Shown here: positions 1 to 64,000 of the stretch, one piece after another
How positions within the stretch are numbered: position 1 is the first letter of the stretch
How the letters are laid out: the number at the start of each line of letters is the position of its first letter
Assembly (NCBI GenBank): GCA_004431415.1
Contig: QPMI01000003.1
Coordinates: forward strand, 168,791 to 232,790
Length of the DNA stretch: 64,000 bases
From: Cyanophora paradoxa CCMP329
Taxonomy: Eukaryota; Plantae; Glaucophyta
Direction of reading: 5' to 3'
Program-made: the position numbers and the translations under genes
The notes under the pieces: model-generated
What the model was told of the DNA's origin: nothing
The model's database searches: none
Seen by the model: only the letters and a program-made list of their open reading frames with translations

Positions 1-289
1 GCAAGGTATGGCTGCGGTCCGATTTGATTTCAGCTTGACTTTTCCATGACAACGGACATTTTGGAGGTTTTTTGCAAGGGGAGAGTGTCGCTGTTCAAGC
101 CCAGGTGGAGGTGCTCGAGCGCGAGCTGCGCTCTGAGTTCTGCATGCGCAGACGGTAGAGCATCCTGTGTGCATATGCTGTGCGCTCTGTTCTGATCATA
201 GATTTCTTAGATCACAGACGCGAGAATTTACTGCCTCTTCATCAGTCGCGATATCTCAGCTGTCAGGCTTGACCTCTCAGTATCAAACA

Positions 290-2525
290 ATGAGCTCGCT
301 GTCTCAACATCCCACGGCTGTCTACGTATCTCAGCCGGGAGCTGCAGCTGATGTCGATTTTGAATATGAGCAAATCATCGTCAGGCACCAGACTCCGAGA
401 CATCAGCTGGATGTTCAACAGCTCGTAGAAGCGATTTGTAACTTCGCTGCGCTCAGAGTTCCAGCTCGAATTTCAGGCCTCGGCGCTACGCTCTCGTTGG
501 TGCGCTCGGCAGTGCAAATTCGAACATGTGTAATTATATATATAAGTAAGACTGAAATAAGCTACGTATACGCAGATGGCAAGCATTGTTGTGCGCTCCA
601 TCCGCAGCGGGAGCACTATTGTCGAACTGGATTTCCCCAAGGTTCTGGCTGAAGCCATGTTCCAATCGGTCGCGAATTGGCACAACGGAGAATTGGACAT
701 TAATCTGGCCTTGCACGTACGTGAGCTTGGTATTGTTGAGATTTCTGGCAGCAACCGGCCAACATTTCGCCTCCCTGGTTCGTGGATATCCAGAACGCCA
801 AAACTTTCTCTTTCTAGCTGGGATGTGGCTCACTCTCAATTACATGTTTCATTCAGATATCGATTCAAATGCCGAAGTCGTCTGCAGCTTTGCATGGGGC
901 GGCGATTCCCTCGTGCTCTCAAGATTTAGAGCGGGTACATGCATGCGATCGATCGCGAGATCACTGTAGCTATCTACTACTCCAACTTGCAATCGGTATT
1001 CATTGCCCGATGACAGGTGGAGACGCAGATCCCGCAGTCAAAGCATTGGGTTACAGCGAGACTGTCCAGCGGGGGCAGCTCATTGTGGAAGCTGGGAAAG
1101 GAGGCGTCCCGGCACAGTTGACATCAGACGACCTGATAGTACTGGCTAAGATAATCGAAGCCAACCCACAACTCAGGTGCTCGCTGTCCGCCAGCAATCT
1201 AGACCTAGAACGGCATTAGAACCAAACTTTGCTGTTGCGCATGCACGGTACCCGGTCGACTCCTTTGCATACAGCACAATCGAGCTGAAGGTGTGCACAT
1301 TGCAGTTTATTTTGATATCCGTGCAGACTTGCACATTGCACTCACTGACTGAGCTTAACTGACGCAGCTTGCCGGACCGGCGCCGGCACCCTTCCAACAT
1401 GCGCGTGATCATCATTCGAAGTCGGACTTCGAAAAGGAATTCTGCGACGCCTTGGTGCTGCTCGGGCGAGCGGTGGGCGGGAGCAACCGAACAGCCCTGT
1501 GCTTGGGGCGCACCAGCATGGGCAAGTCCATCAATCTTGATATGCCTTCTTCGACTGCGGCCTGGAACAGGTTTCTGAAGGAGGCCCTCGCGTTCTCTGC
1601 GACTCCGCAATCTTCTCTGCGGATTTTTACGCTGTGCAATTTCCGCCTTGATCACGACGGGGCAGCAGCCGTCATCAGCGCTATTTCCAACGCTGACGGT
1701 CTCGAAGTTGTTTCGATCACCAACATTGAGCTGCCAATCCCCGACCGTAGAACGCGAGAGCGCACCGATCGCGATTCGTTCAAGGAGCTGTTTTCGATCG
1801 CCGACATCGAGTTTCCAATTGCAACATCCGACCGTCGAGGGCACTCCGATTCGTTCGACGAGCTCTTTGCCGCCCTCAGCAGCCGCCCGGCCATCCATAC
1901 CCTTGCCATGAGCCGTGTGACTGCAGGCTGGCACACTTCCGACACAGAAGCCCTTGCGATACAAGCACGCCGCCTCGTCGATGGGATCTGCTCCATCCTC
2001 CAAGGCGTCTGCGGGACTCTGAGAGAGCTTACTCTGCAAGAGATGAGCTTTGCACAACAGGGGAATTCGAAACAAGTTGCGGAGGCAATTGGACGTTGCG
2101 AAAGCCTGCAAGGGCTTGAGCTGCGTCAGATCATCTTGGCCCCACGCGAAGAAGACCTTACGACAAACTTTTTGACGGAGGCCTGGGACGACTTCCTCGA
2201 TCCAATCAGCAATCTTCCTGCGCTCAAGCGCTTATCCCTCGAGCAAATCGAGTTCAAATTCGAACATGTGCGCATTCATGCTCGCGCTTGCCATCGCATG
2301 ATTAATATTCACATCGATATCCTGGTCGGTGCTCACATATGCAACGGGCAGATTGACATGCTTGCCTCGTGCATGCAACACAGAATGCCAGCCTTGCGGG
2401 AGTTGCGCCTTGAACAATGCTTCCAAGATACTCATAGCGCGAATGTATTTGTGCTCTGCAACGCGGCCGCTCTGCGCTGCGTGGGCCTTCCTTCTGGGGA
2501 GACCTTCACTCTCGCAATCAACTTC
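290..2525 (+). CDS. 5' part of a multi-exon host gene encoding an LRR-like protein (continues after the LINE at 10819)
   Basis: ATG at 290; short GT..AG introns (e.g. acceptor tacgcag ending at 575); LxxLxL repeats in ORF 1452-2564 (LEVVSITNI, LRELTLQEM, LQGLELRQI, LKRLSLEQI, LRELRLEQC). The frame runs into the LINE TSD at 2512-2525. Exon structure of the 5' part is approximate. Confidence 0.7.
2512..2525 (+). repeat. Target-site duplication of LINE-A, left copy (TCGCAATCAACTTC)
   Basis: Identical 14-mer at 10805-10818; removing the insert and one copy rejoins the host reading frame. Confidence 0.93.
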
Positions 2526-5500
2526 AATTCAATGAATTCGCACACACCGAGACAATACGGCTAATGATAGAACTGAGGTGTCCGTAAAGTGTCAAGTCGA
2601 AAGATGAGCCTACTGGTTACGCCGGGTAGGGAACCTAACAGCCATCGGACAGGGTGGAGCTAGTCAAGGAGACGTAAACTAAAGCAAAGCTAACCCAGAG
2701 CAGAGAGCTACTACCTATACATCTAGCCTAGCTTAGGACTAGGCTACAGAGAGGACTACCCAGGGGTCTACGAGTGCTGCCTGCTAGTGCTGCCTGCCTA
2801 GGGACCGTCGGGACGTCCGGAGCTCGCGGGCTGTTCTACTGTACGGTAGGAAAGCCAGGACGGACCCGCGGTCTAATCTGCCTACTCTCGACGCGGCCGC
2901 GACTACAGTTAGCGCGGCGGGCTCCGCGTCGAGGGGCCGCTCGCCCGAAGCGCGGGTGGAAGCACGTCGGCGTAGAGGGGCCGAGGGGAATGAGGCGAGG
3001 GGGACGTTGCGGGGAAGAAGTGGGGCGGGACGGAGAAGGTCGGCGCCGGCCGTGGCGGGGAGGGGAGGGTCGGATTTCTCGGTCAGCAGGGCTTCCAGCC
3101 TCGAACCAGCCGCCGCACCCCCGCCGCGGGCAATTGCGAGCCCCCTCCGCGGCGGTCCTTCAACCCACGGTCCTGGCACGATGGCCGGGGTATCTGGTGG
3201 GTGCAACGACCAGCCGAAGCCTTCCGCCAAGCCTTCCGGTCCATCGTTCCCTCCCTGTCGAGGCGCGAGGAGCGTTGGCGAGGTCGTGAGTGGGAGGCAG
3301 GGCCAAGAGAGCGAGCAGGAGGGCAGAACGGGAGAGGGAGGCAAGGCAGGCGCTCGCTTGGGCGGGGCCCAGCGAGTCGGACGGGGCGGCTATATCTAGT
3401 GTGTGCGAGGCTAAGAGTAGAGCAGGGAAGTTTCTCGAGGACTAGGTATGGTGAAGTAGTAGGTAGGTGGTGTCGAGAGTCTCCTCCCGACGTAGCCCCC
3501 CCCCCCCCCCCCCCCCCTTTCGCGCGACTCGGGGTACCGTTTAGAGCGGGCTAGGATGTGGCTCCCAAGGGCGTACCTTGACGCAATCGTAGAGCTCTTG
3601 GGCGCGGAGCGCCGCCTTCCAGCCCGCGTACTCCGGTGGGCAGTCTGCGTTCCGAGCGGCGTTGAGTAGATTGTGAAGGCGAATCGGCCCGTCGCAGGCG
3701 GCGCAGACTTCCTTACAGGTCCGGGGCCGCGGGCCCGCTCTCGGGCGCGGGCGCCCGTGCGGGGCGGGCGCGGTCGCTTCTTTGAGGCCTGGAGACGCGG
3801 CAGTCGCGTTCCCACTCCGCGTTGATTTCGCAGCGACGTGACCAGAGGCGTCGGGCCCGCTCCAGAAGCGTCTGCCGAACGCGTTTAGCTGCGCGTGCCG
3901 CGTACCGGGGTGCAAGGTTCAGGCAGCGTGCGAGGGCGCTTTCTAGACTCTGCGGAGCAAGGCCCTGGAGCACCCAGAGGCGCGGGTACGCGTACGGCCT
4001 ACCATCGTAGCTGCGCGCCTCGGCGTCGTCGTCCGCGACGCGGAGGAAGATTGGGACCAGGTCGGGGCAAGGAGGGCTCCTGCTGGCGGCGCTGTGAGTC
4101 CGTGGGCCTCTCTGTATGCGCAGAGCAGAAGTCGGTTCAGTTCGCGAGCAGTCTCCGCGCGGTGCGCGACCGCATGCGGACCCGGGCACAGGAAGACGTG
4201 CGGGAAAGTTTCAGTCGGGCCTGCGGTAAGAGCCGTCGGTGCCCGGTTCGGGCGGCTGGGGCCCGCTGCTGGTTGGGCATGCGAGGCCTCTGGTGCAGTC
4301 TGGCTGTTCTGTGAGGCTGTCGGGCCGCTAGTCTCTGCACGAGGGAAAGGCGTTCTGGTGGCGCAGCCCGCACAGCGTCCCCCAGGGTTGCAGGCGGCGT
4401 AGAGTTCCTTCTGGTCACGTACCCGGACTTCGTTCGCTGGTAGCGAGCTACAGAGCAGCTGCGTCCGAAACTTGAATAGCGCGTTGCGGGCTCCATTGGC
4501 GCCTTGGAATCGGGAGCCTACGCTCGTTTCCGCATATAGCCCTGCTATGTCTGCGCCGTCGGCGCCTCGGCGCAGGAGCGCGCCAGCCAGCGGTTGTTGG
4601 GTCCAGGCAAAGTGCGTCTGGTGCTCGTGAAGTGCGTCCATGTGTGCCTTGGGGTCCCCTTCCACCCGTCGTGTGCGCCCGTCGGGGTCGCTGATGGTGA
4701 GCACCGCAGGCATGCTGAAGGCCGGCGGCAGAAAGAGAGGTTCATGCCGGTTTTCGTCCGCCAGATCCAGGTCGGCCGCCACGTTCGCTCCGGCGTCCGC
4801 GATGTCGTTGTGGGGTCGCGGGCGTCGCCCTTCGCGTGCGCTTTGACTTTGACGAGTTTGAGCGGCCGCCCGCGCTCCTCTAGCATTGTCCTGAGCTTGC
4901 TCCATGCGTACAGTTCCGCGGAGCAGGCGTGCCGGATGTATTCCCGCGGGCTGCGGCAGCTCGCGTGCTGGACGAAATCGGAGTACCAGCGGATCGCGTT
5001 CATGTTGTCGACGTGTAGAACCGCTCCGAAAGGCGAGAGCAGGTCAGCCATGAGCACCGCCTGGAGTTCCGCCTTGTTGATCTCCTGCAGGCCCCGGAGC
5101 CGGGCAAAGAAGTCCGTGAGGATACCCGGCGGGTGCAGGCTTGCGCCAGTTCTGAGGTCCGTTTCCGGCCAGTGTACTGCGTAGCCCGCGCGAGCGTTAA
5201 CCGTCTGGCCCTCTTTCAGGCTCCCGTCCGTCCAGGCGTACGCTGGGGCGTCGGCCACGTATGAGCCGCCGGACGCCGCCTCGGCCTCCAGGTGCTCTTT
5301 GCGGTAGCGGGCTTCGAGGCCCTTCCAGGTCTCCAGGTATGCAACCCAACTGTACGGATCGGCCTGATAGTAATATAGCTCGCGCGCCTCCTTGTTGGAG
5401 CTGACCGGGGGCGCTTCATCTTGCGGCAGGGGGGGCAAGTCGGGCGGGTTCGCCTCGAGCGTGGCGAGGTGAGCGGCGTCGGGCTCGGAGAGGAGGTGCC

Positions 5501-8500
5501 AGTTGACCCTCTCATCGCCCTCCTGCTTTGCCTGCAGCAGCATCCGCCATCGGTGCGCAGTGATGGTCGCGGCCGCCTGCCTGAAGGGCTTGAAGTATTC
5601 AAGACGGGCTTGGCGCAGGACCTGGCGACTGGCGCGCCCCGAGCGCGTCTGTACCTGCCCCTCGCATTCTTCCACGGGGGCGCCCGACACTTCTACTAGC
5701 TCCACCGTGCCGGGGATCGTGCAGAGTGCGGACGCGTGCTCTACCCATCCTCCCACCGCCGTCCCGTACTTGCCCTCGTCATCGCAGGTGCTCGTCGCCC
5801 GGCAGGCCGCGCCGGCGCCTTGAGGGCAGACGTGGTTGTCGTGCCAGTGGCGGCGGCCCTCTCCCGGTACGATATTAAAGCGGCGCGCAGCTGGGGCGGG
5901 CGGCCCTTCGCGGGGTCCGAGCTGACAGTGGCCATCGCAGCGGCAGTAGGCTCCGTTGGCCTCGTCGTCGGCCTCTTCTGGGACGGGGACCCAGTGCTCC
6001 AGCCGGCACTCCGTCGCTACTAGGCTGCCGGCCTCGGCCTCAGCGGAGCGGACCCGGCCGATTTCCGGTACCGCATCCGTCTCGTGAATCGTTGCGAGGT
6101 CGTAGTAGCAGACGAAGTCTCCCGGTTGGTGAATTAACTTCCTTGCCCCGCCCGGAAGCTGTACCATGGCCGAGGAAGGGGTACCGGGCGGTTGCCGCAT
6201 GGGTATCGGAGGGCGCCCGAACCGCGCCCGTCGATCGTGAGGGCCTTGGCCACCGCCTTCCACCAGGCGGGCGCTGCCCAAGGGAGCGTGCCGCGGGGGG
6301 CGCGGAGGTGCAGGTCTCGCCAGGTGCAGAGGCGTTCCCCATCGCGCGCCGTGACGTCGGACATCCAGTAGAGCCGTGCGCGGTGGAGGGCGGGCGCAGC
6401 CGTGCTGAACACTTCCCGGGGAATGTGTGAGGTAAGCACGAATTCCCGGCGCAGTTCCGCGGGGTCGGGCCAAGTGGCTGCGGGGGGTACGGCGTGAACA
6501 AGAAGCGGGCGTGGTTGGACTGGATCCGGTAGAGCCGGCGCTGCAGGAGCGGCATCACTGCGGCGATCGCATTCGATCGAGCAAGCTGGCGTGACACTGG
6601 GGCGTTCAGGAACTCGGTCGGCAGCAGCGGGACGCCTAGCTTGCGCTGGAGGTCCCGGATGCGGTGCATCATCACCTGAGATAGCAGCTCTTCCGGCTCG
6701 CCACAGAGGCGGACGAGCAGATCCGTGATTTGGTTCTTGGCCATCATGTGCGCTGTGCGCGGCAGGCTGTACGTGCCGTGGCTCCAGAGCGCGTAGTTGG
6801 AAGTCGATGCCGCCAGGCCCCCATGGTGCTTAACCACGCGCATCCAGATGGCATCTAGGCGATCGCACTGCCTCTCTGTGAGCGGCGTCACTTTGAGCCC
6901 GTAGGCGATCCGCGCCTGCACGACGGCCTCGACAACGTAGCAGGCCTCTTGCGCGGTCAGCTGCTTACGAGCTATGACCGCCACCGTCTCGCGAGCCTGC
7001 GTTTCCATCTGTCTGATCTGCTCCTTCCACGACAGGTTCGCGGTCAGGTAGACGCCGAGCAGCTTGAAATGCTCGCCCGGTTTCAGCTTCTTGCCGACCG
7101 GGACGCGGGGATTGCCGAGCAGCGGGGGTTCAGGCTCGGGTGAGACGTTGTTGTACGCAAACTCTGTTTTCCGCGCGTTGACGGCGATGTCGTGCAGGCG
7201 GAAGAATTCAGACGCCACGTCCGCGAGCATCTGGATCCCTTCGGCCGATCCGCTCATCCACTGCGTGTCGTCCGCGTAGGCGCTCCCGGTCACCCGTGCG
7301 GGGGCGAAGTCCGCGTCGTCTTCGCCCATGCCCATGACGTACGCGACCCCCGCGCCCCCTTTTCCTGCTCGAGCCTGTCCAATTCTTGTTGAGCGCAGAG
7401 CAAGGCATCGTAGAAGATGAGCCAGTGGAGCGGGGATTCGATGCCGCCCTGCGGGAGCCCACATTCGAGTTCAAACACGTCTGACAGTCCGTGGCCCGTG
7501 ATAGCTCGCGCCCGGCGTCGTTCGAATATGTTGCGGTGCAGGTCGATGTACGTCTCGGGGCCCCGATGCGTCGGAGGGAGAGCTCCATGCTGGCCCAGGA
7601 AACTGAATCGTACGCCCGTCTGATATCCTGTAGCAAGAGGTAGATGGGCTTGCGGTGCTCCTTAGCGTCCTCTAGAATAGCGACCATTAGGTGAAGGGCA
7701 TCATCGGTCGCCTTAGCCTTCCTGAAGCCATAATTTACCCCCTTAAGGATTCCGTGCTTCTCGATGGCCTCGGCTAGCCGTTTCGTGACGAGGCCCGTCG
7801 TTAGCTTGAGGCCAACTTCCTGCAGCGTGATCGGGCGGAGGTTCCCTTCAATGTCTCCGTCCCAGCTCCCGTTCTTGGGGATCCCGAAGATATTGCTCTC
7901 ACACATCTCGGCGGGCAGGTCGCGCAGGCGGAGGGCCTCGCAGACGATGGCCATCAGGAGCCGACGACCGCGGGGGGGGTACGCCTCTGGATCCATGGCG
8001 TCCGGCAGGTCGGGGTTCCAGAGCGTCTTCAGGATCGCGTTCGTGCAGTTGGAGGGCCCTCCCGCTCCATCCGTGAGCGAGCGCACGTGTGCCCCTAGCT
8101 CTTCGTACGTAGGCTCAGCCATGACTCCCGCGAAGGCTTCCGCGGTCGCCACGTGCGTCCCGAGGGGGCGGTAGAGCGCGCGCCAGAAGTCGGGGGGCAG
8201 GAAGGCTAGCTGGGAGTCGGGTATTAAGTCCGCTGTGCACCCTACCAGGGGGTTTCTCTTCGCACACCACTGACGCCAGTGCTCCGCCATCACTGCCTTC
8301 ACCTCCTCGGGGGCCGTGTAAATTTCATAGAAGTTGCCTTCGCGCGCGAGGCGGGTGACGTGCATGATCGGCTCCCCCCTGGACCGCTCCAGAATGGAGT
8401 CTAGATAGCTGCGCAGCTTGCGCGGGTCTGCAAACCGGGCCTGGCGCGCAGTAACGAATTCCTGGATCTGTCGCTGCTTCTCTGCGCGCGTCTCGTGTTG

Positions 8501-10804
8501 GTGGCGCCGGCGGACGCGGTTGCGCCATGCGTTCAGCGACCGGAAGTACAGCCGCCACGCTACGTAGCGCCCCGGGAACGGCGCCTCGTCGTCAGCGTCG
8601 CGTACGGGGCGGCGGGGCATGGGTTCGGGTCCGGGGACGAGCCCTTTGATGAGAGCCTCCAGTTTCTCGATCCGGGCGACCAGCGGGGCCGACGGCAAGC
8701 CTCCGGGCGCTTCAACAGTCCATCCAGCGATCAGGCGCTCCACTTTCTTGGACATGACCAGCTGCCACGGCACCGCTCTGCGAGTGGGCGGGCGCGATCC
8801 GCGGGCTTTCAAGCATTTGTGTTCCTTAGCGAGTGTCAGCACCGCCTCCGTGGCCTGTCGGTAGAGAGAGCTGACCCGGTCCCTGCGCTCTTGTTCCGTG
8901 CCCGCCGCGCCTAGCGCTTTCTCAAGATCGCTTTCCAGGGCTTGCAGACGGTCTTCTACAGCCTTTCGGAAGGCCGGCAGCTTCTCCTTCTCAAGTAGGT
9001 GCGGTGCGAAGAGCGGCGGCGGGTGCGCCGGGCGGGCATCGCCCGCGGGCGGTCTGGCGAGTTCGGCTTTGAGCAGATCGTAGTCGGCCATGACCGGGAA
9101 GTGGTCAGAGGGGTGCGGTAGCGCCACCTCTGGCGGCAGCGGGTGCACCGCCAGGAGCGCTGGCGCGAGACCTGCAGAGTGCAACACCGCATCGATACGT
9201 CCTGCCGAGATGACCGCGGCGCCTTCGGCGACGGCGGGCCCGTCCATTTGCTGGTCCTGTTCCGAGTCCGAGTCGTCGGCGCCGTCGTCCCCGCCATCCT
9301 CTTCGGCGCCGTGCTGGCTCGGGCCGCGCCTGATGAAGGTAACTTCGTGTTCGTGGCCTTTCTGTGTCGCCGCGTCAACTAGTGCCCAGGTGCCGGTCAG
9401 TTTTCCCCACCACTCGCGTTCCGGCGTCCAGGACTGGACGAACCGTCCCGCGCGGATGCGGGACGTGGCCGGCGTCTTCACGGAGTTCCAGTCGCCGAGA
9501 AGGATGAGGTGCGCGGTCGAGCGCGATCGGAAGTCCGCGTAGATGCGCTCGATGCATTCGAGGAGCGCCGCCTGATCGGTCTTGTGCTCAGGCTTCCGCT
9601 GGGTGGCCGGCATGTATACGCTCACTACGAAGAGCTGGCGGTTTCCCTTAAAGCGCATTTCACAGCCGGCAAGCCGGCCCGGGTAGTGATAGTGGCGCGC
9701 GATGTGCCGCGCCCAGGGCGCCGCCACCCATAGCGCCGCTCCGTTTCCTTTCGGTTTTGTTTTCTTAATTGAGTGGATTAGGCGACCCCGCGTGATCGAG
9801 CTCTTGGGGGCTCGCCGGGCTCCGCTGCCGGGGTGAAGAGCGCCGAGTGCAGTTCGGCGCGCGTGACTGAGAGCTCTTGGAGAGCCATCACGTCGACCCC
9901 CATTTCACGGCGAAGTCTTCGGCCTGCTGAAGCCGGCCCTCGGACGTGCCCCGCACGTTAAAGGTCATCATCCTGAGATTCCCCTCCGGCTTGTGGCGCA
10001 TGAGCGATGGGGGCGGGCCTATGAGGGGGCTCCCTGAGGCGTAATGGGTGGTTGGGAAAAGGTCGCCAAACGAGATATGCCCCGGAGCGTTAGTGTTGAC
10101 GTCTACAGCGGCAGACACGTTAGGGGGGTCGGACAGCGTCTAGGGTTGGAGGATGTCTGTGCTCGGCGGGACGCGCGCAGCGGTCCGACTGATCAGCTAG
10201 TTGGTCACATCTGGCTGCCCAGAGATGCGCGTGCACGTGGTTCCAGGCGTGCGTGTGCCTAGCCGCCCCGGACCCGTCGCCTGTGCGCCGCATCGTCCAA
10301 GTCTCAAAAGTCTGCGGTCGGGAAGCCGTCAAATTACAGCTGACACGTACAGTAGCGGCCTCGCAGGAAAGGGGCGCTAAATGCGCGTCTGGGCGGGAAA
10401 TGGGCGATGCGGCTTGCCCAGCCTCAGCGACTTGGCGCTTGGGGAGGAGGAGGAGGCGGGTCTGAGAGCGGGTCGGTAGAGAGCGGGTCGGCAGCGGGTG
10501 TATGGCGAGGCGTGGCCAGGGAGGCCAGACGTAGCTCGGCAAGGAGATTGATTCAAGAGGGCGGTCCAGGGTGTGCGTGAGACGCGGTAACTGCTTGCAG
10601 TTACATCACCCAGGGACTCCCGGGCGATGTTGCCGCGTTGGCGGGGCGGTTTGGAGAGAGTGGCCGGCATACCTACGCAGACATCGCGGCGGACGCTACC
10701 TAGGCTGTCGCGGCCTCTACTCTCGCACTGGTGATCGCGCACGCAGCGCTACGCTGCGAGCTAGGCGGGTTGGCAGGCGCCTTCCTGTTTTTTTCCCACG
10801 GGGG
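2526..10804 (-). mobile_element. LINE-A: apparently full-length non-LTR retrotransposon (APE endonuclease-RT-RNase H-zinc knuckle), 8279 bp
   Basis: Bounded by a 14-bp TSD; the 3' end on the minus strand is a short TTGAA-like tail (gaattcattgaatt); about 1 kb 3' UTR; LINE ORF2 motifs in order. Confidence 0.93.
3541..10118 (-). CDS. LINE-A polyprotein (frameshifted): APE endonuclease, reverse transcriptase, RNase H, C-terminal Cys/His knuckle
   Basis: APE: TFNVRG, SVYMP, LLGDWN, RIDAVL, SDHFPV. RT: LRPITLQE, NYGFR, QDIRRAYDSV, GLPQGGIESP, YADD, FKLLGV. RNase H: WTDGS, NKAELQA, HVDN, KVKAH, NDIAD. Knuckle: CAGC...ETFPHVFLCP. Split across ORFs 9888-10118, 7208-9727, 7290-7478, 6040-7464, 4545-6473, 3943-4905 and downstream fragments. 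Confidence 0.92.
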
Positions 10805-10818
10805 TCGCAATCAACTTC
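10805..10818 (+). repeat. Target-site duplication of LINE-A, right copy
   Basis: TCGCAATCAACTTC, identical to 2512-2525. Confidence 0.93.
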
Positions 10819-12197
10819 GGCTTTCATCGATTACATCAGCCGAAGCGGATCATGTCTTCTGCGCTAAACTACCTCGAGGCTGAATTGGAAGGAGCTCGAG
10901 AGGAAGCCGCCCACGCTGTAGATCCGCCGTCGGCAGGCTGGGCGGAAGTCTCGGACAAATTGAACCTCATCCTCCCGAAGAGCCTCGAGAGCGACAAGCG
11001 TATGCCCCTCTTCAAGCGGATTCTCTTCGAGCGCAGGTGGCCACCGAAAGACGATCCGCTAACTGCGATTGGTAAGCATTTAGCTCATGCCCGCGCACAC
11101 TCGATTGTGAGAAGACTCCGACGGCATGCGCAGGTCGTTTAAATACGGAGCTGGGGGAGAATGACACGTCGAACGAGCAAGACAGCATTTCCGAGCCCAG
11201 CGCGCGAGAAAAGCGACAGCGGATCCAGAGCCCGAGATCGTCAGCCGACGACGTCGACGTCAACGTCAACGTCGAAGTAGAAGTGGTTCGTCTGCGTTTG
11301 TCATGCTTCCGATTAATTGCTCAGCGGCTGGCTGAAATCCAACGATCTCTGTGTAGATGGGATTGGCTGGCTGTCGAGCAGATGTCGATGAAGTGGAAGA
11401 TACATCTGATTATGATCCAGATCCGGAGTCTAGATCTGCTGATCATGAAGACCTTCGTGATCATGAGGAAAGCGCGCGGAAGAAGCAACAACAGAGCAAG
11501 CTTAAGAGCCCAGGTCATGATCAACTTGAAGATCTAGATCTAGAAGTGGTTCGTTTGCAACTGCGTTTGTCATGCGTCGGACTTGAAATTGCTTGCTGAA
11601 ATCGCTGCGTAGCCGGGTGCTGGATGCGAGCGGAAAGGAAGAGGGGAGAAGTGGCAGCGCTGGGTTCTACTGTCGTGCGGAGGAAACTGCTTCTACTGCA
11701 AGGACCCTCGCATAACCAGCAATCTGCCTGAGCTCCTCAGCGAGTGGGAGATCGATCACTTGGAGCCAAGATCGGAGGGGGGCAAGAGCGCGCTGCAGAA
11801 CCTTGTCGCTGCTTGCAAGAATTGCAATTTGTGCATTCAATTTAATATTTCAGAATTTTCTTTGATCATGAAGCGAGTGCGGAACTGAGTGCAGAGCAGA
11901 CGGAAGAGCGACCTCTCGCATCGCGCATTCATCAAGCGATTCAAGGGCGAGAACTCCGGAAGTGGCATCGTGGCGGACTACGTCCGCTGCCACGCCCTTC
12001 GCAAGAACGGCCTGCGCTGCGAGCTCCCCGTGGAAGCAGGCGCCGAAAAGTACTGCGGGTGCGTGTCTTGATCTCTAAGCATCCATTTGCATGGAAAATG
12101 TGAGTTCGAAAAGTGATCGGCTCTGTGCAGTGATCACAGGGGCTTCGTTTGGCCGACAGATGACGAGCTATTTGGGCAAATATATATGATTTTGTGA
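10819..12197 (+). CDS. 3' part of the LINE-disrupted host gene: acidic linker, HNH endonuclease motif, C3H zinc finger
   Basis: After the TSD the frame reads GFHRLHQPKRI-MSSALNYLE, in frame with ORF 10852. Exon 11613-11830 encodes CFYC..EIDHLEPRSEGGKSALQNLVAACKNCN and splices to LRKSDL (exon 11900-12058), which ends in CHALRKNGLRCELPVEAGAEKYCG; last exon DH...MIL* with stop at 12195-12197. Confidence 0.78.
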
Positions 12198-12729
12198 GAT
12201 ATTACGTATTTTTGTGTCGCGGTGTTTTGCGTTCTGTGTATTGTGTCGGGTCTTAATCAAGACGTTTTGTTATGGTACTGTACATGTGACGGGCCAGTCT
12301 TATAATATTGAGCCTTTATCTTAGATCTTTTAAATCCCTTAGATCTCCTACGATTTAGGTGAGATCTCCCTCGTGTGCCCTTCGAACTCGTATGATGGAG
12401 CGGAGACGTCGACGTCTTCTAGATCTGAAAGAGAAAGATCGCGATCGCGATCCTCTCGTCAAGCCGTCACCAAGACGGGAAATTCGAATTCACAGAAGAA
12501 TTCGAATTCGAACCGGCATTGAACAAGAATCATCGAAATTTAAATCTCTCTCGAGCTGTCTACTAGGGGCCAGTCTAGGGCGCTGCTGCTAGGCGGGGCG
12601 GTGCGGGCTTGCTAATTGGAAACTGAACAAGAACATGATTCATCGATATCATTGAGCAAGCAATCCTGATAATCTCCTGATAATGAAATTCAAAGGAACA
12701 TGACTCATCATTAGTCTAAAAGTAGCTGC

Positions 12730-15100
12730 CTACGCGGGGCGGCGCTTGCGTTCGCCGGGCTTGCCAGGGAGCAGCCGCGAGCCGTCCCAGAAGAAGTACT
12801 CCTGCGGAGTCTGTCCGATGTGCACCGCGCACCTGCCGTCCAGGGTTAACGTTTGATGTGTGTGTGCCAGAGGGCGGGCGGATCGGACCAGCACGGGGTG
12901 ACGGGGGAGAGCTTGAGGCCGGACGGCTTCAGGCGGGGGCACCCCTGCGCACTGCTCGGGGCGCTCAGAGGGCGAGAGGGGAGAAAGAGAAGGGGCGGAA
13001 AGGGGGTACTGGATCTTGATCAGGTCGGGGCTGGCCGCGCTGATCGACTGGACGTCCACATCCGCGAGATCGATCCGCTGGGGGTACGTCAGAGGCGAAG
13101 CGGAGAGGGGTACAGGGCCCAGGGCGGCGCACGCGCAGGCGGGGGAGGCAGGTGAGATCCATGTCGCGCGGCCCCGGCATCCCGCCGTACTGCGCGCCCG
13201 CGGGTCATGGGGGGGTACCGGTGGCGATCGCGAGGGGGGCGCGGCGCACGCAGAGGGTCTCGAGGCGGGGGGCGCCGCGGAGGGCGGCGGGGACGGCGGC
13301 GGCGATGCGGGGGAGGTTCTCGAGGGTGAGCTCCCGCAGCAGCGGCGCCTGCAGCGCGAAGCTGGCCGCGCTCTCCACGTGCCGCACGGCGAGCTCCCTG
13401 CGCCGCCGCTCGAGGAAAGGCGAGGGGCCGGGGCGGGGGCGGCGGGTCCGGGGCGGGCCTGAGGCGCGGGGCGGCGACGTGGAGGGCGCGGAGCGGGGCG
13501 CGGGGGGCGGAGGCGGGCCCCGCGTAGCCGGCCGGCATCCCCGAGAGCTCGAGGCGCTCCAGCAGCGGGCTCCGCCTGCAGAGCGCCGCGAGCCACGCGT
13601 CCGTCAGCACCGACGCCGCCACCAGCACCGCCGCCTGCGCCGCGGCGGGCGGGCGCCGCTCAGCGCCGCGTCGGGCGGGCCGGCGCGGGGCGGCGGGCGG
13701 GCGGGGAGCGGGCCTCGCGGAGGGACGGGGCGCGCAGGTCGACGTCGGCGTCGGCGCCCCACGGGCCGAACTCGAACTCCTCCAGCCTGCCGCGGCCGCC
13801 GAGTCAGCGGCCGGGCGGCCGGCGAGGGGGGCTCCACGGCGGGCGCCGGCGGGCGGACTTGGGGGCGTCGAGGAGGAGGGTGGAGCGGTGGCGGCAGCGC
13901 ATGCGGACGAGCGGCGGCGTGGTCTCGCTGGAGAGCCGCAGCGAGCGGCACGCCGGCAGCGGCAGCGGCAGCCGCTCGTCGGGGCCCCCGTCCGGCTTGA
14001 TCCTGCGCCCCCGGCCCGAGTGGGCCGCCGCAGAACGCTGCGGCGCGGCGGCGCGCGGGCGCGCGTATGCGCACATTATGCAGAGCGTCTCGAGGTTGAC
14101 GCAGGCGGCGAAGGGGGCCAGCATCGCCGCGGATGGGCCCCACTCCGGCATCTGCGGGCAGAGTTAGGGTCAGGCGCCGCCCGCGGTGGCCGGGCGGCCC
14201 CGCACGGTGATGTGGAGGTGCCTCAGAGCGGGCCCGAAGACCCCGGCGAGGTCCGTCTTGAAGAGCAGCACGCGGCCCGTGCGGACCGCTGCGGCCGCCT
14301 CAGCGGGCAGCGGGCAGCGGGGAGGGGGGCGGGGGGGTGGAGGAAGGCGGGGCGCGCTGGAGCAGAAGCCGTTGAGGTCGGGGCAGTGGACGGGGGCGGA
14401 GGGGGTGCTGAAGCTGCGGAGGGCGGGGCAGCCGGGGGCCCGCACGCGCAGCGCGGGGGCGGGGATCATGCTCTTCCACATGTCCTCCTGCAACTCCCAC
14501 TCGAACCACTCGTCCTGCGGGGGGGCCGGGGCGCGCTCTCGTCAGACCCCGCCGGCACGGAGGAGCCGAGGGAGAGAGCGCGCCTCCTCGAACGCGTCCT
14601 CCGTCTCCTCGTACTCCTCCTCGAAGTCGTCGCTCGCGTCCCAGTCCCCCCCGTCCCTCGGCGCCCCAGGCCAGCCGGCCGCCCTGCCGCCCCCGGCCGC
14701 CCGATCGACGCGGCGGGCGGGCGAGCTCGGCGGGGGGCGCACCCGCGGTCCGGGGCGCGGGGGCGGCGGCCGGCGAGCCAGATGCGCGGGCTGTCGAGGC
14801 GGACGCAGGCGCCGCGGCGCATGACCGTCGAGGCGCCCCTGCGCCGCCTCCGTCAGGCGGGCCGAGCAGCACCGCGCCGCACCGCAGGGCGGGGCGGGGC
14901 GGGGCGGGGCGGACCAGGGGCGGGGGGCCTGCAGGCCGTCGCAAGTCCAGATGTTGACGGAGAGGCCCTCGAGGCGCGGGCAGTCGCGGACGGTCAGGCT
15001 CTGCCCCGGCTGCGGGGAGCCCCACATCTCGTCGTCCTCCGCCTGGTTGCGCTGCCAACCAGCCGCAGCCTGCGCGCCCGCCGCCGTCGACACGAGAGCT

Positions 15101-15137
<37 letters not shown>

Positions 15138-16963
15138 ACCGCTCGATGGTGGGGGATCCCTCGATGAGGGTGACGGGGGCGGGCGTCCCGGCCGGCGGGA
15201 ACTCGCCGCCGGGCAGCTCCCACCGCACGGCGAGCGCCCGCAGGCCGCGCGTCGGCGCGTGCTTCACCGCCTTATCGCTGCCCGTGGAGACCGCGGCGTC
15301 GCCCAGCAGCGCCGAGAGCGCGAAGGCGTCCGCGGGGGGCGCCGCCGCCGCCACCGCGAGCGACTCGAGGCGGGGGAGCGCCTCGAGCAGCGCCGCCGCC
15401 TTGGGCCCGTTCAGCACGGGCCGCTTCGACTCCTCGTCGTCCTCGTCGTACGAGCCCCGCACGTCCAGCGCCAGCCTGCCGCCGCCGTCAGTTGCAAGCG
15501 CACAGCGAGAGATGCAAGAGGGCTGCGCGGGGCGCGCGCCGGACGAGGAACTTGCAGCGGGCGGTGATGCTCTGGAGCAGGGCGGCGTGCGGGCTCATCG
15601 CCGTGATCGCCAGGCCCCTCAGCGCCGGGTACTCCCGCGGGGCATCCGCGGCGCTGCCGGCGGGCCGGGTCAGAGGCGCCGGGGTCGGGGCGGGGCGCGG
15701 AGGCCGCGGCCACGGGGCGAACCGGGCGGGCGCGCCCTTCTTCTCGGGCGCGGGATCGAGCATCGGGTTGGGCACGCCGAAGAGGGCCTCGGCCACGCCG
15801 CTGCCCACGTCCAGGTTTCCAACGACGAGGTTCCGCAGGCCCTGCCGGCCCCGCGGCGGCGTCGGAGGGCGCGGGCGACACGCGCGCGCGGCGGCGCGGC
15901 GGCGCGCGCGCACCGGAGCGACGCGGGCAATGGCCACCGGGAGCGCGGCGGCGTCGCCCGTGGGGCGAGCCTCGACGCAGAGGGCGCGCAGCGGGGCGCC
16001 GCGCGTGGCCACGCCGGCGAGGAGCGCCGCCGCCGACGCCGCGCGGATCCCGACTGCGCCCTCCCTCGGCCCGCGCCCCTCCTGCTCCGCCGCGTGCATG
16101 TGGAACTCGTTCGACTCCAGAAGCTGGCCGGAAAGACTCGTGAGAGGGCTGCAGCGGCTCGATGGAGCCTTGGGCGGGGGAAGCGGTGGCGCACCTCGAG
16201 GCGGCGGAGGCGGGAGCCCCAGGTGCGGCCCTGGAGGACGGCCTGCGCCACCGTCACCGCGCGGCCTTGGGCCATCAGCGTGCCGAACTGCGAGGCGAGG
16301 ACGGCCTCCACGTGCGACTCGCCGATCGCCACCAGCTCCTCGGGGCCCTCCGGGCAGCCGCGGGTGAACGCCATCGTCCAGATCCCGGCTTTCGCCGCGT
16401 TCAGCTGCACCAGAGCGTTCGAGTCGAACTGCACCCTGCGCGAGGGACGACTGTGAGATCTAGAGCCAGCGGGGGCCGGCGTACGTGAACGTCCAAGCGC
16501 GTCAAAGCAAATGGAGCACCGATAAAGACGCTTGCAGGACGCGGCGAGGCCGAAGCGGGACTGCGCGTCGCCCAGCCTGCAAGCAGAACGTCGGCGCCGG
16601 CGCGTGTATATGACGCATGCACGCGGCGCACCGATCGAAGATCGAAGCAAGGATCGCGTCAGGGAGCGTCAGGATGAAGTCGCATCCCTCCTTGATGCCG
16701 CCGATCTCAGCAGAGCTCGAGTCGCCATCGACGGCCGCGGGACTCGCGGCGGGGACTTGCTGTTCGCATATCGCCCCCTCTAGATCTGATCGCTGAGGAG
16801 ATTTCGCGGAAGCGGACGTGGACGCGGGATCGGCCGGCGCCGGCGCGTGGTCGCCATGTGCTGTCGGAGGCCGCTGCGCGCTTCCGACTGGTGACGATCC
16901 ATCTGAGGATGCGGGCGCCTTCGATTTGGACGCCGGCTTGGTGTTCAGGAAGCCCTTCCGCAT
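12730..16963 (-). CDS. Multi-exon host F-box/LRR-like protein
   Basis: ATG at 16963. F-box-like ILTLPDAILASIFDR|LGDAQSRFGLAASCKRLYR is joined across a GT-AG intron (16577-16631). Downstream LxxLxL repeats (LRRLEV, LERLELSG, LRELTLENLP, LETLCV). Very GC-rich; internal exon boundaries not fully resolved. Confidence 0.7.
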
Positions 16964-17186
16964 CGCAGGTCGAAGAGACCGTACCCCAAAACTTCAGCTG
17001 AGTCGAGCGGGACCTGTACCCAAACGCGTCCGGCTCGGTCGCCGGACGGCGGTCGCAGGAGCGCATAGCTGGCACACACACTCGGTCGACGCCGGGAGAA
17101 GGTTGGAGCCGCCCGCGAGCTGCAGCCTCCCCTGCAACGCGTCTGGCCCATGCCAGCGCGCGCAGCCTGCAGCTGGGCGAAGCGCG

Positions 17187-18519
17187 ATGCGGCACCAACA
17201 AGAGCGAGCTTCGGCTCCTACAACCAGCGGGGAGATTTACTACCTCGTCCCCAGTCGGCGGGAGGCGAACGCCGCCGAGGCGCCGACCGCGGCCGCGGCC
17301 GCGGCCGATGACCACGACGCGAGCGTTCGCGTGGGCATCGAGGCGGTCTGCTTCGAGCTCTGCGGCTTCCTGAAGGATGCTCTCGCAGCGGACAACATCC
17401 ACAAGCCCCGCGCGCGAAGGTCCGCTTGCGCATGCATATATATGCTCGCGCTGTGCGAATTCGCGCGCGCCAAGCTCGCTGACCGCGGCCGGACGCGCAG
17501 ACCAGCCGCCTCTCCCCGTCGACAGGCGCTTTGCAAGCCGAGAAGCGGTGCTGCGGATCTCGGGTCTGTGCTCGCTGATCGCGGGCGTCGGCGCGGAGGC
17601 GGAGCTGGGCGCGCGGCTCGGCGCGCTCTCCGACGACGAGCTGTGGGAGACGGTGATGGCGGCGGAGTACCTGCAGTGCGCGCCGGTCTCGGAGCGCCTG
17701 CGGGCGCTCGCGCGGGCGCGCGTCTGGCGGGGCGCCGGCGACGACGTGCGGGCGCTCGCCGCGGCGGGCGTCGCGGCGCCGGCGCCGGGGCGGCGCGGGG
17801 GAGCTCTTCGGGCGGCTCGCCGGCTTCGTGCAGGCGCTCGCCGGCCTCATCCCCGCCGGCCTCCGCCCGGAGGACGTGCGCGCCCTGCAGCCCTCCGTCG
17901 CCTACCACGTGCGCCCCCGCGCCCCGCGCCCCGCGCTGCCCCCGCGGGCCCTTTTGACCCCTCGTCGCAGTGGGCATACGAGCTGTGCGCTGCTGCAGGG
18001 GGCGAGGGGAGGGAGAACAGGCGCGTCCCAGCGAGCCCTCGCATTTTCTTGTCGGCCGCGGCCGCCCGCGCGGTTGACGACCCCTGCAGCGAGAAGGCTT
18101 ACGACCTCGCCGTCGCCGGCTTCGTGCGCGCCCGCTGGCCTCCCTGCGAGCCGCGAGCCGCGCGAGCCGACCGATCGGGCGCAGCGCGTGGCGGCGCGGG
18201 CGTACGAAGCGTACCCGGAGGCAGCGCGCCGCGTCATCGCTGAGCGCTCGGCCACCCTCCCGACCTCCCTCCTCGAGGGTGCGCCCGCGCGGGCGCCGCA
18301 CGCCCCCGCCGGGTGGGCGGGGCGAGTAACGGGCGGGCGGCAGATGTGCTGGGCGTGCCGTGCGGCGGGGGGCCGCTGGAGGAGGCGGCGGGGGCGCTGG
18401 CGGCGGTGCGGGCGCCCTACGCCGCCTTCACAGGCGTCGTCCTCCGAGTCTTCCGCTACCTCGTGCGTCGCGCCGCGGGCCGGGGCTGCGCGGGTGTGGC
18501 CCCGCTCGCTTGGGGGTAG
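17187..18519 (+). CDS. Multi-exon host BTB/POZ- or Skp1-like protein, possibly truncated at the viral junction
   Basis: VRVGIEAVCFELCGFLKDAL and ALSDDELWETVMAAEYLQCAPVSERL resemble BTB/Skp1-fold helices; intron-like segments present; the last frame stops at a TAG inside the putative viral terminus. Confidence 0.5.
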
Positions 18520-18871
18520 CCCCCACCAATTGCGCGACCTTCCCGCGACCATTTTCAATAAGCACATTTTCAGCATCACGAATCTCAGTCACAAAATCAC
18601 AAATTCGCACTGAGCCACACTGTATTTTTCAGACTTCTAACCTCTCCTTACTGAAACCAATCACGAAACCCTTTAATTCTCCACTTTTCTAATTCCTTAC
18701 CATTCCCAGTAAGCCCTTTAACTTTCCCCCGATCTCTCAGTAAGGACAGTAAGACCCTCATTTTTACGAAATGTTCCCGATCGTTTCCGGACTGTTTTCA
18801 GTTAGCCAAATTGAAAAATCCAGGTAAACCCCACCAAATAAACAGGTGATCCCCACTTAAAGATATCCCGA

Positions 18872-19210
18872 ATGTATAATGTAACAATGGCAAGCAATCA
18901 AGTAAATCTACCTGAGAGTAAGCGGTGCAATGTTTGCGATAAGGTAAAACCGGCATCGAGTTATGCATTGCAAAAGCGTAGCTCAGGGAATGTACTTTTG
19001 AATTGGAGGTGCAAAGTTTGCGACCGAGACTATCACAATTACCTTTATCATTTCGTGTTAAAAACGCGTCCGAAGATCGAAGTACAATCGAAGATATGCT
19101 CGCACTGCAAGATTGAGAAGCCTGCAAGCGAGTATAATAAAAAACAAAGCACAAAGGATGGTCTCTACTATCAATGCCGAGAATGTTATAGTAAAACTCG
19201 TAAGAGTTAA
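18872..19210 (+). CDS. Small protein with two CxxC...CxxC zinc-ribbon repeats
   Basis: KRCNVCDKVKP...CKVC and KICSHCKIEKP...DGLYYQCREC, a module often seen N-terminal to phage/viral HNH nucleases. Confidence 0.75.
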   Translation: MYNVTMASNQVNLPESKRCNVCDKVKPASSYALQKRSSGNVLLNWRCKVCDRDYHNYLYHFVLKTRPKIEVQSKICSHCKIEKPASEYNKKQSTKDGLYYQCRECYSKTRKS

Positions 19211-19440
19211 AACCGAATTTCATTTTATATTTTTTAAAGCGAGTGTGTGCTGCCAAAAATGCCCACCTGCACACACTTGCGACTTCAATCGAAATGTACG
19301 ATTAGCATATTTACGACGAAGTACGACGATAGACCACGTTAAAATAAACTCGCGCCCCGCCCACTATGCAAGATACATGCCTTTCTTATGCATGATCTAT
19401 GAAAAATAACAATAAACCCATCTCTCATTCTTCGAATTCT

Positions 19441-19704
19441 TTACATAGGAGCACTCACAGGAATTTCGCTTGCCTTTCGAACAGTCCCCCTTGCAAACGC
19501 TTGCTCTACAATCGCTTCCTTTGTGAGTGGAATCGGAATTCCAGCACCAATACACGATTTAACTTCTTTGTCCACAATCTCATCAATCGCGATTCTCGCC
19601 CTATTATGAGCAGCATTATCGATCCAATCCTGAACAGAGTAGGCACAGTATTCCATTCCCAGCTTTTCAGTATCAGTTAGAACCACTTGGTAGAGGTTCG
19701 ACAT
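19441..19704 (-). CDS. Conserved small fibre-associated hypothetical protein (87 aa)
   Basis: Nearly identical N-terminus to the paralog at 60245-60508 (YQVVLTDTEKLGMEYCA.SVQDWIDNAAHNRAR); lies directly downstream of a C1q-domain fibre gene in both elements. Confidence 0.8.
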   Translation of the reverse strand: MSNLYQVVLTDTEKLGMEYCAYSVQDWIDNAAHNRARIAIDEIVDKEVKSCIGAGIPIPLTKEAIVEQAFARGTVRKASEIPVSAPM

Positions 19705-19712
19705 TCTTTTAC

Positions 19713-20747
19713 TTATAATGCCGAAATTAATTCACCAGTCCAGAATGTATGTGCATTTTCACTTCCAATCAATGAACCACCTTCGAGATATAGTCTCACA
19801 GTATCACCCGCAGATAAGTTGATTAACATTGTTTGGTTGATAGATCTATATGCATTTACTCCCACTGAACCTACAATTGCAGTATTTTTAACAGATATTG
19901 GATTCGCATTATTTACTTTTATCGAAACTGACACAGATTCTGTGGAAGCTCCTGTTGTTCCATTCAGAAGGAATCTATAACAACCTGTAACAGGTGCTGT
20001 AAATACTCCGGATCCTGAATTAAAATGGTTGCCATTGTTTAGAAAAACATGACCCCAAGAAACATCCCCAACCGTGCTTTTAATTGAATTAAGTGCCGCA
20101 AAAAATCGAGGATGGTTTGGAGTCCCAAGATAAGAGTTTGTTCCATTAATAGATAAACCGTTCCAAGTGTAAGTTCCTGCAACTGCTCCGGATGTTGAAT
20201 TAGTTGTAGTGGCTGTAAATGTAGAAGCAATCTTTGCCCCACCTCTCTTGATCTCAAAATTGTCATTTGCACCCACGGTATCAATTGCATTTGTTTTGAT
20301 ACCACCACTTGCTGTTAGGAGCCCAGTAAACCCACCTGTTGTCCCACTCACAGCCCCGGAATAATTGGTAGCTGTCACAGTCCCATTAACTGATAGTCCA
20401 GTCCCAATCCATGCCCCGCCACTGTAAACTTGAAATGCCGCCGAATTCCTATCAGCCGGATTAAAAGCCGTTTTGGAATCCTGTTGACCTTCATATAGAT
20501 TTTCTTTGGTGACCAGCCCCGAAGATATTGCGGGTCGATTAGATACGATCATTTGAGTAGCTTTAACGAGTCCATCAATCTTGTCGGCTCTGAGTTCTTT
20601 GACTCTGAGTATGCTTTGGTCATTAAAAGAATCGGTTTTCGCTGTCTCAGTCGAAGGGTGGCTCGGAGATAAATCATAGACTGTGTGTTGGACATTATGG
20701 ACAGCACTGGCTGATAAGGAAAACACAGGCGTGAATACAGTCGACAT
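19713..20747 (-). CDS. Fibre/spike protein with C-terminal C1q-like domain
   Basis: N-terminal LRVKELRADK...GGAWIG module, G/T-rich shaft, C1q-type head (PRFFA...NNGNHFNSGSGVFTAPVTGCYRF...LINLSAGDTV...FWTGELI). Confidence 0.8.
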   Translation of the reverse strand: MSTVFTPVFSLSASAVHNVQHTVYDLSPSHPSTETAKTDSFNDQSILRVKELRADKIDGLVKATQMIVSNRPAISSGLVTKENLYEGQQDSKTAFNPADRNSAAFQVYSGGAWIGTGLSVNGTVTATNYSGAVSGTTGGFTGLLTASGGIKTNAIDTVGANDNFEIKRGGAKIASTFTATTTNSTSGAVAGTYTWNGLSINGTNSYLGTPNHPRFFAALNSIKSTVGDVSWGHVFLNNGNHFNSGSGVFTAPVTGCYRFLLNGTTGASTESVSVSIKVNNANPISVKNTAIVGSVGVNAYRSINQTMLINLSAGDTVRLYLEGGSLIGSENAHTFWTGELISAL

Positions 20748-21079
20748 CTTTTGATTGTTCTTTACTTATTAAGCGAGAATATTATTGTTTTGGAGAGGTC
20801 CGACAGCAATCCAATGGAGTTTAAGGGTGCGATTAGCTGCTTCTACATTTGTGAAATTAGTTGATGCGAAAGTTGTGAATCTTACGATCCAGGTAAACTT
20901 AGTTTTTAAACCCACACGAGTATTATTAACATACTCAGGTCCTATATATACACAGTTAGTCATGTCCCAATTTACAGAGTTGAAGCTATTCTCAATAGAG
21001 GTAGTAATCACTGCATCACTATAAAATGGGGTAGAGAATACGACCGTTCCCGATAACTGAAAGGTTTCTCCTGCTGTGT

Positions 21080-21247
21080 TTTTTTTTTTTTTTGCAAAAG
21101 TGGACGTCGCATTGATACACCACGGCACATGTATCAATGTTCTACGTGACGTGCCCTTCCGACCGGTCATCTATCTAGCCGAGGGTGCTAGCTAGGTGCC
21201 GGCCATGGGTCGCTCAATATGGGAGGTTCGCCTGAGTGGGGGAGCCA
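21080..21247 (-). mobile_element. Short poly(A)-tailed retroposon (SINE or extreme 5'-truncated LINE)
   Basis: T-run at the left end (poly(A) on minus strand); flanked by a 22-bp TSD TGAAAGGTTTCTCCTGCTGTGT at 21058-21079 and 21248-21269; perfect 10-bp stem CATTGATACA/TGTATCAATG next to the tail. Confidence 0.88.
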
Positions 21248-21390
21248 TGAAAGGTTTCTCCTGCTGTGTATTGTCGATTTTCCAGGACTACATTCGCTGT
21301 CCCCTGTTGCACATATGCATTTGCATTTACATAACTACCGAAATTCGTGAGCAACTCTATGCTGTGATTGTGAGTGGGTGGCGAAGTAGG

Positions 21391-21545
21391 TGTGTTTATC
21401 AGATCATCATAATTTCCACTTGTAGCCACAGCATGTAGGTTTGGTGTGTTTATCAGATCATCATAATTTCCACTTGTAGCCACAGCATGTAGGTTTGGTG
21501 TGTTTATCAGATCATCATAATTTCCACTTGTGGCAACAGCATGCA
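21391..21545 (-). repeat. 54-bp coding tandem repeat (about 3 copies, LHAVATSGNYDDLINTPN)
   Basis: ggtgtgtttatcagatcatcataatttccacttgt recurs with 54-bp period. Confidence 0.9.
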
Positions 21546-22442
21546 AATTCGGCTTAGTAAATAACCTATCCCATGTCCCATTGAAAGGAAGTGTAGATTC
21601 TGATATAATTACACCTTGATCAATCCAACGAGGTATATAGCTTGTGAAATCGGGAGGATTTACAAGATCATAGTAATTTCCTGTGTATGCTACACTACTC
21701 CAAGTCGGCTTCTGAATGATATCACTCCACTTCCCACTAAATCCCGCCGGCACATCTGTAAGCTCTTTATAGCTCACCTTTTGTTTCGGTATAGACAGCT
21801 CGATTGGTGAGAATGCACCCGAAAGGCGATTTTCAGAGGTGAAATACATGAGACTTTGACTGTTAGGGAACTCATCCACGAGATTAAAGGTGAAATTCGT
21901 GGGTAATTCGAGGCGGCTGATTGGGGTGTTGTCGCCTAATATAAATTCGGCGCCTGTATGCACGACTGGGTTTCTTTGAATATACATATTTGATGCACCT
22001 ATTACAGGTGCTATTATGGGCACATCCGAATTAACGAGATTGCAAGTGATGGAGAAAATGGTTTTAGGGGCGAATAGATTGCAATCAAAGGTCACAGTAG
22101 CTGGATCAATAGTAGGATCGACGTTTGAACAGATCTGAAACATCCACCCACCCACACAGTTGCAATTTAGATTTCGAAAGGCTGTGCCTGCCATTGCATC
22201 CACATAGCCGATCCCATTCGCAATGTCATAGATGTGCCCAAACTCGTAACCAAAAATGTCATTCCATAGATTAGAAGCCATAGCTCCCATCACATAGCCT
22301 TTCATATTAACGATCAGATCATTGGATTCACTGGGTAGATCTTTATGGGTGATGTAGAATTGATTTTCCAATACAGCATTCTTTACTGTCGTTTCTACTA
22401 TGGGTTCCGTCATTATTTCTCTATTAAGGCATTCTACAAAAA

Positions 22443-24613
22443 TTAAGGTCGCATCGGGAGAAGCTCATATGTTCTGCCCTCTCGCTGTGCCATTTCCGCC
22501 ATAAAGTCTCTGTCATTATTCATCGTTTGCTCTGCCAATTCTTGTGCTCGTGATTTTTTGGGTGCTGCCCTATTTGCTGGTGGTCGGTCAGTCCTCACAA
22601 CACTTAGACCATTCCCCTCGGCTGATCGCACCTCTAAGCCCACATCTCCTTCGGCTGTTTGGGTCACATTCAGCTCAGGTGTTGAGTATTTATTACCTGC
22701 ACCTGCAATGACCCGATCACAACATGCACAACATAAAGCCCGAAATTTGTATGCAAGTATACCCCCGAATAAAGTAATAACAGGCACAACCACAGCAATA
22801 ACTATCAGTCCTGGATCGACACCACGACCCACGGGCTGGTTTGTAGGATTTGTGGGATTATTAGGTGTCGTGTTTGGATCTGGATCAGTTGTAGGGGGAT
22901 CTTTTGAATCGGGATCTGGGTTAGGCTGGTTCGGATTGGGATCGTTTGGTGGCGGCTCTGTCGACCCTGCTAATGAGGTTGGCGCTGTGTATGCATTCGC
23001 AAACACGATGGGAGCCGTCGCTGGATTTCCTGTGGAGGATCCTGAGATTGCACCATATTTATCTGCGAGATACTTGTATAATTCCTGTGTCACAGGCGGA
23101 TTGCTCACAGATCGACACACCCAAATATTGCACGTAGTGTCATAGACTGTGTCCCTGATAAAGGGCGGTAGAGCCGTCCCACTGAATGACTCAAAGAGTC
23201 CATTTCGCGATAGCAACCTATGTCCTGTATCACAATTTCCACCCTCAAAGTACTTCGAAGCCGAAATCGCACCTTGCACATAAATATTGCATGTCGAGTG
23301 CAATCCAATGTTATTTAGGTTAGGAGTGTATCTGTCATCGAGCCGGACAGTGCACACCCATGGGGAAGCGGTTTTTATATATTTCTTATCACCTGCTGTG
23401 ATGATATCAGTGTTTGGGTGGCTGTCAATTTGGGTAGCAATAGACTCATATTTGTAAGAGTAATAAACTAAGAGACCATCTGTGGAGGATGTAAAATAAA
23501 AGAAGTCTCTCATGAAGTCTGTGGATCCAAAGAAGTCAGCATTGGTCGATGTTAGGGTGACTTTGGGATAGCTCATGCTGACAGTCTCAGAAGGATATGG
23601 AATATAAGAGGTGTAATAGCGATTTAACAGATAATAGTAAAATCCATCTGAGACATTCGAATGAGTGGGCAAGGTGACTGTTAAGGTCTTACTGCGATCC
23701 TCAAACGTTTTATGTATGACAATGTTGCAAGTATTAATGTATCGAGAATCGAAAAAGTAATTATTTGTAACTCGATTATCGATCAGAGTAGCATTGGTTC
23801 CATTAAATACGAAGTTCTGCCCATTGATCCTCGTAGTATGAATGTCGGTAACATCGAGAGGATACCTTATTTTTAATCGGTCTTCGGGGTCAAATCGCGG
23901 AATAGTTCCTGTTGCCTTCCAACTCACAGTGAAGGGAGGATAAAACGACTCATATGGGATGACAGAAAGATTATATTTCGCGAAGTACAAACCAACAGGA
24001 TACGCTGACAGAGCATATGTGACAGTTGCATTTCCGACAAGTGTAAAGCCGGTGGTTGTTATGTTAGTTGCAACAAACGGGGAGTAGCCAGCTGGTGCAT
24101 TTTGAAGAGAGGTAGATGAGCCATCATTGACCACATAAAGATTCGGGTCTGTAATTTCAATGGTAGGAGGAGAGACAAATGGAGTCTCAAAAGTAAAGTT
24201 AAAGTTCGCTGGAACACCTGCAAGATACATATATGAGACCGATCCTATTTCGGATGCCTGGAATACTTTGCTTCCACTCCGCACTACATTACTTGTGTCT
24301 TTCACATTGTGGTATGATATGCTGGGAGTCGGGGAGAGCACCAACGAAATAGCATCTGGTAAATCAGACTTTGTTATATACAGCTCTTTAAGATACTCCT
24401 TTCTAAAAGGCGCGGTCAGATCTCCAATAGTAGCCGATGAACCTGCGACTACAATATTACAGGTGTTTGCACTCAAAGAATAAACTGTGTTCCACCTTAA
24501 AGAGTTCGCGCCAAGATCGAAATTCTGTGAGAAGGGCACGATATTGCTACCTTGTAAATCTCGGTAAACCTTTACTCTGGGTTCGCTATCGAATTCAGGG
24601 GTGATATAATTGA
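22443..24613 (-). pseudogene. 3' part of a large fibre/spike gene split by the Gypsy element; ends in a Pro/Asn/Thr stalk, a transmembrane helix and a Cys cluster
   Basis: Frame INYITPEFDSEPRVKVYRDLQGSNIVPFSQNFDLGANSLRW joins the 5' part across the TGGT TSD; GLIVIAVVVPVITLFGGILAY followed by KFRALCCACC. Confidence 0.85.
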
Positions 24614-24617
24614 TGGT

Positions 24618-25575
24618 TGTTAAGGCCGTATGGCCGTACCCGGTTTGCTTTTTCGACTGAATATTATAATTTAGTCATTCTAGCCGCACTCGTGTAAATG
24701 TCAGGCCCCGTAGTCCCCGGACATCCGGCGGGACGGCCTGAGTGTCGCAGCTGTGCGGCGTCGGACCGGAGTCTGGTCGGTCGGCTGCAGCGGCATGCCA
24801 GTAGGGCGCGCTTGAGCACGGATCTATAAGCGGTCGAGCTCAAGACGGCTAGACGTATTTATCATTACGAGCCGAGTGGGCTCGAGCCGGCTCGTGGTTC
24901 AAGCCGGCTCGGGGCCCCTCGGACCTGGCGTCGGTTCCGGGTCGAGTAATTAAGCAACTGACAGCGGGCATGGGCCGGCTACAGTCTGGCGCATGCTACG
25001 TGATATAGCCGCGGACTCAGACCTAGCTGACTACCAGCCTAGTACCAGGACACGTGAGTGGAACCGCGTCGCCGGTTGACCGACGGCCGGTAACCATTGG
25101 TCGGAAGGTTGGTAGTATGGCGGCGCCGGGTAAAAGGAGGCGGTACCCGTCTGGATTGCGATCCGAGTCTCTAAAACTCGGTAATTCGGCCAGGAAGCGC
25201 ATTCTTGAAGCTCGCCTAATCGCTGCAGCATCGCAGCGAAGCTAGGCGCCGTCGGCCTTCCTACCTGACACGCTTCACGTTCATCTGGTGCCTGAACCTG
25301 ATTCTTACGACCCCTTCCCTGATTCATGTAAAGCTTTGCACTGATCAAAACCCGCGTTCTAGACCCAAAATGTCAGACTCCAAGGGATCTGCTGTCAATA
25401 ACAAGACTCCGCCCTTTGCGTCCGACTTCCCTGGCTTGGTTGGGAAGCACGGCCATAACTGGGACGGGCAGTTCGCCGCTCTTGGGAAGCCTGAGGTTGG
25501 TCTTTTGTTCTTAATTGTGGGATTCCCGGGATAGTTCAGGAGCCTTGATCCGAAGAGGTTCTAGTCACCTTTTCA
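24618..25575 (+). repeat. 5' LTR (958 bp)
   Basis: Begins TGTTAAGG and ends CCTTTTCA; matches 34170-35128 apart from one C-run length difference seen by eye. Confidence 0.96.
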
Positions 25576-26689
25576 CGGAGGCGCTGCTCTAACGGCTGCG
25601 TTAACGGCCGTCGAACCCACGCTCCTACGACAACAGCCACGTTAACGGATTCGTAATTTTATCAAGGCTCGTCACTGAAACACCCGACCCACCGGACAGA
25701 TTCTTGCCGGTCAGGCCGCCGCGCTCCCGGCGTCGCGTCTCCACGAGCACATTGAGGAGACGAAGACGGTGACTACCTTTGAGCGGTCCCCGGTTTCCAA
25801 GGAGTACCGCCCCAAGCAAGAGGAGTCCACTCGCAAGTCCACGAAGACCTCCCAGTTCTACTCGTCTGTCACGGAGCTTCCGACGAAGGCCGCCCCGGCG
25901 CCCGCCCCTGCTCACGTCGCCCCGACGTACGGCGGTTTCGGTCCCGGCCAGACTGTGGCTTCGGGAGCGCCGCTGCCGGTGAGCTCGCCGCCCACGTTGC
26001 AGCAGATTGTGCGCGCCTAAAAGCCGTGTCGTCAACGCAACCGACGCTCACTGATTCGTCACATTAGATCCTCTACCAGGACCCGACGCTCGCCTACCTC
26101 GTTCCGTCGTTCGGCCAGCATCTGCTGCAGCCGCAGGTGTTCGCTGCGCCGACGACCGCGATTGGTGCCGGAGCTGTGGGCACGCCGCTCAAGGGAGGCG
26201 CCGGCTTCGTCAAGGCCGTGGTGCCGCTCGAGCGCACGCTCTTCGGTTCGGACACCCCAGCGAAGCTGGTTCGACCGGCACGTGCACCCCGCACCCTGAT
26301 AAAGGTTTCCTTGTGCGCTGTGCCGACGGTCACTGGATCGTAGACGCCGGCTACTCGCCGTCCTCGCCGTCCGGCTCCGCCTCCGGCGTCAAGCGTGAGT
26401 AAACGGTCGACAAGCGCGGATTCGGAAGTGCGTATACGCCTCGCCGCCTGTTGACAGTGCGTTTACTGACGATCAACTTTTCGGTATCGGTCCTCAGTGC
26501 CTCTGATCGTCGTTTTCGGCCTCGGAAGCAGTGCGCCCGGGCTTTATTTATCGAACTCTGTGAACAGTTCCTTACGTATTCCTTTTTGGAACGCGCGCAG
26601 TGACTTCGATTCTCCTTTTCCTCCCCTTTAATAAAACCCTCCCCTGCCTGCTGCTTCGTAGCATAATTTTGCAATCAAACGAAGAAGCA

Positions 26690-28135
26690 ATGGCTGTGCA
26701 GGCTGCCAACGCAGCAGTAGCGGCGACGGAAGCCGTAGCTAAGGCTATCAAGCAGTTTAAGGTGGACTCGGATAGAAAGGATCTTCCACTGCCTGAACTG
26801 CGAGGCAATAAGATACTTCGCTTCCTTGAAGAGTATGATCTCTTTAGCGCTAGTATCGAGGGCGACACGCCCGCGGAGGTTTCGAAGGCGCGCGCGAACG
26901 CACTTATGAAGTGCCTACGGCGGTCGAATCAGCTCACGGCCACGAGTCTAGTGCGCTGCATCGAGCGGGAGGCCGCACTCGATCGAAATGACTACGAGGC
27001 TTTGCGCACATATATTATAAACAAGTACACGGAGGCTCAGAACCCGGAGGCTGTACTAAGGCAGCACATACAAGAGGCCGCCTCGTCTCTCTGCGAGATC
27101 GATCGACCAGGTTCGCTGGAGGCCGGCATGTACGTAAAGGACTGCGTTTCCTATCGGCGCCTACTGAATATGGAAAACGTCTGGACCGACTCGACATTAA
27201 TTAACGCGATGGCAATGGCCTTGAGCGAAAATAAGCGACTACATAAGCTGGCGCACAAAGCCTACAGGAAGCTCACGGCGGCAAATAGCAACGTGACTAC
27301 CTGGGAAAAGCTATTCGTCGAGTACGTCACTGACGACGCCGCCTACGCTATCCAGGCCGCGGCGGCAAAGGTGGCCGCTGTCCAAGAGCCCATGGGGATG
27401 GCCCCGCCGCCACCTCCAGCCGCATCGCCCGCCGCTCTAAAGGAGGTCATTAGCGAGGCCTTGCGCGAGCGCGACGTGGGACTCACTCGAGAGCTGGCGA
27501 CGCTGCGAGCCAACATCGTGGAAGTCCGCGATCACGTTGGCCAGCGCCCTGAAACTGCGGGAGGGTACAGTGAGCCCGCGCCGCAGGGATACCAGCGGCA
27601 GCAGCAGGGGTACCCGCAGCAAGGCCAGGGGTATCAGCGCCCGCGGTCCGATCAGCGGCAGCAGAGGCCGGAGCGCAAACGCCCACCGAACGCCGGCTTT
27701 GATGCTGACGGCCGGATCATCTGCAATTATTGTGGGAAGAGCGGGCACATTATAGCTGAATGCCGTACCCGCAAGATGGAAGAGGGAACTGCCGCTGCGC
27801 GTGGTCCGCGCCAGCAGCCGCCCCAGCAGCAGCAGAGCTTCGGCTCTGGGTTCAAGCGTCAGCGCCAGGACGAGAATTTCTCGCAAGGCGGGGGCAAGAA
27901 ACCGTTCAAGGGAAAGGGAGGCTATCAGGGCCGCCCCTTCCAGTCGCAAGGCGCAGCCTCGAACGTCCAGTGTGACTTCTGTGGACGGTTCAATCACACT
28001 GCGGACAAGTGCTTCTTTAAGAAGAAGCAGGATGAAGAGCAGCAGAAGGAGAGGCAGACCGCAGCGATCGCGGCTCTCCAGCAGCAGCTGCAAGAGTTGA
28101 ACTTTCGTAGCCAGGGCGGGAGGCCCTCGGCGTAA
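26690..28135 (+). CDS. gag: Gag with two CCHC zinc knuckles
   Basis: CNYCGKSGHIIAEC and CDFCGRFNHTADKC; first ATG (MAVQAAN) at 26690. Confidence 0.9.
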   Translation: MAVQAANAAVAATEAVAKAIKQFKVDSDRKDLPLPELRGNKILRFLEEYDLFSASIEGDTPAEVSKARANALMKCLRRSNQLTATSLVRCIEREAALDRNDYEALRTYIINKYTEAQNPEAVLRQHIQEAASSLCEIDRPGSLEAGMYVKDCVSYRRLLNMENVWTDSTLINAMAMALSENKRLHKLAHKAYRKLTAANSNVTTWEKLFVEYVTDDAAYAIQAAAAKVAAVQEPMGMAPPPPPAASPAALKEVISEALRERDVGLTRELATLRANIVEVRDHVGQRPETAGGYSEPAPQGYQRQQQGYPQQGQGYQRPRSDQRQQRPERKRPPNAGFDADGRIICNYCGKSGHIIAECRTRKMEEGTAAARGPRQQPPQQQQSFGSGFKRQRQDENFSQGGGKKPFKGKGGYQGRPFQSQGAASNVQCDFCGRFNHTADKCFFKKKQDEEQQKERQTAAIAALQQQLQELNFRSQGGRPSA

Positions 28136-31100
28136 ACCTGCAAGTAAAGTCAGTGGCGAGCGAGCTCAGCCGAGTCGCTCGGTTGTACAGTCACCTGTAA
28201 ATACGCGTGATTTCGTGGACAGGAACCCGTATGCAGTGCTCACAGTCGAGAACGCGCGCTCGACGCCTTCCAAGTGTGAAACGGAGCAGCAAAATAAACG
28301 TAAATACGAAACGGACGATGAATACCCGTTGCAAGCTGAAGAACGCGCGCTCGACTTGGAGGATGCGGGCAGCGTCGGCATGACCGAAGGCATCCTGGGG
28401 CCCCAGGACAGCGTCGGCGTGACCGAAGGCACCTATGCCCTGCGCAAGACTGGCCCCGGCTCAGCGCCAGTGCAGGATGCGGGAGCTCGACCCCGGCCCA
28501 GACCAGCAAGGTCGAAGGCCAAGGCGGCGTACCTCAAAGAGCATCGCTCGAAGGGCGCCCAGGGGCAAAGCTCTCAAGAGAGGACGGCTGGATCGTCACA
28601 TGCTCGGCTCGCCTCGCCTGGGGACGCTCAGGTGGGGAGTATTGAGTTAGCCGTGCGGTCTGGACGTACTTCTGATATGGGGATGAAAGAGGGGACGAGC
28701 AGCCTCGGCGCTGCACAGTCTCCTGACTCGGCGACGGTACCTGATCATGGTGAGCCAACCCCTCGTGGAGCGGACCAACAAAAGGCCGCAAGCGAAGGCG
28801 GACTTAGTCCGGTCGCACCTAAACGAGTCGAAAGAAAGCTCTTTATCCCAACTAATCGCAAGTTGGTTGAGCGAGACTTACAGCGCGCTGGCAAGCGGCT
28901 GTGTGTAAAGGAAACCTCAGCTCCAGCGCCCGCAGCAAGCACGGCGGAGATGAGCATCAATTTTGCAGATCTGTACACAATCCCCACAGATCAGAATGAG
29001 GTAGACGCACTAGTTGCGGAATTATTAACGGAGGCCGAGGTGCTCGCACCCACCTCGACGCGACGGAGAGGCGTCCACGCCTATGTAAAAATCAAAGTCA
29101 ATAGCAACAGCGCTATCGATGCATTAATAGATAGCGGTGCAGCTTATTCAATCGTCGCAGAGGCGGTGATTAAACACTTTGGCTTGGAGCAGCATATCGA
29201 CCGCTCGTTCACATGCTCGTTTGCAACAGCGGACGGCTCTCCGGTTAAGTGCGTAGGGCTGATCTATCTTGATATCACCCTAGGGAGCATGGTGCATGCT
29301 CGGCAGCCTTTCTTCGTGTGGAAGCGGCTGCCAACAAACGTCATTCTAGGCGCAGACTTCGTCAAAGCAAATCGCTGGTTAATAGACCTAGCGGACGGGC
29401 TGCTTATCCATAAGGATAAAATGGACGAACAAGTGAAAATGATGAATGACGAGAAGGCGCCAGCGATGACTCTGCCCGAGGACGTGCGTATCCCTCCGGC
29501 ATCTGAGAAAAATATTCAACTGGTGCTGCGAGACGCCCTCACTCAGCCGAAGGACGGGACCTGTGGTTTGATGGAACGGTCCGGAGCATTTGCAGTGCAG
29601 CACGACCTCATGCCTGCAGACACTGTGACTAAGTGGGACGGCGGCACATGTACAGTGAGAGTGCTGAACCCCGGTGTCAAGGGCGTCGTCCTGTGCAAAG
29701 GCACGGCGGTCGGCTACTGGACGGAAGCATCGCAATTAAATATTAGCACCATTTTTGAAAACGGCGCAGTGAACAGTAAGGAACCAGCGATACGCACAGC
29801 AGTCGCAGCAGTAGCCGAGGCAGCACGCGGCCAGCTTGAGCCAACCACCTGTTGGTGTGGGCAAGCACAGTGCAAAGAGTGTCAGGCTAAAGCAGCTGAC
29901 AAGGATTGGCAAGAGCTAAAAACCAGACTAGACGTCGGCTTCGACGAGCTACCCCGTCGCATACGCGACGCAGTGTACGACGTGCTTTATACAAAACGAC
30001 ATATGTTTACCTTAAGCTATAAGGTAGAGCCAGGCAAAACGATGCCTGCAGAATTTGCGCACGTAATCGACACTGGTGATCACAGGCCAATTCGTGTTCC
30101 CCTGCGACAAATGGACCCTATTCGGAGGGCCGAAATTCGAAAAATTATTCAGGAACAGTTAGACGCTGGAGTGATCGTACCTTCAAAATCACCGTGGGCA
30201 TTTCCAGTAGTACTGGCGAAAAAGAAGGATGGTACTTGGCGGTTCTGCGTAGATTACCGTCAGTTGAATACGATCACAAAACAGGATGCTTACCCGCTTC
30301 CTCGCATCGACGATATATTCAATAATCTACAAGGCGCAGTAATATTCTCTACGCTCGATATGGTCTCAGGGTATTGGCAGTTGCCCTTATCTGAGGAGAG
30401 CAAAGAGAAAACAGCCTTCAGGACGAGTGAAGGACAGTTTGAATTCACGCAATTACCGTTCGGCCTCTCGGGAGCGCCGCGGAGCTTCCAAAACGCCATG
30501 AATATTATCCTTTCCGGCTTGGCATGGACGCACGCGCTGTGTTACCTCGATGACCTGGTCGTTTACAGCCGGTCGATTGAAACGCATGCTAGAGACCTAG
30601 ACAGGGTGCTATCTCGACTGGATGAGGCGAACGTACGTCTGAAGCCCACAAAATGCAAGTTCGCGAAGGCGGAAGTCGAACTACTGGGCCATGTGGTCGA
30701 TGCATCAGGGGTACGTGTGGACCCCAAGAAAGTCCAGATTCTTCATGACTGGCCGCAGCCTAAGACAGTCCGTCAGCTGCGAGGATTTCTGGGTTTCGCG
30801 TCTTATTACAGGAAATTTATTGAAGGATTTTCTGTTCTAGCAGCCCCTCTCACGTCCTTATTACGGGCACGGATACCGTGGATGTGGAAAGAGGCGCAGC
30901 AAGAAGCTTTCGAAAAGCTAAAGAAAAGATTGACCTCTGCACCAGTGCTGCAATATCCGGACTTCGGTCGACCCTTCATTGTACAGACCGACGCCTGCAT
31001 CGATGGCTTCAGCGCAATTCTCAAACAAAAAGATGATCATGGTCGGGAATATATTGTGGGATGCGCCAGCAGGACGACTACTGATTCAGAACGCAATTAC

Positions 31101-34100
31101 TGGCCGACGGACCTCGAGGGTGCGGCAGCAGTCTGGGCAATTACGGAACAGTTCCGACCGTACTTGGAACTGGGACCTTTCACCCTGCGTACGGACCATG
31201 AGGCGCTGCTGGCAATTTTCAAGCCAAATTATCCCTTAAGCGGGATGGCAGCAAATCGTGCTACAAAATGGGCAGTAAAATTGCAGAGATTTATGCCATT
31301 CACGATCGAGCACGTGAAGGGTAAAATCAACGGCGATGCGGACGTGATCTCGCGTTTATATGACTATTATGGTAAAGTGAGACCCCGGAGGGATGTGACT
31401 ACCTCGGAGGTGTCAACGCAGACGGACAGTGACGCAAGCCCCAGCCTAGGCGTAAATGCAGTCTCTGCGTCGAATAATGAGGGAAATGAGGTCGAGGATA
31501 ACGTGGGCACAGAGAGCCCGGCTACACTCGCCGCGTCGCTCACGGACCTGCTCACACCGGCTCAAGCGGGCAGCGGGCCCCCGTCCCTATTCGAGCTGGC
31601 AAAGCTGAACCTGACAGCGACACTTGCTAGTCAGGGCGATCGATTGGCAATCACGGAATTTCTAAAAAGAAGAGAGGTAGCGCACCGGCTCAAGAATAAG
31701 CCAGCGGTGCAGCCGCCACGAATTGTGCATTTCACATTAGCACCAGCGGACAACCCCAGAGCAGAGCAGCTCATGGGTACTCGCAGCTGGAAGCAGCACA
31801 TCGATAGACTTCCTTTGAGTCAGGCGGCAGTGCTCAGTCTGCATATTATGTCAGGGCAAGACAGGCGAGGCCGGCGGGGACCTTGCCTCGGATTCCGGAA
31901 AACGCTGCAGAAAGTAAAAGATGCCTCAAATATAGCAGGCGCAGCGATTCCGGGCTGGATGGTTCGCATCGTACGCGCAGCAGTCGATATCTGTCCGCTG
32001 TGCAGGAGTCGACGTCAGCGCAAACGTCGAGTGCAGCAGCGGGGGGAGTTACCTGCCGTGGCGACGACCCAGCAGTCGGCGGCCACAGCGGATCCTCGTG
32101 TGCGTGACGCACAGCGCGACGATCCGACCTTGCGGGCATTAATTGTTTATATGGAAGGCGGTGCAGCAGCACAAAAGCTTACAGTCAAGGAACGCGAGGC
32201 GTTAGCTGTACAGTCACAGGATTATACGTTAGGTCCTGGCGGTCTGCTGCTTCATCTGTCGTATCCCCACGGGGAGACACGTGAGCGCATCGTGATCCCA
32301 GTTTCCCTGCGGAAGGAAATTATTAAGGAAGCGCATAGCGGCTTCGGATCGGGACACGGCGGTTATCATGCGACGAATAATCGACTTCAGCGAAGTTTTT
32401 ATTGGCCCCGGATGCGGGACTCGGTTCGCAAATATGTATCTCTGTGCGAGCACTGCCGCACCCAGAAATTTGATAGGCCGACTAGCAAAGAGCCTACGCC
32501 GCGATATTCGTCTCGGCCTATGCAGCGCTGGCAGATGGACGAAGTCAATTTCGCTGGCAAGGGTGGAAAGGCATTGATCACCTTTGAAGACACGTTCAGT
32601 AAATGGATGTGTGCGTCGGCGCATGAAAGCGTAAATGCGCAGACCATTATTCAAGCAATCTTGGCGGTAATCTACGAGCACGGCTTGATGATCGAACTTG
32701 AATGCGATCAAGGGTCAGCTTTCACGTCGAAAGAAGTGCGCGAGTTTCTCACCTTGATGGGAATTAAATTGGTGATCATGCCAGCATATACGCCGCAAGC
32801 GAAAGGTGTGCTGGAACGCGGACATCAGACGCTAGAAGCCAAAATCCGCAGCTTAGCTAGTGATCATAAAACGCACTGGACACGTGTGGTCGGTGAGGCA
32901 CTGCTAGCTATGCGCACGACGGTTTCTCAAGCTACGGGATTCACGCCGTTCCGGCTCATGCGCGGATACGATCCCTATCTTCCGATCGATCTGCACTATG
33001 CGTCACTGCCTACGCTCGCAGAGGGCGCGCCGCGGCTCACGGCAGTCGAGGTGCAGACAGCAGCGTTTGGACCCGCAAAGACTACGGTAGCGGCCGACGC
33101 AGTGGACGAAGATGCGGTCTGGATCCGCGATTCCGCCTGTACGAATGGCTGGCGCTTAGCAGCCAACAAGCACAGCAGCGCGGGACGTATGCGTACACAT
33201 ATGCGATGCCGCTGGCGTTCGGACGCAACTGCAGCAGCGGCGGCTATGATATATATTGCTGGTATAGCTAAGCAACTCACTTTCACGAACCCTGGCCCCG
33301 CGCTTCTGAAGCCGTCTTCACGTCGACCCCCTAAGCTGCGAGGCGCGCAGGCAACTGCAGCGGGCGGCGTTGAACACGCTGAGGCCGATATGGGCACCGA
33401 TATCGAAGGCGATATGCATACGTATACGCGTCAAATGCATAGACATGCACAGTTAGCTGAGCGGCATATGCATATAGCGGACTCGACCAGCTCGAGCGGC
33501 AATGCCACAGCTGCAGCTGAAGCTGAAGCTGGTATTAGGACCGATAACAACGCTAGCCTTGGCGTTGGCGGCCCGGGGGTTGGCATGCGCAGTGCGGTGC
33601 CCGCGCACTCTTCAGCTGCTAGTGGTACTACTAGTAGCGCTGCACACGGACCGGAAATTAATATTGAACAGCGGTCGACTGGCAGTGATCAGCCAACGTC
33701 GGCAATGTACAGGTCGATAGTCCAGTTACCCGCTTCTAATGAAGTACTCACGGCTTGGTTAAAAATCCACAAAAATCAGCAAATTGCTGATTGGCGGATG
33801 GCCTTTCTGAATCTGTTCAAACAGAGCTTGAGAATTAAGCACGGTTGGATCGACAAGGGGCGCCGAAGGAATTTCAAAGTCGGCGATCCAGTTGATTTAT
33901 ATCTGCCACCGGAGAGAACCAAAAAGCCTGGACAGGCTGCCGCTTCTGGTATTCCGGACCATATATTGTCGAGGAGGTAGTGAGCGGGTCTCGGGTTAAA
34001 GTCCGGTCGGTGCCGGATGATCCCCGAATTTTTCATCGACCTGGGCAGTTGATCGAGGTCCATGTCTCGCGGTTGCGACCCTTTCCGATCGAGAACCTTT

Positions 34101-34114
34101 TGTCTTTGCCTTGA
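28101..34114 (+). CDS. pol: Pol polyprotein (protease, RT, RNase H, integrase with GPY/F module)
   Basis: ALIDSGA; SPWAFPVV..KKDG..RFCVDYR; YLDD; QTDAC..TDH..ADVISR; integrase H..H..YWP..C..C, WQMD, CDQG, LER. Frame is open from 28101. The terminal GPYIV...VHVSRLRPF lies in a shifted frame (33944-34114) after an A-run. Confidence 0.93.
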
Positions 34115-34155
34115 GGCGTACCCGGTTTGCTTTTTAAGCGTCGAGGTCGACGCTT

Positions 34156-34169
34156 GGTGGAGGCCGGCA
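34156..34169 (+). other. Putative polypurine tract of the Gypsy element
   Basis: Purine-rich GGTGGAGGCCGGCA immediately 5' of the 3' LTR. Confidence 0.55.
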
Positions 34170-35128
34170 TGTTAAGGCCGTATGGCCGTACCCGGTTTGC
34201 TTTTTCGACTGAATATTATAATTTAGTCATTCTAGCCGCACTCGTGTAAATGTCAGGCCCCGTAGTCCCCGGACATCCGGCGGGACGGCCTGAGTGTCGC
34301 AGCTGTGCGGCGTCGGACCGGAGTCTGGTCGGTCGGCTGCAGCGGCATGCCAGTAGGGCGCGCTTGAGCACGGATCTATAAGCGGTCGAGCTCAAGACGG
34401 CTAGACGTATTTATCATTACGAGCCGAGTGGGCTCGAGCCGGCTCGTGGTTCAAGCCGGCTCGGGGCCCCTCGGACCTGGCGTCGGTTCCGGGTCGAGTA
34501 ATTAAGCAACTGACAGCGGGCATGGGCCGGCTACAGTCTGGCGCATGCTACGTGATATAGCCGCGGACTCAGACCTAGCTGACTACCAGCCTAGTACCAG
34601 GACACGTGAGTGGAACCGCGTCGCCGGTTGACCGACGGCCGGTAACCATTGGTCGGAAGGTTGGTAGTATGGCGGCGCCGGGTAAAAGGAGGCGGTACCC
34701 GTCTGGATTGCGATCCGAGTCTCTAAAACTCGGTAATTCGGCCAGGAAGCGCATTCTTGAAGCTCGCCTAATCGCTGCAGCATCGCAGCGAAGCTAGGCG
34801 CCGTCGGCCTTCCTACCTGACACGCTTCACGTTCATCTGGTGCCTGAACCTGATTCTTACGACCCCTTCCCCTGATTCATGTAAAGCTTTGCACTGATCA
34901 AAACCCGCGTTCTAGACCCAAAATGTCAGACTCCAAGGGATCTGCTGTCAATAACAAGACTCCGCCCTTTGCGTCCGACTTCCCTGGCTTGGTTGGGAAG
35001 CACGGCCATAACTGGGACGGGCAGTTCGCCGCTCTTGGGAAGCCTGAGGTTGGTCTTTTGTTCTTAATTGTGGGATTCCCGGGATAGTTCAGGAGCCTTG
35101 ATCCGAAGAGGTTCTAGTCACCTTTTCA
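34170..35128 (+). repeat. 3' LTR (959 bp)
   Basis: Direct repeat of 24618-25575. Confidence 0.96.
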
Positions 35129-36683
35129 TGGTAAGAGTGAAACTAATAGTAGCTTCGGAAGTCAATAAGCTGTTTCGGATGATAAGTAAATTGTATGTCT
35201 CGTTAATGACAAACGAAACCTGAAACCCTGTGGAGGTGACATTTTGAATAAATGCTTTATTCGATTCATTATTGTTAGTGATAGGATTATAATAAGTAGT
35301 GTGATCCACCAATGAAACAGTGGGTATAGTCGTCTCGAAACCTGTGACACCCAACTGATCCCAAGTGAATGTATATGTAGGTTTGCCTACATAAGCGACA
35401 TAGACCCCATTCGCGATCTGCTGAGGGTATCCCTCGACAGTGTAGGTCTCAGTCCGCGAAACTGATTGGGAAAGGTTACTATTAAAGTCAGTGTAGCTGA
35501 TCAGTGCATTATCACTGGTGAGAATCTGATTAGGTCGGAGTGAGTGATTAAATGGAAGGATTAAATTGGAGGCAAACATGGAAACTCCATGCAACTCTGA
35601 CCATCTCAGATTCGATAAACCAACTCGGTATGTGTTGTCAGTCGCGGGGTATATGTTCCTTTTCGACAGAATATGGGCTAAGGTAATTGCAAGCGCTCCA
35701 TCTGCTGCAAACAGAGCATTAATTTCTGATTGCAAAGCCGCGATTTCGGTTGTGTGGGTCGTGAGGGTTCCATCTTGGCTGGAATCTTTGGTGTTCTTGT
35801 TCCTCTCAAACTCCAAAAACGCCTTTACGATGTCCTTGCCTAAAAGATCGTTTATATTGTCTCTGGTAATGTAAACATGATCTGTTCTCAGTGCCTGTTT
35901 CTCTGTGGTAAAAGCCGGAATTTCTTCTGCAAATGATATAGTCGTTTTATCAAGTGCTAAGGATCTCACATTCGGAGCATTGGCGCCAATAACATCCACA
36001 ACGTTCCCGTTTTCGACAATTTCTAAGGTCGGTTTCGCGGGGTCTAATGTGAAAACACCCTCTGTTATCTGGGGAACCGATTCGCTCTTCTGAATCACAA
36101 AGGATTCGATGTTTAGGTTACAGGTTGCGACATTGGTGGCGAAAAACGACTCGGAGTTAAGCGAGTTTACATTTAGGGTATCCGTAGTGATGTTACTTGC
36201 TGTAATGTTACTCGTCGTTAGATTACCTGCTGAGAGATCATGGACGACCTCTACCTTTGTTTTCCGTGTGGATACTCCCGCTATAAGTGTGCTATTATCC
36301 ACGATTCTCATAGCTGCATTTTGGAAACCGCTCTCATCTTGAATGAAGAAGTTTAAGCGACCTCTATCGAATGCTTTCGGGATGTTCCTACGATTATATC
36401 GCACCGTTTTCGGTAGCTGGCGGGTTGCCTGAATGCTGGCGACTCTGTTTCGTTCGTTATCATCGAGTAAAAAGTCGATTCCAAGTTTATGATCCCCTTT
36501 CTCGACGTTCAGTAACTGCAAAGCTGCGGGTCTGCTCGGTGTCCCACTGACTGGATCTTCGCGGTCTGCATTGTAATTTATTCTCAGAGACCCGCGAATT
36601 TCAGTGTTTACCTGATCAGTGTCCTCTATCTGAGTGGTCGAATTAATAACTCGTGCGTCTGGTCGCGGATTCAGGAACGACAT
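35129..36683 (-). pseudogene. 5' part of the large fibre/spike gene (restored length 1241 aa)
   Basis: ATG at 36683 (MSFLNPRP); beta-rich repeats, a coiled-coil segment and the fibre-type motif IYPATDNTYRVGLSNLRW; reads ...ISFTLT into the TSD. Confidence 0.85.
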
Positions 36684-36726
36684 CCTCTTTATAAACAAAG
36701 AAGATATATAAGAAGTATATAAGATA

Positions 36727-38220
36727 ATGAAGACCGTCCTCGCTTTGAGTGGTGGAGGGTCGCGTGGAATAATCGAGGCTGCTATACTGGCACAGATTGA
36801 AGCCCAAACCGGTAAACGAATCCAACAGCTATTCGACTGCTTTGCGGGAACATCCACAGGTGGATTAATCGCGCTCCTATTGAATATCAAGGGAACCGAT
36901 GGCGCCCCTAAATATACTGCCACTGATATTCTGGCGCTCTACAAAGCGAAGCTGCCGCTGATTTTCGCGAATCCACGAGTGCTTACATCGATTGTACAGC
37001 GCCCAAAGTACGAAGCAACTAACTTAGAAGCTGTGGCTCTGGAACTCTGCGGCTCAGCGACCATGGCGGATCTCTACAAACCCACCATAGTAACTGCGTT
37101 CGACACGGTTCAAATGTCCCCCGTTTTTATTTCAAGCAACGATGAAGATATTAATGGGATGCTTGTGCGCGATGCTGCAAGGGCTACCTCGGCTGCGCCC
37201 ACCTATTTCGAGCCGAAACAAGTCACAGTCGCCGGGAGAACATATTGTTTAATCGATGGTTGCATGAGCGGAAATAATTCGCCCGGGGTTTGTGGTTACA
37301 CATTCGCCCGCACTTTATTCGGAAACTCTTGCGAGGAGGAGCTTATCGTGGTCTCGATTACGGCGGGTCACGTCCAAGACTCTGATAAGGCGACATCTGG
37401 ATATTCGTACGACACTATGAAAAATTGGGGGATCGTGCAATGGATGCTAAGCGCCACAGGATCGCCAATTCTCAGCATGTTCTTAGAGTCGAGTGATCTA
37501 AACGCCCACGTAAAGCTACTGGAACTTTTACCCAGAAACGATGATCAGAATTACGATCGCTACTATAAGCTGAGCGTTCCTTTACCGAAAGATAAAATGA
37601 CCCTCGATACTATCACAACGACGCACTTGCAATATTTAGAAACGGAAGCGCTCGCGTTTGTTTCCGCACAGCAAACGTATTTTAATGCGATGTATTCAGT
37701 GCTGACGATGAATATATCAGAGGGAGACGTTCCCATTATTAATCTGTCCGGGTGCACAGATGTAAGTGTACCCCCGGAGTCTAACTGGGTGCCGCTCGAT
37801 AATAGCGCCTTTATTGCGGAATTTGGCACAGCTTCTGATGCCCGCTGGTCAAATGCTACGGGGTGGGTGGGATTTACCAACCCGCCGCAAGGTAGTAGGT
37901 CGGGAGGCAATTATTTACGCATTGATTTTCCGCGTCTGTTTATGCTTTCCTCTATAAAAATGAAGCCGGCTGCGAATGGAAACTACATTAAAACGTTTGA
38001 GATCGATTACCAATTAACTCCGGGAGTTTCTGCGCTTGTCACATACACAGAAGCCGGCGCGACGAGAGTGTTTACCAATGCAAATCAAATAGCCGGAAGT
38101 GTAGAGCCCGACGAACATTTCTTAGCGAACCCGAGATCTGTGAGAACCCTCGTAATCTGGGTGCTCACGACGAACGTAGCTTCGGCATGCCGAATTGATT
38201 TCGAGGGCTACTACGTGTGA
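36727..38220 (+). CDS. Patatin-like phospholipase fused to a C-terminal discoidin/F5-8C-like domain
   Basis: LSGGGSRG oxyanion loop, GTSTG nucleophile, ATSAAPTYF, IDG catalytic Asp; C-terminal W.G...YLRIDF...YIKTFEIDY...RIDFEG pattern of F5/8 type C folds. Confidence 0.88.
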   Translation: MKTVLALSGGGSRGIIEAAILAQIEAQTGKRIQQLFDCFAGTSTGGLIALLLNIKGTDGAPKYTATDILALYKAKLPLIFANPRVLTSIVQRPKYEATNLEAVALELCGSATMADLYKPTIVTAFDTVQMSPVFISSNDEDINGMLVRDAARATSAAPTYFEPKQVTVAGRTYCLIDGCMSGNNSPGVCGYTFARTLFGNSCEEELIVVSITAGHVQDSDKATSGYSYDTMKNWGIVQWMLSATGSPILSMFLESSDLNAHVKLLELLPRNDDQNYDRYYKLSVPLPKDKMTLDTITTTHLQYLETEALAFVSAQQTYFNAMYSVLTMNISEGDVPIINLSGCTDVSVPPESNWVPLDNSAFIAEFGTASDARWSNATGWVGFTNPPQGSRSGGNYLRIDFPRLFMLSSIKMKPAANGNYIKTFEIDYQLTPGVSALVTYTEAGATRVFTNANQIAGSVEPDEHFLANPRSVRTLVIWVLTTNVASACRIDFEGYYV

Positions 38221-38227
38221 ACAGCGC

Positions 38228-39073
38228 TTAATCCGTGATCACTTCCAGCTGAAACGAGTATGAGAGACCGTTTATATCTGCAACAGATCCCCGCCATTTT
38301 CGAAGCGAAATTGTGAGACGATCTAAATCGAGTTGCGATGTGACATTTACGAAAGGGATGCTTGCGCTCGGTTCGTGGTAAAAGGAATATCTACCAAAGT
38401 CCGAGTTCATCTGAATTCGCAATAGATAGGAGTCGTCGAAATTGTTCTGTCTCCCAGTAACCGCTGCGAATTTGGTAAACGGGCGGAGCTCTTCGATATC
38501 AAGGTAAATATATGGAATTGCATTAAAGTCGACCATTTTCGGGCATATAATCGCGTAGCGACTGGGGTAATCTCTGAGTGGAACCGGCACTGGTTCTGGT
38601 GTGCTGGCGTAAACCACTCCGGGTTCTATGCCGAGACAGTCACAGAACTCCTGGTCTGAGGACTCTAATGTAAAAGGGCTATTCGGAGATGAGAACACGA
38701 AGCGGTTCGTAGAGAGAGCGAGAGAATAGGAGACCGGGAAGAGACCGAGTGGATTAAAAGAACCGCCCGCAAATCCGAGTAAAGCATCACTGTTTAGAGC
38801 TCTCTCTTTCGGATATCGTTCGTTATCAGCATCGACGTAATAATAATCGTTTACGCTGGGAATCGGTGCTATCATTTTGGATGCGGGGATTACTGTGGGC
38901 TCTTCGTTCAAAAACGTTATAGTTATTGTCTGATCGGGCGGAACAACATAAGAGCTATTGGGAATCTCAGCGGATAGCACACGAAATCGTCGTACATTAT
39001 TAAGGCGCGTTTTCAAGTGCAGCACGCCGTTTTCAAGGTCTCTACTGTCGCAATTTATTGTTATTCTTTTCAT
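38228..39073 (-). CDS. Minor capsid (penton) protein 1
   Basis: ITINCDSRD...LNNVRRFRVLSAEIPNSSY, YIYLDI, LDRLTISLR..G...DING.SYSFQLEV: single-jelly-roll penton signature of PLVs/NCLDVs. Confidence 0.82.
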   Translation of the reverse strand: MKRITINCDSRDLENGVLHLKTRLNNVRRFRVLSAEIPNSSYVVPPDQTITITFLNEEPTVIPASKMIAPIPSVNDYYYVDADNERYPKERALNSDALLGFAGGSFNPLGLFPVSYSLALSTNRFVFSSPNSPFTLESSDQEFCDCLGIEPGVVYASTPEPVPVPLRDYPSRYAIICPKMVDFNAIPYIYLDIEELRPFTKFAAVTGRQNNFDDSYLLRIQMNSDFGRYSFYHEPSASIPFVNVTSQLDLDRLTISLRKWRGSVADINGLSYSFQLEVITD

Positions 39074-39089
39074 AATCTATTATAGTAAG

Positions 39090-40016
39090 ATGAAAGAATA
39101 CCTGAGCTTTTCGAGCGATGATCGCGACGAGGAGTTTACACAGCCAAACCAGTATGTAGTGACATTACCCCGTCGCTATGACAACGTAAAATCGGTGCGC
39201 CTGGTGCAGGCAACGGTTCCCAATGTTCTTTCGACCGTGACAAATGATATAGACGCCACTGGTGCAACCATCGAGCGCATGGAACTCTATTTCTCGGTCA
39301 CAGCTTCGGATTCCGGATTCGTGACCATCACAATCCCCAAAGGATTTTACACCAAAGACGACCTTGCCGCAAAAGTCACAGAAAGACTCGAAGCAGCTCG
39401 CCTTTCAGATTTCGGTGGAAAATATATTAAATGCCGCTATAATACTACTTCAAAGATCTATGAGTTTTTCAGTGATAGTAACTTTTGGTTCAAGTTCTCC
39501 AAAGCTTCCCCTGAAACACTCAGAAAATCCAGTAACCGCAAAGCAATCGCTAAGAAACTCGCAATATTCGGTTTCAAAGATATTCAGCTATATGTTTACG
39601 AGACATTTACCCCTCTTGCAAGCGATACATTCCTTGTGTTTAATCCTGGGACGGGAACTGTGACACTCAATCGACGCATTCGCGGCTATACTCGTGGAGA
39701 TGAGACCCCGGCGGCGATGATCTGGCTATATATTGACGAATTTGCGCCGTTTATTCGCTCAGTCAACAAGCACGTCGATGGTTATTTCATGCGCATTCCA
39801 ATCCCACAGGAACTCGAACATGGTGATATCTACCACTTCGACACGTCCACTACGGTGCCTCTCATTCGTGAATTCCGCGAATTAAAATCGTTCGACCGCT
39901 TGACGATTAAACTCATCGACCATGATGGCGCTCTCTTAGATTTCGGGGTTTGGGCGCATTATTTCACTTTTGAAATCGAAACCTACGACGCACCGCCCGA
40001 AATGAATTTCTACTAA
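39090..40016 (+). CDS. Minor capsid (penton) protein 2
   Basis: LSFSSDDRD...PNQYVVTLPRRYDNVKSVRLVQATVPN, IWLYID, FDRLTIKLIDHDG.LLDFG..HYFTFEI; ATG at 39090. Confidence 0.82.
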   Translation: MKEYLSFSSDDRDEEFTQPNQYVVTLPRRYDNVKSVRLVQATVPNVLSTVTNDIDATGATIERMELYFSVTASDSGFVTITIPKGFYTKDDLAAKVTERLEAARLSDFGGKYIKCRYNTTSKIYEFFSDSNFWFKFSKASPETLRKSSNRKAIAKKLAIFGFKDIQLYVYETFTPLASDTFLVFNPGTGTVTLNRRIRGYTRGDETPAAMIWLYIDEFAPFIRSVNKHVDGYFMRIPIPQELEHGDIYHFDTSTTVPLIREFRELKSFDRLTIKLIDHDGALLDFGVWAHYFTFEIETYDAPPEMNFY

Positions 40017-40063
40017 GCCCTTTAAATTATTTTCTGATCCCAAAGATAAGAGAAGAAACGCTC

Positions 40064-41376
40064 ATGGAGACTAACAGCCAATTCCAGCGCCCAACGCTGA
40101 AATCTATGCTCACCACCGATGACTACAAGGATTATTTCCTAAACAAGTCGCTGGTCATTGGAACGTCCTCTGGCACTAAGCCACTTCGAGTTCTGGTCGC
40201 CCCGATACCGAACCAACCAATGCCCTCGGTAACCGAGTAGTTTTCAAAATCCCCCGCTACCATTTCCTGAATGGTCTCGCGCTGCAACTCGATCTAAACC
40301 CGATCACCCTCACTGATCTCACGAATGGTGTCGCTGGAACTACTGGCTACCTTCGCGTCATTGGATCGCTGATTAAGCGCATCGAAATCTCTCACGCTTC
40401 ATTCCGCTATGTTGTACCGGAAGATTTCGTCACCCAGTATTTTCTACTGATGACTGAACAGGGCGAACTCGATAAGAAACTTCGCTATGTCGGTGGTCTT
40501 GTCGGAACCGCTGGTAACACTGTCGGTGGAACCTACGAAATCGATTTACCCTCTCCTTTCGAGAAGGCGATGTTCCCACTTTGCGCTCTGAACTCTGAGA
40601 TCACAGTGGAAATCGAATTCAAGGCGCAAGGGGATGGTATCATTGAGGATGTGAATAATGTTGCTAATATTGCGGTAACCAACAATGGCGCTTCCCTTCA
40701 AGTGCTGAAACCCCGCGTTATTTGCAAGGTTGTAAACGCCGATGAGGCGGTTGTATCGGAGACCATTGCCCGTGTTAAATCGACTGGCATCGCGATCCCC
40801 TACAACGAAATCGGTTTCCTACACACAGATTTCCAGCCGACCGCCTCCGGTTCGCGAGTCAATCTCTCGCAACTCACAGGTGCGGGTCTCATCCACACTC
40901 TCGTATTCTCTGTGCGCCAAAACGCGAAGACGAAGGTTAACAACGGAACTCTCTCGGTTCTGGCTCCTCGTGCACTCAGAACCAACGCCGTAAGCTTCTA
41001 TGTGGAACTCAACAATAACCGCCTTTACTCAAATACTTCGCTTCCTCTCATGATTGCCGCGACCGAACTTCAAGATAAATATAATTCGGCGATCTTTACC
41101 GAGAGCACAAGCTACCCCGCTCTCACTGGCATTTACTTCGGTGCTGGAAACGGAAAGGCGTCGCTTCTAAACCAAGAGAACACGGGCTACATCGATGCCA
41201 CAGGCACATCGGCGTTCGATCTGGTCTTCGAATTCAACGGTGTCACAACGGCAGCCGAAGGTTCATCAGAATGGTATGCATCATCGGCATATCAGAAGAT
41301 GCAAATTCAGTGCATTGCCCTCGCCCACAACATCATGATAATTTCCGCCGACGGAATCCGAAGAGTATCCGCATGA
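40064..41376 (+). CDS. Major capsid protein (double-jelly-roll type, about 437 aa; one frameshift in a C-run near 40200)
   Basis: ATG at 40064; adding one C gives LVAPDTEPTNALGNRVVFKIPRYHFLNGLALQLDL, continuous with ORF 40450-41376 (FPLCALNSEITVEIEF). Beta-strand-rich; lies between the pentons and the ATPase. Confidence 0.75.
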
Positions 41377-41491
41377 TTACCATATTCAGTCTCATTTTTA
41401 CAACATTTTCATCGTTTTGGAAATTTCCAGTAAGAGATACCCACAAAAAGCATTTAAAGACAAGCCAACAATCAGTATATTAAGAAACAAG

Positions 41492-42438
41492 ATGACTCCC
41501 GCTCTGACTCACGATCAATTCGTATCTCGGTCTCAGGAAAGATTCCCAGGTAAATTTGCATATGAGAAGGCGAAGTATAAAACATACTGCTTCGACAAGG
41601 TCACTTTGATTTGTCTGACATGTAACACAGAATTCGAATGTCTGCCTTCAAACCATTTGAAAAAAGGTGGATATGGAGGATGTCCCCAATGTTGCAAGGA
41701 CATGCTCCACAAAGAAAGAGCCACTCCAAAAGACGTGTTTTTGGAACAGGCTCGATCAGCTCATGGAGACCTATATGATTATGACTTGACGAATTACAGA
41801 AACTGTCGATCTAAGATTTCTATTCACTGCAAACAGTGCGGGCACGACTTTGAGAAGACTGTGTGTGAGGTTGTGCGAAGCGAAGGATGCCCGAAATGTA
41901 GTTTCAAAGCGAGATGCAAGAAAAGAAGTAAGCCACTCGATATATTTTTGAACGAAGTCAGTGAAGTTCATGGAGATCTTTATGACTATTCAGAGACAGA
42001 ATACACAAACAAACGCACACCAGTTACCATTAAATGCAAGAAATGTAGCTCAAAGTTTTCATGCCTACCACAGAATCATCTACGGGGGACTGGTTGCCCC
42101 CGCTGCAAATTTTCGAAAGGAGAAATTGCCGTTGAACAAGTCTTGAAGTCTTTGGAGCTTACATTTAAACAACAGCACCGTTTCGCGAACTGCAAAAATA
42201 AAAACACGCTACCTTTCGACTTTTACATTCCTTCATTGAAGATTGCAATCGAGTATGATGGGCGCTTGCATTATGAGCCGGTCGATCACTTTGGGGTCAG
42301 GAAAGATTAGATACGATTCGGCTTCACGATGGAATAAAGAACCGCTACTGCGAAGCTAACAATATTAAGCTCCTCCGCATACCATACACTGAAACTGATA
42401 TTAAAGGTTGCATTGAGCGCTTCCTCTCATCGCTCTAA
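41492..42438 (+). CDS. Homing-endonuclease-like protein: repeated zinc-ribbon modules plus Vsr/PD-(D/E)xK-like nuclease
   Basis: Three HG.YDY...C..C...F....H..G.GCP.C-type repeats; LPFDFYIPSLKIAIEYDGRLHY; after a shift near 42295, HDGIKNRYCEANNIKLLRIPY. Confidence 0.8.
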
Positions 42439-42483
42439 TTACCACAGTCAGTCTTATTTTTCTATTGTTTTTATAGTGAAAGA

Positions 42484-43350
42484 ATGCAAAAAGGGACGAC
42501 GCCCATGGATCTCGAAGAATGGAACCCGAAACAGAGGGTGAAACTTCCCGCACGATTTCTCCTATTGGCGAAAACCAATTGTGGTAAATCGGTTTTCTTA
42601 AAGTGGCTGATCAAAGAACTCGAAGATCAGATCTCGTATGTTCTGGTTTTCTGTCCTACGAGTTTCAACGGTTTCTGGGGACAAATTACAGACGAAGTGC
42701 ATGACACCTGGAAACCGGAATATGTAGAGTCGATCATAGAAGCCCGCAAAAAAGCCATCATCGCGGGTAAGAAACCAAAGAATATTCTCATCGTACTCGA
42801 CGATTGTTTGGAGTCCGGAACTATCGATCTTTCGCGCGATCATTTGCTAAATAAATTGATGGCGCAAGGTCGTCATACGTTTTGTTCCGTGGCGCTAATA
42901 TCGCAGAAACTAACAAAGCTTTCAACGATCATTCGCAGCAATGCGGAGTATATCATATTCCTCAGCTGGTCAAACATGCGAGAGTTTGAAGCATATCACG
43001 AAGAGTTCGGGAACATGGATAAAGAGAGTTTCAAGCGCATGTTCCAAGAATTCTGTCATAGCTACCAAGCGATCATTCACGATAATACCGGGTATTCTGT
43101 GCGATGGTGGGTCGAAAAAGCCGATATGATCGATGACCATCCGTTTACTAAATTCCACAAGCGGGCGGCTTTTGAAGAAAAGAAGCGCAAACAACAAGAA
43201 GAGCAAGCAACAAAACCGCCGCCTGTCAAAGATTCGACAACTGTATGCAAAACTTTATCCAAATTTGAGCGTGAGCTTGAAGGTATCCCCAAACTTTCCC
43301 AAATTTCGCCTAAGAAAAAGAAAATGTTAATCAAATGTAAGAGAAGATAA
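42484..43350 (+). CDS. A32/FtsK-HerA-like genome packaging ATPase
   Basis: Walker A AKTNCGKS, Walker B ILIVLDDC, QGRH and ISQ motifs, IIRSNAEY. Confidence 0.9.
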   Translation: MQKGTTPMDLEEWNPKQRVKLPARFLLLAKTNCGKSVFLKWLIKELEDQISYVLVFCPTSFNGFWGQITDEVHDTWKPEYVESIIEARKKAIIAGKKPKNILIVLDDCLESGTIDLSRDHLLNKLMAQGRHTFCSVALISQKLTKLSTIIRSNAEYIIFLSWSNMREFEAYHEEFGNMDKESFKRMFQEFCHSYQAIIHDNTGYSVRWWVEKADMIDDHPFTKFHKRAAFEEKKRKQQEEQATKPPPVKDSTTVCKTLSKFERELEGIPKLSQISPKKKKMLIKCKRR

Positions 43351-43352
43351 TC

Positions 43353-44036
43353 ATGGTCTACCGAAAGAAGCCTCAAACCCTACAAGCGGTCGCCTCTGGT
43401 AACCCAAATCGCGGACTTGAAGAGTCTGGATTAACGTCGGGTGGCGGTCTCGAAATGCCCGAATATCTTATAGACACTTCGCCAGAAGAGGTCGCCAAGC
43501 AAGAGGCGATTATTGCGAGTGCCACCGCGGACAAGGGAAACCAAGATAGCGGTAAACGCCAAATGGAGGATTTAGCTACTGTAAAACCACAGATTGGAGG
43601 CGGCTCCATCGATGAAGCAACCGACAAAGTACTAAAAGCGCAAGTTGTCGCAAGCCAGCACAAAACGCAAGACGTCCCAAAAGCCGCCGAAACTGAGCTT
43701 AAAAAGCGCGGATCCTATCAAAAACACACGGTTCCTGTCGACGTTGTCATGAGCTTTGAAGAGAAAGTGCGAGACCTTGAAATGAAAGTGTCAAACTACG
43801 AGAAATGGATGCAAGATTATAACGAACGCAAGAAATTAAAGGGGCTCGTGAAGAAAGAGATCTCCAAACTCGGATTAAAGCAAAAAGTCGACGTAGAGGA
43901 GATTAAAAAGGAGGAAAAAACAGATGCACAAGCCGTAACTCGTCAGCAATCGGTTGCCCCGCAATATGCACATATAGTGCCGACAGCACCAGCGAATTTC
44001 GCGGCAATGCTCGGTGGTAAACGCCATATCCGCTAA
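43353..44036 (+). CDS. Hypothetical viral protein, charged with coiled coil
   Basis: ATG ORF packed 2 bp after the ATPase; K/E-rich heptads. Confidence 0.65.
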   Translation: MVYRKKPQTLQAVASGNPNRGLEESGLTSGGGLEMPEYLIDTSPEEVAKQEAIIASATADKGNQDSGKRQMEDLATVKPQIGGGSIDEATDKVLKAQVVASQHKTQDVPKAAETELKKRGSYQKHTVPVDVVMSFEEKVRDLEMKVSNYEKWMQDYNERKKLKGLVKKEISKLGLKQKVDVEEIKKEEKTDAQAVTRQQSVAPQYAHIVPTAPANFAAMLGGKRHIR

Positions 44037-44235
44037 TGGCTGTGAATATCCGCAAGGCAAAGCTGAACCCGCCCGTATTTAGAGCGGGTCTTTATGTGGA
44101 CTCCCTTGCAATAGGGACAGGTCGGCTCGGTAAACAACATGATAAGGTCGACTAAATCATAAGGAAACACACGAGCAAGTAACAGCCTCATTTCCTGTTA
44201 CCATAGGATTATTTTATTGCGACTCTTTATAGAAG

Positions 44236-44631
44236 ATGAACTTTATCAGTCAGTGCATTGAAATGTTTCAGCTTCATGTAGTGTCTAATTGCCACAGCCC
44301 TTGCTGTGACACGACCGTAGAAATTGAAATATCGGATGGCGAAGACAATGGGGGTCGTCGCTTATCTGTTATTTCGAACACTGACACGAACGCCCCGCCA
44401 AGATCGCGAAGGGGGTCGCCTGTGCCCGCGGCTATGAGTTCCAATATCGAATCCGCTCAGATAGAGGACGTAAACGTAGAGTATATTAGAAGGCGCTCAT
44501 GTCCTGAGATATTGGGTGGGCATTTTCGCGCTGATTCCCCTTATCCGATGCTCACCCTCGATGGAATGGCTTCGGGCAACGATGGAAATTACGAATACGT
44601 GGAGCCGCAACCTGTCTGGAACGATTATTAA
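44236..44631 (+). CDS. Small Cys-cluster protein (paralog of 58223-58486)
   Basis: MNFISQCIEMFQLHVVSNCHSPCCDTTVEIEISD aligns with MDLLRKCMDMFHLNVTSKLNCSCCETTINLEISD. Confidence 0.7.
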   Translation: MNFISQCIEMFQLHVVSNCHSPCCDTTVEIEISDGEDNGGRRLSVISNTDTNAPPRSRRGSPVPAAMSSNIESAQIEDVNVEYIRRRSCPEILGGHFRADSPYPMLTLDGMASGNDGNYEYVEPQPVWNDY

Positions 44632-44733
44632 AGATCGATCCGAGGGCAAAAATTGAAGGTTTCGGTAAAAGGTATTTAAGGGCAAGAGAAATAATACAGA
44701 GTGACAAAAAACTATTTTCTCCGGTTATAGTAA

Positions 44734-45147
44734 ATGGCGAAACCCAAGATTTCAAACCAAGAGGCGATGGCGGCACAGCAGGAAAAGCGCAGACCCGGGC
44801 GACCGAAAAAGGTGATTTCAGAAGAGGAGAAGGCGGAGAGATTAAGACTAAAACGCGAAAAAGACGCCGAGCGGCAGCGAAACAAGCATCAGAGACAGAA
44901 ACAGGAGCGATTAGCCGCCGGAGAGGCTACTATATTCACACCGGAACAGCTACAAAAGATTGCAATTCGTAAACAGCAGCGATACCAAGACGATGAAGAG
45001 TATCGGGAGAAAATCCGAGAGAAGGCACGTGAATACCAACGAAGGAAAAGAGCGGAACGCAAGCTGAACCCACCCGCTAAACCTCAGCCGCAAAAGCCCG
45101 CTGGGAGACCCCGAAAGCATGTCGTCGAGAACGCGAAAAATTCGTAG
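44734..45147 (+). CDS. Basic putative DNA-binding protein with two AT-hook-like motifs
   Basis: RRPGRPKK and PAGRPRK flanking a K/R/E-rich helix; preceded by the viral promoter-like motif. Confidence 0.68.
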   Translation: MAKPKISNQEAMAAQQEKRRPGRPKKVISEEEKAERLRLKREKDAERQRNKHQRQKQERLAAGEATIFTPEQLQKIAIRKQQRYQDDEEYREKIREKAREYQRRKRAERKLNPPAKPQPQKPAGRPRKHVVENAKNS

Positions 45148-45169
45148 CGAAAAGTACCGCACGATGCAA

Positions 45170-48100
45170 GATAAAATCTCTTGCATTAGCACACAACACA
45201 ACTACAATGAGTTTCACATCGCCCAATAAATCTCTCCGACTAGATACTATCGAGGACCGTCGTATGCTGTGCTTTAGAAAGTACAAAATGAACGAAAGGT
45301 TTGAAGGTTTCGTGTCTAGATATCTAGCTAAGGAGGTTTCTAACTAATACTAATGATGTGGAAGCTAGCTGTATCGATTTCTAAACCAACCTAAACTCCC
45401 GGCTACGAGGTCCTATCTCTACAAAAGACTCCCAATCATGGTATGTCCGCCGCCAGCGCTGCCCAAGGGCCTCGCCGCGCCGTGTGCCAGGCTCCTCGCC
45501 AGCCCCAGTAGATTGGGCTACTGGCCGCCTCCTGCCGTCGCCTCCGCCGCCTCCATTTGTTGGTGTTGCGTCCTCCGGCCCCGCCCCCAGACCGCAATCC
45601 CCCAGTGTCTCCCTCTAGCGCGGGCGCGCCCTCTGTGTGCCCACGCCCCAAGCATACCTGTTCGTATGGTCGTATACTTGCATGGCCGCTGAAGCCCGGA
45701 CCCAGCCGTAGTCGTCTGGCGGGCAGCTCAGGTGTGAGAGGGCTAGGGTTTCCCCGCCTTGGTGGCGGGACTCGAGGGCACCGCACTCCCTGCAGCGTTC
45801 CCGCTGCCGGGGCTCCGGATCCGCGCGCTTCCTGCGAGCGTTGCCAGCCGTATCGTCAGGCGGCGCGTCGGCCTCGCGCCCGCGCGCCTCAGTGCGCTTC
45901 GCCTTGGCGCGACGTTCTTTCATGACCTTCGTGATCCCGCACGCCTTCTCCCACTCCGCGTACGCCTGGCATCTGGCGGCCCACGTTTTATGGGCCTGCT
46001 CGCCTATGGCCGTCGTCAGCTTGCGCACGACCTGGGCAGCTTTCTTGGCGTCCGTGACGGTCTCGCGAATCATATCGGTGAGGCCTGCCGGGGCAGCCCC
46101 CGTAGCACGCACATCTGCGCCTGCCGTTCAGCTGCCGTGAGCGTCGGGTCGTTTACTCTCGTGACCTTCAGGGAGCTGGAGAGCGCGTGTGGCACTGACC
46201 GCTTCTGCGCGCCTTCGAGGGCCTCGCTGACCGTCGCTGCGATGCGTGCTTCCGCAGCGGTGCGCGCCTCCGTCGCCACCGCGCTGGGGCAGGTGAGGAC
46301 GTGCTCCAGCGTCTCCTCGGGCCCAGTCACAAGCTGGGGCCGGCCGTCGCCATCGATTTCCCGTGTGCTGCAGAGCGCACAGAGTCCTGCCGGGTTCACT
46401 TCGCTGTAGAGCTCGGGCGCGTCTCGCTTGCGGACGAGGGCCGTCGCCACCGTACCCAAAACGAGTTTCATGTGCGTACCCCGGAAGCAGTTGCTCTCTC
46501 GGCTCACTCCGACTCGGCGGGGCCCCATAGCCATCTGATCGTATACTGCGCCGTGATCCACTGGCAGCCGTAGCCACTCCCCGGCCTTGAGCTGGTTCGC
46601 CCACGCGAAGTGCGTGTGGTGCGCGTGAAGCACAGCGGCGTGCCGCCGAGGGTCGCCTTCGACTCGCCTGACTATCCCGGTCGGTCCCTCGATCGTCAGC
46701 ACTGCCGGCATGCTGAACTCGGGCGGCAGGAAGATGTTCTCGTCCAGTTCCTCCTGTTCCAGGTGCGCGCCTTGATCGGCCGCTCTGTCGGCGGCGTCGT
46801 TTAGCTCGTGCATATCCTCGTCGCTGTGCGCCTTGACCTTGATAACCGCAGCCGGCCGCTGCCGATCCCGTCCCATCACCAGGGCGCGGAACTTGGACCA
46901 CGCGTACAGCTCAGCGCTGCACGTGTTCCGGATGTAGTCTCGCATGTGCATATCGTGCACATTCAGCACGAACTTATCGAACCACGTGCAGACGTTCTGA
47001 CTGTCCGTGTGCAGGCGCACCCCCTGCGCCGCGAGCACGTCGGCGACGATCGCAGCCTGGAGCTCAGCCTTGTTGTTCTCTTGAAGCCCGCGCAGCCTGC
47101 CAACGTACGTGCCTGCCCATTCCGGGTGGTTCGCCACGGTCCCGTCCGGGAACTCAGCCGGGCTCACGACGCCGAGGCCCGCGTGCGCCCCTTCCGTTTG
47201 ACCCTTCTTCAGGCTCCCGTCCGTCCATATCCACTGCTCGAGTTTCCCCGGGCGACGGCCGAGCTTCGCGAGTTCCGCCTCTTCGATCTGCTCCCAATTT
47301 GCCAGCATGTGCTGCCAGTAAACGGTGAGGGTGACCCCTTCCTGCGCCGCCCGGGAGTCCCAGTGGCGCGGCGCTCCGCCCGCGTAGTAGAGTTCGCTCT
47401 GCTCTGCTGAATCTGACACAGGTTGTGCCTCGTCCCGCGGCTCGGCGCCCGGCGTCGCCGCCGCAGCCACTTCCAGCGCGGCCTGCAGCTCAGCCTCGGC
47501 CTCCGGGCTCAGCTGTTCGCGGAGGAAGCGCTCGTCACCATCCTGTACGGCTTTCACGCGGGCCTGGAGAAGCAGCGCCCTGCGTTTCTCGTCGTCTTGC
47601 GTGCGCAGGCCCGGGTCGTAGTACTCCAAGGTCGGTCGCAGGGCGACCTGCTTGCGCCCGCGCTTCGACTTCGTCTCCTGACCCGCCGCTACCGCCGGCG
47701 TCTCCTCCGTCGGTTCGCCTTCCAAGGCGAGGAGGGTATCCTCCTCCTCCCACCAGCCCTTCCCGTGCGTCCACGAGCCGTCGCACTGACTCATTTCGGG
47801 GCAGCGCGATGGAGCATTGCGCGTGCACCGGTCGTCATGGTGCCAGTACTGCTTCCCTGTCCCCTGCACCGCCGTGTACGTGCTCGTCCGCCCCTCTATT
47901 TCGGGGTGCCGGCAGTGACCGTCGCACCGGCAGTAGAGTCCCTCTTTCTCCGCGTCGGGGTCCGCGCCCTTCGGCACCGGCACCCAGTGCTCCAGCAGGT
48001 ACTCCGACGCTAATATGCTGCCCGTCTCGGATTTGAACGTAACGACTCGCCCCACGTGGGGCTCGGCAGATTCATCGTGCAGTTGCTCCGCCTCAAATAC

Positions 48101-50088
48101 GGCTACGAACGCGTCCTTTGCCCACTTCACCTTCCGGGCCCCGCCAGGGAGCGAGGCCATGGCTGACGCGCGCTCTCCTGCCCGCCGCATCGGGTGCCGC
48201 AGCTGCTTCCCATCAACCGCGAGCGCGTTCGCTACCTCACGCCACCACGCAGGCTCGCTCTTCTGCAGCGTCCCCTTGGGCGCGCCCATGTACAGGTCCT
48301 GCCAGGTTCGCAGGGTCTCGCCGTCCGCTGCCGTCACCGCGTCCATGGTCGTCACGCCCGCCCCGTACAGGGCAGGGGCCGCGACGCTGAAGACGGATCT
48401 TGGGATGTGCATTGCCACGACGTAGCGCCGGTCGAGGCGCTCCGGGTCAGGCCAAGGCTCCGCCCCGGGCAAGGTGCGGAACGCCGCATAGCGCGCGTGA
48501 TTCGACATCAGCCGGTACTTACGGCGCTGCATTTGCGGCATGATCGCCGCCAGGGAGTTCCCGCGGGCGAGTTCGCTGGAGATGGGCGCGTTTAGGAACT
48601 CGGTCGGGAGCAGAGGCACCCCAAGCTTCTCCTGCAGTGCGCGCACCCGGTGCCGTACCCCCGAGCCAGCAGCGAGCCCTCGGGCGCGCAGAGCCGGATC
48701 TGAGCCTCTGTGATTTGCGCCTCCGCTTGCAGGTGGGCTGTTCGTTTGAGGCTGTACCCCCCGTGGCTCCAGATTGCGTAATTCGTCGTCGAGGCGGCGA
48801 GGTTCCCGTGGTGCTTGACGACCCTCATCCAAATACGATCGAGTTCCTGGCACTGACTCTCGCTCAGGGTCATGAGCTTCAGGCCGTACGAGATGCGGGC
48901 CTGCACTACGGCCTCGACAAGGTAGCAGGCCTCGTTCGCGGTGAGCTTCTTGCGTTCTATCAGCGCGACTGCGCCCCGCGCCTGATCGCAGATGTACTGC
49001 CACTGACGATCCCAGTTCAGGTTTGCGCTCATGTATACCCCGAGGAGCTTGAAGTGCTCTTGGGGCTGGCGGACAAGTCCGACGGGGGTACCGTTGATCT
49101 TCGGCGGGGAGGGCTGCTTCTCCTTCTTCTTCGCGGCGGGGTGGGCCCCAGGTTTGCTCTCAACTTCGCGACGTGCGTTGTTCCACGTGAAGATCGTCTT
49201 CTTCGCGTTGACCTCGATATCGTGCAGGCGGAAGAACTCGCCGGCCACGTCGGCCTGGGCCTGTAGCCCCGCATGCTTCCGCTCATCCACTTCGTGTCAT
49301 CGGCGTACGCCACGCCGCTGACGCGGGCCCGGCCCTCGCGTTCCGCAGCATCGGTCTCCCTCGGGTTCCCCATCACGTACGCCGTGCCCGGCTCCTCCCA
49401 GCTCTCGGGGTGGGCATAGTGCTCTATCGTCTTTGCCGTCTTCTTTCCGTGCTGGCGCTCGTGCTGATCCAGGCGCTCTTGCGCGCAGAGGAGGGCATCG
49501 TAGAAGATCAGCCAGTGCAGCGGCGACTCGACACCGCCCTGCGGCAGCCCGCACTCGAGCTCGAACTCGTCGGAGAGGCCGTGACCGGAGATTGCCCGCG
49601 CCCTGCGGCGCCGGAATATGTTCCTGTGGAGCTCGATGTACCCCTCGGGTACGTTCAGCCTCCGCATCGAGAGCTCCATGCTCTCCCACGAGACGGAGTC
49701 GTACGCTCGCCTGATATCCTGCAGCAGGATGTACAGGGGCTTCTTGAACTCCTTCGCGTCCTCGAGGACTGCGTTAAAGACGTGGAGGGCGTCGTCCGTC
49801 GAGCAACCAGGTCTGAAGCCGTAGTTGGCTCCTTTCAGGAGCCCGTTCTGATGGATTGTCCGGGACAGGCGCGCGTTCAGGAGGCCAGTGGTCAGCTTCA
49901 AGGCCACCTCCTGCAGGGTGATCGGTCGCAGGTTATTTTCGATATCCCCGTCCCACTCCCGGCTCTTAGTAATGCCGAGAATGTTGCCCTGACACACGGC
50001 ATCCGGCAGGTCCCGGAGGCGGATCGCTTCAGCCACCAGCGAGAGCAGCAGCTTCCGGCCCCAGTGTACGGGCTCCTCTTCCGTGGCC
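45170..50088 (-). mobile_element. LINE-B: 5'-truncated non-LTR retrotransposon related to LINE-A (4919 bp)
   Basis: 18-bp TSD AAGTACCGCACGATGCAA at 45152-45169 and 50089-50106; begins just upstream of the RT domain; GC-rich island inside the virus. Confidence 0.93.
45615..50088 (-). CDS. LINE-B truncated polyprotein: RT, RNase H, zinc knuckle (frameshifted)
   Basis: LRPITLQE, QDIRRAYDSV, GLPQGGVESP, YADD, FKLLGV, WTDGS, NKAELQA, HTDS, KVKAH, CALC...ETLEHVLTCP. Confidence 0.9.
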
Positions 50089-50210
50089 AAGTACCGCACG
50101 ATGCAAAAAATGATTAATTTTTTACCTCCCTTTTTATTCCCCGTATAGGTCAAAAAAGCACTTAAAGAATTGGCGACAAGGGTATGAAAAGGAGAATTTG
50201 GTAGATTGCG

Positions 50211-50230
50211 CCGAAATTATTTTCTCCGGT
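50211..50230 (+). promoter_or_regulatory. Conserved upstream motif CCGAAATTATTTTCTCCGGT
   Basis: Identical 20-mer at 55976-55995; partial copies at 44713-44727 and 40024-40035; each lies within about 45 nt of a viral ATG. Confidence 0.7.
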
Positions 50231-50252
50231 TATTTTAAAAGAACTAATAGAG

Positions 50253-53200
50253 ATGCCGCGCGCAACCAACAGAATCGCTAACAATGTTCGGGACGAAATT
50301 ATCGGATACATTATGCAGGGATTGAGTCAGGATTTGCTAACCGAAGAACAGGCGCATTGGGCGATGCACAACACAATGAATCGGAAGCCCAAGCTCCAAA
50401 CGCTGATAGATATTCGGGATACTCTGAATGGAATCATTAATCCCCGCGTTTTCCGCAGGGCAGAGCGGAAAGAGAAGCGCGCCGCTCGCACCCAAGTAAA
50501 TATAGAAAAGCAAAAGCAAAAAGAACAAGAGGCTAAGCGTTTACAGCGTTTCGATCGCAAGCAAGAAAAGAAGCGGGCGAAAGAAGCGAAGCTTGAAGCG
50601 AAGCAACAGAAAGGCAAACTAAAAGCGGTAGAGGATGCGATTAAACGCACTATTCTCGATCCAATCGCCCAATATGATCCGGAAACTCTCGCGACAGTTA
50701 CGTTCAAGATGTGGGCACCTGGATCCGGTGCTCGGTCTTCGGAGGTAATTGTTATTCCCGGAATTCCCGAATTAAATATACCAGACAGTTCCTTTGTCAC
50801 CTACCGCAATATAAGAGAGACAGTTTCGGTGAGTGTGTTGCGAAGCTTTGCTCTGGCGAAAATGGATAGAATGTCTCAAATTCTAATTAGACCGGGTCAA
50901 GTTCGTCATGATTGGCATGAGAGCGAATCAATCTTCTATTTACTCAAAAACTACGATGAATTGGCAGTAGGACTTAAAACTTTCGGCGAAGCATACGAGG
51001 TGTTCTTCTTTAAGACACCACCAACCGAGGAACAGAAAAGACTACGCCTAATGTTTGATGATTTTGGCGGCAGTATCGATGATGCCTTTATAACTGTTCA
51101 TGAGGTCGCGATCGATGGGGACGAAGGTGTCGAGGACGATGGAGCCGGTGCTATTCCTGGAAATCGCTATGAGTTCCTGGATGAGGAGCTAATGGACAGC
51201 ATGCGATGCACCGCGATTATGAGCAAATTCACAGACTACACATTAAATCCAAACGCGTCTGAGTTCGAAGATGTTATTGAGCTTCCCAAATCATCGACAT
51301 CTAACGCTTGCGGCTATGATATGATCATCTCCACATGGGGAGCGTCCATTAAAAAGTGTCAGGAGGCGCCGAAACCGCGATATACTGACTTTACTATGTC
51401 ATACGACGGTCTCTATAAATTCTTTCACGGTCGCGAACGCACACCTGGCGACTCTCTGGCTCTCACCCTCCGCCATATTGAGAAATTCTGTCAGAGAATT
51501 CAGACAGGCTTCCGCGTCTTTGATGTCGACGGAAAGTTAATATACAAATTCGTGGCAGAATCGATTAACAAAAACATCTTTCCCCGCAATATTCACTTTA
51601 TGATTCACAACAAGCATATCTATATATTCAACGATAACATCAAGTCGCTCGAAATGCGCATGGCGAAGATGGAGGTCGAAGAGCTTGACTGTCATGTTCC
51701 CAAGTCGACCTCATCGTTAGCACTCTACAAAATTCCGACTTGTCTGACTCACGATATCTTTGCGCACACATCCAAGGATTTGTTAAAGATCACGCAATTA
51801 AAACTATCGCCCGACGAGCGCAGTTTCATCCGCATTCTTTATACTGGGCGCGAAGGTCTGGAAGGTCTTCTATTTACGTTCCTGAAAATGCGATATGAGC
51901 CCGCTGTGAAGCTAACACCATCGAAGCAGATCGACAGCATCACATTCAAAGCTAATGGCTCGATGTTCTCTATCAAAGACCCACGCACAACCGACCACTT
52001 CATTGAGCAAGATTTCGAAACAGAGGAGTATTATAATAAGGTCTGTGAAATCGGTAAGGGGTTCCGGGAGTCGCTTCTAAATCCGACGAATATCTCACAT
52101 TACAGCCCGAACATGCGCGAAATTCTCACGCACTACAAGCGATCCGCACTAAGCGGCTTTTTCTATAAGCCGAACCCGAAAGCCACCTACACAGCTGTCG
52201 ATATGGCGAAGTGCTACCCTTCGATACTGAAAGGCATGCAATATCTTCCGAAATACAATGTGTTTGATGACTTCGTTCCCTTTAAAGCGGGAAGCGATAT
52301 TCTCGAATACGCGATCTACTACGTGCGTGTCGTTGCGTTTGAGAGAGAGCAAGCGACTTTCGCCGACGATGAGGATGTAGATTATGATGCCGCCATGTCT
52401 CGCAAGATTGATGGAATCGAAATTATTCTGGATCGCGCATTTTCCGTGAGTGGTCGTTGCTATAATTTCATGACAGGCTACACTCTCGCCATGCATTGGG
52501 CGGACGTAAAGGACAAGATAGAGATCATTGCGGTCGCGGAGCCTTCGCATTTGGTGCCCAATACGTCGATCGCTGAGATGAAGAAAGTACTTTCAAGTGA
52601 CATTCAAACCACGGACAAGAAACACATTTTAGTGAAAGAGATCGGAATGCTCGGCAAATTCCAAGACTTGCAAACGTCCACGAAAATGTTCTACAACCGT
52701 GCCGAAGCTGAGAGGTTCGCCAAAGAATGCGGAGGAACAGTGGAGGTGTTTACTTTCAATCCGAAGAATTCGAAACGTGTCAAAGCACTTAGCGAATTCG
52801 AAGGTCACATCTATTTTGTTAAGATCAGCTCTCACCGCGAGCTTGTTAACGGATTCCTTCCTATCCACTTTCAAATTTACGATCGCAACCGCGCTAATAT
52901 GTTTGCGCAATACAAGCGCCTGACAGCGCGCGGGCACAAGGTTGCGGGGATCAGAACGGACTGTCTATATATCGAAGGTTCATGGACGAGTAAAAAAGAG
53001 TTCGACCGAAATGCGTTTGAGAACATGGGCAAATTCAGCTATATTCCCGGGAAAAGATGCCCTGAAAACGCACTACGCCCGCCAAGGGGTGTAACTCTCG
53101 AATTTCAGGATCCCGATACGCTAATTAACCGGTTCTCGCTAAGGGATGAATTTAATCCTGAGTGCTTTAATCGGGTTGCGGAGCTTCATAATCGTATGCT

Positions 53201-54569
53201 TGTCCTTGCTGACATGCCCGGAAGTGGAAAGTCGACCCTCGGTATTAATTGCTTCGCCTCTCAGAAGTCGAATTGCTTAATTATCTGTCCCTATAACAAA
53301 CAGTGCGCAGAGCTTAGGGACTCTCTCAAAGCCCGCGGCATTGAGAATATCGTCGTTCGTACTTTGTATAATGTTCTCGGGATCCGTGTCTCAAATGATC
53401 AGACCTACGAAGAGGCTATGAGCGAAAAAGATCAGAGGGCGTTCGTCTCTGAGTTCAGCCATATAATGTTCGACGAGATATTCGCGTATTCCGTAAAGGA
53501 TCTCGCTAAGATCAAGACTTTCATAGACCGCTATCCGGATATCAAATATTTGGCTAATGGCGATACCTATCAAAACGAACCAATTAATGACGATCTCTCG
53601 GTTTCTGATCGCAAGGGCTACTATAAGCGCGCCGTGCAAAGCATGTTCCCTAACGTTCTGAGTCTACGCATTAACAAGCGGCACAAGAAGGAGACAGACC
53701 GTGAATTAATTCGGGCGATTAAAGAGGATCTCTTCGAAAACGGACTCGAAGCCGCTCAGATTATCTCGAAATATGGGTTGCCGACAATTAATGATCTAAG
53801 CGCTATTCCCGACGGCTACTTTGGCATCGCTTACAGAAACGAAATGACCTTAGCCTATAACAAACTGATGCACGATAGACGAAAAGTAAATATCGCAACC
53901 GTAGAGGTCAATGGCATCAAATTCTACAAGGGTTTGGAAGTCGTTTGTCGCAGGTATATGCGCATTTCGCGATCCGAAGGCGAGTCTGTTAATGCATACA
54001 CGAATTACACCTACCGGATCACCAAAATCACTAAGCAAATGGTCACATTAACTGACGTTTTCGATGGCGTCACGTTCGAGGTTCCGTGTGCGATGTTAGA
54101 ACATTTTTCTCTCCCTTATGCAGGAACAGGTCATTCAACGCAAGGTCTCACACTTGATTCGGGCATTGTCATTTGTGAGGCTACGTTCCGCTATACCACT
54201 CGCGAATGGTTCTATACCGCGCTCACTCGTAACCGCGATCTGTCTACTGTGCTGATTTATACACCGATTCACAAGTTCCAAGGAAAGCACGACTATATTG
54301 AATATCTGAAAGTGAAGATCCGCGGCTATAAATGTCAGGATCAGCGTGCCGGGCGCGATTTCGACGAAGCGGATTATATTACGCCGGAGTGGATATTAGA
54401 GCGCAAGAAGCAACAGAAGGGCGCCTGTGCGATCTGTTCCCTTCCTATTCCCACTGAGCCACAGGATCCGAATTACAAGCTCGTCGTGGATCGCATAAAC
54501 AACAGGCGCCCACACCTTAAAGACAATTGTCAGCTCGTGCATCACGGGTGCAATTGCAGCAAAAAATAA
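50253..54569 (+). CDS. Replication protein: derived family-B polymerase domain + SF1 helicase + C-terminal HNH/EndoVII-like zinc module
   Basis: PolB-like motifs VDMAKCYPSIL, KHILVKEIGMLGK, IRTDCLY. SF1 motifs DMPGSGKST, FDEI, GDTYQNEP, NKR, YAGTGHSTQGLT, YTALTR. C-terminus CAIC...VDRINNRRPHLKDNCQLVHHGCN. Confidence 0.85.
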   Translation: MPRATNRIANNVRDEIIGYIMQGLSQDLLTEEQAHWAMHNTMNRKPKLQTLIDIRDTLNGIINPRVFRRAERKEKRAARTQVNIEKQKQKEQEAKRLQRFDRKQEKKRAKEAKLEAKQQKGKLKAVEDAIKRTILDPIAQYDPETLATVTFKMWAPGSGARSSEVIVIPGIPELNIPDSSFVTYRNIRETVSVSVLRSFALAKMDRMSQILIRPGQVRHDWHESESIFYLLKNYDELAVGLKTFGEAYEVFFFKTPPTEEQKRLRLMFDDFGGSIDDAFITVHEVAIDGDEGVEDDGAGAIPGNRYEFLDEELMDSMRCTAIMSKFTDYTLNPNASEFEDVIELPKSSTSNACGYDMIISTWGASIKKCQEAPKPRYTDFTMSYDGLYKFFHGRERTPGDSLALTLRHIEKFCQRIQTGFRVFDVDGKLIYKFVAESINKNIFPRNIHFMIHNKHIYIFNDNIKSLEMRMAKMEVEELDCHVPKSTSSLALYKIPTCLTHDIFAHTSKDLLKITQLKLSPDERSFIRILYTGREGLEGLLFTFLKMRYEPAVKLTPSKQIDSITFKANGSMFSIKDPRTTDHFIEQDFETEEYYNKVCEIGKGFRESLLNPTNISHYSPNMREILTHYKRSALSGFFYKPNPKATYTAVDMAKCYPSILKGMQYLPKYNVFDDFVPFKAGSDILEYAIYYVRVVAFEREQATFADDEDVDYDAAMSRKIDGIEIILDRAFSVSGRCYNFMTGYTLAMHWADVKDKIEIIAVAEPSHLVPNTSIAEMKKVLSSDIQTTDKKHILVKEIGMLGKFQDLQTSTKMFYNRAEAERFAKECGGTVEVFTFNPKNSKRVKALSEFEGHIYFVKISSHRELVNGFLPIHFQIYDRNRANMFAQYKRLTARGHKVAGIRTDCLYIEGSWTSKKEFDRNAFENMGKFSYIPGKRCPENALRPPRGVTLEFQDPDTLINRFSLRDEFNPECFNRVAELHNRMLVLADMPGSGKSTLGINCFASQKSNCLIICPYNKQCAELRDSLKARGIENIVVRTLYNVLGIRVSNDQTYEEAMSEKDQRAFVSEFSHIMFDEIFAYSVKDLAKIKTFIDRYPDIKYLANGDTYQNEPINDDLSVSDRKGYYKRAVQSMFPNVLSLRINKRHKKETDRELIRAIKEDLFENGLEAAQIISKYGLPTINDLSAIPDGYFGIAYRNEMTLAYNKLMHDRRKVNIATVEVNGIKFYKGLEVVCRRYMRISRSEGESVNAYTNYTYRITKITKQMVTLTDVFDGVTFEVPCAMLEHFSLPYAGTGHSTQGLTLDSGIVICEATFRYTTREWFYTALTRNRDLSTVLIYTPIHKFQGKHDYIEYLKVKIRGYKCQDQRAGRDFDEADYITPEWILERKKQQKGACAICSLPIPTEPQDPNYKLVVDRINNRRPHLKDNCQLVHHGCNCSKK

Positions 54570-54587
54570 ACAGGTTTAATTAGAAGA

Positions 54588-55969
54588 ATGTCACGGATCG
54601 TCAGAAGGGTAGCGGGTGAGGAGACAGAGACTACCATACTCCCTATTGCGGTTCCTGAAACTGAGCTAATCCCCAAAAAATTACAAAACGCCAAGCAAAA
54701 TCAAATTTATTAGGAGATGTTACTTTTAGCATTGCTAACCCGTCCTCTAAGATCGTGCGACGCATGTATGACCCAAAGACAGGTTTTAAGAACCCATCGG
54801 CATTGTACGAAGAGCTGAGAAAAGAGGACAAGAGCCTCACACTGAAAGAAGTGCAAGATGTCGCAGCGAAACAAGAATTTATGCAGATCAACAAGAAGCC
54901 CCCCGCACCAACCCAAACCGCTTTTATTCCCATCACAGCCCCGCCGTGGTGTTACCAAGCGGATCTCATTTTTTATCTCTCATATGGCAATTATAATTCC
55001 GGCTACATTGCAGTCCTTACTCTCATCGAGATGACAAGCCGAAAAGCATATGCCAAGAAGTTAAAGAATAAGGAGGGCGCAAGTGTTGCCGCCGCTTTTG
55101 CGGAGATGCTCACAGAGCTCCCGGCTCCGATGATTCGATTGGAGACAGATAACGGTTCTGAATTCATCGCAAAGGAGTTTCAGGAGGTCGTCAAAAGCAA
55201 TGGAATAGAGCATCGCTTCAAGCAGGTCGGAGATCACACTTCGCTGGGAATTATGAATCGCTTTCATTTGACCCTAAAAACGATGATAAACAATTACTGT
55301 GTCGCATATAATACAGTGCGGTTCATGGACAAGCTGGACGACTTCGTTTTCAATTATAACAACACCGTTCACAGAACAATAGGAATGAAGCCCGCAGATG
55401 TTAAGCTCTCAGATATGGAGCGGATCCGCGCGGCTATTATTTCGAGAAAGAATACGATCGTCAAGGATATATTCAGCGACTTTAAACCGGGGCTCCACGT
55501 CCGCGTATTGTTGCCAAGATCAAAGTTCGATAAAGGAGCGACTCAAAGGTACAGCCGAGAGGTCTACAAAATTGCGGGAAGGAGAGGAAACGCGATAGAG
55601 GTGCAAGATGCAGCCGGGAACCTAATGCCGAAGCTTTTTAAACCGCACGAATTGCAGATCATTACAGAGGTCGAGGCTGTGGTGGAACCATCAGGCAACG
55701 CAATCAAAGCAGCCGAAATAGAAGCCGCTTCTATCCGGCAGGTTCAAAAAGAAGGCATAGATGTCGCCGCAAGTGTTCCGAAAGGGGCTCTATTGGAAGA
55801 TCGCGCGGAGAAGACGAAGAGGGCGCTTAGAGAGCTTGCAAAACTCACGATCGCGGGAACTGAGAAGCTCTCTGAGGTAAACAGTCAGCGGTGGTATAAA
55901 TCATTCAAGAATCAGAGCGCAAGCTATACAGCCCCTACTACGCGCATTCTTCGGTCATCTCGTTCATAA
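54588..55969 (+). CDS. Polinton-type retroviral-like (rve) integrase
   Basis: YQADL, LIEMTSRKAY, TDNGSEF, GIMNRFHLTLK, YNNTVHRTIGMKP, FDKG...YSREVYKI. Likely ATG at 54588 with one missing A in the run near 54675. Confidence 0.88.
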
Positions 55970-55975
55970 CAAACC

Positions 55976-55995
55976 CCGAAATTATTTTCTCCGGT
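55976..55995 (+). promoter_or_regulatory. Second exact copy of CCGAAATTATTTTCTCCGGT
   Basis: Ends 13 nt upstream of ATG 56009. Confidence 0.7.
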
Positions 55996-56008
55996 GAATA
56001 TAAAAGAG

Positions 56009-56321
56009 ATGGAGGGTGAAAAGCATTTCGTGGATATTCCCTATGATAAAAAGACGTTGCGAAATCCCTCGGTGAAAGTGGGATCGTGAGAATTCATGCT
56101 GGTATGTCACGAAGAAAGATCACCCGCTATGCTCTCAGTTCAAGACTCTAAGCTATGAGCAGGTGTATCAGAGAAACGTGAAGGTTTACCTCGATATTCC
56201 TTATGAATTTAAGGATCAAGCGAAGGCTGAGAGAGCCCGCTGGGATCCCGTTATGCGATGCTGGTATGTTATGGGTCTCGATCACCCGCTAATGGGCAAG
56301 TTTCCGATCAAGGAACACTAA
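56009..56321 (+). CDS. Small protein with two DUF5710-like repeats (frameshifted)
   Basis: FVDIPYDKK...KWDRENSCWYV and YLDIPYEFKDQAKAERARWDPVMRCWYV; not in the ORF track because of short indels. Confidence 0.68.
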
Positions 56322-56346
56322 ATGTATATGTCGCTTTCTTCATTTT

Positions 56347-56737
56347 TTATGAAATTGGGAACCTTTGCTCTACTTGTAAGTCCCACTTTCGAACTTTCAG
56401 CCTTTCTTGTATGAGTTCGTTAATGTCCCGTGCTATACCCATTGTCTTCGCTTCGGCATTTGAGCCGCATGTAAAGATATCGATCGCTAATAGCCCCTGT
56501 CGCTATAAGAGTGAGCTGTGGCATGCGACTCATCTAATAGAAAGCCAATCGCGAAACCGGGAGGGGAATTAGAGCCGTCAAAATGCATGTGTGCTGGTGC
56601 ACGATGCGCATCTTGCGATCTGTTATATATTGCGACAGGTTCGCTGTGATCCACTCGGCGCATGCCTCCGGGGACTCGGTGAACGGGTCGGTTATATAGT
56701 CAAGCATGACGTGGTAGCCGCGGTATTTGGAATCCAT
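56347..56737 (-). CDS. speD: Prokaryotic-type S-adenosylmethionine decarboxylase proenzyme (about 130 aa; two single-base homopolymer shifts)
   Basis: Restored: MDSKYRGYHVMLDY...MRIVHQHTCIFDGSNSPPGFAIGFLLDESHATAHSYSDRGLLAIDIFTCGSN...QRFPIS*; ESH self-cleavage motif and DIFTCG. Confidence 0.85.
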
Positions 56738-57190
56738 TATTATTTAAGTCGATATTTTTGTGAGCTATGAGCTGTGTGTGCTTTTGTAGCGCCAAATCGC
56801 GCCCTTTGCGAATCCGACCGCGCCGCTTTGTAACAGTGTAGAACTACTCTATACCCACACGGATGCAAAGTATGACTAGTGGAGCCTCATGGGAACGCGC
56901 GCCGGCGCTCAGAATGTAGCGGACACCTCGGTTTTCGGGCACTTGTGCAGAAATCGACGCCGGTCTTTGCTCCACGGTGGGCTAAGCTAGTCAAAGCATA
57001 ACCATCATGCCCGGAAGCAAGTTATGAGCACGTAGCAATTGAGAGCGCGCCGAGATCAGCTTCCTGTCCAAAGTTATGCGGGGAAAACGGAAGGGGGGGT
57101 CGCCGCCGAGTCGCGATCGCCAACATTTGACGGCGGCTATTATACTTCTAACTGAGCATTTGAAAGGTATAACAGACCTACTGTAAGGCT

Positions 57191-57398
57191 TAGTTTCGGC
57201 GTAATGTCGGCTGACAGGGTGATAGTTTCGGCGTAATGTCGGCTGACAGGGTGATAGTTTCGGCGTAATGTCGGCTGACAGGGTGATAGTTTCGGCGTAA
57301 TGTCGGCTGACAGGGTGATAGTTTCGGCGTAATGTCGGCTGACAGGGTGATAGTTTCGGCGTAATGTCGGCTGACAGGGTGATAGTTTCGGCGTAATG
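57191..57398. repeat. Perfect 32-bp tandem repeat, 6.5 copies
   Basis: Unit TAGTTTCGGCGTAATGTCGGCTGACAGGGTGA at 57191, 57223, 57255, 57287, 57319, 57351, and partial at 57383; no spacers. Confidence 0.97.
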
Positions 57399-57419
57399 AA
57401 AAAACGAGAGAGAGCCCAC

Positions 57420-58130
57420 CACGGTGGCCCACCGGAAACTGCCACCCCCATCCCCTAGCACCTCTCTCGCTGCACCAGTCGTAACGTCTACCCCGCTATC
57501 CTCCGACATCGCTCTATCGTTACGTCTAGCACCACCCGAGCAACGTCTACAGTTCTATTACGAAGGTGGAAGCCAAGCAATATCTAATGACTATACAAGG
57601 CAGAGCTGACAACTAGAATAGACGAAGAGGCCGCGCGGTGGTGTCTCTAGCGTTTTTTTCAGAATAGTCTAGACGATATTGCTGTGTACAGAGAAGCGGT
57701 GGCCCACGGGAAACCGCCACCACCATCCCCTCACAACCTCTCTCGCGGCCACCGCGGTGGTGTCTCTCGCGTTTTTTTCCGCGTTGATGTCCGATACTAT
57801 GGGAGACAGACGTTAAGGTGTAAGCCTAGCAATATCTGACGACTATACAAGGCAGAGGAGACAACAAGAATAGGCGAAGAGGAGCGCTGCCCCCATGAGC
57901 GCGGTCTGCAGAGCAACGTGGCAGAATAGTCTAGACGATATTAATGTGTACAATGAAGCTATCAGAGGAAACACGTTTAGGTTAATTTTAGGCGATATAG
58001 ATGAGTACGATGAAGCTAACAGAGGAAGCACGTTTAGGTTAATTTTAGGCGAAATGATGAGAACATTGAAGCAACCAGAGGAAAAGCGTTTAGCTCTATC
58101 TAGGCGATAATGATGAGTACATTGAAGCAC
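57420..58130. repeat. Mosaic of interleaved imperfect direct repeats (20-55 bp)
   Basis: Pairs at about 57422/57698, 57576/57828, 57631/57752, 57660/57922, 57949/58006 and 58052/58109. Confidence 0.8.
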
Positions 58131-58222
58131 TTCGTGTCCCAAGAGCGCTCTGGTGCGGCCTCATTCCACTTGATCGGGTTGCTTCTCCTTTCGGAAACTT
58201 GATAGCAAGGACTTTTTTCTTT

Positions 58223-58486
58223 TCAGCGGCTTTGGGATATTTGGGGGAGGCCAAGACAATCTTCGGCCTTCAGCATCAAGCCAAGGTACAGGTGAATCAG
58301 TTCGAGTAAATGGAGAATTGGACCTAGAAGTCCTGGTGTGTTAATAGGCGAAACCTGAGTTTCTGGGGTGCGAGAGCCTTCTGTGTCTGATATTTCGAGA
58401 TTAATGGTCGTCTCACAGCAACTACAATTCAATTTGCTGGTGACGTTGAGATGGAACATATCCATACATTTTCGAAGCAAATCCAT
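58223..58486 (-). CDS. Small Cys-cluster protein (homolog of 44236-44631); 3' end uncertain
   Basis: Shared N-terminal C..MF.L.V.S....CC.TT...EISD. Confidence 0.65.
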   Translation of the reverse strand: MDLLRKCMDMFHLNVTSKLNCSCCETTINLEISDTEGSRTPETQVSPINTPGLLGPILHLLELIHLYLGLMLKAEDCLGLPQISQSR

Positions 58487-58761
58487 CTATTAATGGAAAA
58501 TATAAAAAAACAAAGGAATGCGGCTATGGAGCCGTATCGCTGCCGAATATAGGAAAATACCTGTTTGTCCCACATATTCTGCATATGTGTTCTGTTTGCA
58601 ATAGCATCGGTTCGTTCAGCGAAGAGAATGCACTTGTAGATTCCGAATTTGTGGCTCTTACTAAAAACTGGTAATCTTCTAATCCGAAATTTACACCATG
58701 ATACGCGATCCGAAATTATCATATGGAGTGATCACAACTGAAATATTCGGGGTTCCACCTT

Positions 58762-59343
58762 CTACTTGACAGAGTGCATAAATATCTGGAGGATATCAAC
58801 AATTACCTTATAATGATCACCAATTTCAACCAGAGAATCAACTACTGATGTCTGTTCATTTACAACAATGGGGAATATCTTGATTATATAGGGGGCATTC
58901 ATACCGGGGACATAGGTGCGAATCCGCGTCAGATTGTCGATCGGGTTTGGCGTGTCGTTCACGAAGAGAGGAGCTCCGATTGTTCCCCCAACTCGAAGAC
59001 CATCACCAATATATGCGCCGCCATTTCGACAGTTAATAGCTCCAGAACGAGATTCAAAAGAGTAAGTCGAAAGAGGATCGCCGTAACTGTCTGGATCACC
59101 GTAGTGTGAGCTGAAATTTGCATTTGTTACTAGCAACTTGGTAGTTTTAACCACACCATTATTTTTATCACATCTGAGTTCCTGCAATCTAAGTTTATGT
59201 GTAGATCCGAAGGTGTTTAATGTCGGTTGTACCTCTGTTGATTGCAGACCTTCCACATCGTCAAAAGTAGCATGTTGTAGAACGTGGTTTGCAGGAGCCG
59301 CGAGCGAAAGTTGTGCCGTAACAATACGCTCAATTTCAGCCAT
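58762..59343 (-). CDS. Fibre-family protein with conserved N-terminal module; C-terminus possibly frameshifted
   Basis: LRLQELRCDKNNGVVKTTKLLVTN...GGAYIGDG shared with the other fibre genes. Confidence 0.7.
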   Translation of the reverse strand: MAEIERIVTAQLSLAAPANHVLQHATFDDVEGLQSTEVQPTLNTFGSTHKLRLQELRCDKNNGVVKTTKLLVTNANFSSHYGDPDSYGDPLSTYSFESRSGAINCRNGGAYIGDGLRVGGTIGAPLFVNDTPNPIDNLTRIRTYVPGMNAPYIIKIFPIVVNEQTSVVDSLVEIGDHYKVIVDILQIFMHSVK

Positions 59344-59344
59344 T

Positions 59345-60211
59345 TTACATTAAAGTGATATATATTTTAAGGTGTTGGATCGTCAATAAATCTGGCTCCT
59401 GGTAAAATCCGGTTGTAAAGATATCAGCAACATTCACACCACGAAGTGCTGAAACAGCAGCTATATCTGTTCTCAGTCCAATTATCATAGTATTATAAAC
59501 TCCTACCTCAGTGACAAACAAATCATAAGTAAATGTCAAATTGTTATATACACAATATCCCCGACCGAAATGATTTGATGCTTGAACAAAGAATAGGTAA
59601 TTGTGACCTGGTTGATTGTTGTTTGCTCTGCACATCGAAAGCATTGCTGTGGAAGAGGAATATTCTCCTCACTCGATCAGTTCCTGTTATGGAAACCAAC
59701 TCCGAGTTTTCGAGGGTGACAGATGATGCAACATAGAAATGCAGGAAAGGTTGTGGCAACAGGTGTATAGAACCGAATTCGTTGTGGATTTTCAACATTT
59801 TGTTCAAGAGTATCCGGGACATCATTGTATGCAATTGATGAAGAGAGTTGACCTGAAACTCGACAGCCACCACCAATAAATGCGCCTCCTGAACGAATTG
59901 TAGCAGCGGCAGAATTCTTATCGAAATCGAGGGCTTTTAAATCCACACTGTATGCATCAGGTCCTCCATTTGTCGGTTGAAAGAAGTTAGCATTTGTCAC
60001 AAGTAGTCGAGTGGTTTTAACTACACCCGAATTCTTATCGCTCGGAGTTCTTTTACACGAATCATCGAATTTTTATCGAAAGAGTTCCGTTAGAATTTGG
60101 TCGCTCTGTGGATTCTAACCGCGGACTTCATCATTTACTTCATGTTGTCGAAAGTGCATCGCTGGTGATCCAAGCGAATAAATGGTATTGCACACGATTA
60201 TATTCGCCCAT
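59345..60211 (-). pseudogene. Fibre-family protein, multiple frameshifts
   Basis: IRVKELR.DKNSGVVKTTRLLVTNANF...GGAFIGGG across fragments 59677-60000 and 59345-59644; ATG at 60211. Confidence 0.62.
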
Positions 60212-60244
60212 TGCTTCTTTACTAAGAAGAAAGAAAAATAATGT

Positions 60245-60508
60245 TCATTGTTCTTCTGTGACAATATTATACTCGATCGCTTTTTTCACAGTCCCCTTTG
60301 GAATGCCTGTAAAACAATAGCTTCCTTTGAGGTTGTATCTGAAAGCCTGTTGATATACATGAATGGATCTCTTTCTGAACAATCTCATCAATTGCATTCT
60401 TGCCCTGTTGTGGGCAGCATTATCAATCCAATCCTGAACAGATGCAGCGCAATATTCCATTCCCAACTTTTCGGTATCAGTTAGAACTACTTGGTAAATA
60501 TTTGACAT
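60245..60508 (-). CDS. Small fibre-associated protein (homolog of 19441-19704), frameshifted in its 3' half
   Basis: First 38 aa nearly identical to 19441-19704. Confidence 0.75.
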   Translation of the reverse strand: MSNIYQVVLTDTEKLGMEYCAASVQDWIDNAAHNRARMQLMRLFRKRSIHVYQQAFRYNLKGSYCFTGIPKGTVKKAIEYNIVTEEQ

Positions 60509-60529
60509 TCTTACTCTATCAAAAGAAAA

Positions 60530-61518
60530 TTATGTAATACTTATCAACTCTCCACAAAAGGTAGTTCCAGAGGAATATGTCCCTGGTTTGTTGTCAAATA
60601 GTTACATATTCGTTGGCTGCAAGATTGAGAATGCAGGACATTTGAAGAGGTCTGACTATTAATGTGCCTGTGCTGGAAGCAGAAAGAGAAATGCCCCAGG
60701 ATCGGCATCATTCAATTTGAAGAAAGCTGAATTGGGTATTGTGTTGTTGAGTTGGTAAAAACTGAGAATCGATAATGTCCAGCAACAGGAGCTGTAAATC
60801 TTCCTGATGATCCAGTGAAGATCCTGTTACATTAACAAGATTGGTTGCCCAATTAATGAGAGCGGTCGAAGAAGTTGCAGTGTGATTATATCCCAATCGG
60901 AAGCAGAACTTGGTTGGAGCTGTTCTTTAAATAACACCTGTATTAATTGTTAATGAATTGGCTTCAAGTGTTGCGATGGTATTGCTATTTCGCTTCAACA
61001 CAAGATTAACATTGCCCTGTATCAATTCAGAGTAACTAATTGTTGTTGCAGTAATGGTGGGTTGAGAGTTGGTTGCTACTGAGACTCCACCATTTGCTGT
61101 AACCATTCCTGTAAAAGTGGTTGTCCCTGTCACAGCAAGTGAGTTGCTGTAAGAGTCCCATCAACACTTGCCCCATCTCCAATGTGGCTCCTCCACTTCT
61201 ACTACAAGAGAGTTATTAATGGTTTGTCAAAAGTAGTAATTTTGGGTGTGGTGAACCCTCACATCATCATAAATTGCTGAATCTGATACATCGATCCCGA
61301 TTGGACTTGGTTCTATTTGACACAATTAAACCAGTGTTCTCACCTTTCCATTATTGCGATCACATCGTACCTCTTTGCATCTGATCACAGAATTTGAGAA
61401 AATGAATCAGCTCCTGTGGATTCTGTGCAAATAACCAGGGTTGCATCTGTCACTGTGTGGTGAGTTGATGCAATTTGGGGTGCATAACAGAAAACAGAAC
61501 AGCAATCTGTGTAGACAT
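60530..61518 (-). pseudogene. C1q-head fibre protein, heavily frameshifted
   Basis: DNA is similar to 61540-62609 at the 5' end (KEVRCDRNNG); fragments FTAPVAG, ILNLAANEYV, TFCGELISIT*. Confidence 0.62.
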
Positions 61519-61539
61519 CTTTACTTTAAAGTAACAATA

Positions 61540-62609
61540 TTATGTGGCGCTAATCAGCATTCCTCCAAAGTGCGATCGATTGGTGTATACGATGCAGCAG
61601 TGGAATTATTGTATATTCGTATCCAATCATTTGCAGCAAGGTTGATGATGCATTCATATGATATAGGTAATAGTGACATTGAGGAAGCAAAAGTTGCTCT
61701 TGCCTCATATTCTGATGTTGTTCCATTTTTTCGAAGATTCAGAACAATCTCAGATGCAGTAGTGGTTGAGATTATCACTTGGAAACAGAAGTAATAATTT
61801 CCTGCAACAGGAGCCGTAAAATTCCCTAATGTTGAACCATTGAAGTTGTTTCCATGGTTGATAAGAACTCCTGAAAATAGAATATTTGTTCCAGTTGCTC
61901 TTGAAACTGTTGATTCTGCTGCATTTGGAGCCATAACAGAAGCCATAAAACGAGGGCAACCATTTCGTTTCAGATAGCTACCTGATGAAAATACGATTGC
62001 CTCTCTATTTGATGGTGTTGTTTGAATATTTTGTAATGTCACAATTGCGCTTCCATTTCGTTTGTAAATAAAGTTGGTATCTGCAATTGTGTCACTCTCA
62101 GGAGTTGTTAATCTTGTTGACAGTGTGAGAGTTCCATACTGAATACTTCCTGATAGACCACCATTTAAGTTCATCAACCCTGAAAATGAACTTGTCCCAC
62201 TCACATTCAATTGATTTGCTGTAACAGTCCCCACCACAATTGCTCCATCACCAATGTAGGCTCCTCCACTTTTAACTACAAGAGCAGAAGTATTACTTGT
62301 GTTACCAAAAGTAACTATCTGAGCTGTGGTGAACCCACCCACATTATCATATATTGCTGAATCGGGAACAACTTGACCGGCTTGAACCTGATTTTTATTC
62401 GAGATTATAATACCTGTGGTTCTTATCTTGCCTCCATTTCGATCACATCTAATCTCTTTAACTCTGAGTATATTATTCTCTGTGAAAGAGGTATTGCTTG
62501 AAGTTTCAGTGCAAATATTTCCGGGTGTAGAGTCGACTACTTCATGAGAGGTGCTATGGAGTGATTTGGCTGCAAGTTCATAGTTTGGGATTTCTAATAG
62601 AGAGGTCAT
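61540..62609 (-). CDS. Fibre/spike protein with C-terminal C1q-like domain
   Basis: ATG at 62609; LRVKEIRCDRNGG...GGAYIGDG; PRFMA...NHGNNFN...FTAPVAGNYYF...IINLAANDWI. Adding one T gives the terminal TFGGMLISAT*. Confidence 0.78.
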
Positions 62610-62628
62610 CTTTATAATTACAAGATAG

Positions 62629-64000
62629 TTAAATTGCGACAGCAATGTAATGGATTGTTACAGTAATGCCTGGTCTGTCAAAAGAACTTAATGGAACTAT
62701 GTCAAGCTCACAAGTGAAATAGCTACTGTAAACTTGTTTAAGCCTAACATACATTCGGTAGTAGTAGGCTGTCTCATTGTGTTGTATACCGGTTGTTACA
62801 ATAGGAGGGTTAGCAAAGCTGCTGTTGAAATTAATAGTGAGGTTAAACCTATGGTCAGGGTTTGCCCAAAGATAAGGAGTAGTGTAAACATACGTTCCTG
62901 CTTGAATTTTCCCATTAAAATATGCATTAAGTTGACTGGTAAGATCTGCTTCTGTTAAACATCTACTAATAGTAGCATTATTGGAAGGGTTCATAGCATA
63001 GAAATTTCTTGCATAAGCATTTCCACGAACAAGTAAGGTTTTATCATAATAATTCTGCGAATTGTGGAAGAACCATGTTTCATCAAACATAGGTCCTGCT
63101 GGTTCTACTATCTGACCCGATCCTACATACATTGTGTTGTTGGCTCTAATAGTGGTTGCTGTAAAGGGATCAAGAGTTGGTCTATTGGTCAGGTCATTGT
63201 AGTTGCCCGAGAAAATCGCTGGTTTGTTATAAATATCTGTATTCCAATCATGAGTGTGTGCAAAATCTGTAATCTCTGCCTTTGTGTGATTGTGGGCAAA
63301 ATCTGTAATCTCAGCCTTTGTGTGATTGTGTGCAAAATCTGTAATCTCTGATTTTACATGATTGTGAGCAAAATTCGTAATATCTGCTCGGGTGTGAAAG
63401 TGTGCAAAATCTGTAATTTGCGATTTTGTGTGAGTATGTGCGAAATCTATGATTTCTGCCTTTGTGTGGGTGTGTGATCTATTATTAAGGTCGAGGAAGC
63501 TACCGGAAAATGCAACAGGGTGTAGATTTGCTGGGGTGGGTTTGTTTATGAGATCATTATAATCTCCTGTGAATGAAATAGTTTTTAGTTCACCCCTTCC
63601 TACATAATCAGAAGGTAAATCAATTTTCATAGGCATAATAGCAGGATCAATAGGAATCTCGTACTCAGCTCCTGGGTGAACCACAGGGAAGGTTTGATTA
63701 CTTTCAGTGTGAACAAAAAAGTTGTCAGCAGTCACTGTTCCGTCAATAGTTCCTCCTGTCAAGGGCAGGTAATTCCCTGTCACAGCTAGACCTGCAATAA
63801 CTATAGCAAGCTCTGTTTCATCTACATAGTTTTGGGCTTGAAGGTAATCCTCTGTTACCACTCTTGATATGGTCTCATTGTGAATATTCTTTGCTGCTGC
63901 CCTCTGATTGATTTCTAAGACACCTTCACCCACTCCACCATTATAATTCGTTTTTATCCATGATATCTCGCATCTCTTGTAATCATCTCGATTTCCAATT
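62629..64000 (-). CDS. Tail-fibre-like protein (5' end outside window) with His-repeat shaft and lectin-like tip
   Basis: Frame open to the window edge; TGDYNDLINKP, repeated HTHTKAEITDFA, C-terminal FNSSFANPPIVTTG...IHYIAV; counterpart of 20769-22413. Confidence 0.8.
   Translation of the reverse strand, partial: IGNRDDYKRCEISWIKTNYNGGVGEGVLEINQRAAAKNIHNETISRVVTEDYLQAQNYVDETELAIVIAGLAVTGNYLPLTGGTIDGTVTADNFFVHTESNQTFPVVHPGAEYEIPIDPAIMPMKIDLPSDYVGRGELKTISFTGDYNDLINKPTPANLHPVAFSGSFLDLNNRSHTHTKAEIIDFAHTHTKSQITDFAHFHTRADITNFAHNHVKSEITDFAHNHTKAEITDFAHNHTKAEITDFAHTHDWNTDIYNKPAIFSGNYNDLTNRPTLDPFTATTIRANNTMYVGSGQIVEPAGPMFDETWFFHNSQNYYDKTLLVRGNAYARNFYAMNPSNNATISRCLTEADLTSQLNAYFNGKIQAGTYVYTTPYLWANPDHRFNLTINFNSSFANPPIVTTGIQHNETAYYYRMYVRLKQVYSSYFTCELDIVPLSSFDRPGITVTIHYIAVAI
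63245..63478 (-). repeat. 36-bp coding repeat (H.H.K.EITDFA, about 6-7 copies)
   Basis: gcaaaatctgtaat recurs at 36-bp spacing; resembles the phage tail repeat. Confidence 0.88.

Follow-up and report, generated by a model that had tools for sequence, protein, structure and literature searches.

A Polinton-like virus (PLV) resident in the genome of the glaucophyte Cyanophora paradoxa CCMP329 encodes a fiber-like protein of 1241 amino acids, and our analysis supports the view that this protein is real, selected, and membrane-anchored. The gene lies in a window of 64,000 nucleotides (contig QPMI01000003.1, positions 168,791 to 232,790), which is the whole stretch of DNA that we analyzed. There, it is split by a nested retrotransposon. 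The features on which the argument draws are given below in window coordinates.

18518..57000, unstranded: endogenous PLV, some 23 kb once the two retroelements nested in it are subtracted; right end undefined
22443..24613, minus: C-terminal gene piece, running to residue 1241 and the stop
22446..22748, minus: charged tail, 101 aa
22458..22469, minus: terminal YxxΦ motif, which we take to be a sorting motif; YELL here, YEHV and YEHI in other copies
22719..22748, minus: KFR and CCACC directly after the helix; in one variant, CCAC is retained and Ile replaces the last Cys
22749..22811, minus: predicted transmembrane helix, residues 1120-1140 (hydropathy scales)
22812..22979, minus: Pro/Asn/Thr/Asp stalk (P, N, T, and D make up 41 of its 56 residues)
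22980..23903, minus: further beta-rich region, in which TCNI occurs three times; matches no family
23904..24557, minus: module B, RW shaft motif and H-lectin-like domain (H_lectin top match E 0.062, below cut-off)
24614..24617, plus: left TGGT target-site duplication, 4 bp
24618..35128, plus: Ty3/gypsy LTR retrotransposon inside the fiber-like gene, 10.5 kb
24618-25575 and 34170-35128: LTRs, 958/959 nt, 0 mismatches, 1 gap, TG...CA
26690-28135: gag
28380-33980: pol
35129..35132, plus: right TGGT target-site duplication
35129..36683, minus: N-terminal gene piece, an open frame that encodes residues 1-518 and supplies the junction codon with its first base; contains a beta-rich region resembling a shaft, a stretch resembling a coiled coil, and the first repeat module
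35130..35669, minus: module A, RW shaft motif and H-lectin-like domain (H_lectin top match E 0.01, below cut-off)
36684..36726, unstranded: divergent AT-rich spacer, 43 nt, with TATA[AG] before both starts
36727..38220, plus: patatin-like phospholipase; its C-terminal domain, without a family match, is presumably discoidin-like

A preliminary description of this DNA had proposed that the two gene pieces form one frame when joined across the TGGT duplication, and both the coordinates and the arithmetic hold. Specifically, 1555 + 2171 nt give 1242 codons, or 1241 amino acids and a stop, and each piece is itself an open frame (518 and 722 aa). The empty site was crossed by a contig in all three DNA-type runs (X1, X2, and X9; one contig each), and thus the two gene halves are continuous in other copies. 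In the same runs, a contig end at 24615 runs on into window letters behind the 3' LTR, with one base different. The insertion has the TG...CA LTRs, target duplication, gag, and protease-RT-RNase H-integrase order of a Ty3/gypsy element, and it is young. The window copy of the fiber-like gene, broken by this retrotransposon, would depend on other copies.

Toward its C terminus, the protein carries a hydrophobic helix whose best Kyte-Doolittle 19-mer (2.83) was reached by only 1 of 5000 shuffles, as scored by hydropathy scales rather than by a dedicated topology predictor. It is the only membrane-grade stretch in the 19 frames scanned, the best of the other 18 scoring 1.63. We could reproduce the helix from the preliminary description, together with the KFR, the CCACC, and the charged tail that follow it. 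We likewise saw no signal-peptide-like stretch at the protein start (best 9-mer hydropathy in the first 35 residues, 0.06). Charge is 0 before the helix and +2 after it. A single helix followed by positive charge is a feature of type I membrane proteins; the N-terminal signal peptide of that class is absent here. Tail-anchored proteins have their helix within about 30 residues of the C terminus, whereas 101 residues follow it in this protein. One other candidate, residues 321-339, was rejected as an internal signal because its hydropathy is no better than that of shuffles (2042/5000).

The tail is under selection, since 11 of the 13 listed differences between copies are silent, compared with an expectation of 24%. 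Conservation in other copies had been named as a check on the anchor, and it is partly borne out: the CCAC, the YxxΦ motif, and the tail are kept, and the helix core lies outside contig cover. This stretch (22768-22831) is uncovered by X1 and X9 contigs and bridged by no listed contig, leaving the core unseen in other copies. The gap is a hole in the contigs and no evidence of helix loss. Variants enter and leave it in frame, and there are no indels in 22560-23010 among the listed differences.

The region before the helix combines repeated shaft motifs with putative binding modules, as fiber proteins do. The phage-fiber motif P..N.Y.LG....RW, the TCN(I/L) motifs, and the stalk had all been noticed earlier, and each was recovered. 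We counted two matches resembling the first and five TCN[IL] motifs, against a mean of 0.017 and a maximum of 2 in 5000 shuffles. Modules A and B align with each other as an internal duplication, with a score reached in 5 of 1000 shuffles. The two H_lectin scores, 13.9 and 16.4 bits, fall short of the 24-bit cut-off, and a PDB profile search with the modules gave no match. The ectodomain is a mosaic among copies: one X2 contig skips 420 nt of module B in frame, and the stalk varies in length in frame, including a 78-nt skip in other copies. In Atlas, the nearest clusters to the N-terminal piece are phage tail-fiber proteins (0.84-0.89), a lead only, and the C-terminal piece had no usable match. 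Single-chain AlphaFold models (pLDDT 30 and 38) were unusable. A Pfam family scan detected no S74 domain, and the protein lacks the N-terminal domain common to the C1q-headed fibers of the window.

Homology searches returned little. There was no homologue of the C-terminal piece among proteins of length 397-1264, or of the N-terminal piece among proteins of length 284-907. A HMMER search of the C-terminal piece against 1.84 billion representatives yielded 1 match, from a bacterium, which we rejected as compositional because it covers only the low-complexity stalk and helix. Viral sequence scans and metagenome scans each gave 0 related loci, phage records matched neither piece, and PHROGs and PDB yielded nothing significant for either. 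Other than the sub-threshold matches, neither a fold nor a homologue backs the fiber call, and a trimeric fiber fold and sugar binding are putative.

The fiber-like gene and the divergent patatin gene start just 43 nt apart. TATA[AG] precedes 8 of 17 genes at a distance of no more than 18 nt from the start (shuffle mean, 1.3; reached in 0/5000), for a motif that was picked after looking. It is common to the fiber-like gene, both putative pentons, the ATPase, the lipase, and one other fiber, and the fiber-like protein is likely made late. One 215-nt contig from a presumed RNA run meets the gene end (depth 3, 26 differences) and two further presumed RNA runs gave nothing, which is uninformative on expression.

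The surrounding PLV is multicopy, and its gene set agrees with that of published glaucophyte elements, for which an H_lectin fiber and patatin-discoidin fusions are reported in PMC12220804. It encodes an A32-like packaging ATPase (Pox_A32, E 1.7e-10; 42484-43350), an integrase (rve, E 9e-14), and other fibers. A 1438-aa replicase has PolB-like and helicase motifs, the helicase Pfam matches being below cut-off. A candidate double jelly-roll major capsid frame near 40064-41376 is frameshifted; its size and place fit, and it has one relative at 60%, though its best PDB hit (E 0.56) is not a match and a 308-aa part is without a Pfam match. There are two candidate minor capsid frames, of 281 and 308 aa, with a DUF5901 hit below cut-off (E 0.0011). 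Within the window, we found no terminal inverted repeats or target duplication for the left end, and the right end is perhaps outside the window or no longer present. No protease family, and hence no capsid maturation cysteine protease as in canonical Polintons/Mavericks or virophages, was detected among the element's frames scanned; the protease is likewise absent from glaucophyte elements in Table S6 of PMC12220804 (0/156). Codon use in the stalk, helix, and tail is like that of the element's genes and unlike that of the GC-rich retroelements, which argues against recent capture from the host.

Our best reading, held tentatively, is that a late fiber anchored in an ER-derived or helper-virus membrane tethers capsids to that membrane. 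The protein would sit in ER-derived membrane with its fiber on the side where capsids form, holding progeny capsids so that they can be wrapped, leave the cell, or travel along with a helper giant virus. An SRP-type insertion could leave the N-terminal part, folded by then, in the cytosol; alternatively, the protein could enter open factory membranes. The N terminus might dock on a penton. Consistent with a tether are the continuous allele, the single membrane-grade helix, the silent tail differences, the in-frame variation of stalk length and the mosaic ectodomain, the missing signal peptide, the upstream motif common to virion genes, and the virus-like codon use. The late transmembrane protein za3_7 of Zamilon is abundant in giant-virus particles and absent from virophage particles (PMC11464507), the outer surface of vaccinia originates from the ER luminal side (PMC4213562), and PLV fibers are described as homotrimers bound to the penton (PMC12220804). 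Against a tether, a cytosolic tail is indicated by the 0/+2 charge, the cysteine cluster, and the preserved YxxΦ alike, and a closed membrane would then have the fiber on its opposite side. Furthermore, the C1q-fiber N-terminal domain is missing, so that penton docking is a candidate only, the element has other fibers, the fiber call has no fold or homologue other than sub-threshold matches, the helix core is unseen in copies, and we know of no helper virus for this host.

The same tail features favor a type-I-like display, a reading only a little less likely than the tether. Here the fiber would be outside, at the cell surface, in the endosome lumen, or on a viral envelope, with a palmitoylated, YxxΦ-sorted tail in the cytosol, and could serve as an envelope attachment spike, an adhesin, a giant-virus decoy, or a superinfection block. 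The positive-inside charge, the kept CCAC, the YxxΦ kept in three alleles, the extracellular-type stalk, and the variable ectodomain beside a conserved tail all fit, and the Maverick fusogen is a precedent. However, a signal peptide is missing, as is the room for it; 1119 residues would need to cross post-translationally, and N-out signal anchors are limited in the length that they can pass across a membrane. The sole internal hydrophobic stretch is at shuffle level, and N-glycosylation sequons are about as frequent as chance predicts (10 vs 9.3 and 8 vs 9.3), an uninformative count. We consider it rather unlikely that stalk, helix, palmitoylation cluster, and tyrosine sorting motif were grafted as an enveloped-virus-style anchor onto a phage-type lectin fiber, yielding membrane-wrapped particles or a fiber set in a helper giant virus or the host surface without a signal peptide. 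It is improbable that the anchor serves folding or storage, whereby a trimer built on a membrane would be released by a cut in the stalk and become an ordinary capsid fiber, by MYRF-like logic and with the anchor in place of the S74 chaperone common in PLV fibers. Many PLV fibers end in S74 (PMC12220804) and this one does not, and the stalk is long, flexible, and variable in length; still, the element has no recognized protease gene, no cleavage motif was found, and this reading would leave the selection at the distal end of the tail unexplained.

We give little weight to a virion with an internal membrane, PRD1- or NCLDV-like, in which the fiber is rooted through a vertex. A single late gene with a membrane helix lies beside capsid genes, and a review (PMC10301787) repeats an early report that Sputnik has an inner lipid layer, but no second membrane protein appeared among the frames scanned and, according to a later paper (PMC11464507), virophage virions have no internal membrane. 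An artefact, whether an assembly error that fused two genes or a functionless captured host tail, has the least to recommend it and is largely refuted. The window copy does have other frameshifts (capsid and AdoMet decarboxylase), and no listed contig bridges the helix core. Nevertheless, variants pass the uncovered stretch in frame with no indel listed around it, neither piece contains an in-frame start with the upstream motif, and the tail has its silent excess and virus-like codon use.

These results also temper the preliminary interpretation. Its premise that PLV and virophage virions are non-enveloped is softened by virophage transmembrane proteins, one of which enters giant-virus rather than virophage particles (PMC11464507), and by the fusogen of nematode Mavericks (10.1101/2022.07.12.499685). 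Because such proteins are known, the helix alone does not imply the suggested lipid-containing particle, although the membrane-anchored fiber-like protein itself is supported, and the refuting condition of separate genes merged by a sequence error does not hold. A host-surface, decoy, or superinfection role is favored by tail charge, cysteines, and YxxΦ and made difficult by the 1119 N-terminal residues that must be outside without a signal peptide.

A membrane tether would be surprising in a virus regarded as naked, and the anchor bears on how PLVs exit, enter a new cell, and meet helper giant viruses. To our knowledge, very few PLVs have been isolated. A selected anchor on a fiber offers a direct handle, in that topology and location would separate wrapped particles, helper riding, and host-surface arming; with a multicopy gene family in one organism with many public runs, such a test is within reach. 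Surveys of PLV fibers by domain only miss membrane anchors.

Among known systems, MYRF, a trimer of the phage-tailspike type, is attached to a membrane through a helix that lies downstream, and it carries a self-cleaving S74-like domain, which was not detected in the protein here. D8 and H3 are attachment proteins of the vaccinia mature virion (PMC4213562). They have a C-terminal anchor and no signal peptide, and they share the order of attachment domain first and membrane helix near the end; they differ in their short tails, their lack of a fiber shaft, and a virus with a known membrane. MFUS-1 of nematode Mavericks, taken as a sign of enveloped particles, is likewise a single-pass membrane protein in a Polinton-class element, but it carries a signal peptide and adopts the herpes gB fold (10.1101/2022.07.12.499685), whereas the protein here looks like a fiber. 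Zamilon za3_7 and other virophage transmembrane proteins are late membrane proteins of capsid viruses said to be without their own membrane, though in the accessible parts of PMC11464507 and PMC10301787 they are not described as fibers, and we found no sequence link to them. The phage-like PLV fibers of PMC12220804 are similar in exceeding 1000 aa, in their modular build with lectin-type domains, and in lying beside minor capsid and lipase genes. Those described there terminate in an S74 chaperone or in a binding head, not in stalk, helix, and tail, and the word "transmembrane" is absent from that paper and its two supplements. Membrane proteins of virophages and Mavericks were already known, and the literature searched contained no fusion of a fiber with a membrane anchor.

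The fibre-like gene of the endogenous Polinton-like virus (PLV; the element) is split by an LTR retrotransposon that sits between its two minus-strand frames. Features of the window are as follows.

20769-22413, minus: repeat fibre of 399 aa and frame of 133 aa with a duplicated 34-nt stretch in common; may be a single gene whose end was broken or duplicated
22443-24611, minus: C-piece open frame of the fibre-like gene, 722 aa plus stop
24618-25575 and 34170-35128: LTRs of the inserted element, with TG...CA ends
35130-36683, minus: N-piece open frame of the fibre-like gene, 518 aa
40064-41376, plus: putative major capsid with a frameshift near 40190; no family match, and a single relative, at 60% identity, in a search of 5.8 billion proteins
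41492-42310, plus: DUF4379 treble-clef zinc-finger repeat protein with a nuclease-like end, between the capsid and ATPase genes
45170-50088, minus: second nested retroelement, non-LTR, 5'-truncated, with RT and RNase H; flanked by an 18-bp target duplication (45152-45169, 50089-50106); a relative of the host copy at about 3943-9658
56347-56743, minus: AdoMet decarboxylase, spread across three frames
57159-58129: tandem-repeat arrays (32-nt and 57-nt units) and dispersed repeats between two gene clusters; a possible element end or origin
58762-64000, minus: second fibre-gene cluster, made up of a repeat fibre ending in H_lectin and several paralogues, partly decayed, of the C1q-headed fibre that have a 125-aa N-terminal domain in common; either a second element or the far end of the same one

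A zinc-knuckle gag and a pol in the order protease, RT, RNase H, integrase identify the inserted element as Ty3/gypsy. Its LTRs show 0 mismatches and 1 gap over 958 aligned bases, so the insertion is young, and TGGT is present at either flank. Joining across TGGT gives one frame (1555 + 2171 nt, 1242 codons), as the preliminary description had proposed. In each of three public DNA-type sequencing runs (X1, X2, and X9), one contig departs from the window at 24615 and continues as the sequence behind the 3' LTR with 1 base different, indicating that other copies lack the insertion and continue across the junction. PLV fibre genes broken by retrotransposons have already been published.

The element occupies about 23 kb, not counting the two nested retroelements, and GC falls to 45% from about 18518. 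It encodes an A32 ATPase, an rve integrase, a protein combining PolB-like and helicase parts, a patatin, two putative minor capsids, and additional C1q-headed fibres; its putative major capsid and AdoMet decarboxylase genes are both frameshifted. We found no protease among its genes and no terminal repeats within the window. In the glaucophyte row of Table S6 of PMC12220804, 139 of 156 elements carry A32, 85 rve, 89 lipases, and 66 AdoMet_dc, and 0/156 a protease. By that table, AdoMet decarboxylase is a marker of glaucophyte and some cryptophyte PLVs; the other AdoMet_dc rows among those listed belong to three cryptophytes, none with more than one lipase. Glaucophyte elements are also described in that source as having patatin-discoidin fusions and a fibre with H_lectin. 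Judged by this gene content, the host is probably a glaucophyte. TATA[AG] is found no more than 18 nt from the start of 8/17 genes, including the fibre-like gene, the ATPase, the lipase, and both putative minor capsids; it is absent before the major capsid gene and two other fibre genes. Separately, a 32-nt motif (core ATTTTCTCCGG) at 44706, 50211, and 55976 precedes the basic-protein, replicase, and DUF5710 genes and may be an early promoter of a different kind from TATA[AG].

The predicted protein begins with a beta-rich region of short repeats (residues 1-200), followed by a stretch that by eye resembles a coiled coil (310-345). Two copies of a roughly 180-residue module then flank the insertion (modules A and B; 23% identity, an alignment score reached in 5/1000 shuffles). 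Each module opens with an RW motif (P..N.Y.LG....RW-like) and closes with a domain that matches H_lectin best in Pfam, at sub-threshold significance (E = 0.01 and 0.062). The recurrent TCN[IL] motif was counted five times. Atlas neighbours of the N piece were phage tail-fibre clusters (0.84-0.89), which we treat as a lead only; searches of protein and contig collections returned no true homologue. After module B come a further region without assigned family, a 56-residue stalk, a predicted 21-residue helix, KFR, CCACC, and a charged tail of 101 residues ending in YELLPMRP. The helix has a KD hydropathy of 2.83, reached in 1/5000 shuffles; the next-best value among 18 other frames scanned was 1.63. 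A hydrophobic leader was sought at the protein start and none was found, in line with the reported lack of an evident signal peptide. On the opposite strand, the patatin gene begins after a gap of 43 nt.

Sequence from 19700 to 24611 was present in 20/24 listed runs, all from one organism. Contigs on 21600-24720 numbered 422 (X1), 910 (X2), and 439 (X9), and their identities, from >99% down to <90%, point to many diverged copies; depth does not give a copy number. A 78-nt in-frame skip within the stalk was seen in X1, X2, and X9, and a 420-nt in-frame skip in one run removes most of module B; the third listed skip (157 nt, not a multiple of three) may be a replacement. We classed all listed single-site differences in the C piece as silent or not (35 distinct sites, from 40 of 285 rows in one listing and all 19 in the other). 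Silent differences made up 11/13 in the tail versus 24% expected (nominal P = 7e-6, a guide only, as few contigs supply the sites, which are not independent), 6/11 in the ectodomain, and 5/11 in the stalk. CCAC is kept in a variant copy with the last Cys replaced by Ile, and the terminal YxxΦ keeps its Tyr and hydrophobic fourth residue while the middle residues vary (YEHV... and YEHIPNVM-stop, at loose contig ends). Just ahead of the helix, the variant sequence is PVG[AS]PG[MT]DP, which has one extra codon and stays in frame; X1 and X9 contigs cover the last helix residues, with the core (22768-22831) outside their coverage. Codon use toward the element's table was 0.53 (stalk), 0.65 (helix), and 0.53 (tail) bits per codon. 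The element's genes score similarly (0.21-0.71), whereas values for the GC-rich retroelements are -0.15 to -0.37; this speaks against a recent acquisition from the host, whose flank is 76% GC. That the anchor is an artefact we consider highly improbable.

How might such a protein work? With 101 residues behind it, the helix would leave the ribosome during synthesis and, in a eukaryotic cell, be taken to the ER. A folded part of 1100 residues ahead of such a helix normally remains in the cytosol. Fibres have one end on the capsid and the other pointing outward; those of PLVs form trimers on the penton according to PMC12220804. If its far end were held in a membrane, the protein would link that membrane to the capsid, a model that we favour tentatively. 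However, the charge after the helix (+2), the cysteines at the membrane edge, and the terminal YxxΦ make the tail read as cytosolic. Only open ER-derived sheets, of the kind used by giant-virus factories, would accommodate both a cytosolic fibre part and a cytosolic-type tail. Display on the cell surface or an envelope is unlikely, if a serious competitor; an anchor for folding that is later cleaved seems improbable, and an internal membrane in the virion quite improbable. The preliminary description, which envisaged a membrane-tethered, possibly palmitoylated fibre serving as spike, decoy, or superinfection-exclusion factor, is confirmed and strengthened as a sequence observation and supported in part as an interpretation.

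A fibre fused to stalk, helix, and tail was not found in the literature searched; the word "transmembrane" is absent from the text and supplements of PMC12220804. PLV fibres, virophage membrane proteins, and a Maverick fusogen are already in print, the last encoded by nematode Mavericks (10.1101/2022.07.12.499685). The outer surface of vaccinia is described as originating from the ER luminal side (PMC4213562), and a late membrane protein of Zamilon is reported in giant-virus particles and not in Zamilon particles (PMC11464507).

Follow-up and report, generated by a model that had tools for sequence, protein, structure and literature searches.

A pyruvoyl-dependent decarboxylase gene, likely of the arginine type, in an integrated Polinton-like virus of Cyanophora paradoxa

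An integrated Polinton-like virus (PLV) in the DNA of Cyanophora paradoxa carries a gene of the short, class 1b S-adenosylmethionine decarboxylase (AdoMetDC) fold. It is probable that this gene, which is under selection, encodes a self-cleaving pyruvoyl proenzyme that likely converts L-arginine, and not S-adenosylmethionine (SAM), to agmatine, from which the host would make polyamines. All coordinates given below are positions in the window, i.e., the whole stretch of 64,000 nt that was analysed.

The decarboxylase gene and its fold

In a six-frame translation, the gene appears on the minus strand as three successive pieces, 56737-56582 (containing G.H...D), 56579-56499 (LLDESHATAH) and 56496-56350 (IDIFTCG). 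The pieces are mutually out of frame, and one base is missing at each junction. An earlier reading, made from the sequence alone, had proposed that two one-base restorations yield a protein of 130 residues. This was borne out, except that the extra base at the second break lies beside the 4-nt run named in that reading and not within it. The features of the gene are as follows.

56347..56737, minus strand: gene for a pyruvoyl-dependent decarboxylase of the class 1b AdoMetDC fold and SpeDA type (likely an arginine decarboxylase), read as 130 residues with X at the two breaks
56579..56582, minus strand: frame break 1 (~56580), one base fewer than in short-read contigs
56526..56528, minus strand: codon of Ser71, predicted self-cleavage and pyruvoyl site (Glu-Ser), equivalent to T. 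maritima S63 (from the alignment and PMC10407285)
56511..56513, minus strand: codon of His76, equivalent to T. maritima H68; S-Y-S-D follows where T-W-P-E is expected
56496..56499, minus strand: frame break 2 (~56498), one base fewer than in short-read contigs
56467..56469, minus strand: codon of Cys91, equivalent to T. maritima C83

The Pfam AdoMet_dc profile (PF02675) was matched by pieces 2 and 3 with 15.6 bits each, over adjacent stretches of the profile (44-69 and 67-106). Singly, each of these scores is below the cut-off of 25 bits, and piece 1 had no Pfam match. PHROGs and NCBIfam likewise gave weak AdoMetDC-family matches for the pieces. A clade profile was then made from 40 intact members that pass the Pfam cut-off, starting from an intact 125-aa homolog on the viral contig L003, which was one of the two loci found when viral contigs were scanned with a degenerate motif. 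On this profile, the gene read through with X at both breaks scored 109.7 bits, while the best of 1000 shuffles scored 4.8. Scored separately, pieces 1, 2 and 3 gave 29.0, 32.8 and 26.0 bits and matched in order. Alignment to the Thermotoga and Aquifex chains placed S71, H76 and C91 at T. maritima positions 63, 68 and 83. Membership in the short, prokaryotic-type pyruvoyl decarboxylase family, as first proposed from the letters, is supported by the clade-profile score and by these catalytic residues.

The predicted structure of the closest intact homolog, P0187 (a model of that protein and not of the window protein), has a pLDDT of 91.5. Its best Foldseek matches are 2iii, 1vr7 and 1tlu, which are the AdoMetDCs of Aquifex and Thermotoga (E 3e-8, TM 0.75). 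The class 1b AdoMetDC-fold gene at 56347-56737 is real.

A comparison of piece 1 with longer proteins gave two candidates, neither of which was significant. Relatives of piece 3, of the protein P0305 and of the capsid ORF were sought in the viral contigs and none were found, and blastn against phages returned chance matches only.

Frame breaks and selection

Twenty public runs from the same organism each cover part of the window, none of them more than half of its words, and six DNA-type short-read runs were aligned to it. At break 2, the extra base is listed in all six of these runs, at a share of the depth that ranges from roughly half to the whole. At break 1, the inserted base is listed in one of the six (X16), and five of the six show loose contig ends, which in the four that could be counted carry one base more than the window does; no row for X1 is among those listed. 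Of the 10 copy-to-copy variants listed within the decarboxylase gene, all fall on third codon positions and nine are synonymous, and in the integrase 12 of the 13 listed are synonymous. Since short-read contigs carry an extra base at both breaks (at break 1 mostly by loose ends) and the differences are almost all synonymous, both breaks are likely assembly errors, as had been suspected from the sequence. The gene is under selection, as nine of its 10 listed differences are synonymous.

It is unlikely that this genomic copy is a decayed pseudogene, with two breaks that are real here while other copies are intact. Such decay would suit an element into which two retroelements have been inserted and which shows frame breaks elsewhere too. 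The gene is spanned by no single contig, so a real break in this copy is possible; moreover, a fraction of the depth at the breaks is without the extra base, and none of the six runs is known to be from the source strain. The direction of the errors speaks against decay. Among the differences listed, the six single-base indels at 54670, 56047, 56073, 56498, 56579 and 56789 are all bases missing from the window, with one difference in the opposite direction (56334, in one run), and the almost wholly synonymous substitutions complete the pattern expected of uncorrected long-read errors. Gaps that run mostly in one direction, accompanied by clean substitutions, are in keeping with long-read errors in an element of many copies, and the artificial fragmentation of high-copy PLVs has been described (PMC10120064).

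The summed contig depth of the element is in the thousands in all runs, a figure taken without a single-copy control and hence not a copy number. Two possible RNA runs (X20, with three contigs at a depth of ~2, and X24, with none) are uninformative both ways.

The Polinton-like virus

The decarboxylase gene lies near the integrase, between a DUF5710 gene and a 32-nt tandem array. In summed contig depth it is similar to the integrase, which places it inside the element. The features of the element are listed below.

18550..57400, no strand: host-integrated PLV-like element, approximate extent, ends taken from the GC shift and repeats
24618..35131, plus strand: LTR retrotransposon nested in the virus, with 962-nt LTRs 99.8% identical and gag-pol-like ORFs; we take it to be Ty3/Gypsy
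36727..38220, plus strand: patatin-like lipase (PF01734, 78.3 bits)
38228..40016, no strand: two divergent genes, probable minor capsid (penton) proteins, labelled from position and resemblance, with no profile above cut-off
40450..41376, plus strand: likely major capsid protein, C-terminal part; the reading seems to start upstream, in other frames
42484..43350, plus strand: A32-type packaging ATPase (PF04665, 41.3 bits)
45152..50106, minus strand: nested GC-rich retroelement with RT and RNase H, inserted in the virus and showing an 18-nt target-site duplication (45152 and 50089)
50253..54569, plus strand: 1438-aa replication protein with an SF1/Dda-like helicase and a C-terminal endonuclease VII-like domain (profile matches)
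54764..55969, plus strand: rve-type integrase (PF00665, 52 bits); true start probably upstream (one-base gap near 54670)
56008..56321, plus strand: DUF5710 gene (PF18974, 45.8 bits), convergent with the decarboxylase
57191..57398, plus strand: array of 32-nt tandem repeats at the element's right end; a related second element begins beyond

Without its two nested retroelements, the element measures ~23.4 kb. Its GC content is 0.42-0.52, against 0.61-0.76 outside, with a drop to about 0.42-0.49 at ~18.55 kb. With its A32 ATPase, rve integrase and 23.4-kb low-GC insertion, the element is PLV-like, and the sequence-only reading was right in placing the gene within such an element of ~23 kb. Fibre-like C1q genes are also present. 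The capsid candidate showed an Atlas feature match of 0.98 to viral clusters, some of them Capsid_NCLDV/Capsid_N, but this is a lead only, as Capsid_NCLDV occurs in 13-18% of the members of those clusters, a low recognition value; Pfam and PHROG gave no match for 40450..41376. The DUF5710 gene, like the decarboxylase, has two single-base gaps relative to the short-read contigs.

No profile match to a protein-primed DNA polymerase B (pPolB) was found in the 1438-aa protein, which matched helicase and endonuclease profiles only. Neither Pfam nor PHROGs matched its N-terminal 950 residues, which possibly hold a divergent polymerase-like domain. A search for terminal inverted repeats (TIRs) between the presumed ends of the element found none; such repeats are reported from only 47% of such elements (PMC10120064). 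The element contains no agmatinase or other downstream enzyme. A small integrating virus can accommodate some 20 genes, and a metabolic gene among them had been called unexpected. That surprise has lessened, as auxiliary metabolic genes in PLVs have been described (bioRxiv 10.64898/2026.05.28.728513) and the same enzyme clade is found on other PLV-like contigs (see below).

Several further observations concern the surrounding DNA. The second, related element at 57400-64000 has C1q and other fibre-like genes and a small ORF in common with 19.4-22 kb and carries, at 58223-58486, a homolog of ORF 44236-44631, in a different gene order; repeats of ~57 nt and ~252 nt mark its start. An A/T-rich motif with the core TTTTCTCCGG is found at 44706, 50211 and 55976, 10-35 nt upstream of the genes at 44734, 50253 and 56008, and nowhere else beyond 18 kb. 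It is a candidate early promoter and is not upstream of the decarboxylase. The GC-rich endonuclease-RT-RNase H retroelement exists in two copies, at 3943-9658 in host DNA and at 45170-50088 in the virus, which are 71-78% alike in stretches. The patatin lipase at 36727-38220 has a C-terminal extension of ~170 aa and is divergent from a fibre-like gene. The CpG observed/expected ratio is ~1.2-1.3 around the decarboxylase and in the element core and is lower in the fibre-gene arms (0.81 at 18550-24617 and 0.69 at 57400-64000).

Origin, spread among viruses and proposed role

In a tree of 58 rows (LG+G4), a 100/99 branch set the WP-type rows apart from the window row, which fell together with Poseidoniales and planctomycete rows; forcing it to join the WP-type rows gave a tree that the AU test did not reject (p = 0.108). 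The closest protein is P0187, which is 44-47% identical to the window protein (BLAST, tree alignment), and the Poseidoniales homologs are ~40% identical. The near relatives of P0187 lie on contigs L073-L075 with Erv1 and RNase III, and an NCLDV capsid is found on L075. The window row groups with these rows (94/86) inside a eukaryote-type group that includes a chrysophyte (91/94), neither branch being starred.

Among 53 viral loci, six that are small-virus-like carry the SpeDA-type clade (L003, L004, L005, L007, L028 and the doubtful L027). ATPase, penton-like and capsid-like genes accompany it on L003, L004, L005 and L007, and L028 is similar; L027 is doubtful because the available part of the contig contains no capsid. 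The last two contigs also hold a LicD-family gene (L028:9499-10092) and a deoxynucleoside kinase (L027:12574-13179). Forcing the window row and four PLV-like rows into one clade was rejected (p = 0.0001), which implies at least two acquisitions. The same clade is present on the giant-virus contigs L073-L075, L006 and L025, and WP-type genes are present on others (L043, L050, L053 and L060). The element probably acquired its gene from a giant virus or a eukaryotic host, independently of the other PLV lineages with this clade.

In the mechanism that we propose, the proenzyme is predicted to cleave itself at Glu70-Ser71, giving the pyruvoyl cofactor, and the mature enzyme would decarboxylate L-arginine to agmatine. 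Its expression would be expected while the element is active. Agmatine would then be converted by enzymes of the host to putrescine and (homo)spermidine, and these polyamines may aid translation and DNA packing of the PLV or of a giant virus on which it may depend. A broader proposal is offered tentatively, as a possibility that we rate at somewhat under an even chance: PLVs would have captured pyruvoyl arginine decarboxylases repeatedly and independently from a giant-virus and protist pool, and the high-copy element would keep the gene as a one-gene lever on arginine and polyamines, possibly controlling the giant-virus infection that it needs.

It is quite unlikely that the arginine decarboxylase acts by interference, such that arginine use or agmatine build-up hampers a co-infecting giant virus and helps the many-copy host. 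PLVs have been proposed as antiviral elements (PMC12220804), the summed depth of this element is very high in all runs and no downstream enzyme is encoded in it. However, giant viruses themselves carry the same clade (the five contigs above), so that a supply role fits better, and the assayed members of the clade are slow, with kcat/Km of 20-180 per M per s (PMC10407285).

Substrate of the enzyme

Three sets of residues are informative about substrate according to PMC10407285. The catalytic S/H/C are found in all active homologs; a proline is kept in true AdoMetDCs and absent in arginine decarboxylases (SpeDA), which are little diverged from AdoMetDC; and Q/T/F/Y are found in the ornithine decarboxylases (SpeDC), which form a single separate clade. 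The alignment in Fig. S5 of that paper suggests that the diagnostic proline is the W-P proline. The window protein has Ser at this position (H-x-W-P is absent), and a comparison with SpeDC domains found none of the four SpeDC residues in it. With the catalytic S/H/C kept, the proline lost and the SpeDC residues absent, it follows the SpeDA pattern. The proline was found in 0 of the 203 sequences of a motif census, but this set was chosen by the clade profile, so the count is circular and does not serve as support.

The assayed SpeDA clade includes Poseidoniales, MG II/III, Gimesia, Solirubrobacter and the stramenopiles Nannochloropsis and Tribonema, and its assayed members acted on arginine at the rates given above and gave no spermidine rescue (PMC10407285). 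The window gene, read through with X, scored 97.9 bits on a profile of speY/speB-linked cellular proteins and 36.8 bits on a WP-type profile. For TIGR03330 (cut-off 75.65 bits), the pieces scored 13.3 and 18.7 bits and the closest homologs 45. One speY-linked Poseidoniales protein passes at 79.5, so this profile does not separate the substrates.

When GTDB was scanned with the clade profile, 17 loci were found, 14 from Poseidoniales-type archaea, two from other archaea and one from a planctomycete, which are lineages that the assayed SpeDA clade also comprises. The cellular relatives are arranged as speB-speDA-speY (confirmed with Pfam DS and Arginase), as in the assayed SpeDA lineages, and SpeY is known to couple agmatine (PMC13625781). 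The domain was found in 15 of the 17 GTDB and 77 of 80 metagenome loci; a speY and/or speB homolog lies within 3 kb in 86 of these 92, which are mostly from related marine archaea and are not independent. Three of the six loci without either gene are giant-virus contigs. When cluster members were listed for 10 Poseidoniales proteins, the assayed accessions DAC51064 and AIF02979 were not among them, so the link to the assayed SpeDA is made by taxon and gene order. A scan of 26 proteins or protein pieces from the window found no spermidine synthase, which agrees with the earlier remark that none is visible, and none was found among 43 neighbours of 13 loci or as a fused domain in 35 homologs.

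The domains that are fused in these 35 homologs are DS (four, and one weak), an arginase-family domain (one), PQ-loop (three), NNMT-like (four) and SET (two). The PQ-loop membrane domain is joined to the SpeDA-type domain in P0134, P0147 and P0214. Some PQ-loop proteins carry cationic amino acids, and the fusions suggest a coupled unit of arginine transport and decarboxylation in protists. NNMT/PNMT-like methyltransferase fusions occur in P0138, P0185, P0192 and P0205, two of them with DS as well, which hints at an N-methylated polyamine pathway.

Judged by motif, clade, profile scores and the neighbours of its relatives, the substrate is likely L-arginine (SpeDA type) and not SAM. The sequence-only reading had named SAM and had added that some homologs use arginine or ornithine; it is this caveat, and not the primary assignment, that the evidence supports. 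A true AdoMetDC, which would supply decarboxylated SAM for spermidine or drain SAM and so weaken methylation-based silencing of the provirus, is very unlikely here. The enzyme does share the fold and Pfam family of AdoMetDC, class 1b AdoMetDCs are encoded by eukaryotic giant viruses (PMC9992855), the AU test leaves room for a placement beside WP-type rows, and six of the fusions listed above are to NNMT-like or SET domains. Against these points stand the absent WP proline, the score of 36.8 against 97.9 bits, relatives beside which no spermidine synthase was found in the loci and fusions scanned, and assayed clade members that acted on arginine and failed to restore spermidine (PMC10407285). 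The idea of a SAM drain loses its basis if arginine is the substrate, and the CpG ratio near the gene gives no sign of methylation-driven decay. An ornithine decarboxylase (SpeDC), or an enzyme for both ornithine and arginine that makes putrescine directly without host agmatinase, is highly improbable: a lone viral gene without agmatinase would be more useful in that form (an argument of PMC10407285), one phage enzyme takes both substrates (PMC9992855) and an end branch of 0.91 marks the window row as divergent, but all four diagnostic Q/T/F/Y residues are absent and SpeDC is reported as a separate clade (PMC10407285), with its rows outside this tree.

Significance

That several PLV lineages carry this enzyme clade, acquired at least twice, suggests a limit set by polyamine supply on PLVs or on their giant-virus partners, and related genes in other small and giant viruses suggest a repeated pick-up of a polyamine-feeding route. 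There is also an annotation trap, as databases label the whole clade "S-adenosylmethionine decarboxylase"; with arginine indicated instead, the metabolic reading of these viruses changes. The protein is small, requires no cofactor from outside and can readily be assayed. If the proposal of repeated capture is true, this would be the first pyruvoyl arginine decarboxylase shown for PLVs and for eukaryotic viruses, and the first polyamine gene of a PLV.

Comparison with known systems

The element resembles the endogenous PLVs with rve integrase described in PMC10120064 and PMC12220804 in being a low-GC insertion of 15-30 kb with capsid-like, ATPase, helicase, integrase and fibre-like genes and nested GC-rich retroelements. 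It differs from them in that neither TIRs nor pPolB was found, and the lack of a pPolB match also separates it from Maverick/Polinton elements (pPolB and rve).

The literature on Polintons, PLVs and virophages in combination with AdoMetDC, decarboxylases or polyamines, subscription journals being outside its scope, gave no report of the gene in PLVs. The word "decarboxylase" is absent from the main texts of PMC12220804, PMC10120064 and bioRxiv 10.64898/2026.05.28.728513, whose supplementary annotation tables may list the family, and "Polinton" is absent from PMC9992855. In PMC11633385, the only decarboxylase mentioned is that of phosphatidylserine. Pyruvoyl arginine decarboxylases are known from phages, prokaryotes and stramenopiles; the enzyme is thus of a known kind, and PLVs are the group for which no report was found.

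The pyruvoyl arginine and ornithine decarboxylases of phages and the AdoMetDCs of giant viruses (PMC9992855) are likewise virus-encoded short AdoMetDC homologs and stand-alone polyamine genes. In that paper, however, the substrate-shifted enzymes are from tailed phages, whereas those tested from eukaryotic viruses (HaV01, YSLPV2) are true AdoMetDCs. The arginine decarboxylase of chlorovirus PBCV-1 (cited in PMC9992855) also takes arginine to agmatine in a eukaryotic DNA virus, but it is a PLP-dependent enzyme of the alanine-racemase fold, encoded by a giant virus with agmatine-converting enzymes alongside. The present gene differs from SpeDA as described in PMC10407285 in its setting, as it lies in an integrated small DNA virus, alone and without speY or speB. 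The predicted protein resembles SpeDA in its class 1b size and fold, the catalytic S/H/C and the lack of a WP proline, and it has the motif D-E-S-H-x-x-A-H-x-Y-S-D/E in common with the homologs of the Poseidoniales speB-speDA-speY arrangement.

Follow-up and report, generated by a model that had tools for sequence, protein, structure and literature searches.

T-even tail fibers reportedly swap their adhesin on a conserved N-terminal anchor. The adenovirus fiber is made of a tail, a shaft, and a knob seated on the penton base, with a short tail peptide and a variable distal knob. T7-like tail fibers have the layout of a conserved N-terminal anchor, a shaft, and a tip, and among marine phages the N-termini are conserved while the tips vary, such that C1q tips under-recruit and N-termini do not (PMC3909814). 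C1q variants have been reported at 54 to 69% nucleotide identity (PMC7468147). The fibers of polinton-like viruses (PLVs) are described as phage-derived, modular, and presumably penton-attached (PMC12220804; Ltf of Gezel-14T, 10.1101/2022.07.28.501842). PTR + H-lectin and patatin + discoidin designs are reported from glaucophyte PLVs (PMC12220804), and patatin-discoidin-type fusions from both glaucophyte and rhizarian PLVs. The virophage DSLV2 has heterotrimeric tail proteins that bind Synechococcus LPS (PMC12724248). Further background is given by PMC8502044 and 10.1101/2025.10.09.676808. How PLVs attach to cells or to helper viruses is largely an open question.

Here, we describe an N-terminal module that heads fiber-like genes of PLV elements integrated in the glaucophyte Cyanophora paradoxa CCMP329. 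The window is the whole stretch analyzed, 64,000 nucleotides of contig QPMI01000003.1. Its genes have the same anchor-shaft-tip layout as T-even and T7-like fibers, with exchange at conserved motifs, but the anchor has no sequence match to any phage anchor family, and its Atlas neighbors score at most 0.86. The likeness to the adenovirus fiber lies in a related virus kingdom with pentons and a variable distal knob. However, the adenovirus tail is a short peptide, whereas the module here spans about 125 aa and occurs in several paralogs, and a PDB profile search found no sequence similarity between the two. The C1q proteins of marine and glacial phages, putative receptor-binding proteins (PMC3909814, PMC7468147, phrog_15750), have the same tip family, a conserved N-terminus with a variable C1q, and the same small downstream gene as gene V1 of the window. 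These phage proteins lack the N-terminal module, and here the carrier is a tailless PLV in a eukaryotic genome. As in DSLV2, tandem fiber paralogs related to cyanophage proteins are carried by a small algal dsDNA virus, but the DSLV2 tails combine a phage collar domain and a gp37-like tip in one heterotrimer (PMC12724248); no collar domain is seen here.

Two other window genes, 62629-63999 and 36727-38220, resemble the PTR + H-lectin and patatin + discoidin designs of glaucophyte PLVs (PMC12220804); the second joins a patatin to a C-terminal domain that is discoidin-like by eye and has no Pfam match. Unlike the genes described here, the PLV fibers in the available parts of the published reports have no C1q tip, no common N-terminal module, and no exchange between near-identical anchors, and the term “c1q” had no match in two text supplements of PMC12220804. 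Searches of titles and abstracts, mostly of open literature, for C1q with PLV, virophage, or polinton and for PLV fiber variation or shuffling found no description of the module. The principle is known from phage fibers; the module and its use in PLVs are, as far as we found in print, new.

Two integrated elements and their fiber genes

Up to about 18.6 kb, the window is GC-rich eukaryotic DNA. Element 1 follows at lower GC, from about 18.7 to 58 kb, and element 2 begins at about 58.5 kb and runs past the window end. Element 1 encodes an A32/FtsK-type packaging ATPase (Pox_A32, E = 1.7e-10, 42484-43350), an rve integrase (E = 9e-14, 54764-55969), and, as a replication gene, an SF1 helicase within 50253-54569. 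Two penton-like paralogs are 29% identical over 94 aa (E = 1e-7), and a profile of both matches the single jelly-roll penton entry PDB 6ncl_a6 “P1” (E = 2.8e-6), which we take to be the PBCV-1 penton chain. A candidate double jelly-roll major capsid protein (40066-41376, one frame break) was chosen by position and size, and it has no match in Pfam, PHROG, or PDB. From this gene content, we identify element 1 as a PLV. No terminal inverted repeats were found in the window, in which the limits of the elements are uncertain and element 2 is incomplete. A related-locus search for relatives of the element 1 ATPase gave nothing.

The genes discussed below are as follows.

20747-19713, minus strand: gene V1 of element 1, intact; anchor aa 1-126, stalk, C1q tip aa 217-340
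19441-19704, minus strand: small partner gene of element 1, 87 aa, 8 nt behind V1
38228-40016, divergent, back to back: the two penton-like paralogs of element 1, candidate docking partners
62629-63999, minus strand: upstream neighbor in element 2, a repeat fiber with an H-type lectin-like tip, cut by the window end
62609-61554, minus strand: gene A; anchor aa 1-131 (~62609-62215), stalk, C1q tip aa 235-335
~61518-60530, minus strand: gene B, a frame-broken tandem paralog of A; anchor, stalk, C1q tip
60245-60508, minus strand: small partner gene of element 2 behind the C1q genes, a homolog of 19441-19704; second half frame-broken
~60211-59345, minus strand: gene C, frame-broken; anchor that groups with the D type, non-C1q tail
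59343-58524, minus strand: gene D; anchor, conserved non-C1q tail; open to 58762, then broken

The first-pass annotation had placed four genes with a common front end at 58762-62609. The module does head four genes there, but the reading frames of B and C are interrupted in this assembly, and the open frame 58762-59343 is just the first part of gene D, which extends to ~58524, beyond those bounds. The last codons of gene A are also frame-shifted in the assembly. Short-read contigs of the same organism differ from the window across B by 0 to 1 substitutions and 3 to 4 gaps, so at least some of the frame breaks are likely long-read errors. The lectin-like tip of the upstream repeat fiber (E = 1e-4) falls just below the cut-off, and this gene lacks the anchor module.

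Several other features of the two elements were observed. A young Ty3/gypsy LTR element (24618-35128; LTRs 99.8% identical, 4- to 5-bp target duplication) splits one long fiber-like gene of element 1 into 36683-35131 and 24617-22443, halves that are open on both sides of the insertion, and a LINE-like element also interrupts element 1. The product of 50253-54569 is a 1438-aa protein in which the SF1 helicase is followed by a C-terminal endonuclease VII-like part; motifs in it that, by eye, we take to be polymerase-B-like had no profile match. A 32-nt motif with the core TTATTTTCTCCGGT occurs three times between element 1 genes (44706, 50211, and 55976) and is a possible promoter or terminator. 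The small genes 44236-44631 (element 1) and 58223-58486 (element 2) are 44% identical over their first 36 residues, and a 32-nt tandem array with 57-nt repeats (57159-58130) lies between the end of the element 1 integrase and element 2. In both elements, a repeat fiber is directly upstream of the anchor genes (20769-22413 and 62629-63999). In the former, the frame 20769-21170, which opens by nearly repeating the last part of 21214-22413, may be the detached tip of that gene; short-read contigs with loose ends at 21249-21287 suggest that this tip varies too.

The N-terminal module and the heads of the window genes

Exactly five window genes (A, B, C, D, and V1) begin with a module of about 125 aa. 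An HMM built from the intact modules and run on six frames of the window found only these five places (next best, E = 7.8), and a degenerate codon pattern for the first half of the motif had three matches (A, D, and V1) compared with none in 100 shuffles. Between copies A, C, D, and V1, tblastn gave E values of 1e-8 to 1e-14; the gene B module gave 3e-15 with A, 6e-4 with V1, and 5e-3 with D, mostly weaker than the other copies. Anchor identity among the five genes is 33 to 64%, with A and B at 64% (72% at the nucleotide level over 319 nt). The module is thus significantly conserved, and the earlier claim of five genes with a common N-terminus, one in element 1 (V1) and at least four in element 2 (A, B, C, and D), is borne out. 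The proposed motif is common to all five, but the gap between its N and GGA parts comprises about 30 to 45 variable residues rather than three, and gene B has C at the position given as V or L.

The module has no match in Pfam, PHROG, or PDB; the best PDB profile match, MCM6, has an E value of only 0.011 and was taken as chance. A profile search of 1.84 billion representatives returned seven module proteins at E ≤ 0.001, five of them new. Nothing was found by a word search with the gene A module (0 of 148 candidates) or by the degenerate motif in viral, metagenome, and GTDB contigs (0 matches), and a related-locus search with the module or the D type confirmed nothing in viral or metagenome contigs. 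Neither the V1 module nor P0001, one of the environmental proteins, had a phage match; their best Atlas neighbor scores (0.86 and 0.76, respectively) are leads only. The module has so far been seen only in these PLV elements, in C. paradoxa gene models, and in a few environmental proteins.

C1q heads had been claimed for three genes, and all three hold. Those of A (E = 1.6e-10, 41.7 bits) and V1 (E = 1.2e-11, 45.4 bits) exceed the Pfam C1q cut-off of 23.7 bits, and that of B is assigned by its alignment with A only (41% over 323 columns, with X at the breaks). The C1q tips also match phrog_15750 (E = 1e-13 and 4e-10) and, in PDB, cerebellin, EMILIN-1, and C1q-like chains. The remaining two C-termini, described earlier as unrelated, are indeed unrelated to C1q, but those of C and D are probably related to each other: the C tail is collinear with the D type, has equal length, and shares a stretch after the module, although the similarity of the heads alone is not significant (z = 1.6 and 0.9). 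Gene D is 63% identical to P0001 over 273 columns with 5 breaks, and likewise 63% to P0002, both environmental proteins. D-type heads are as conserved as D-type anchors (~61 to 63% versus 64%), and the idea of variable tips does not extend to this type.

In anchor-only trees, a single branch separates the C1q genes from the C/D type (support 98/97, 90/88, and 96/93 under three X-readings of B and C); among the five window genes, the class of head changes one time. This single change indicates one old head replacement followed by later duplications. Within the window, heads therefore follow the anchor phylogeny, the very outcome that the first-pass annotation had named as refuting its proposal. 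This pattern also fits plain duplication and divergence, in which every paralog retains its own head and the C1q heads change more rapidly, without any need for exchange.

The tandem arrangement of four paralogs in element 2 and the conservation of D over its entire length could also mean that the module is an assembly adaptor and not a penton dock. A, B, C, and D would then form heterotrimers or hang on the D-type protein or on a long fiber, with branched or mixed tips, as in the heterotrimer of three consecutive virophage tail proteins in DSLV2 (PMC12724248). Against this, element 1 has one copy in the window, which would have to function alone unless other integrated copies supply paralogs, and the tips of A and V1 are single C1q domains. 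Such domains commonly homotrimerize. We regard the adaptor role as unlikely. As the best explanation of the whole, we favor, with moderate confidence, a conserved front module with exchangeable tips, likely a trimerizing base that fixes a surface fiber to the particle.

Tip exchange and variation in Cyanophora paradoxa

The cleanest swap is borne by a sister lineage and not by the window's own genes: C. paradoxa proteins whose anchors are 32 to 38% identical to the window anchors. The P0006/P0007 clusters hold 16 C. paradoxa gene models, of which three are full 400-aa proteins (P0006, P0011, and P0012), two are C1q-tipped proteins of 275 to 278 aa (P0007 and P0014), one is tail-only and lacks the module (P0010), and ten are short (P0008, P0009, P0013, and P0015-P0021). 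The short models and P0003 end in or just after the module; these and P0010 were left out of the tail comparisons. Anchors of the five long proteins are 86 to 98% identical. P0006 and P0007 share 113 of 125 anchor residues, but their tails are unrelated (z = -0.5). More generally, P0006, P0011, and P0012 compared with C1q-tipped P0014 and P0007 have anchors 86 to 95% identical and tails with z values of -0.6 to -1.0. The switch point is right after GG-x-x-x-G-G-L-x-V-x-G, the last module motif. The P0006-type tails, 97 to 98% alike, constitute a third tip that matches phrog_34132 (E = 6e-44) and Vibrio and Aeromonas phage proteins (40 to 44%). A Peptidase_G2 domain (PF11962) in this tail type is a lead only (P0010, E = 0.12, 12.2 bits versus a cut-off of 25).

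C1q tips also differ strongly among themselves: P0007 and P0014 have anchors at 87% and C1q tails 38% alike, and P0004 and P0005 have anchors at 77% and C1q tails 31% identical. Plain divergence cannot yield unrelated tails on anchors that are 90 to 95% identical. Furthermore, the P0014 anchor is nearer to those of the phage-tip proteins (94 to 95%) than to that of P0007 (87%), and monophyly of the C1q-bearing anchors (with P0003) is rejected by an AU test (P = 0.0007). On a 12-row tree, the three head classes require just two changes, the fewest possible, which indicates that head-class switches are rare. A swap from one head class to another is real but was observed a single time; C1q tips turn over often.

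Short-read variation around V1 is consistent with tip turnover. When contigs of four runs (X1, X2, X3, and X18) were aligned to 19250-22450, 12 joint rows from 11 distinct X1 contigs bridged 19590-19742 to 19990-20281 with unlike sequence between. Each links the end of V1, or the small gene, to the stalk or the beginning of the head. Ten of the 11 recur in X3 and X18 and two in X2, and in eight a matching side spans 30 letters or more. Seven leave V1 at aa 156-179 and four at aa 207 or 216, with C1q starting at 217; three exit at aa 176, and three at aa 216, immediately ahead of the C1q domain. The near side of such a contig may mark an assembly-graph branch point only. Two middles are near V1 length (357 versus 359 and 414 versus 416 letters) and one contig retains a patch of C1q core, so most of the middles are probably C1q alleles. 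Another contig, of 419 letters, equals the V1 head without difference. Joints of this kind also occur across the A and B heads. Not included in the count are two contigs with one A-like and one B-like side, which may be recombinants or third paralogs. In all four runs, summed contig depth is far lower over C1q heads than over anchors, but depth cannot rank gene parts, and this difference is given no weight here.

As the bridging contigs are known by their flanks, fast divergence and exchange are not distinguishable there. The two middles of near-V1 length are as expected of diverged alleles, and in one contig flanking stalk identity falls gradually, to ~84%. Plain divergence thus has points in its favor at V1 and in the five window genes; in the C. 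paradoxa lineage it is refuted if the gene models are real, and we consider it quite improbable overall. Still less credible is that the variety reflects decaying relics, that is, old inactive insertions under neutral mutation and recombination with no role in receptor range. The frame breaks in B, in C, and at the end of D, the young LTR and LINE-like insertions in element 1, and the shortness of many C. paradoxa models are in keeping with decay. However, the near-identical short-read contigs across B point to long-read errors, one contig is identical to the V1 head, only the tip varies and its flanks remain alignable, and the three 400-aa copies are open with near-identical tails.

A conserved N-terminal module with exchangeable C-terminal tips is found in both the C. 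paradoxa proteins and the V1 contigs, and we are highly confident that tip exchange occurs in this family. “Conserved anchor, interchangeable heads” therefore holds for the family. Duplication with head swapping, as proposed in the first-pass annotation, is upheld by the C. paradoxa relatives and the bridging contigs, but it does not follow from the five window genes alone.

A cassette shared with phages and a proposed mechanism

The product of the small gene behind V1 is 45 to 55% identical to the products of phage genes, most of which lie behind C1q-tipped genes. Together with its homolog behind B, it is 45 to 48% identical to those of two named phages, Synechococcus phage S-SRM01 and Limnohabitans phage DC33, in both of which a C1q gene is upstream. 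Homologs occur at 23 IMG/VR loci, many of them near-duplicates (8 types); three are at contig edges, leaving 20 evaluable. The upstream frame matches the window's C1q heads in 15 of these 20, is a cut C1q-like end in one, and belongs to other genes in four. All 10 representatives of the upstream phage proteins tested pass the C1q cut-off. The anchor HMM had no match better than E = 0.08 in phage loci L001-L026; phage shaft repeats weakly resemble the final motif of the module, but not significantly (E = 0.08). At four of the 20 loci, another small gene, not of C1q type, is directly upstream of the partner homolog (e.g., L002:1522-1743 and L020:5671-5964).

Judged by homology and gene order, the C1q tip and its small partner form a cassette common to tailed phages and a PLV, with phage copies lacking the anchor. 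The spread of this cassette among phages makes transfer from phage to PLV the likelier direction. In a tree of C1q heads (2 from the window and 21 from phages), one origin is neither shown nor rejected (p-AU = 0.36).

Domain order, neighbors, and phage homology indicate that these proteins are probably surface binding fibers. The ~125-residue module would act as a trimerizing base attaching the fiber to the virus particle. Its direct docking to penton or capsid is a tentative proposal, about which our doubts slightly prevail; different fibers might use different pentons of the 38228-40016 pair. AlphaFold2 monomers had pLDDT values of 34 and 37, and a fold search with the first of these low-confidence models gave no E value below 0.001. 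Tips would be gained from the phage fiber pool and re-assorted by recombination among many integrated copies, at the module end or the C1q start. The C1q tips would bind variable surface receptors, of the host alga first and possibly of helper virus or bacteria, and may thereby have a host- or helper-range role. The small gene would encode a tip-assembly partner, and the conserved D-type paralog would be a fixed structural member.

With a defined module, and a culturable alga in which matched anchors bear differing tips, attachment and specificity become directly testable. The putative two-gene receptor-binding cassette is documented in tailed bacteriophages and also in a virus of eukaryotes, where its tips vary as they do in phages. 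More speculatively, and in our view improbably, the alga genome could be a recombining library of phage-derived tips: hundreds of integrated PLVs with one docking module and shuffled tips. If so, the range of tips displayed by reactivated particles would follow shifts in giant-virus helpers or bacterial carriers, amounting to antibody-like diversification of an inducible antiviral defense.
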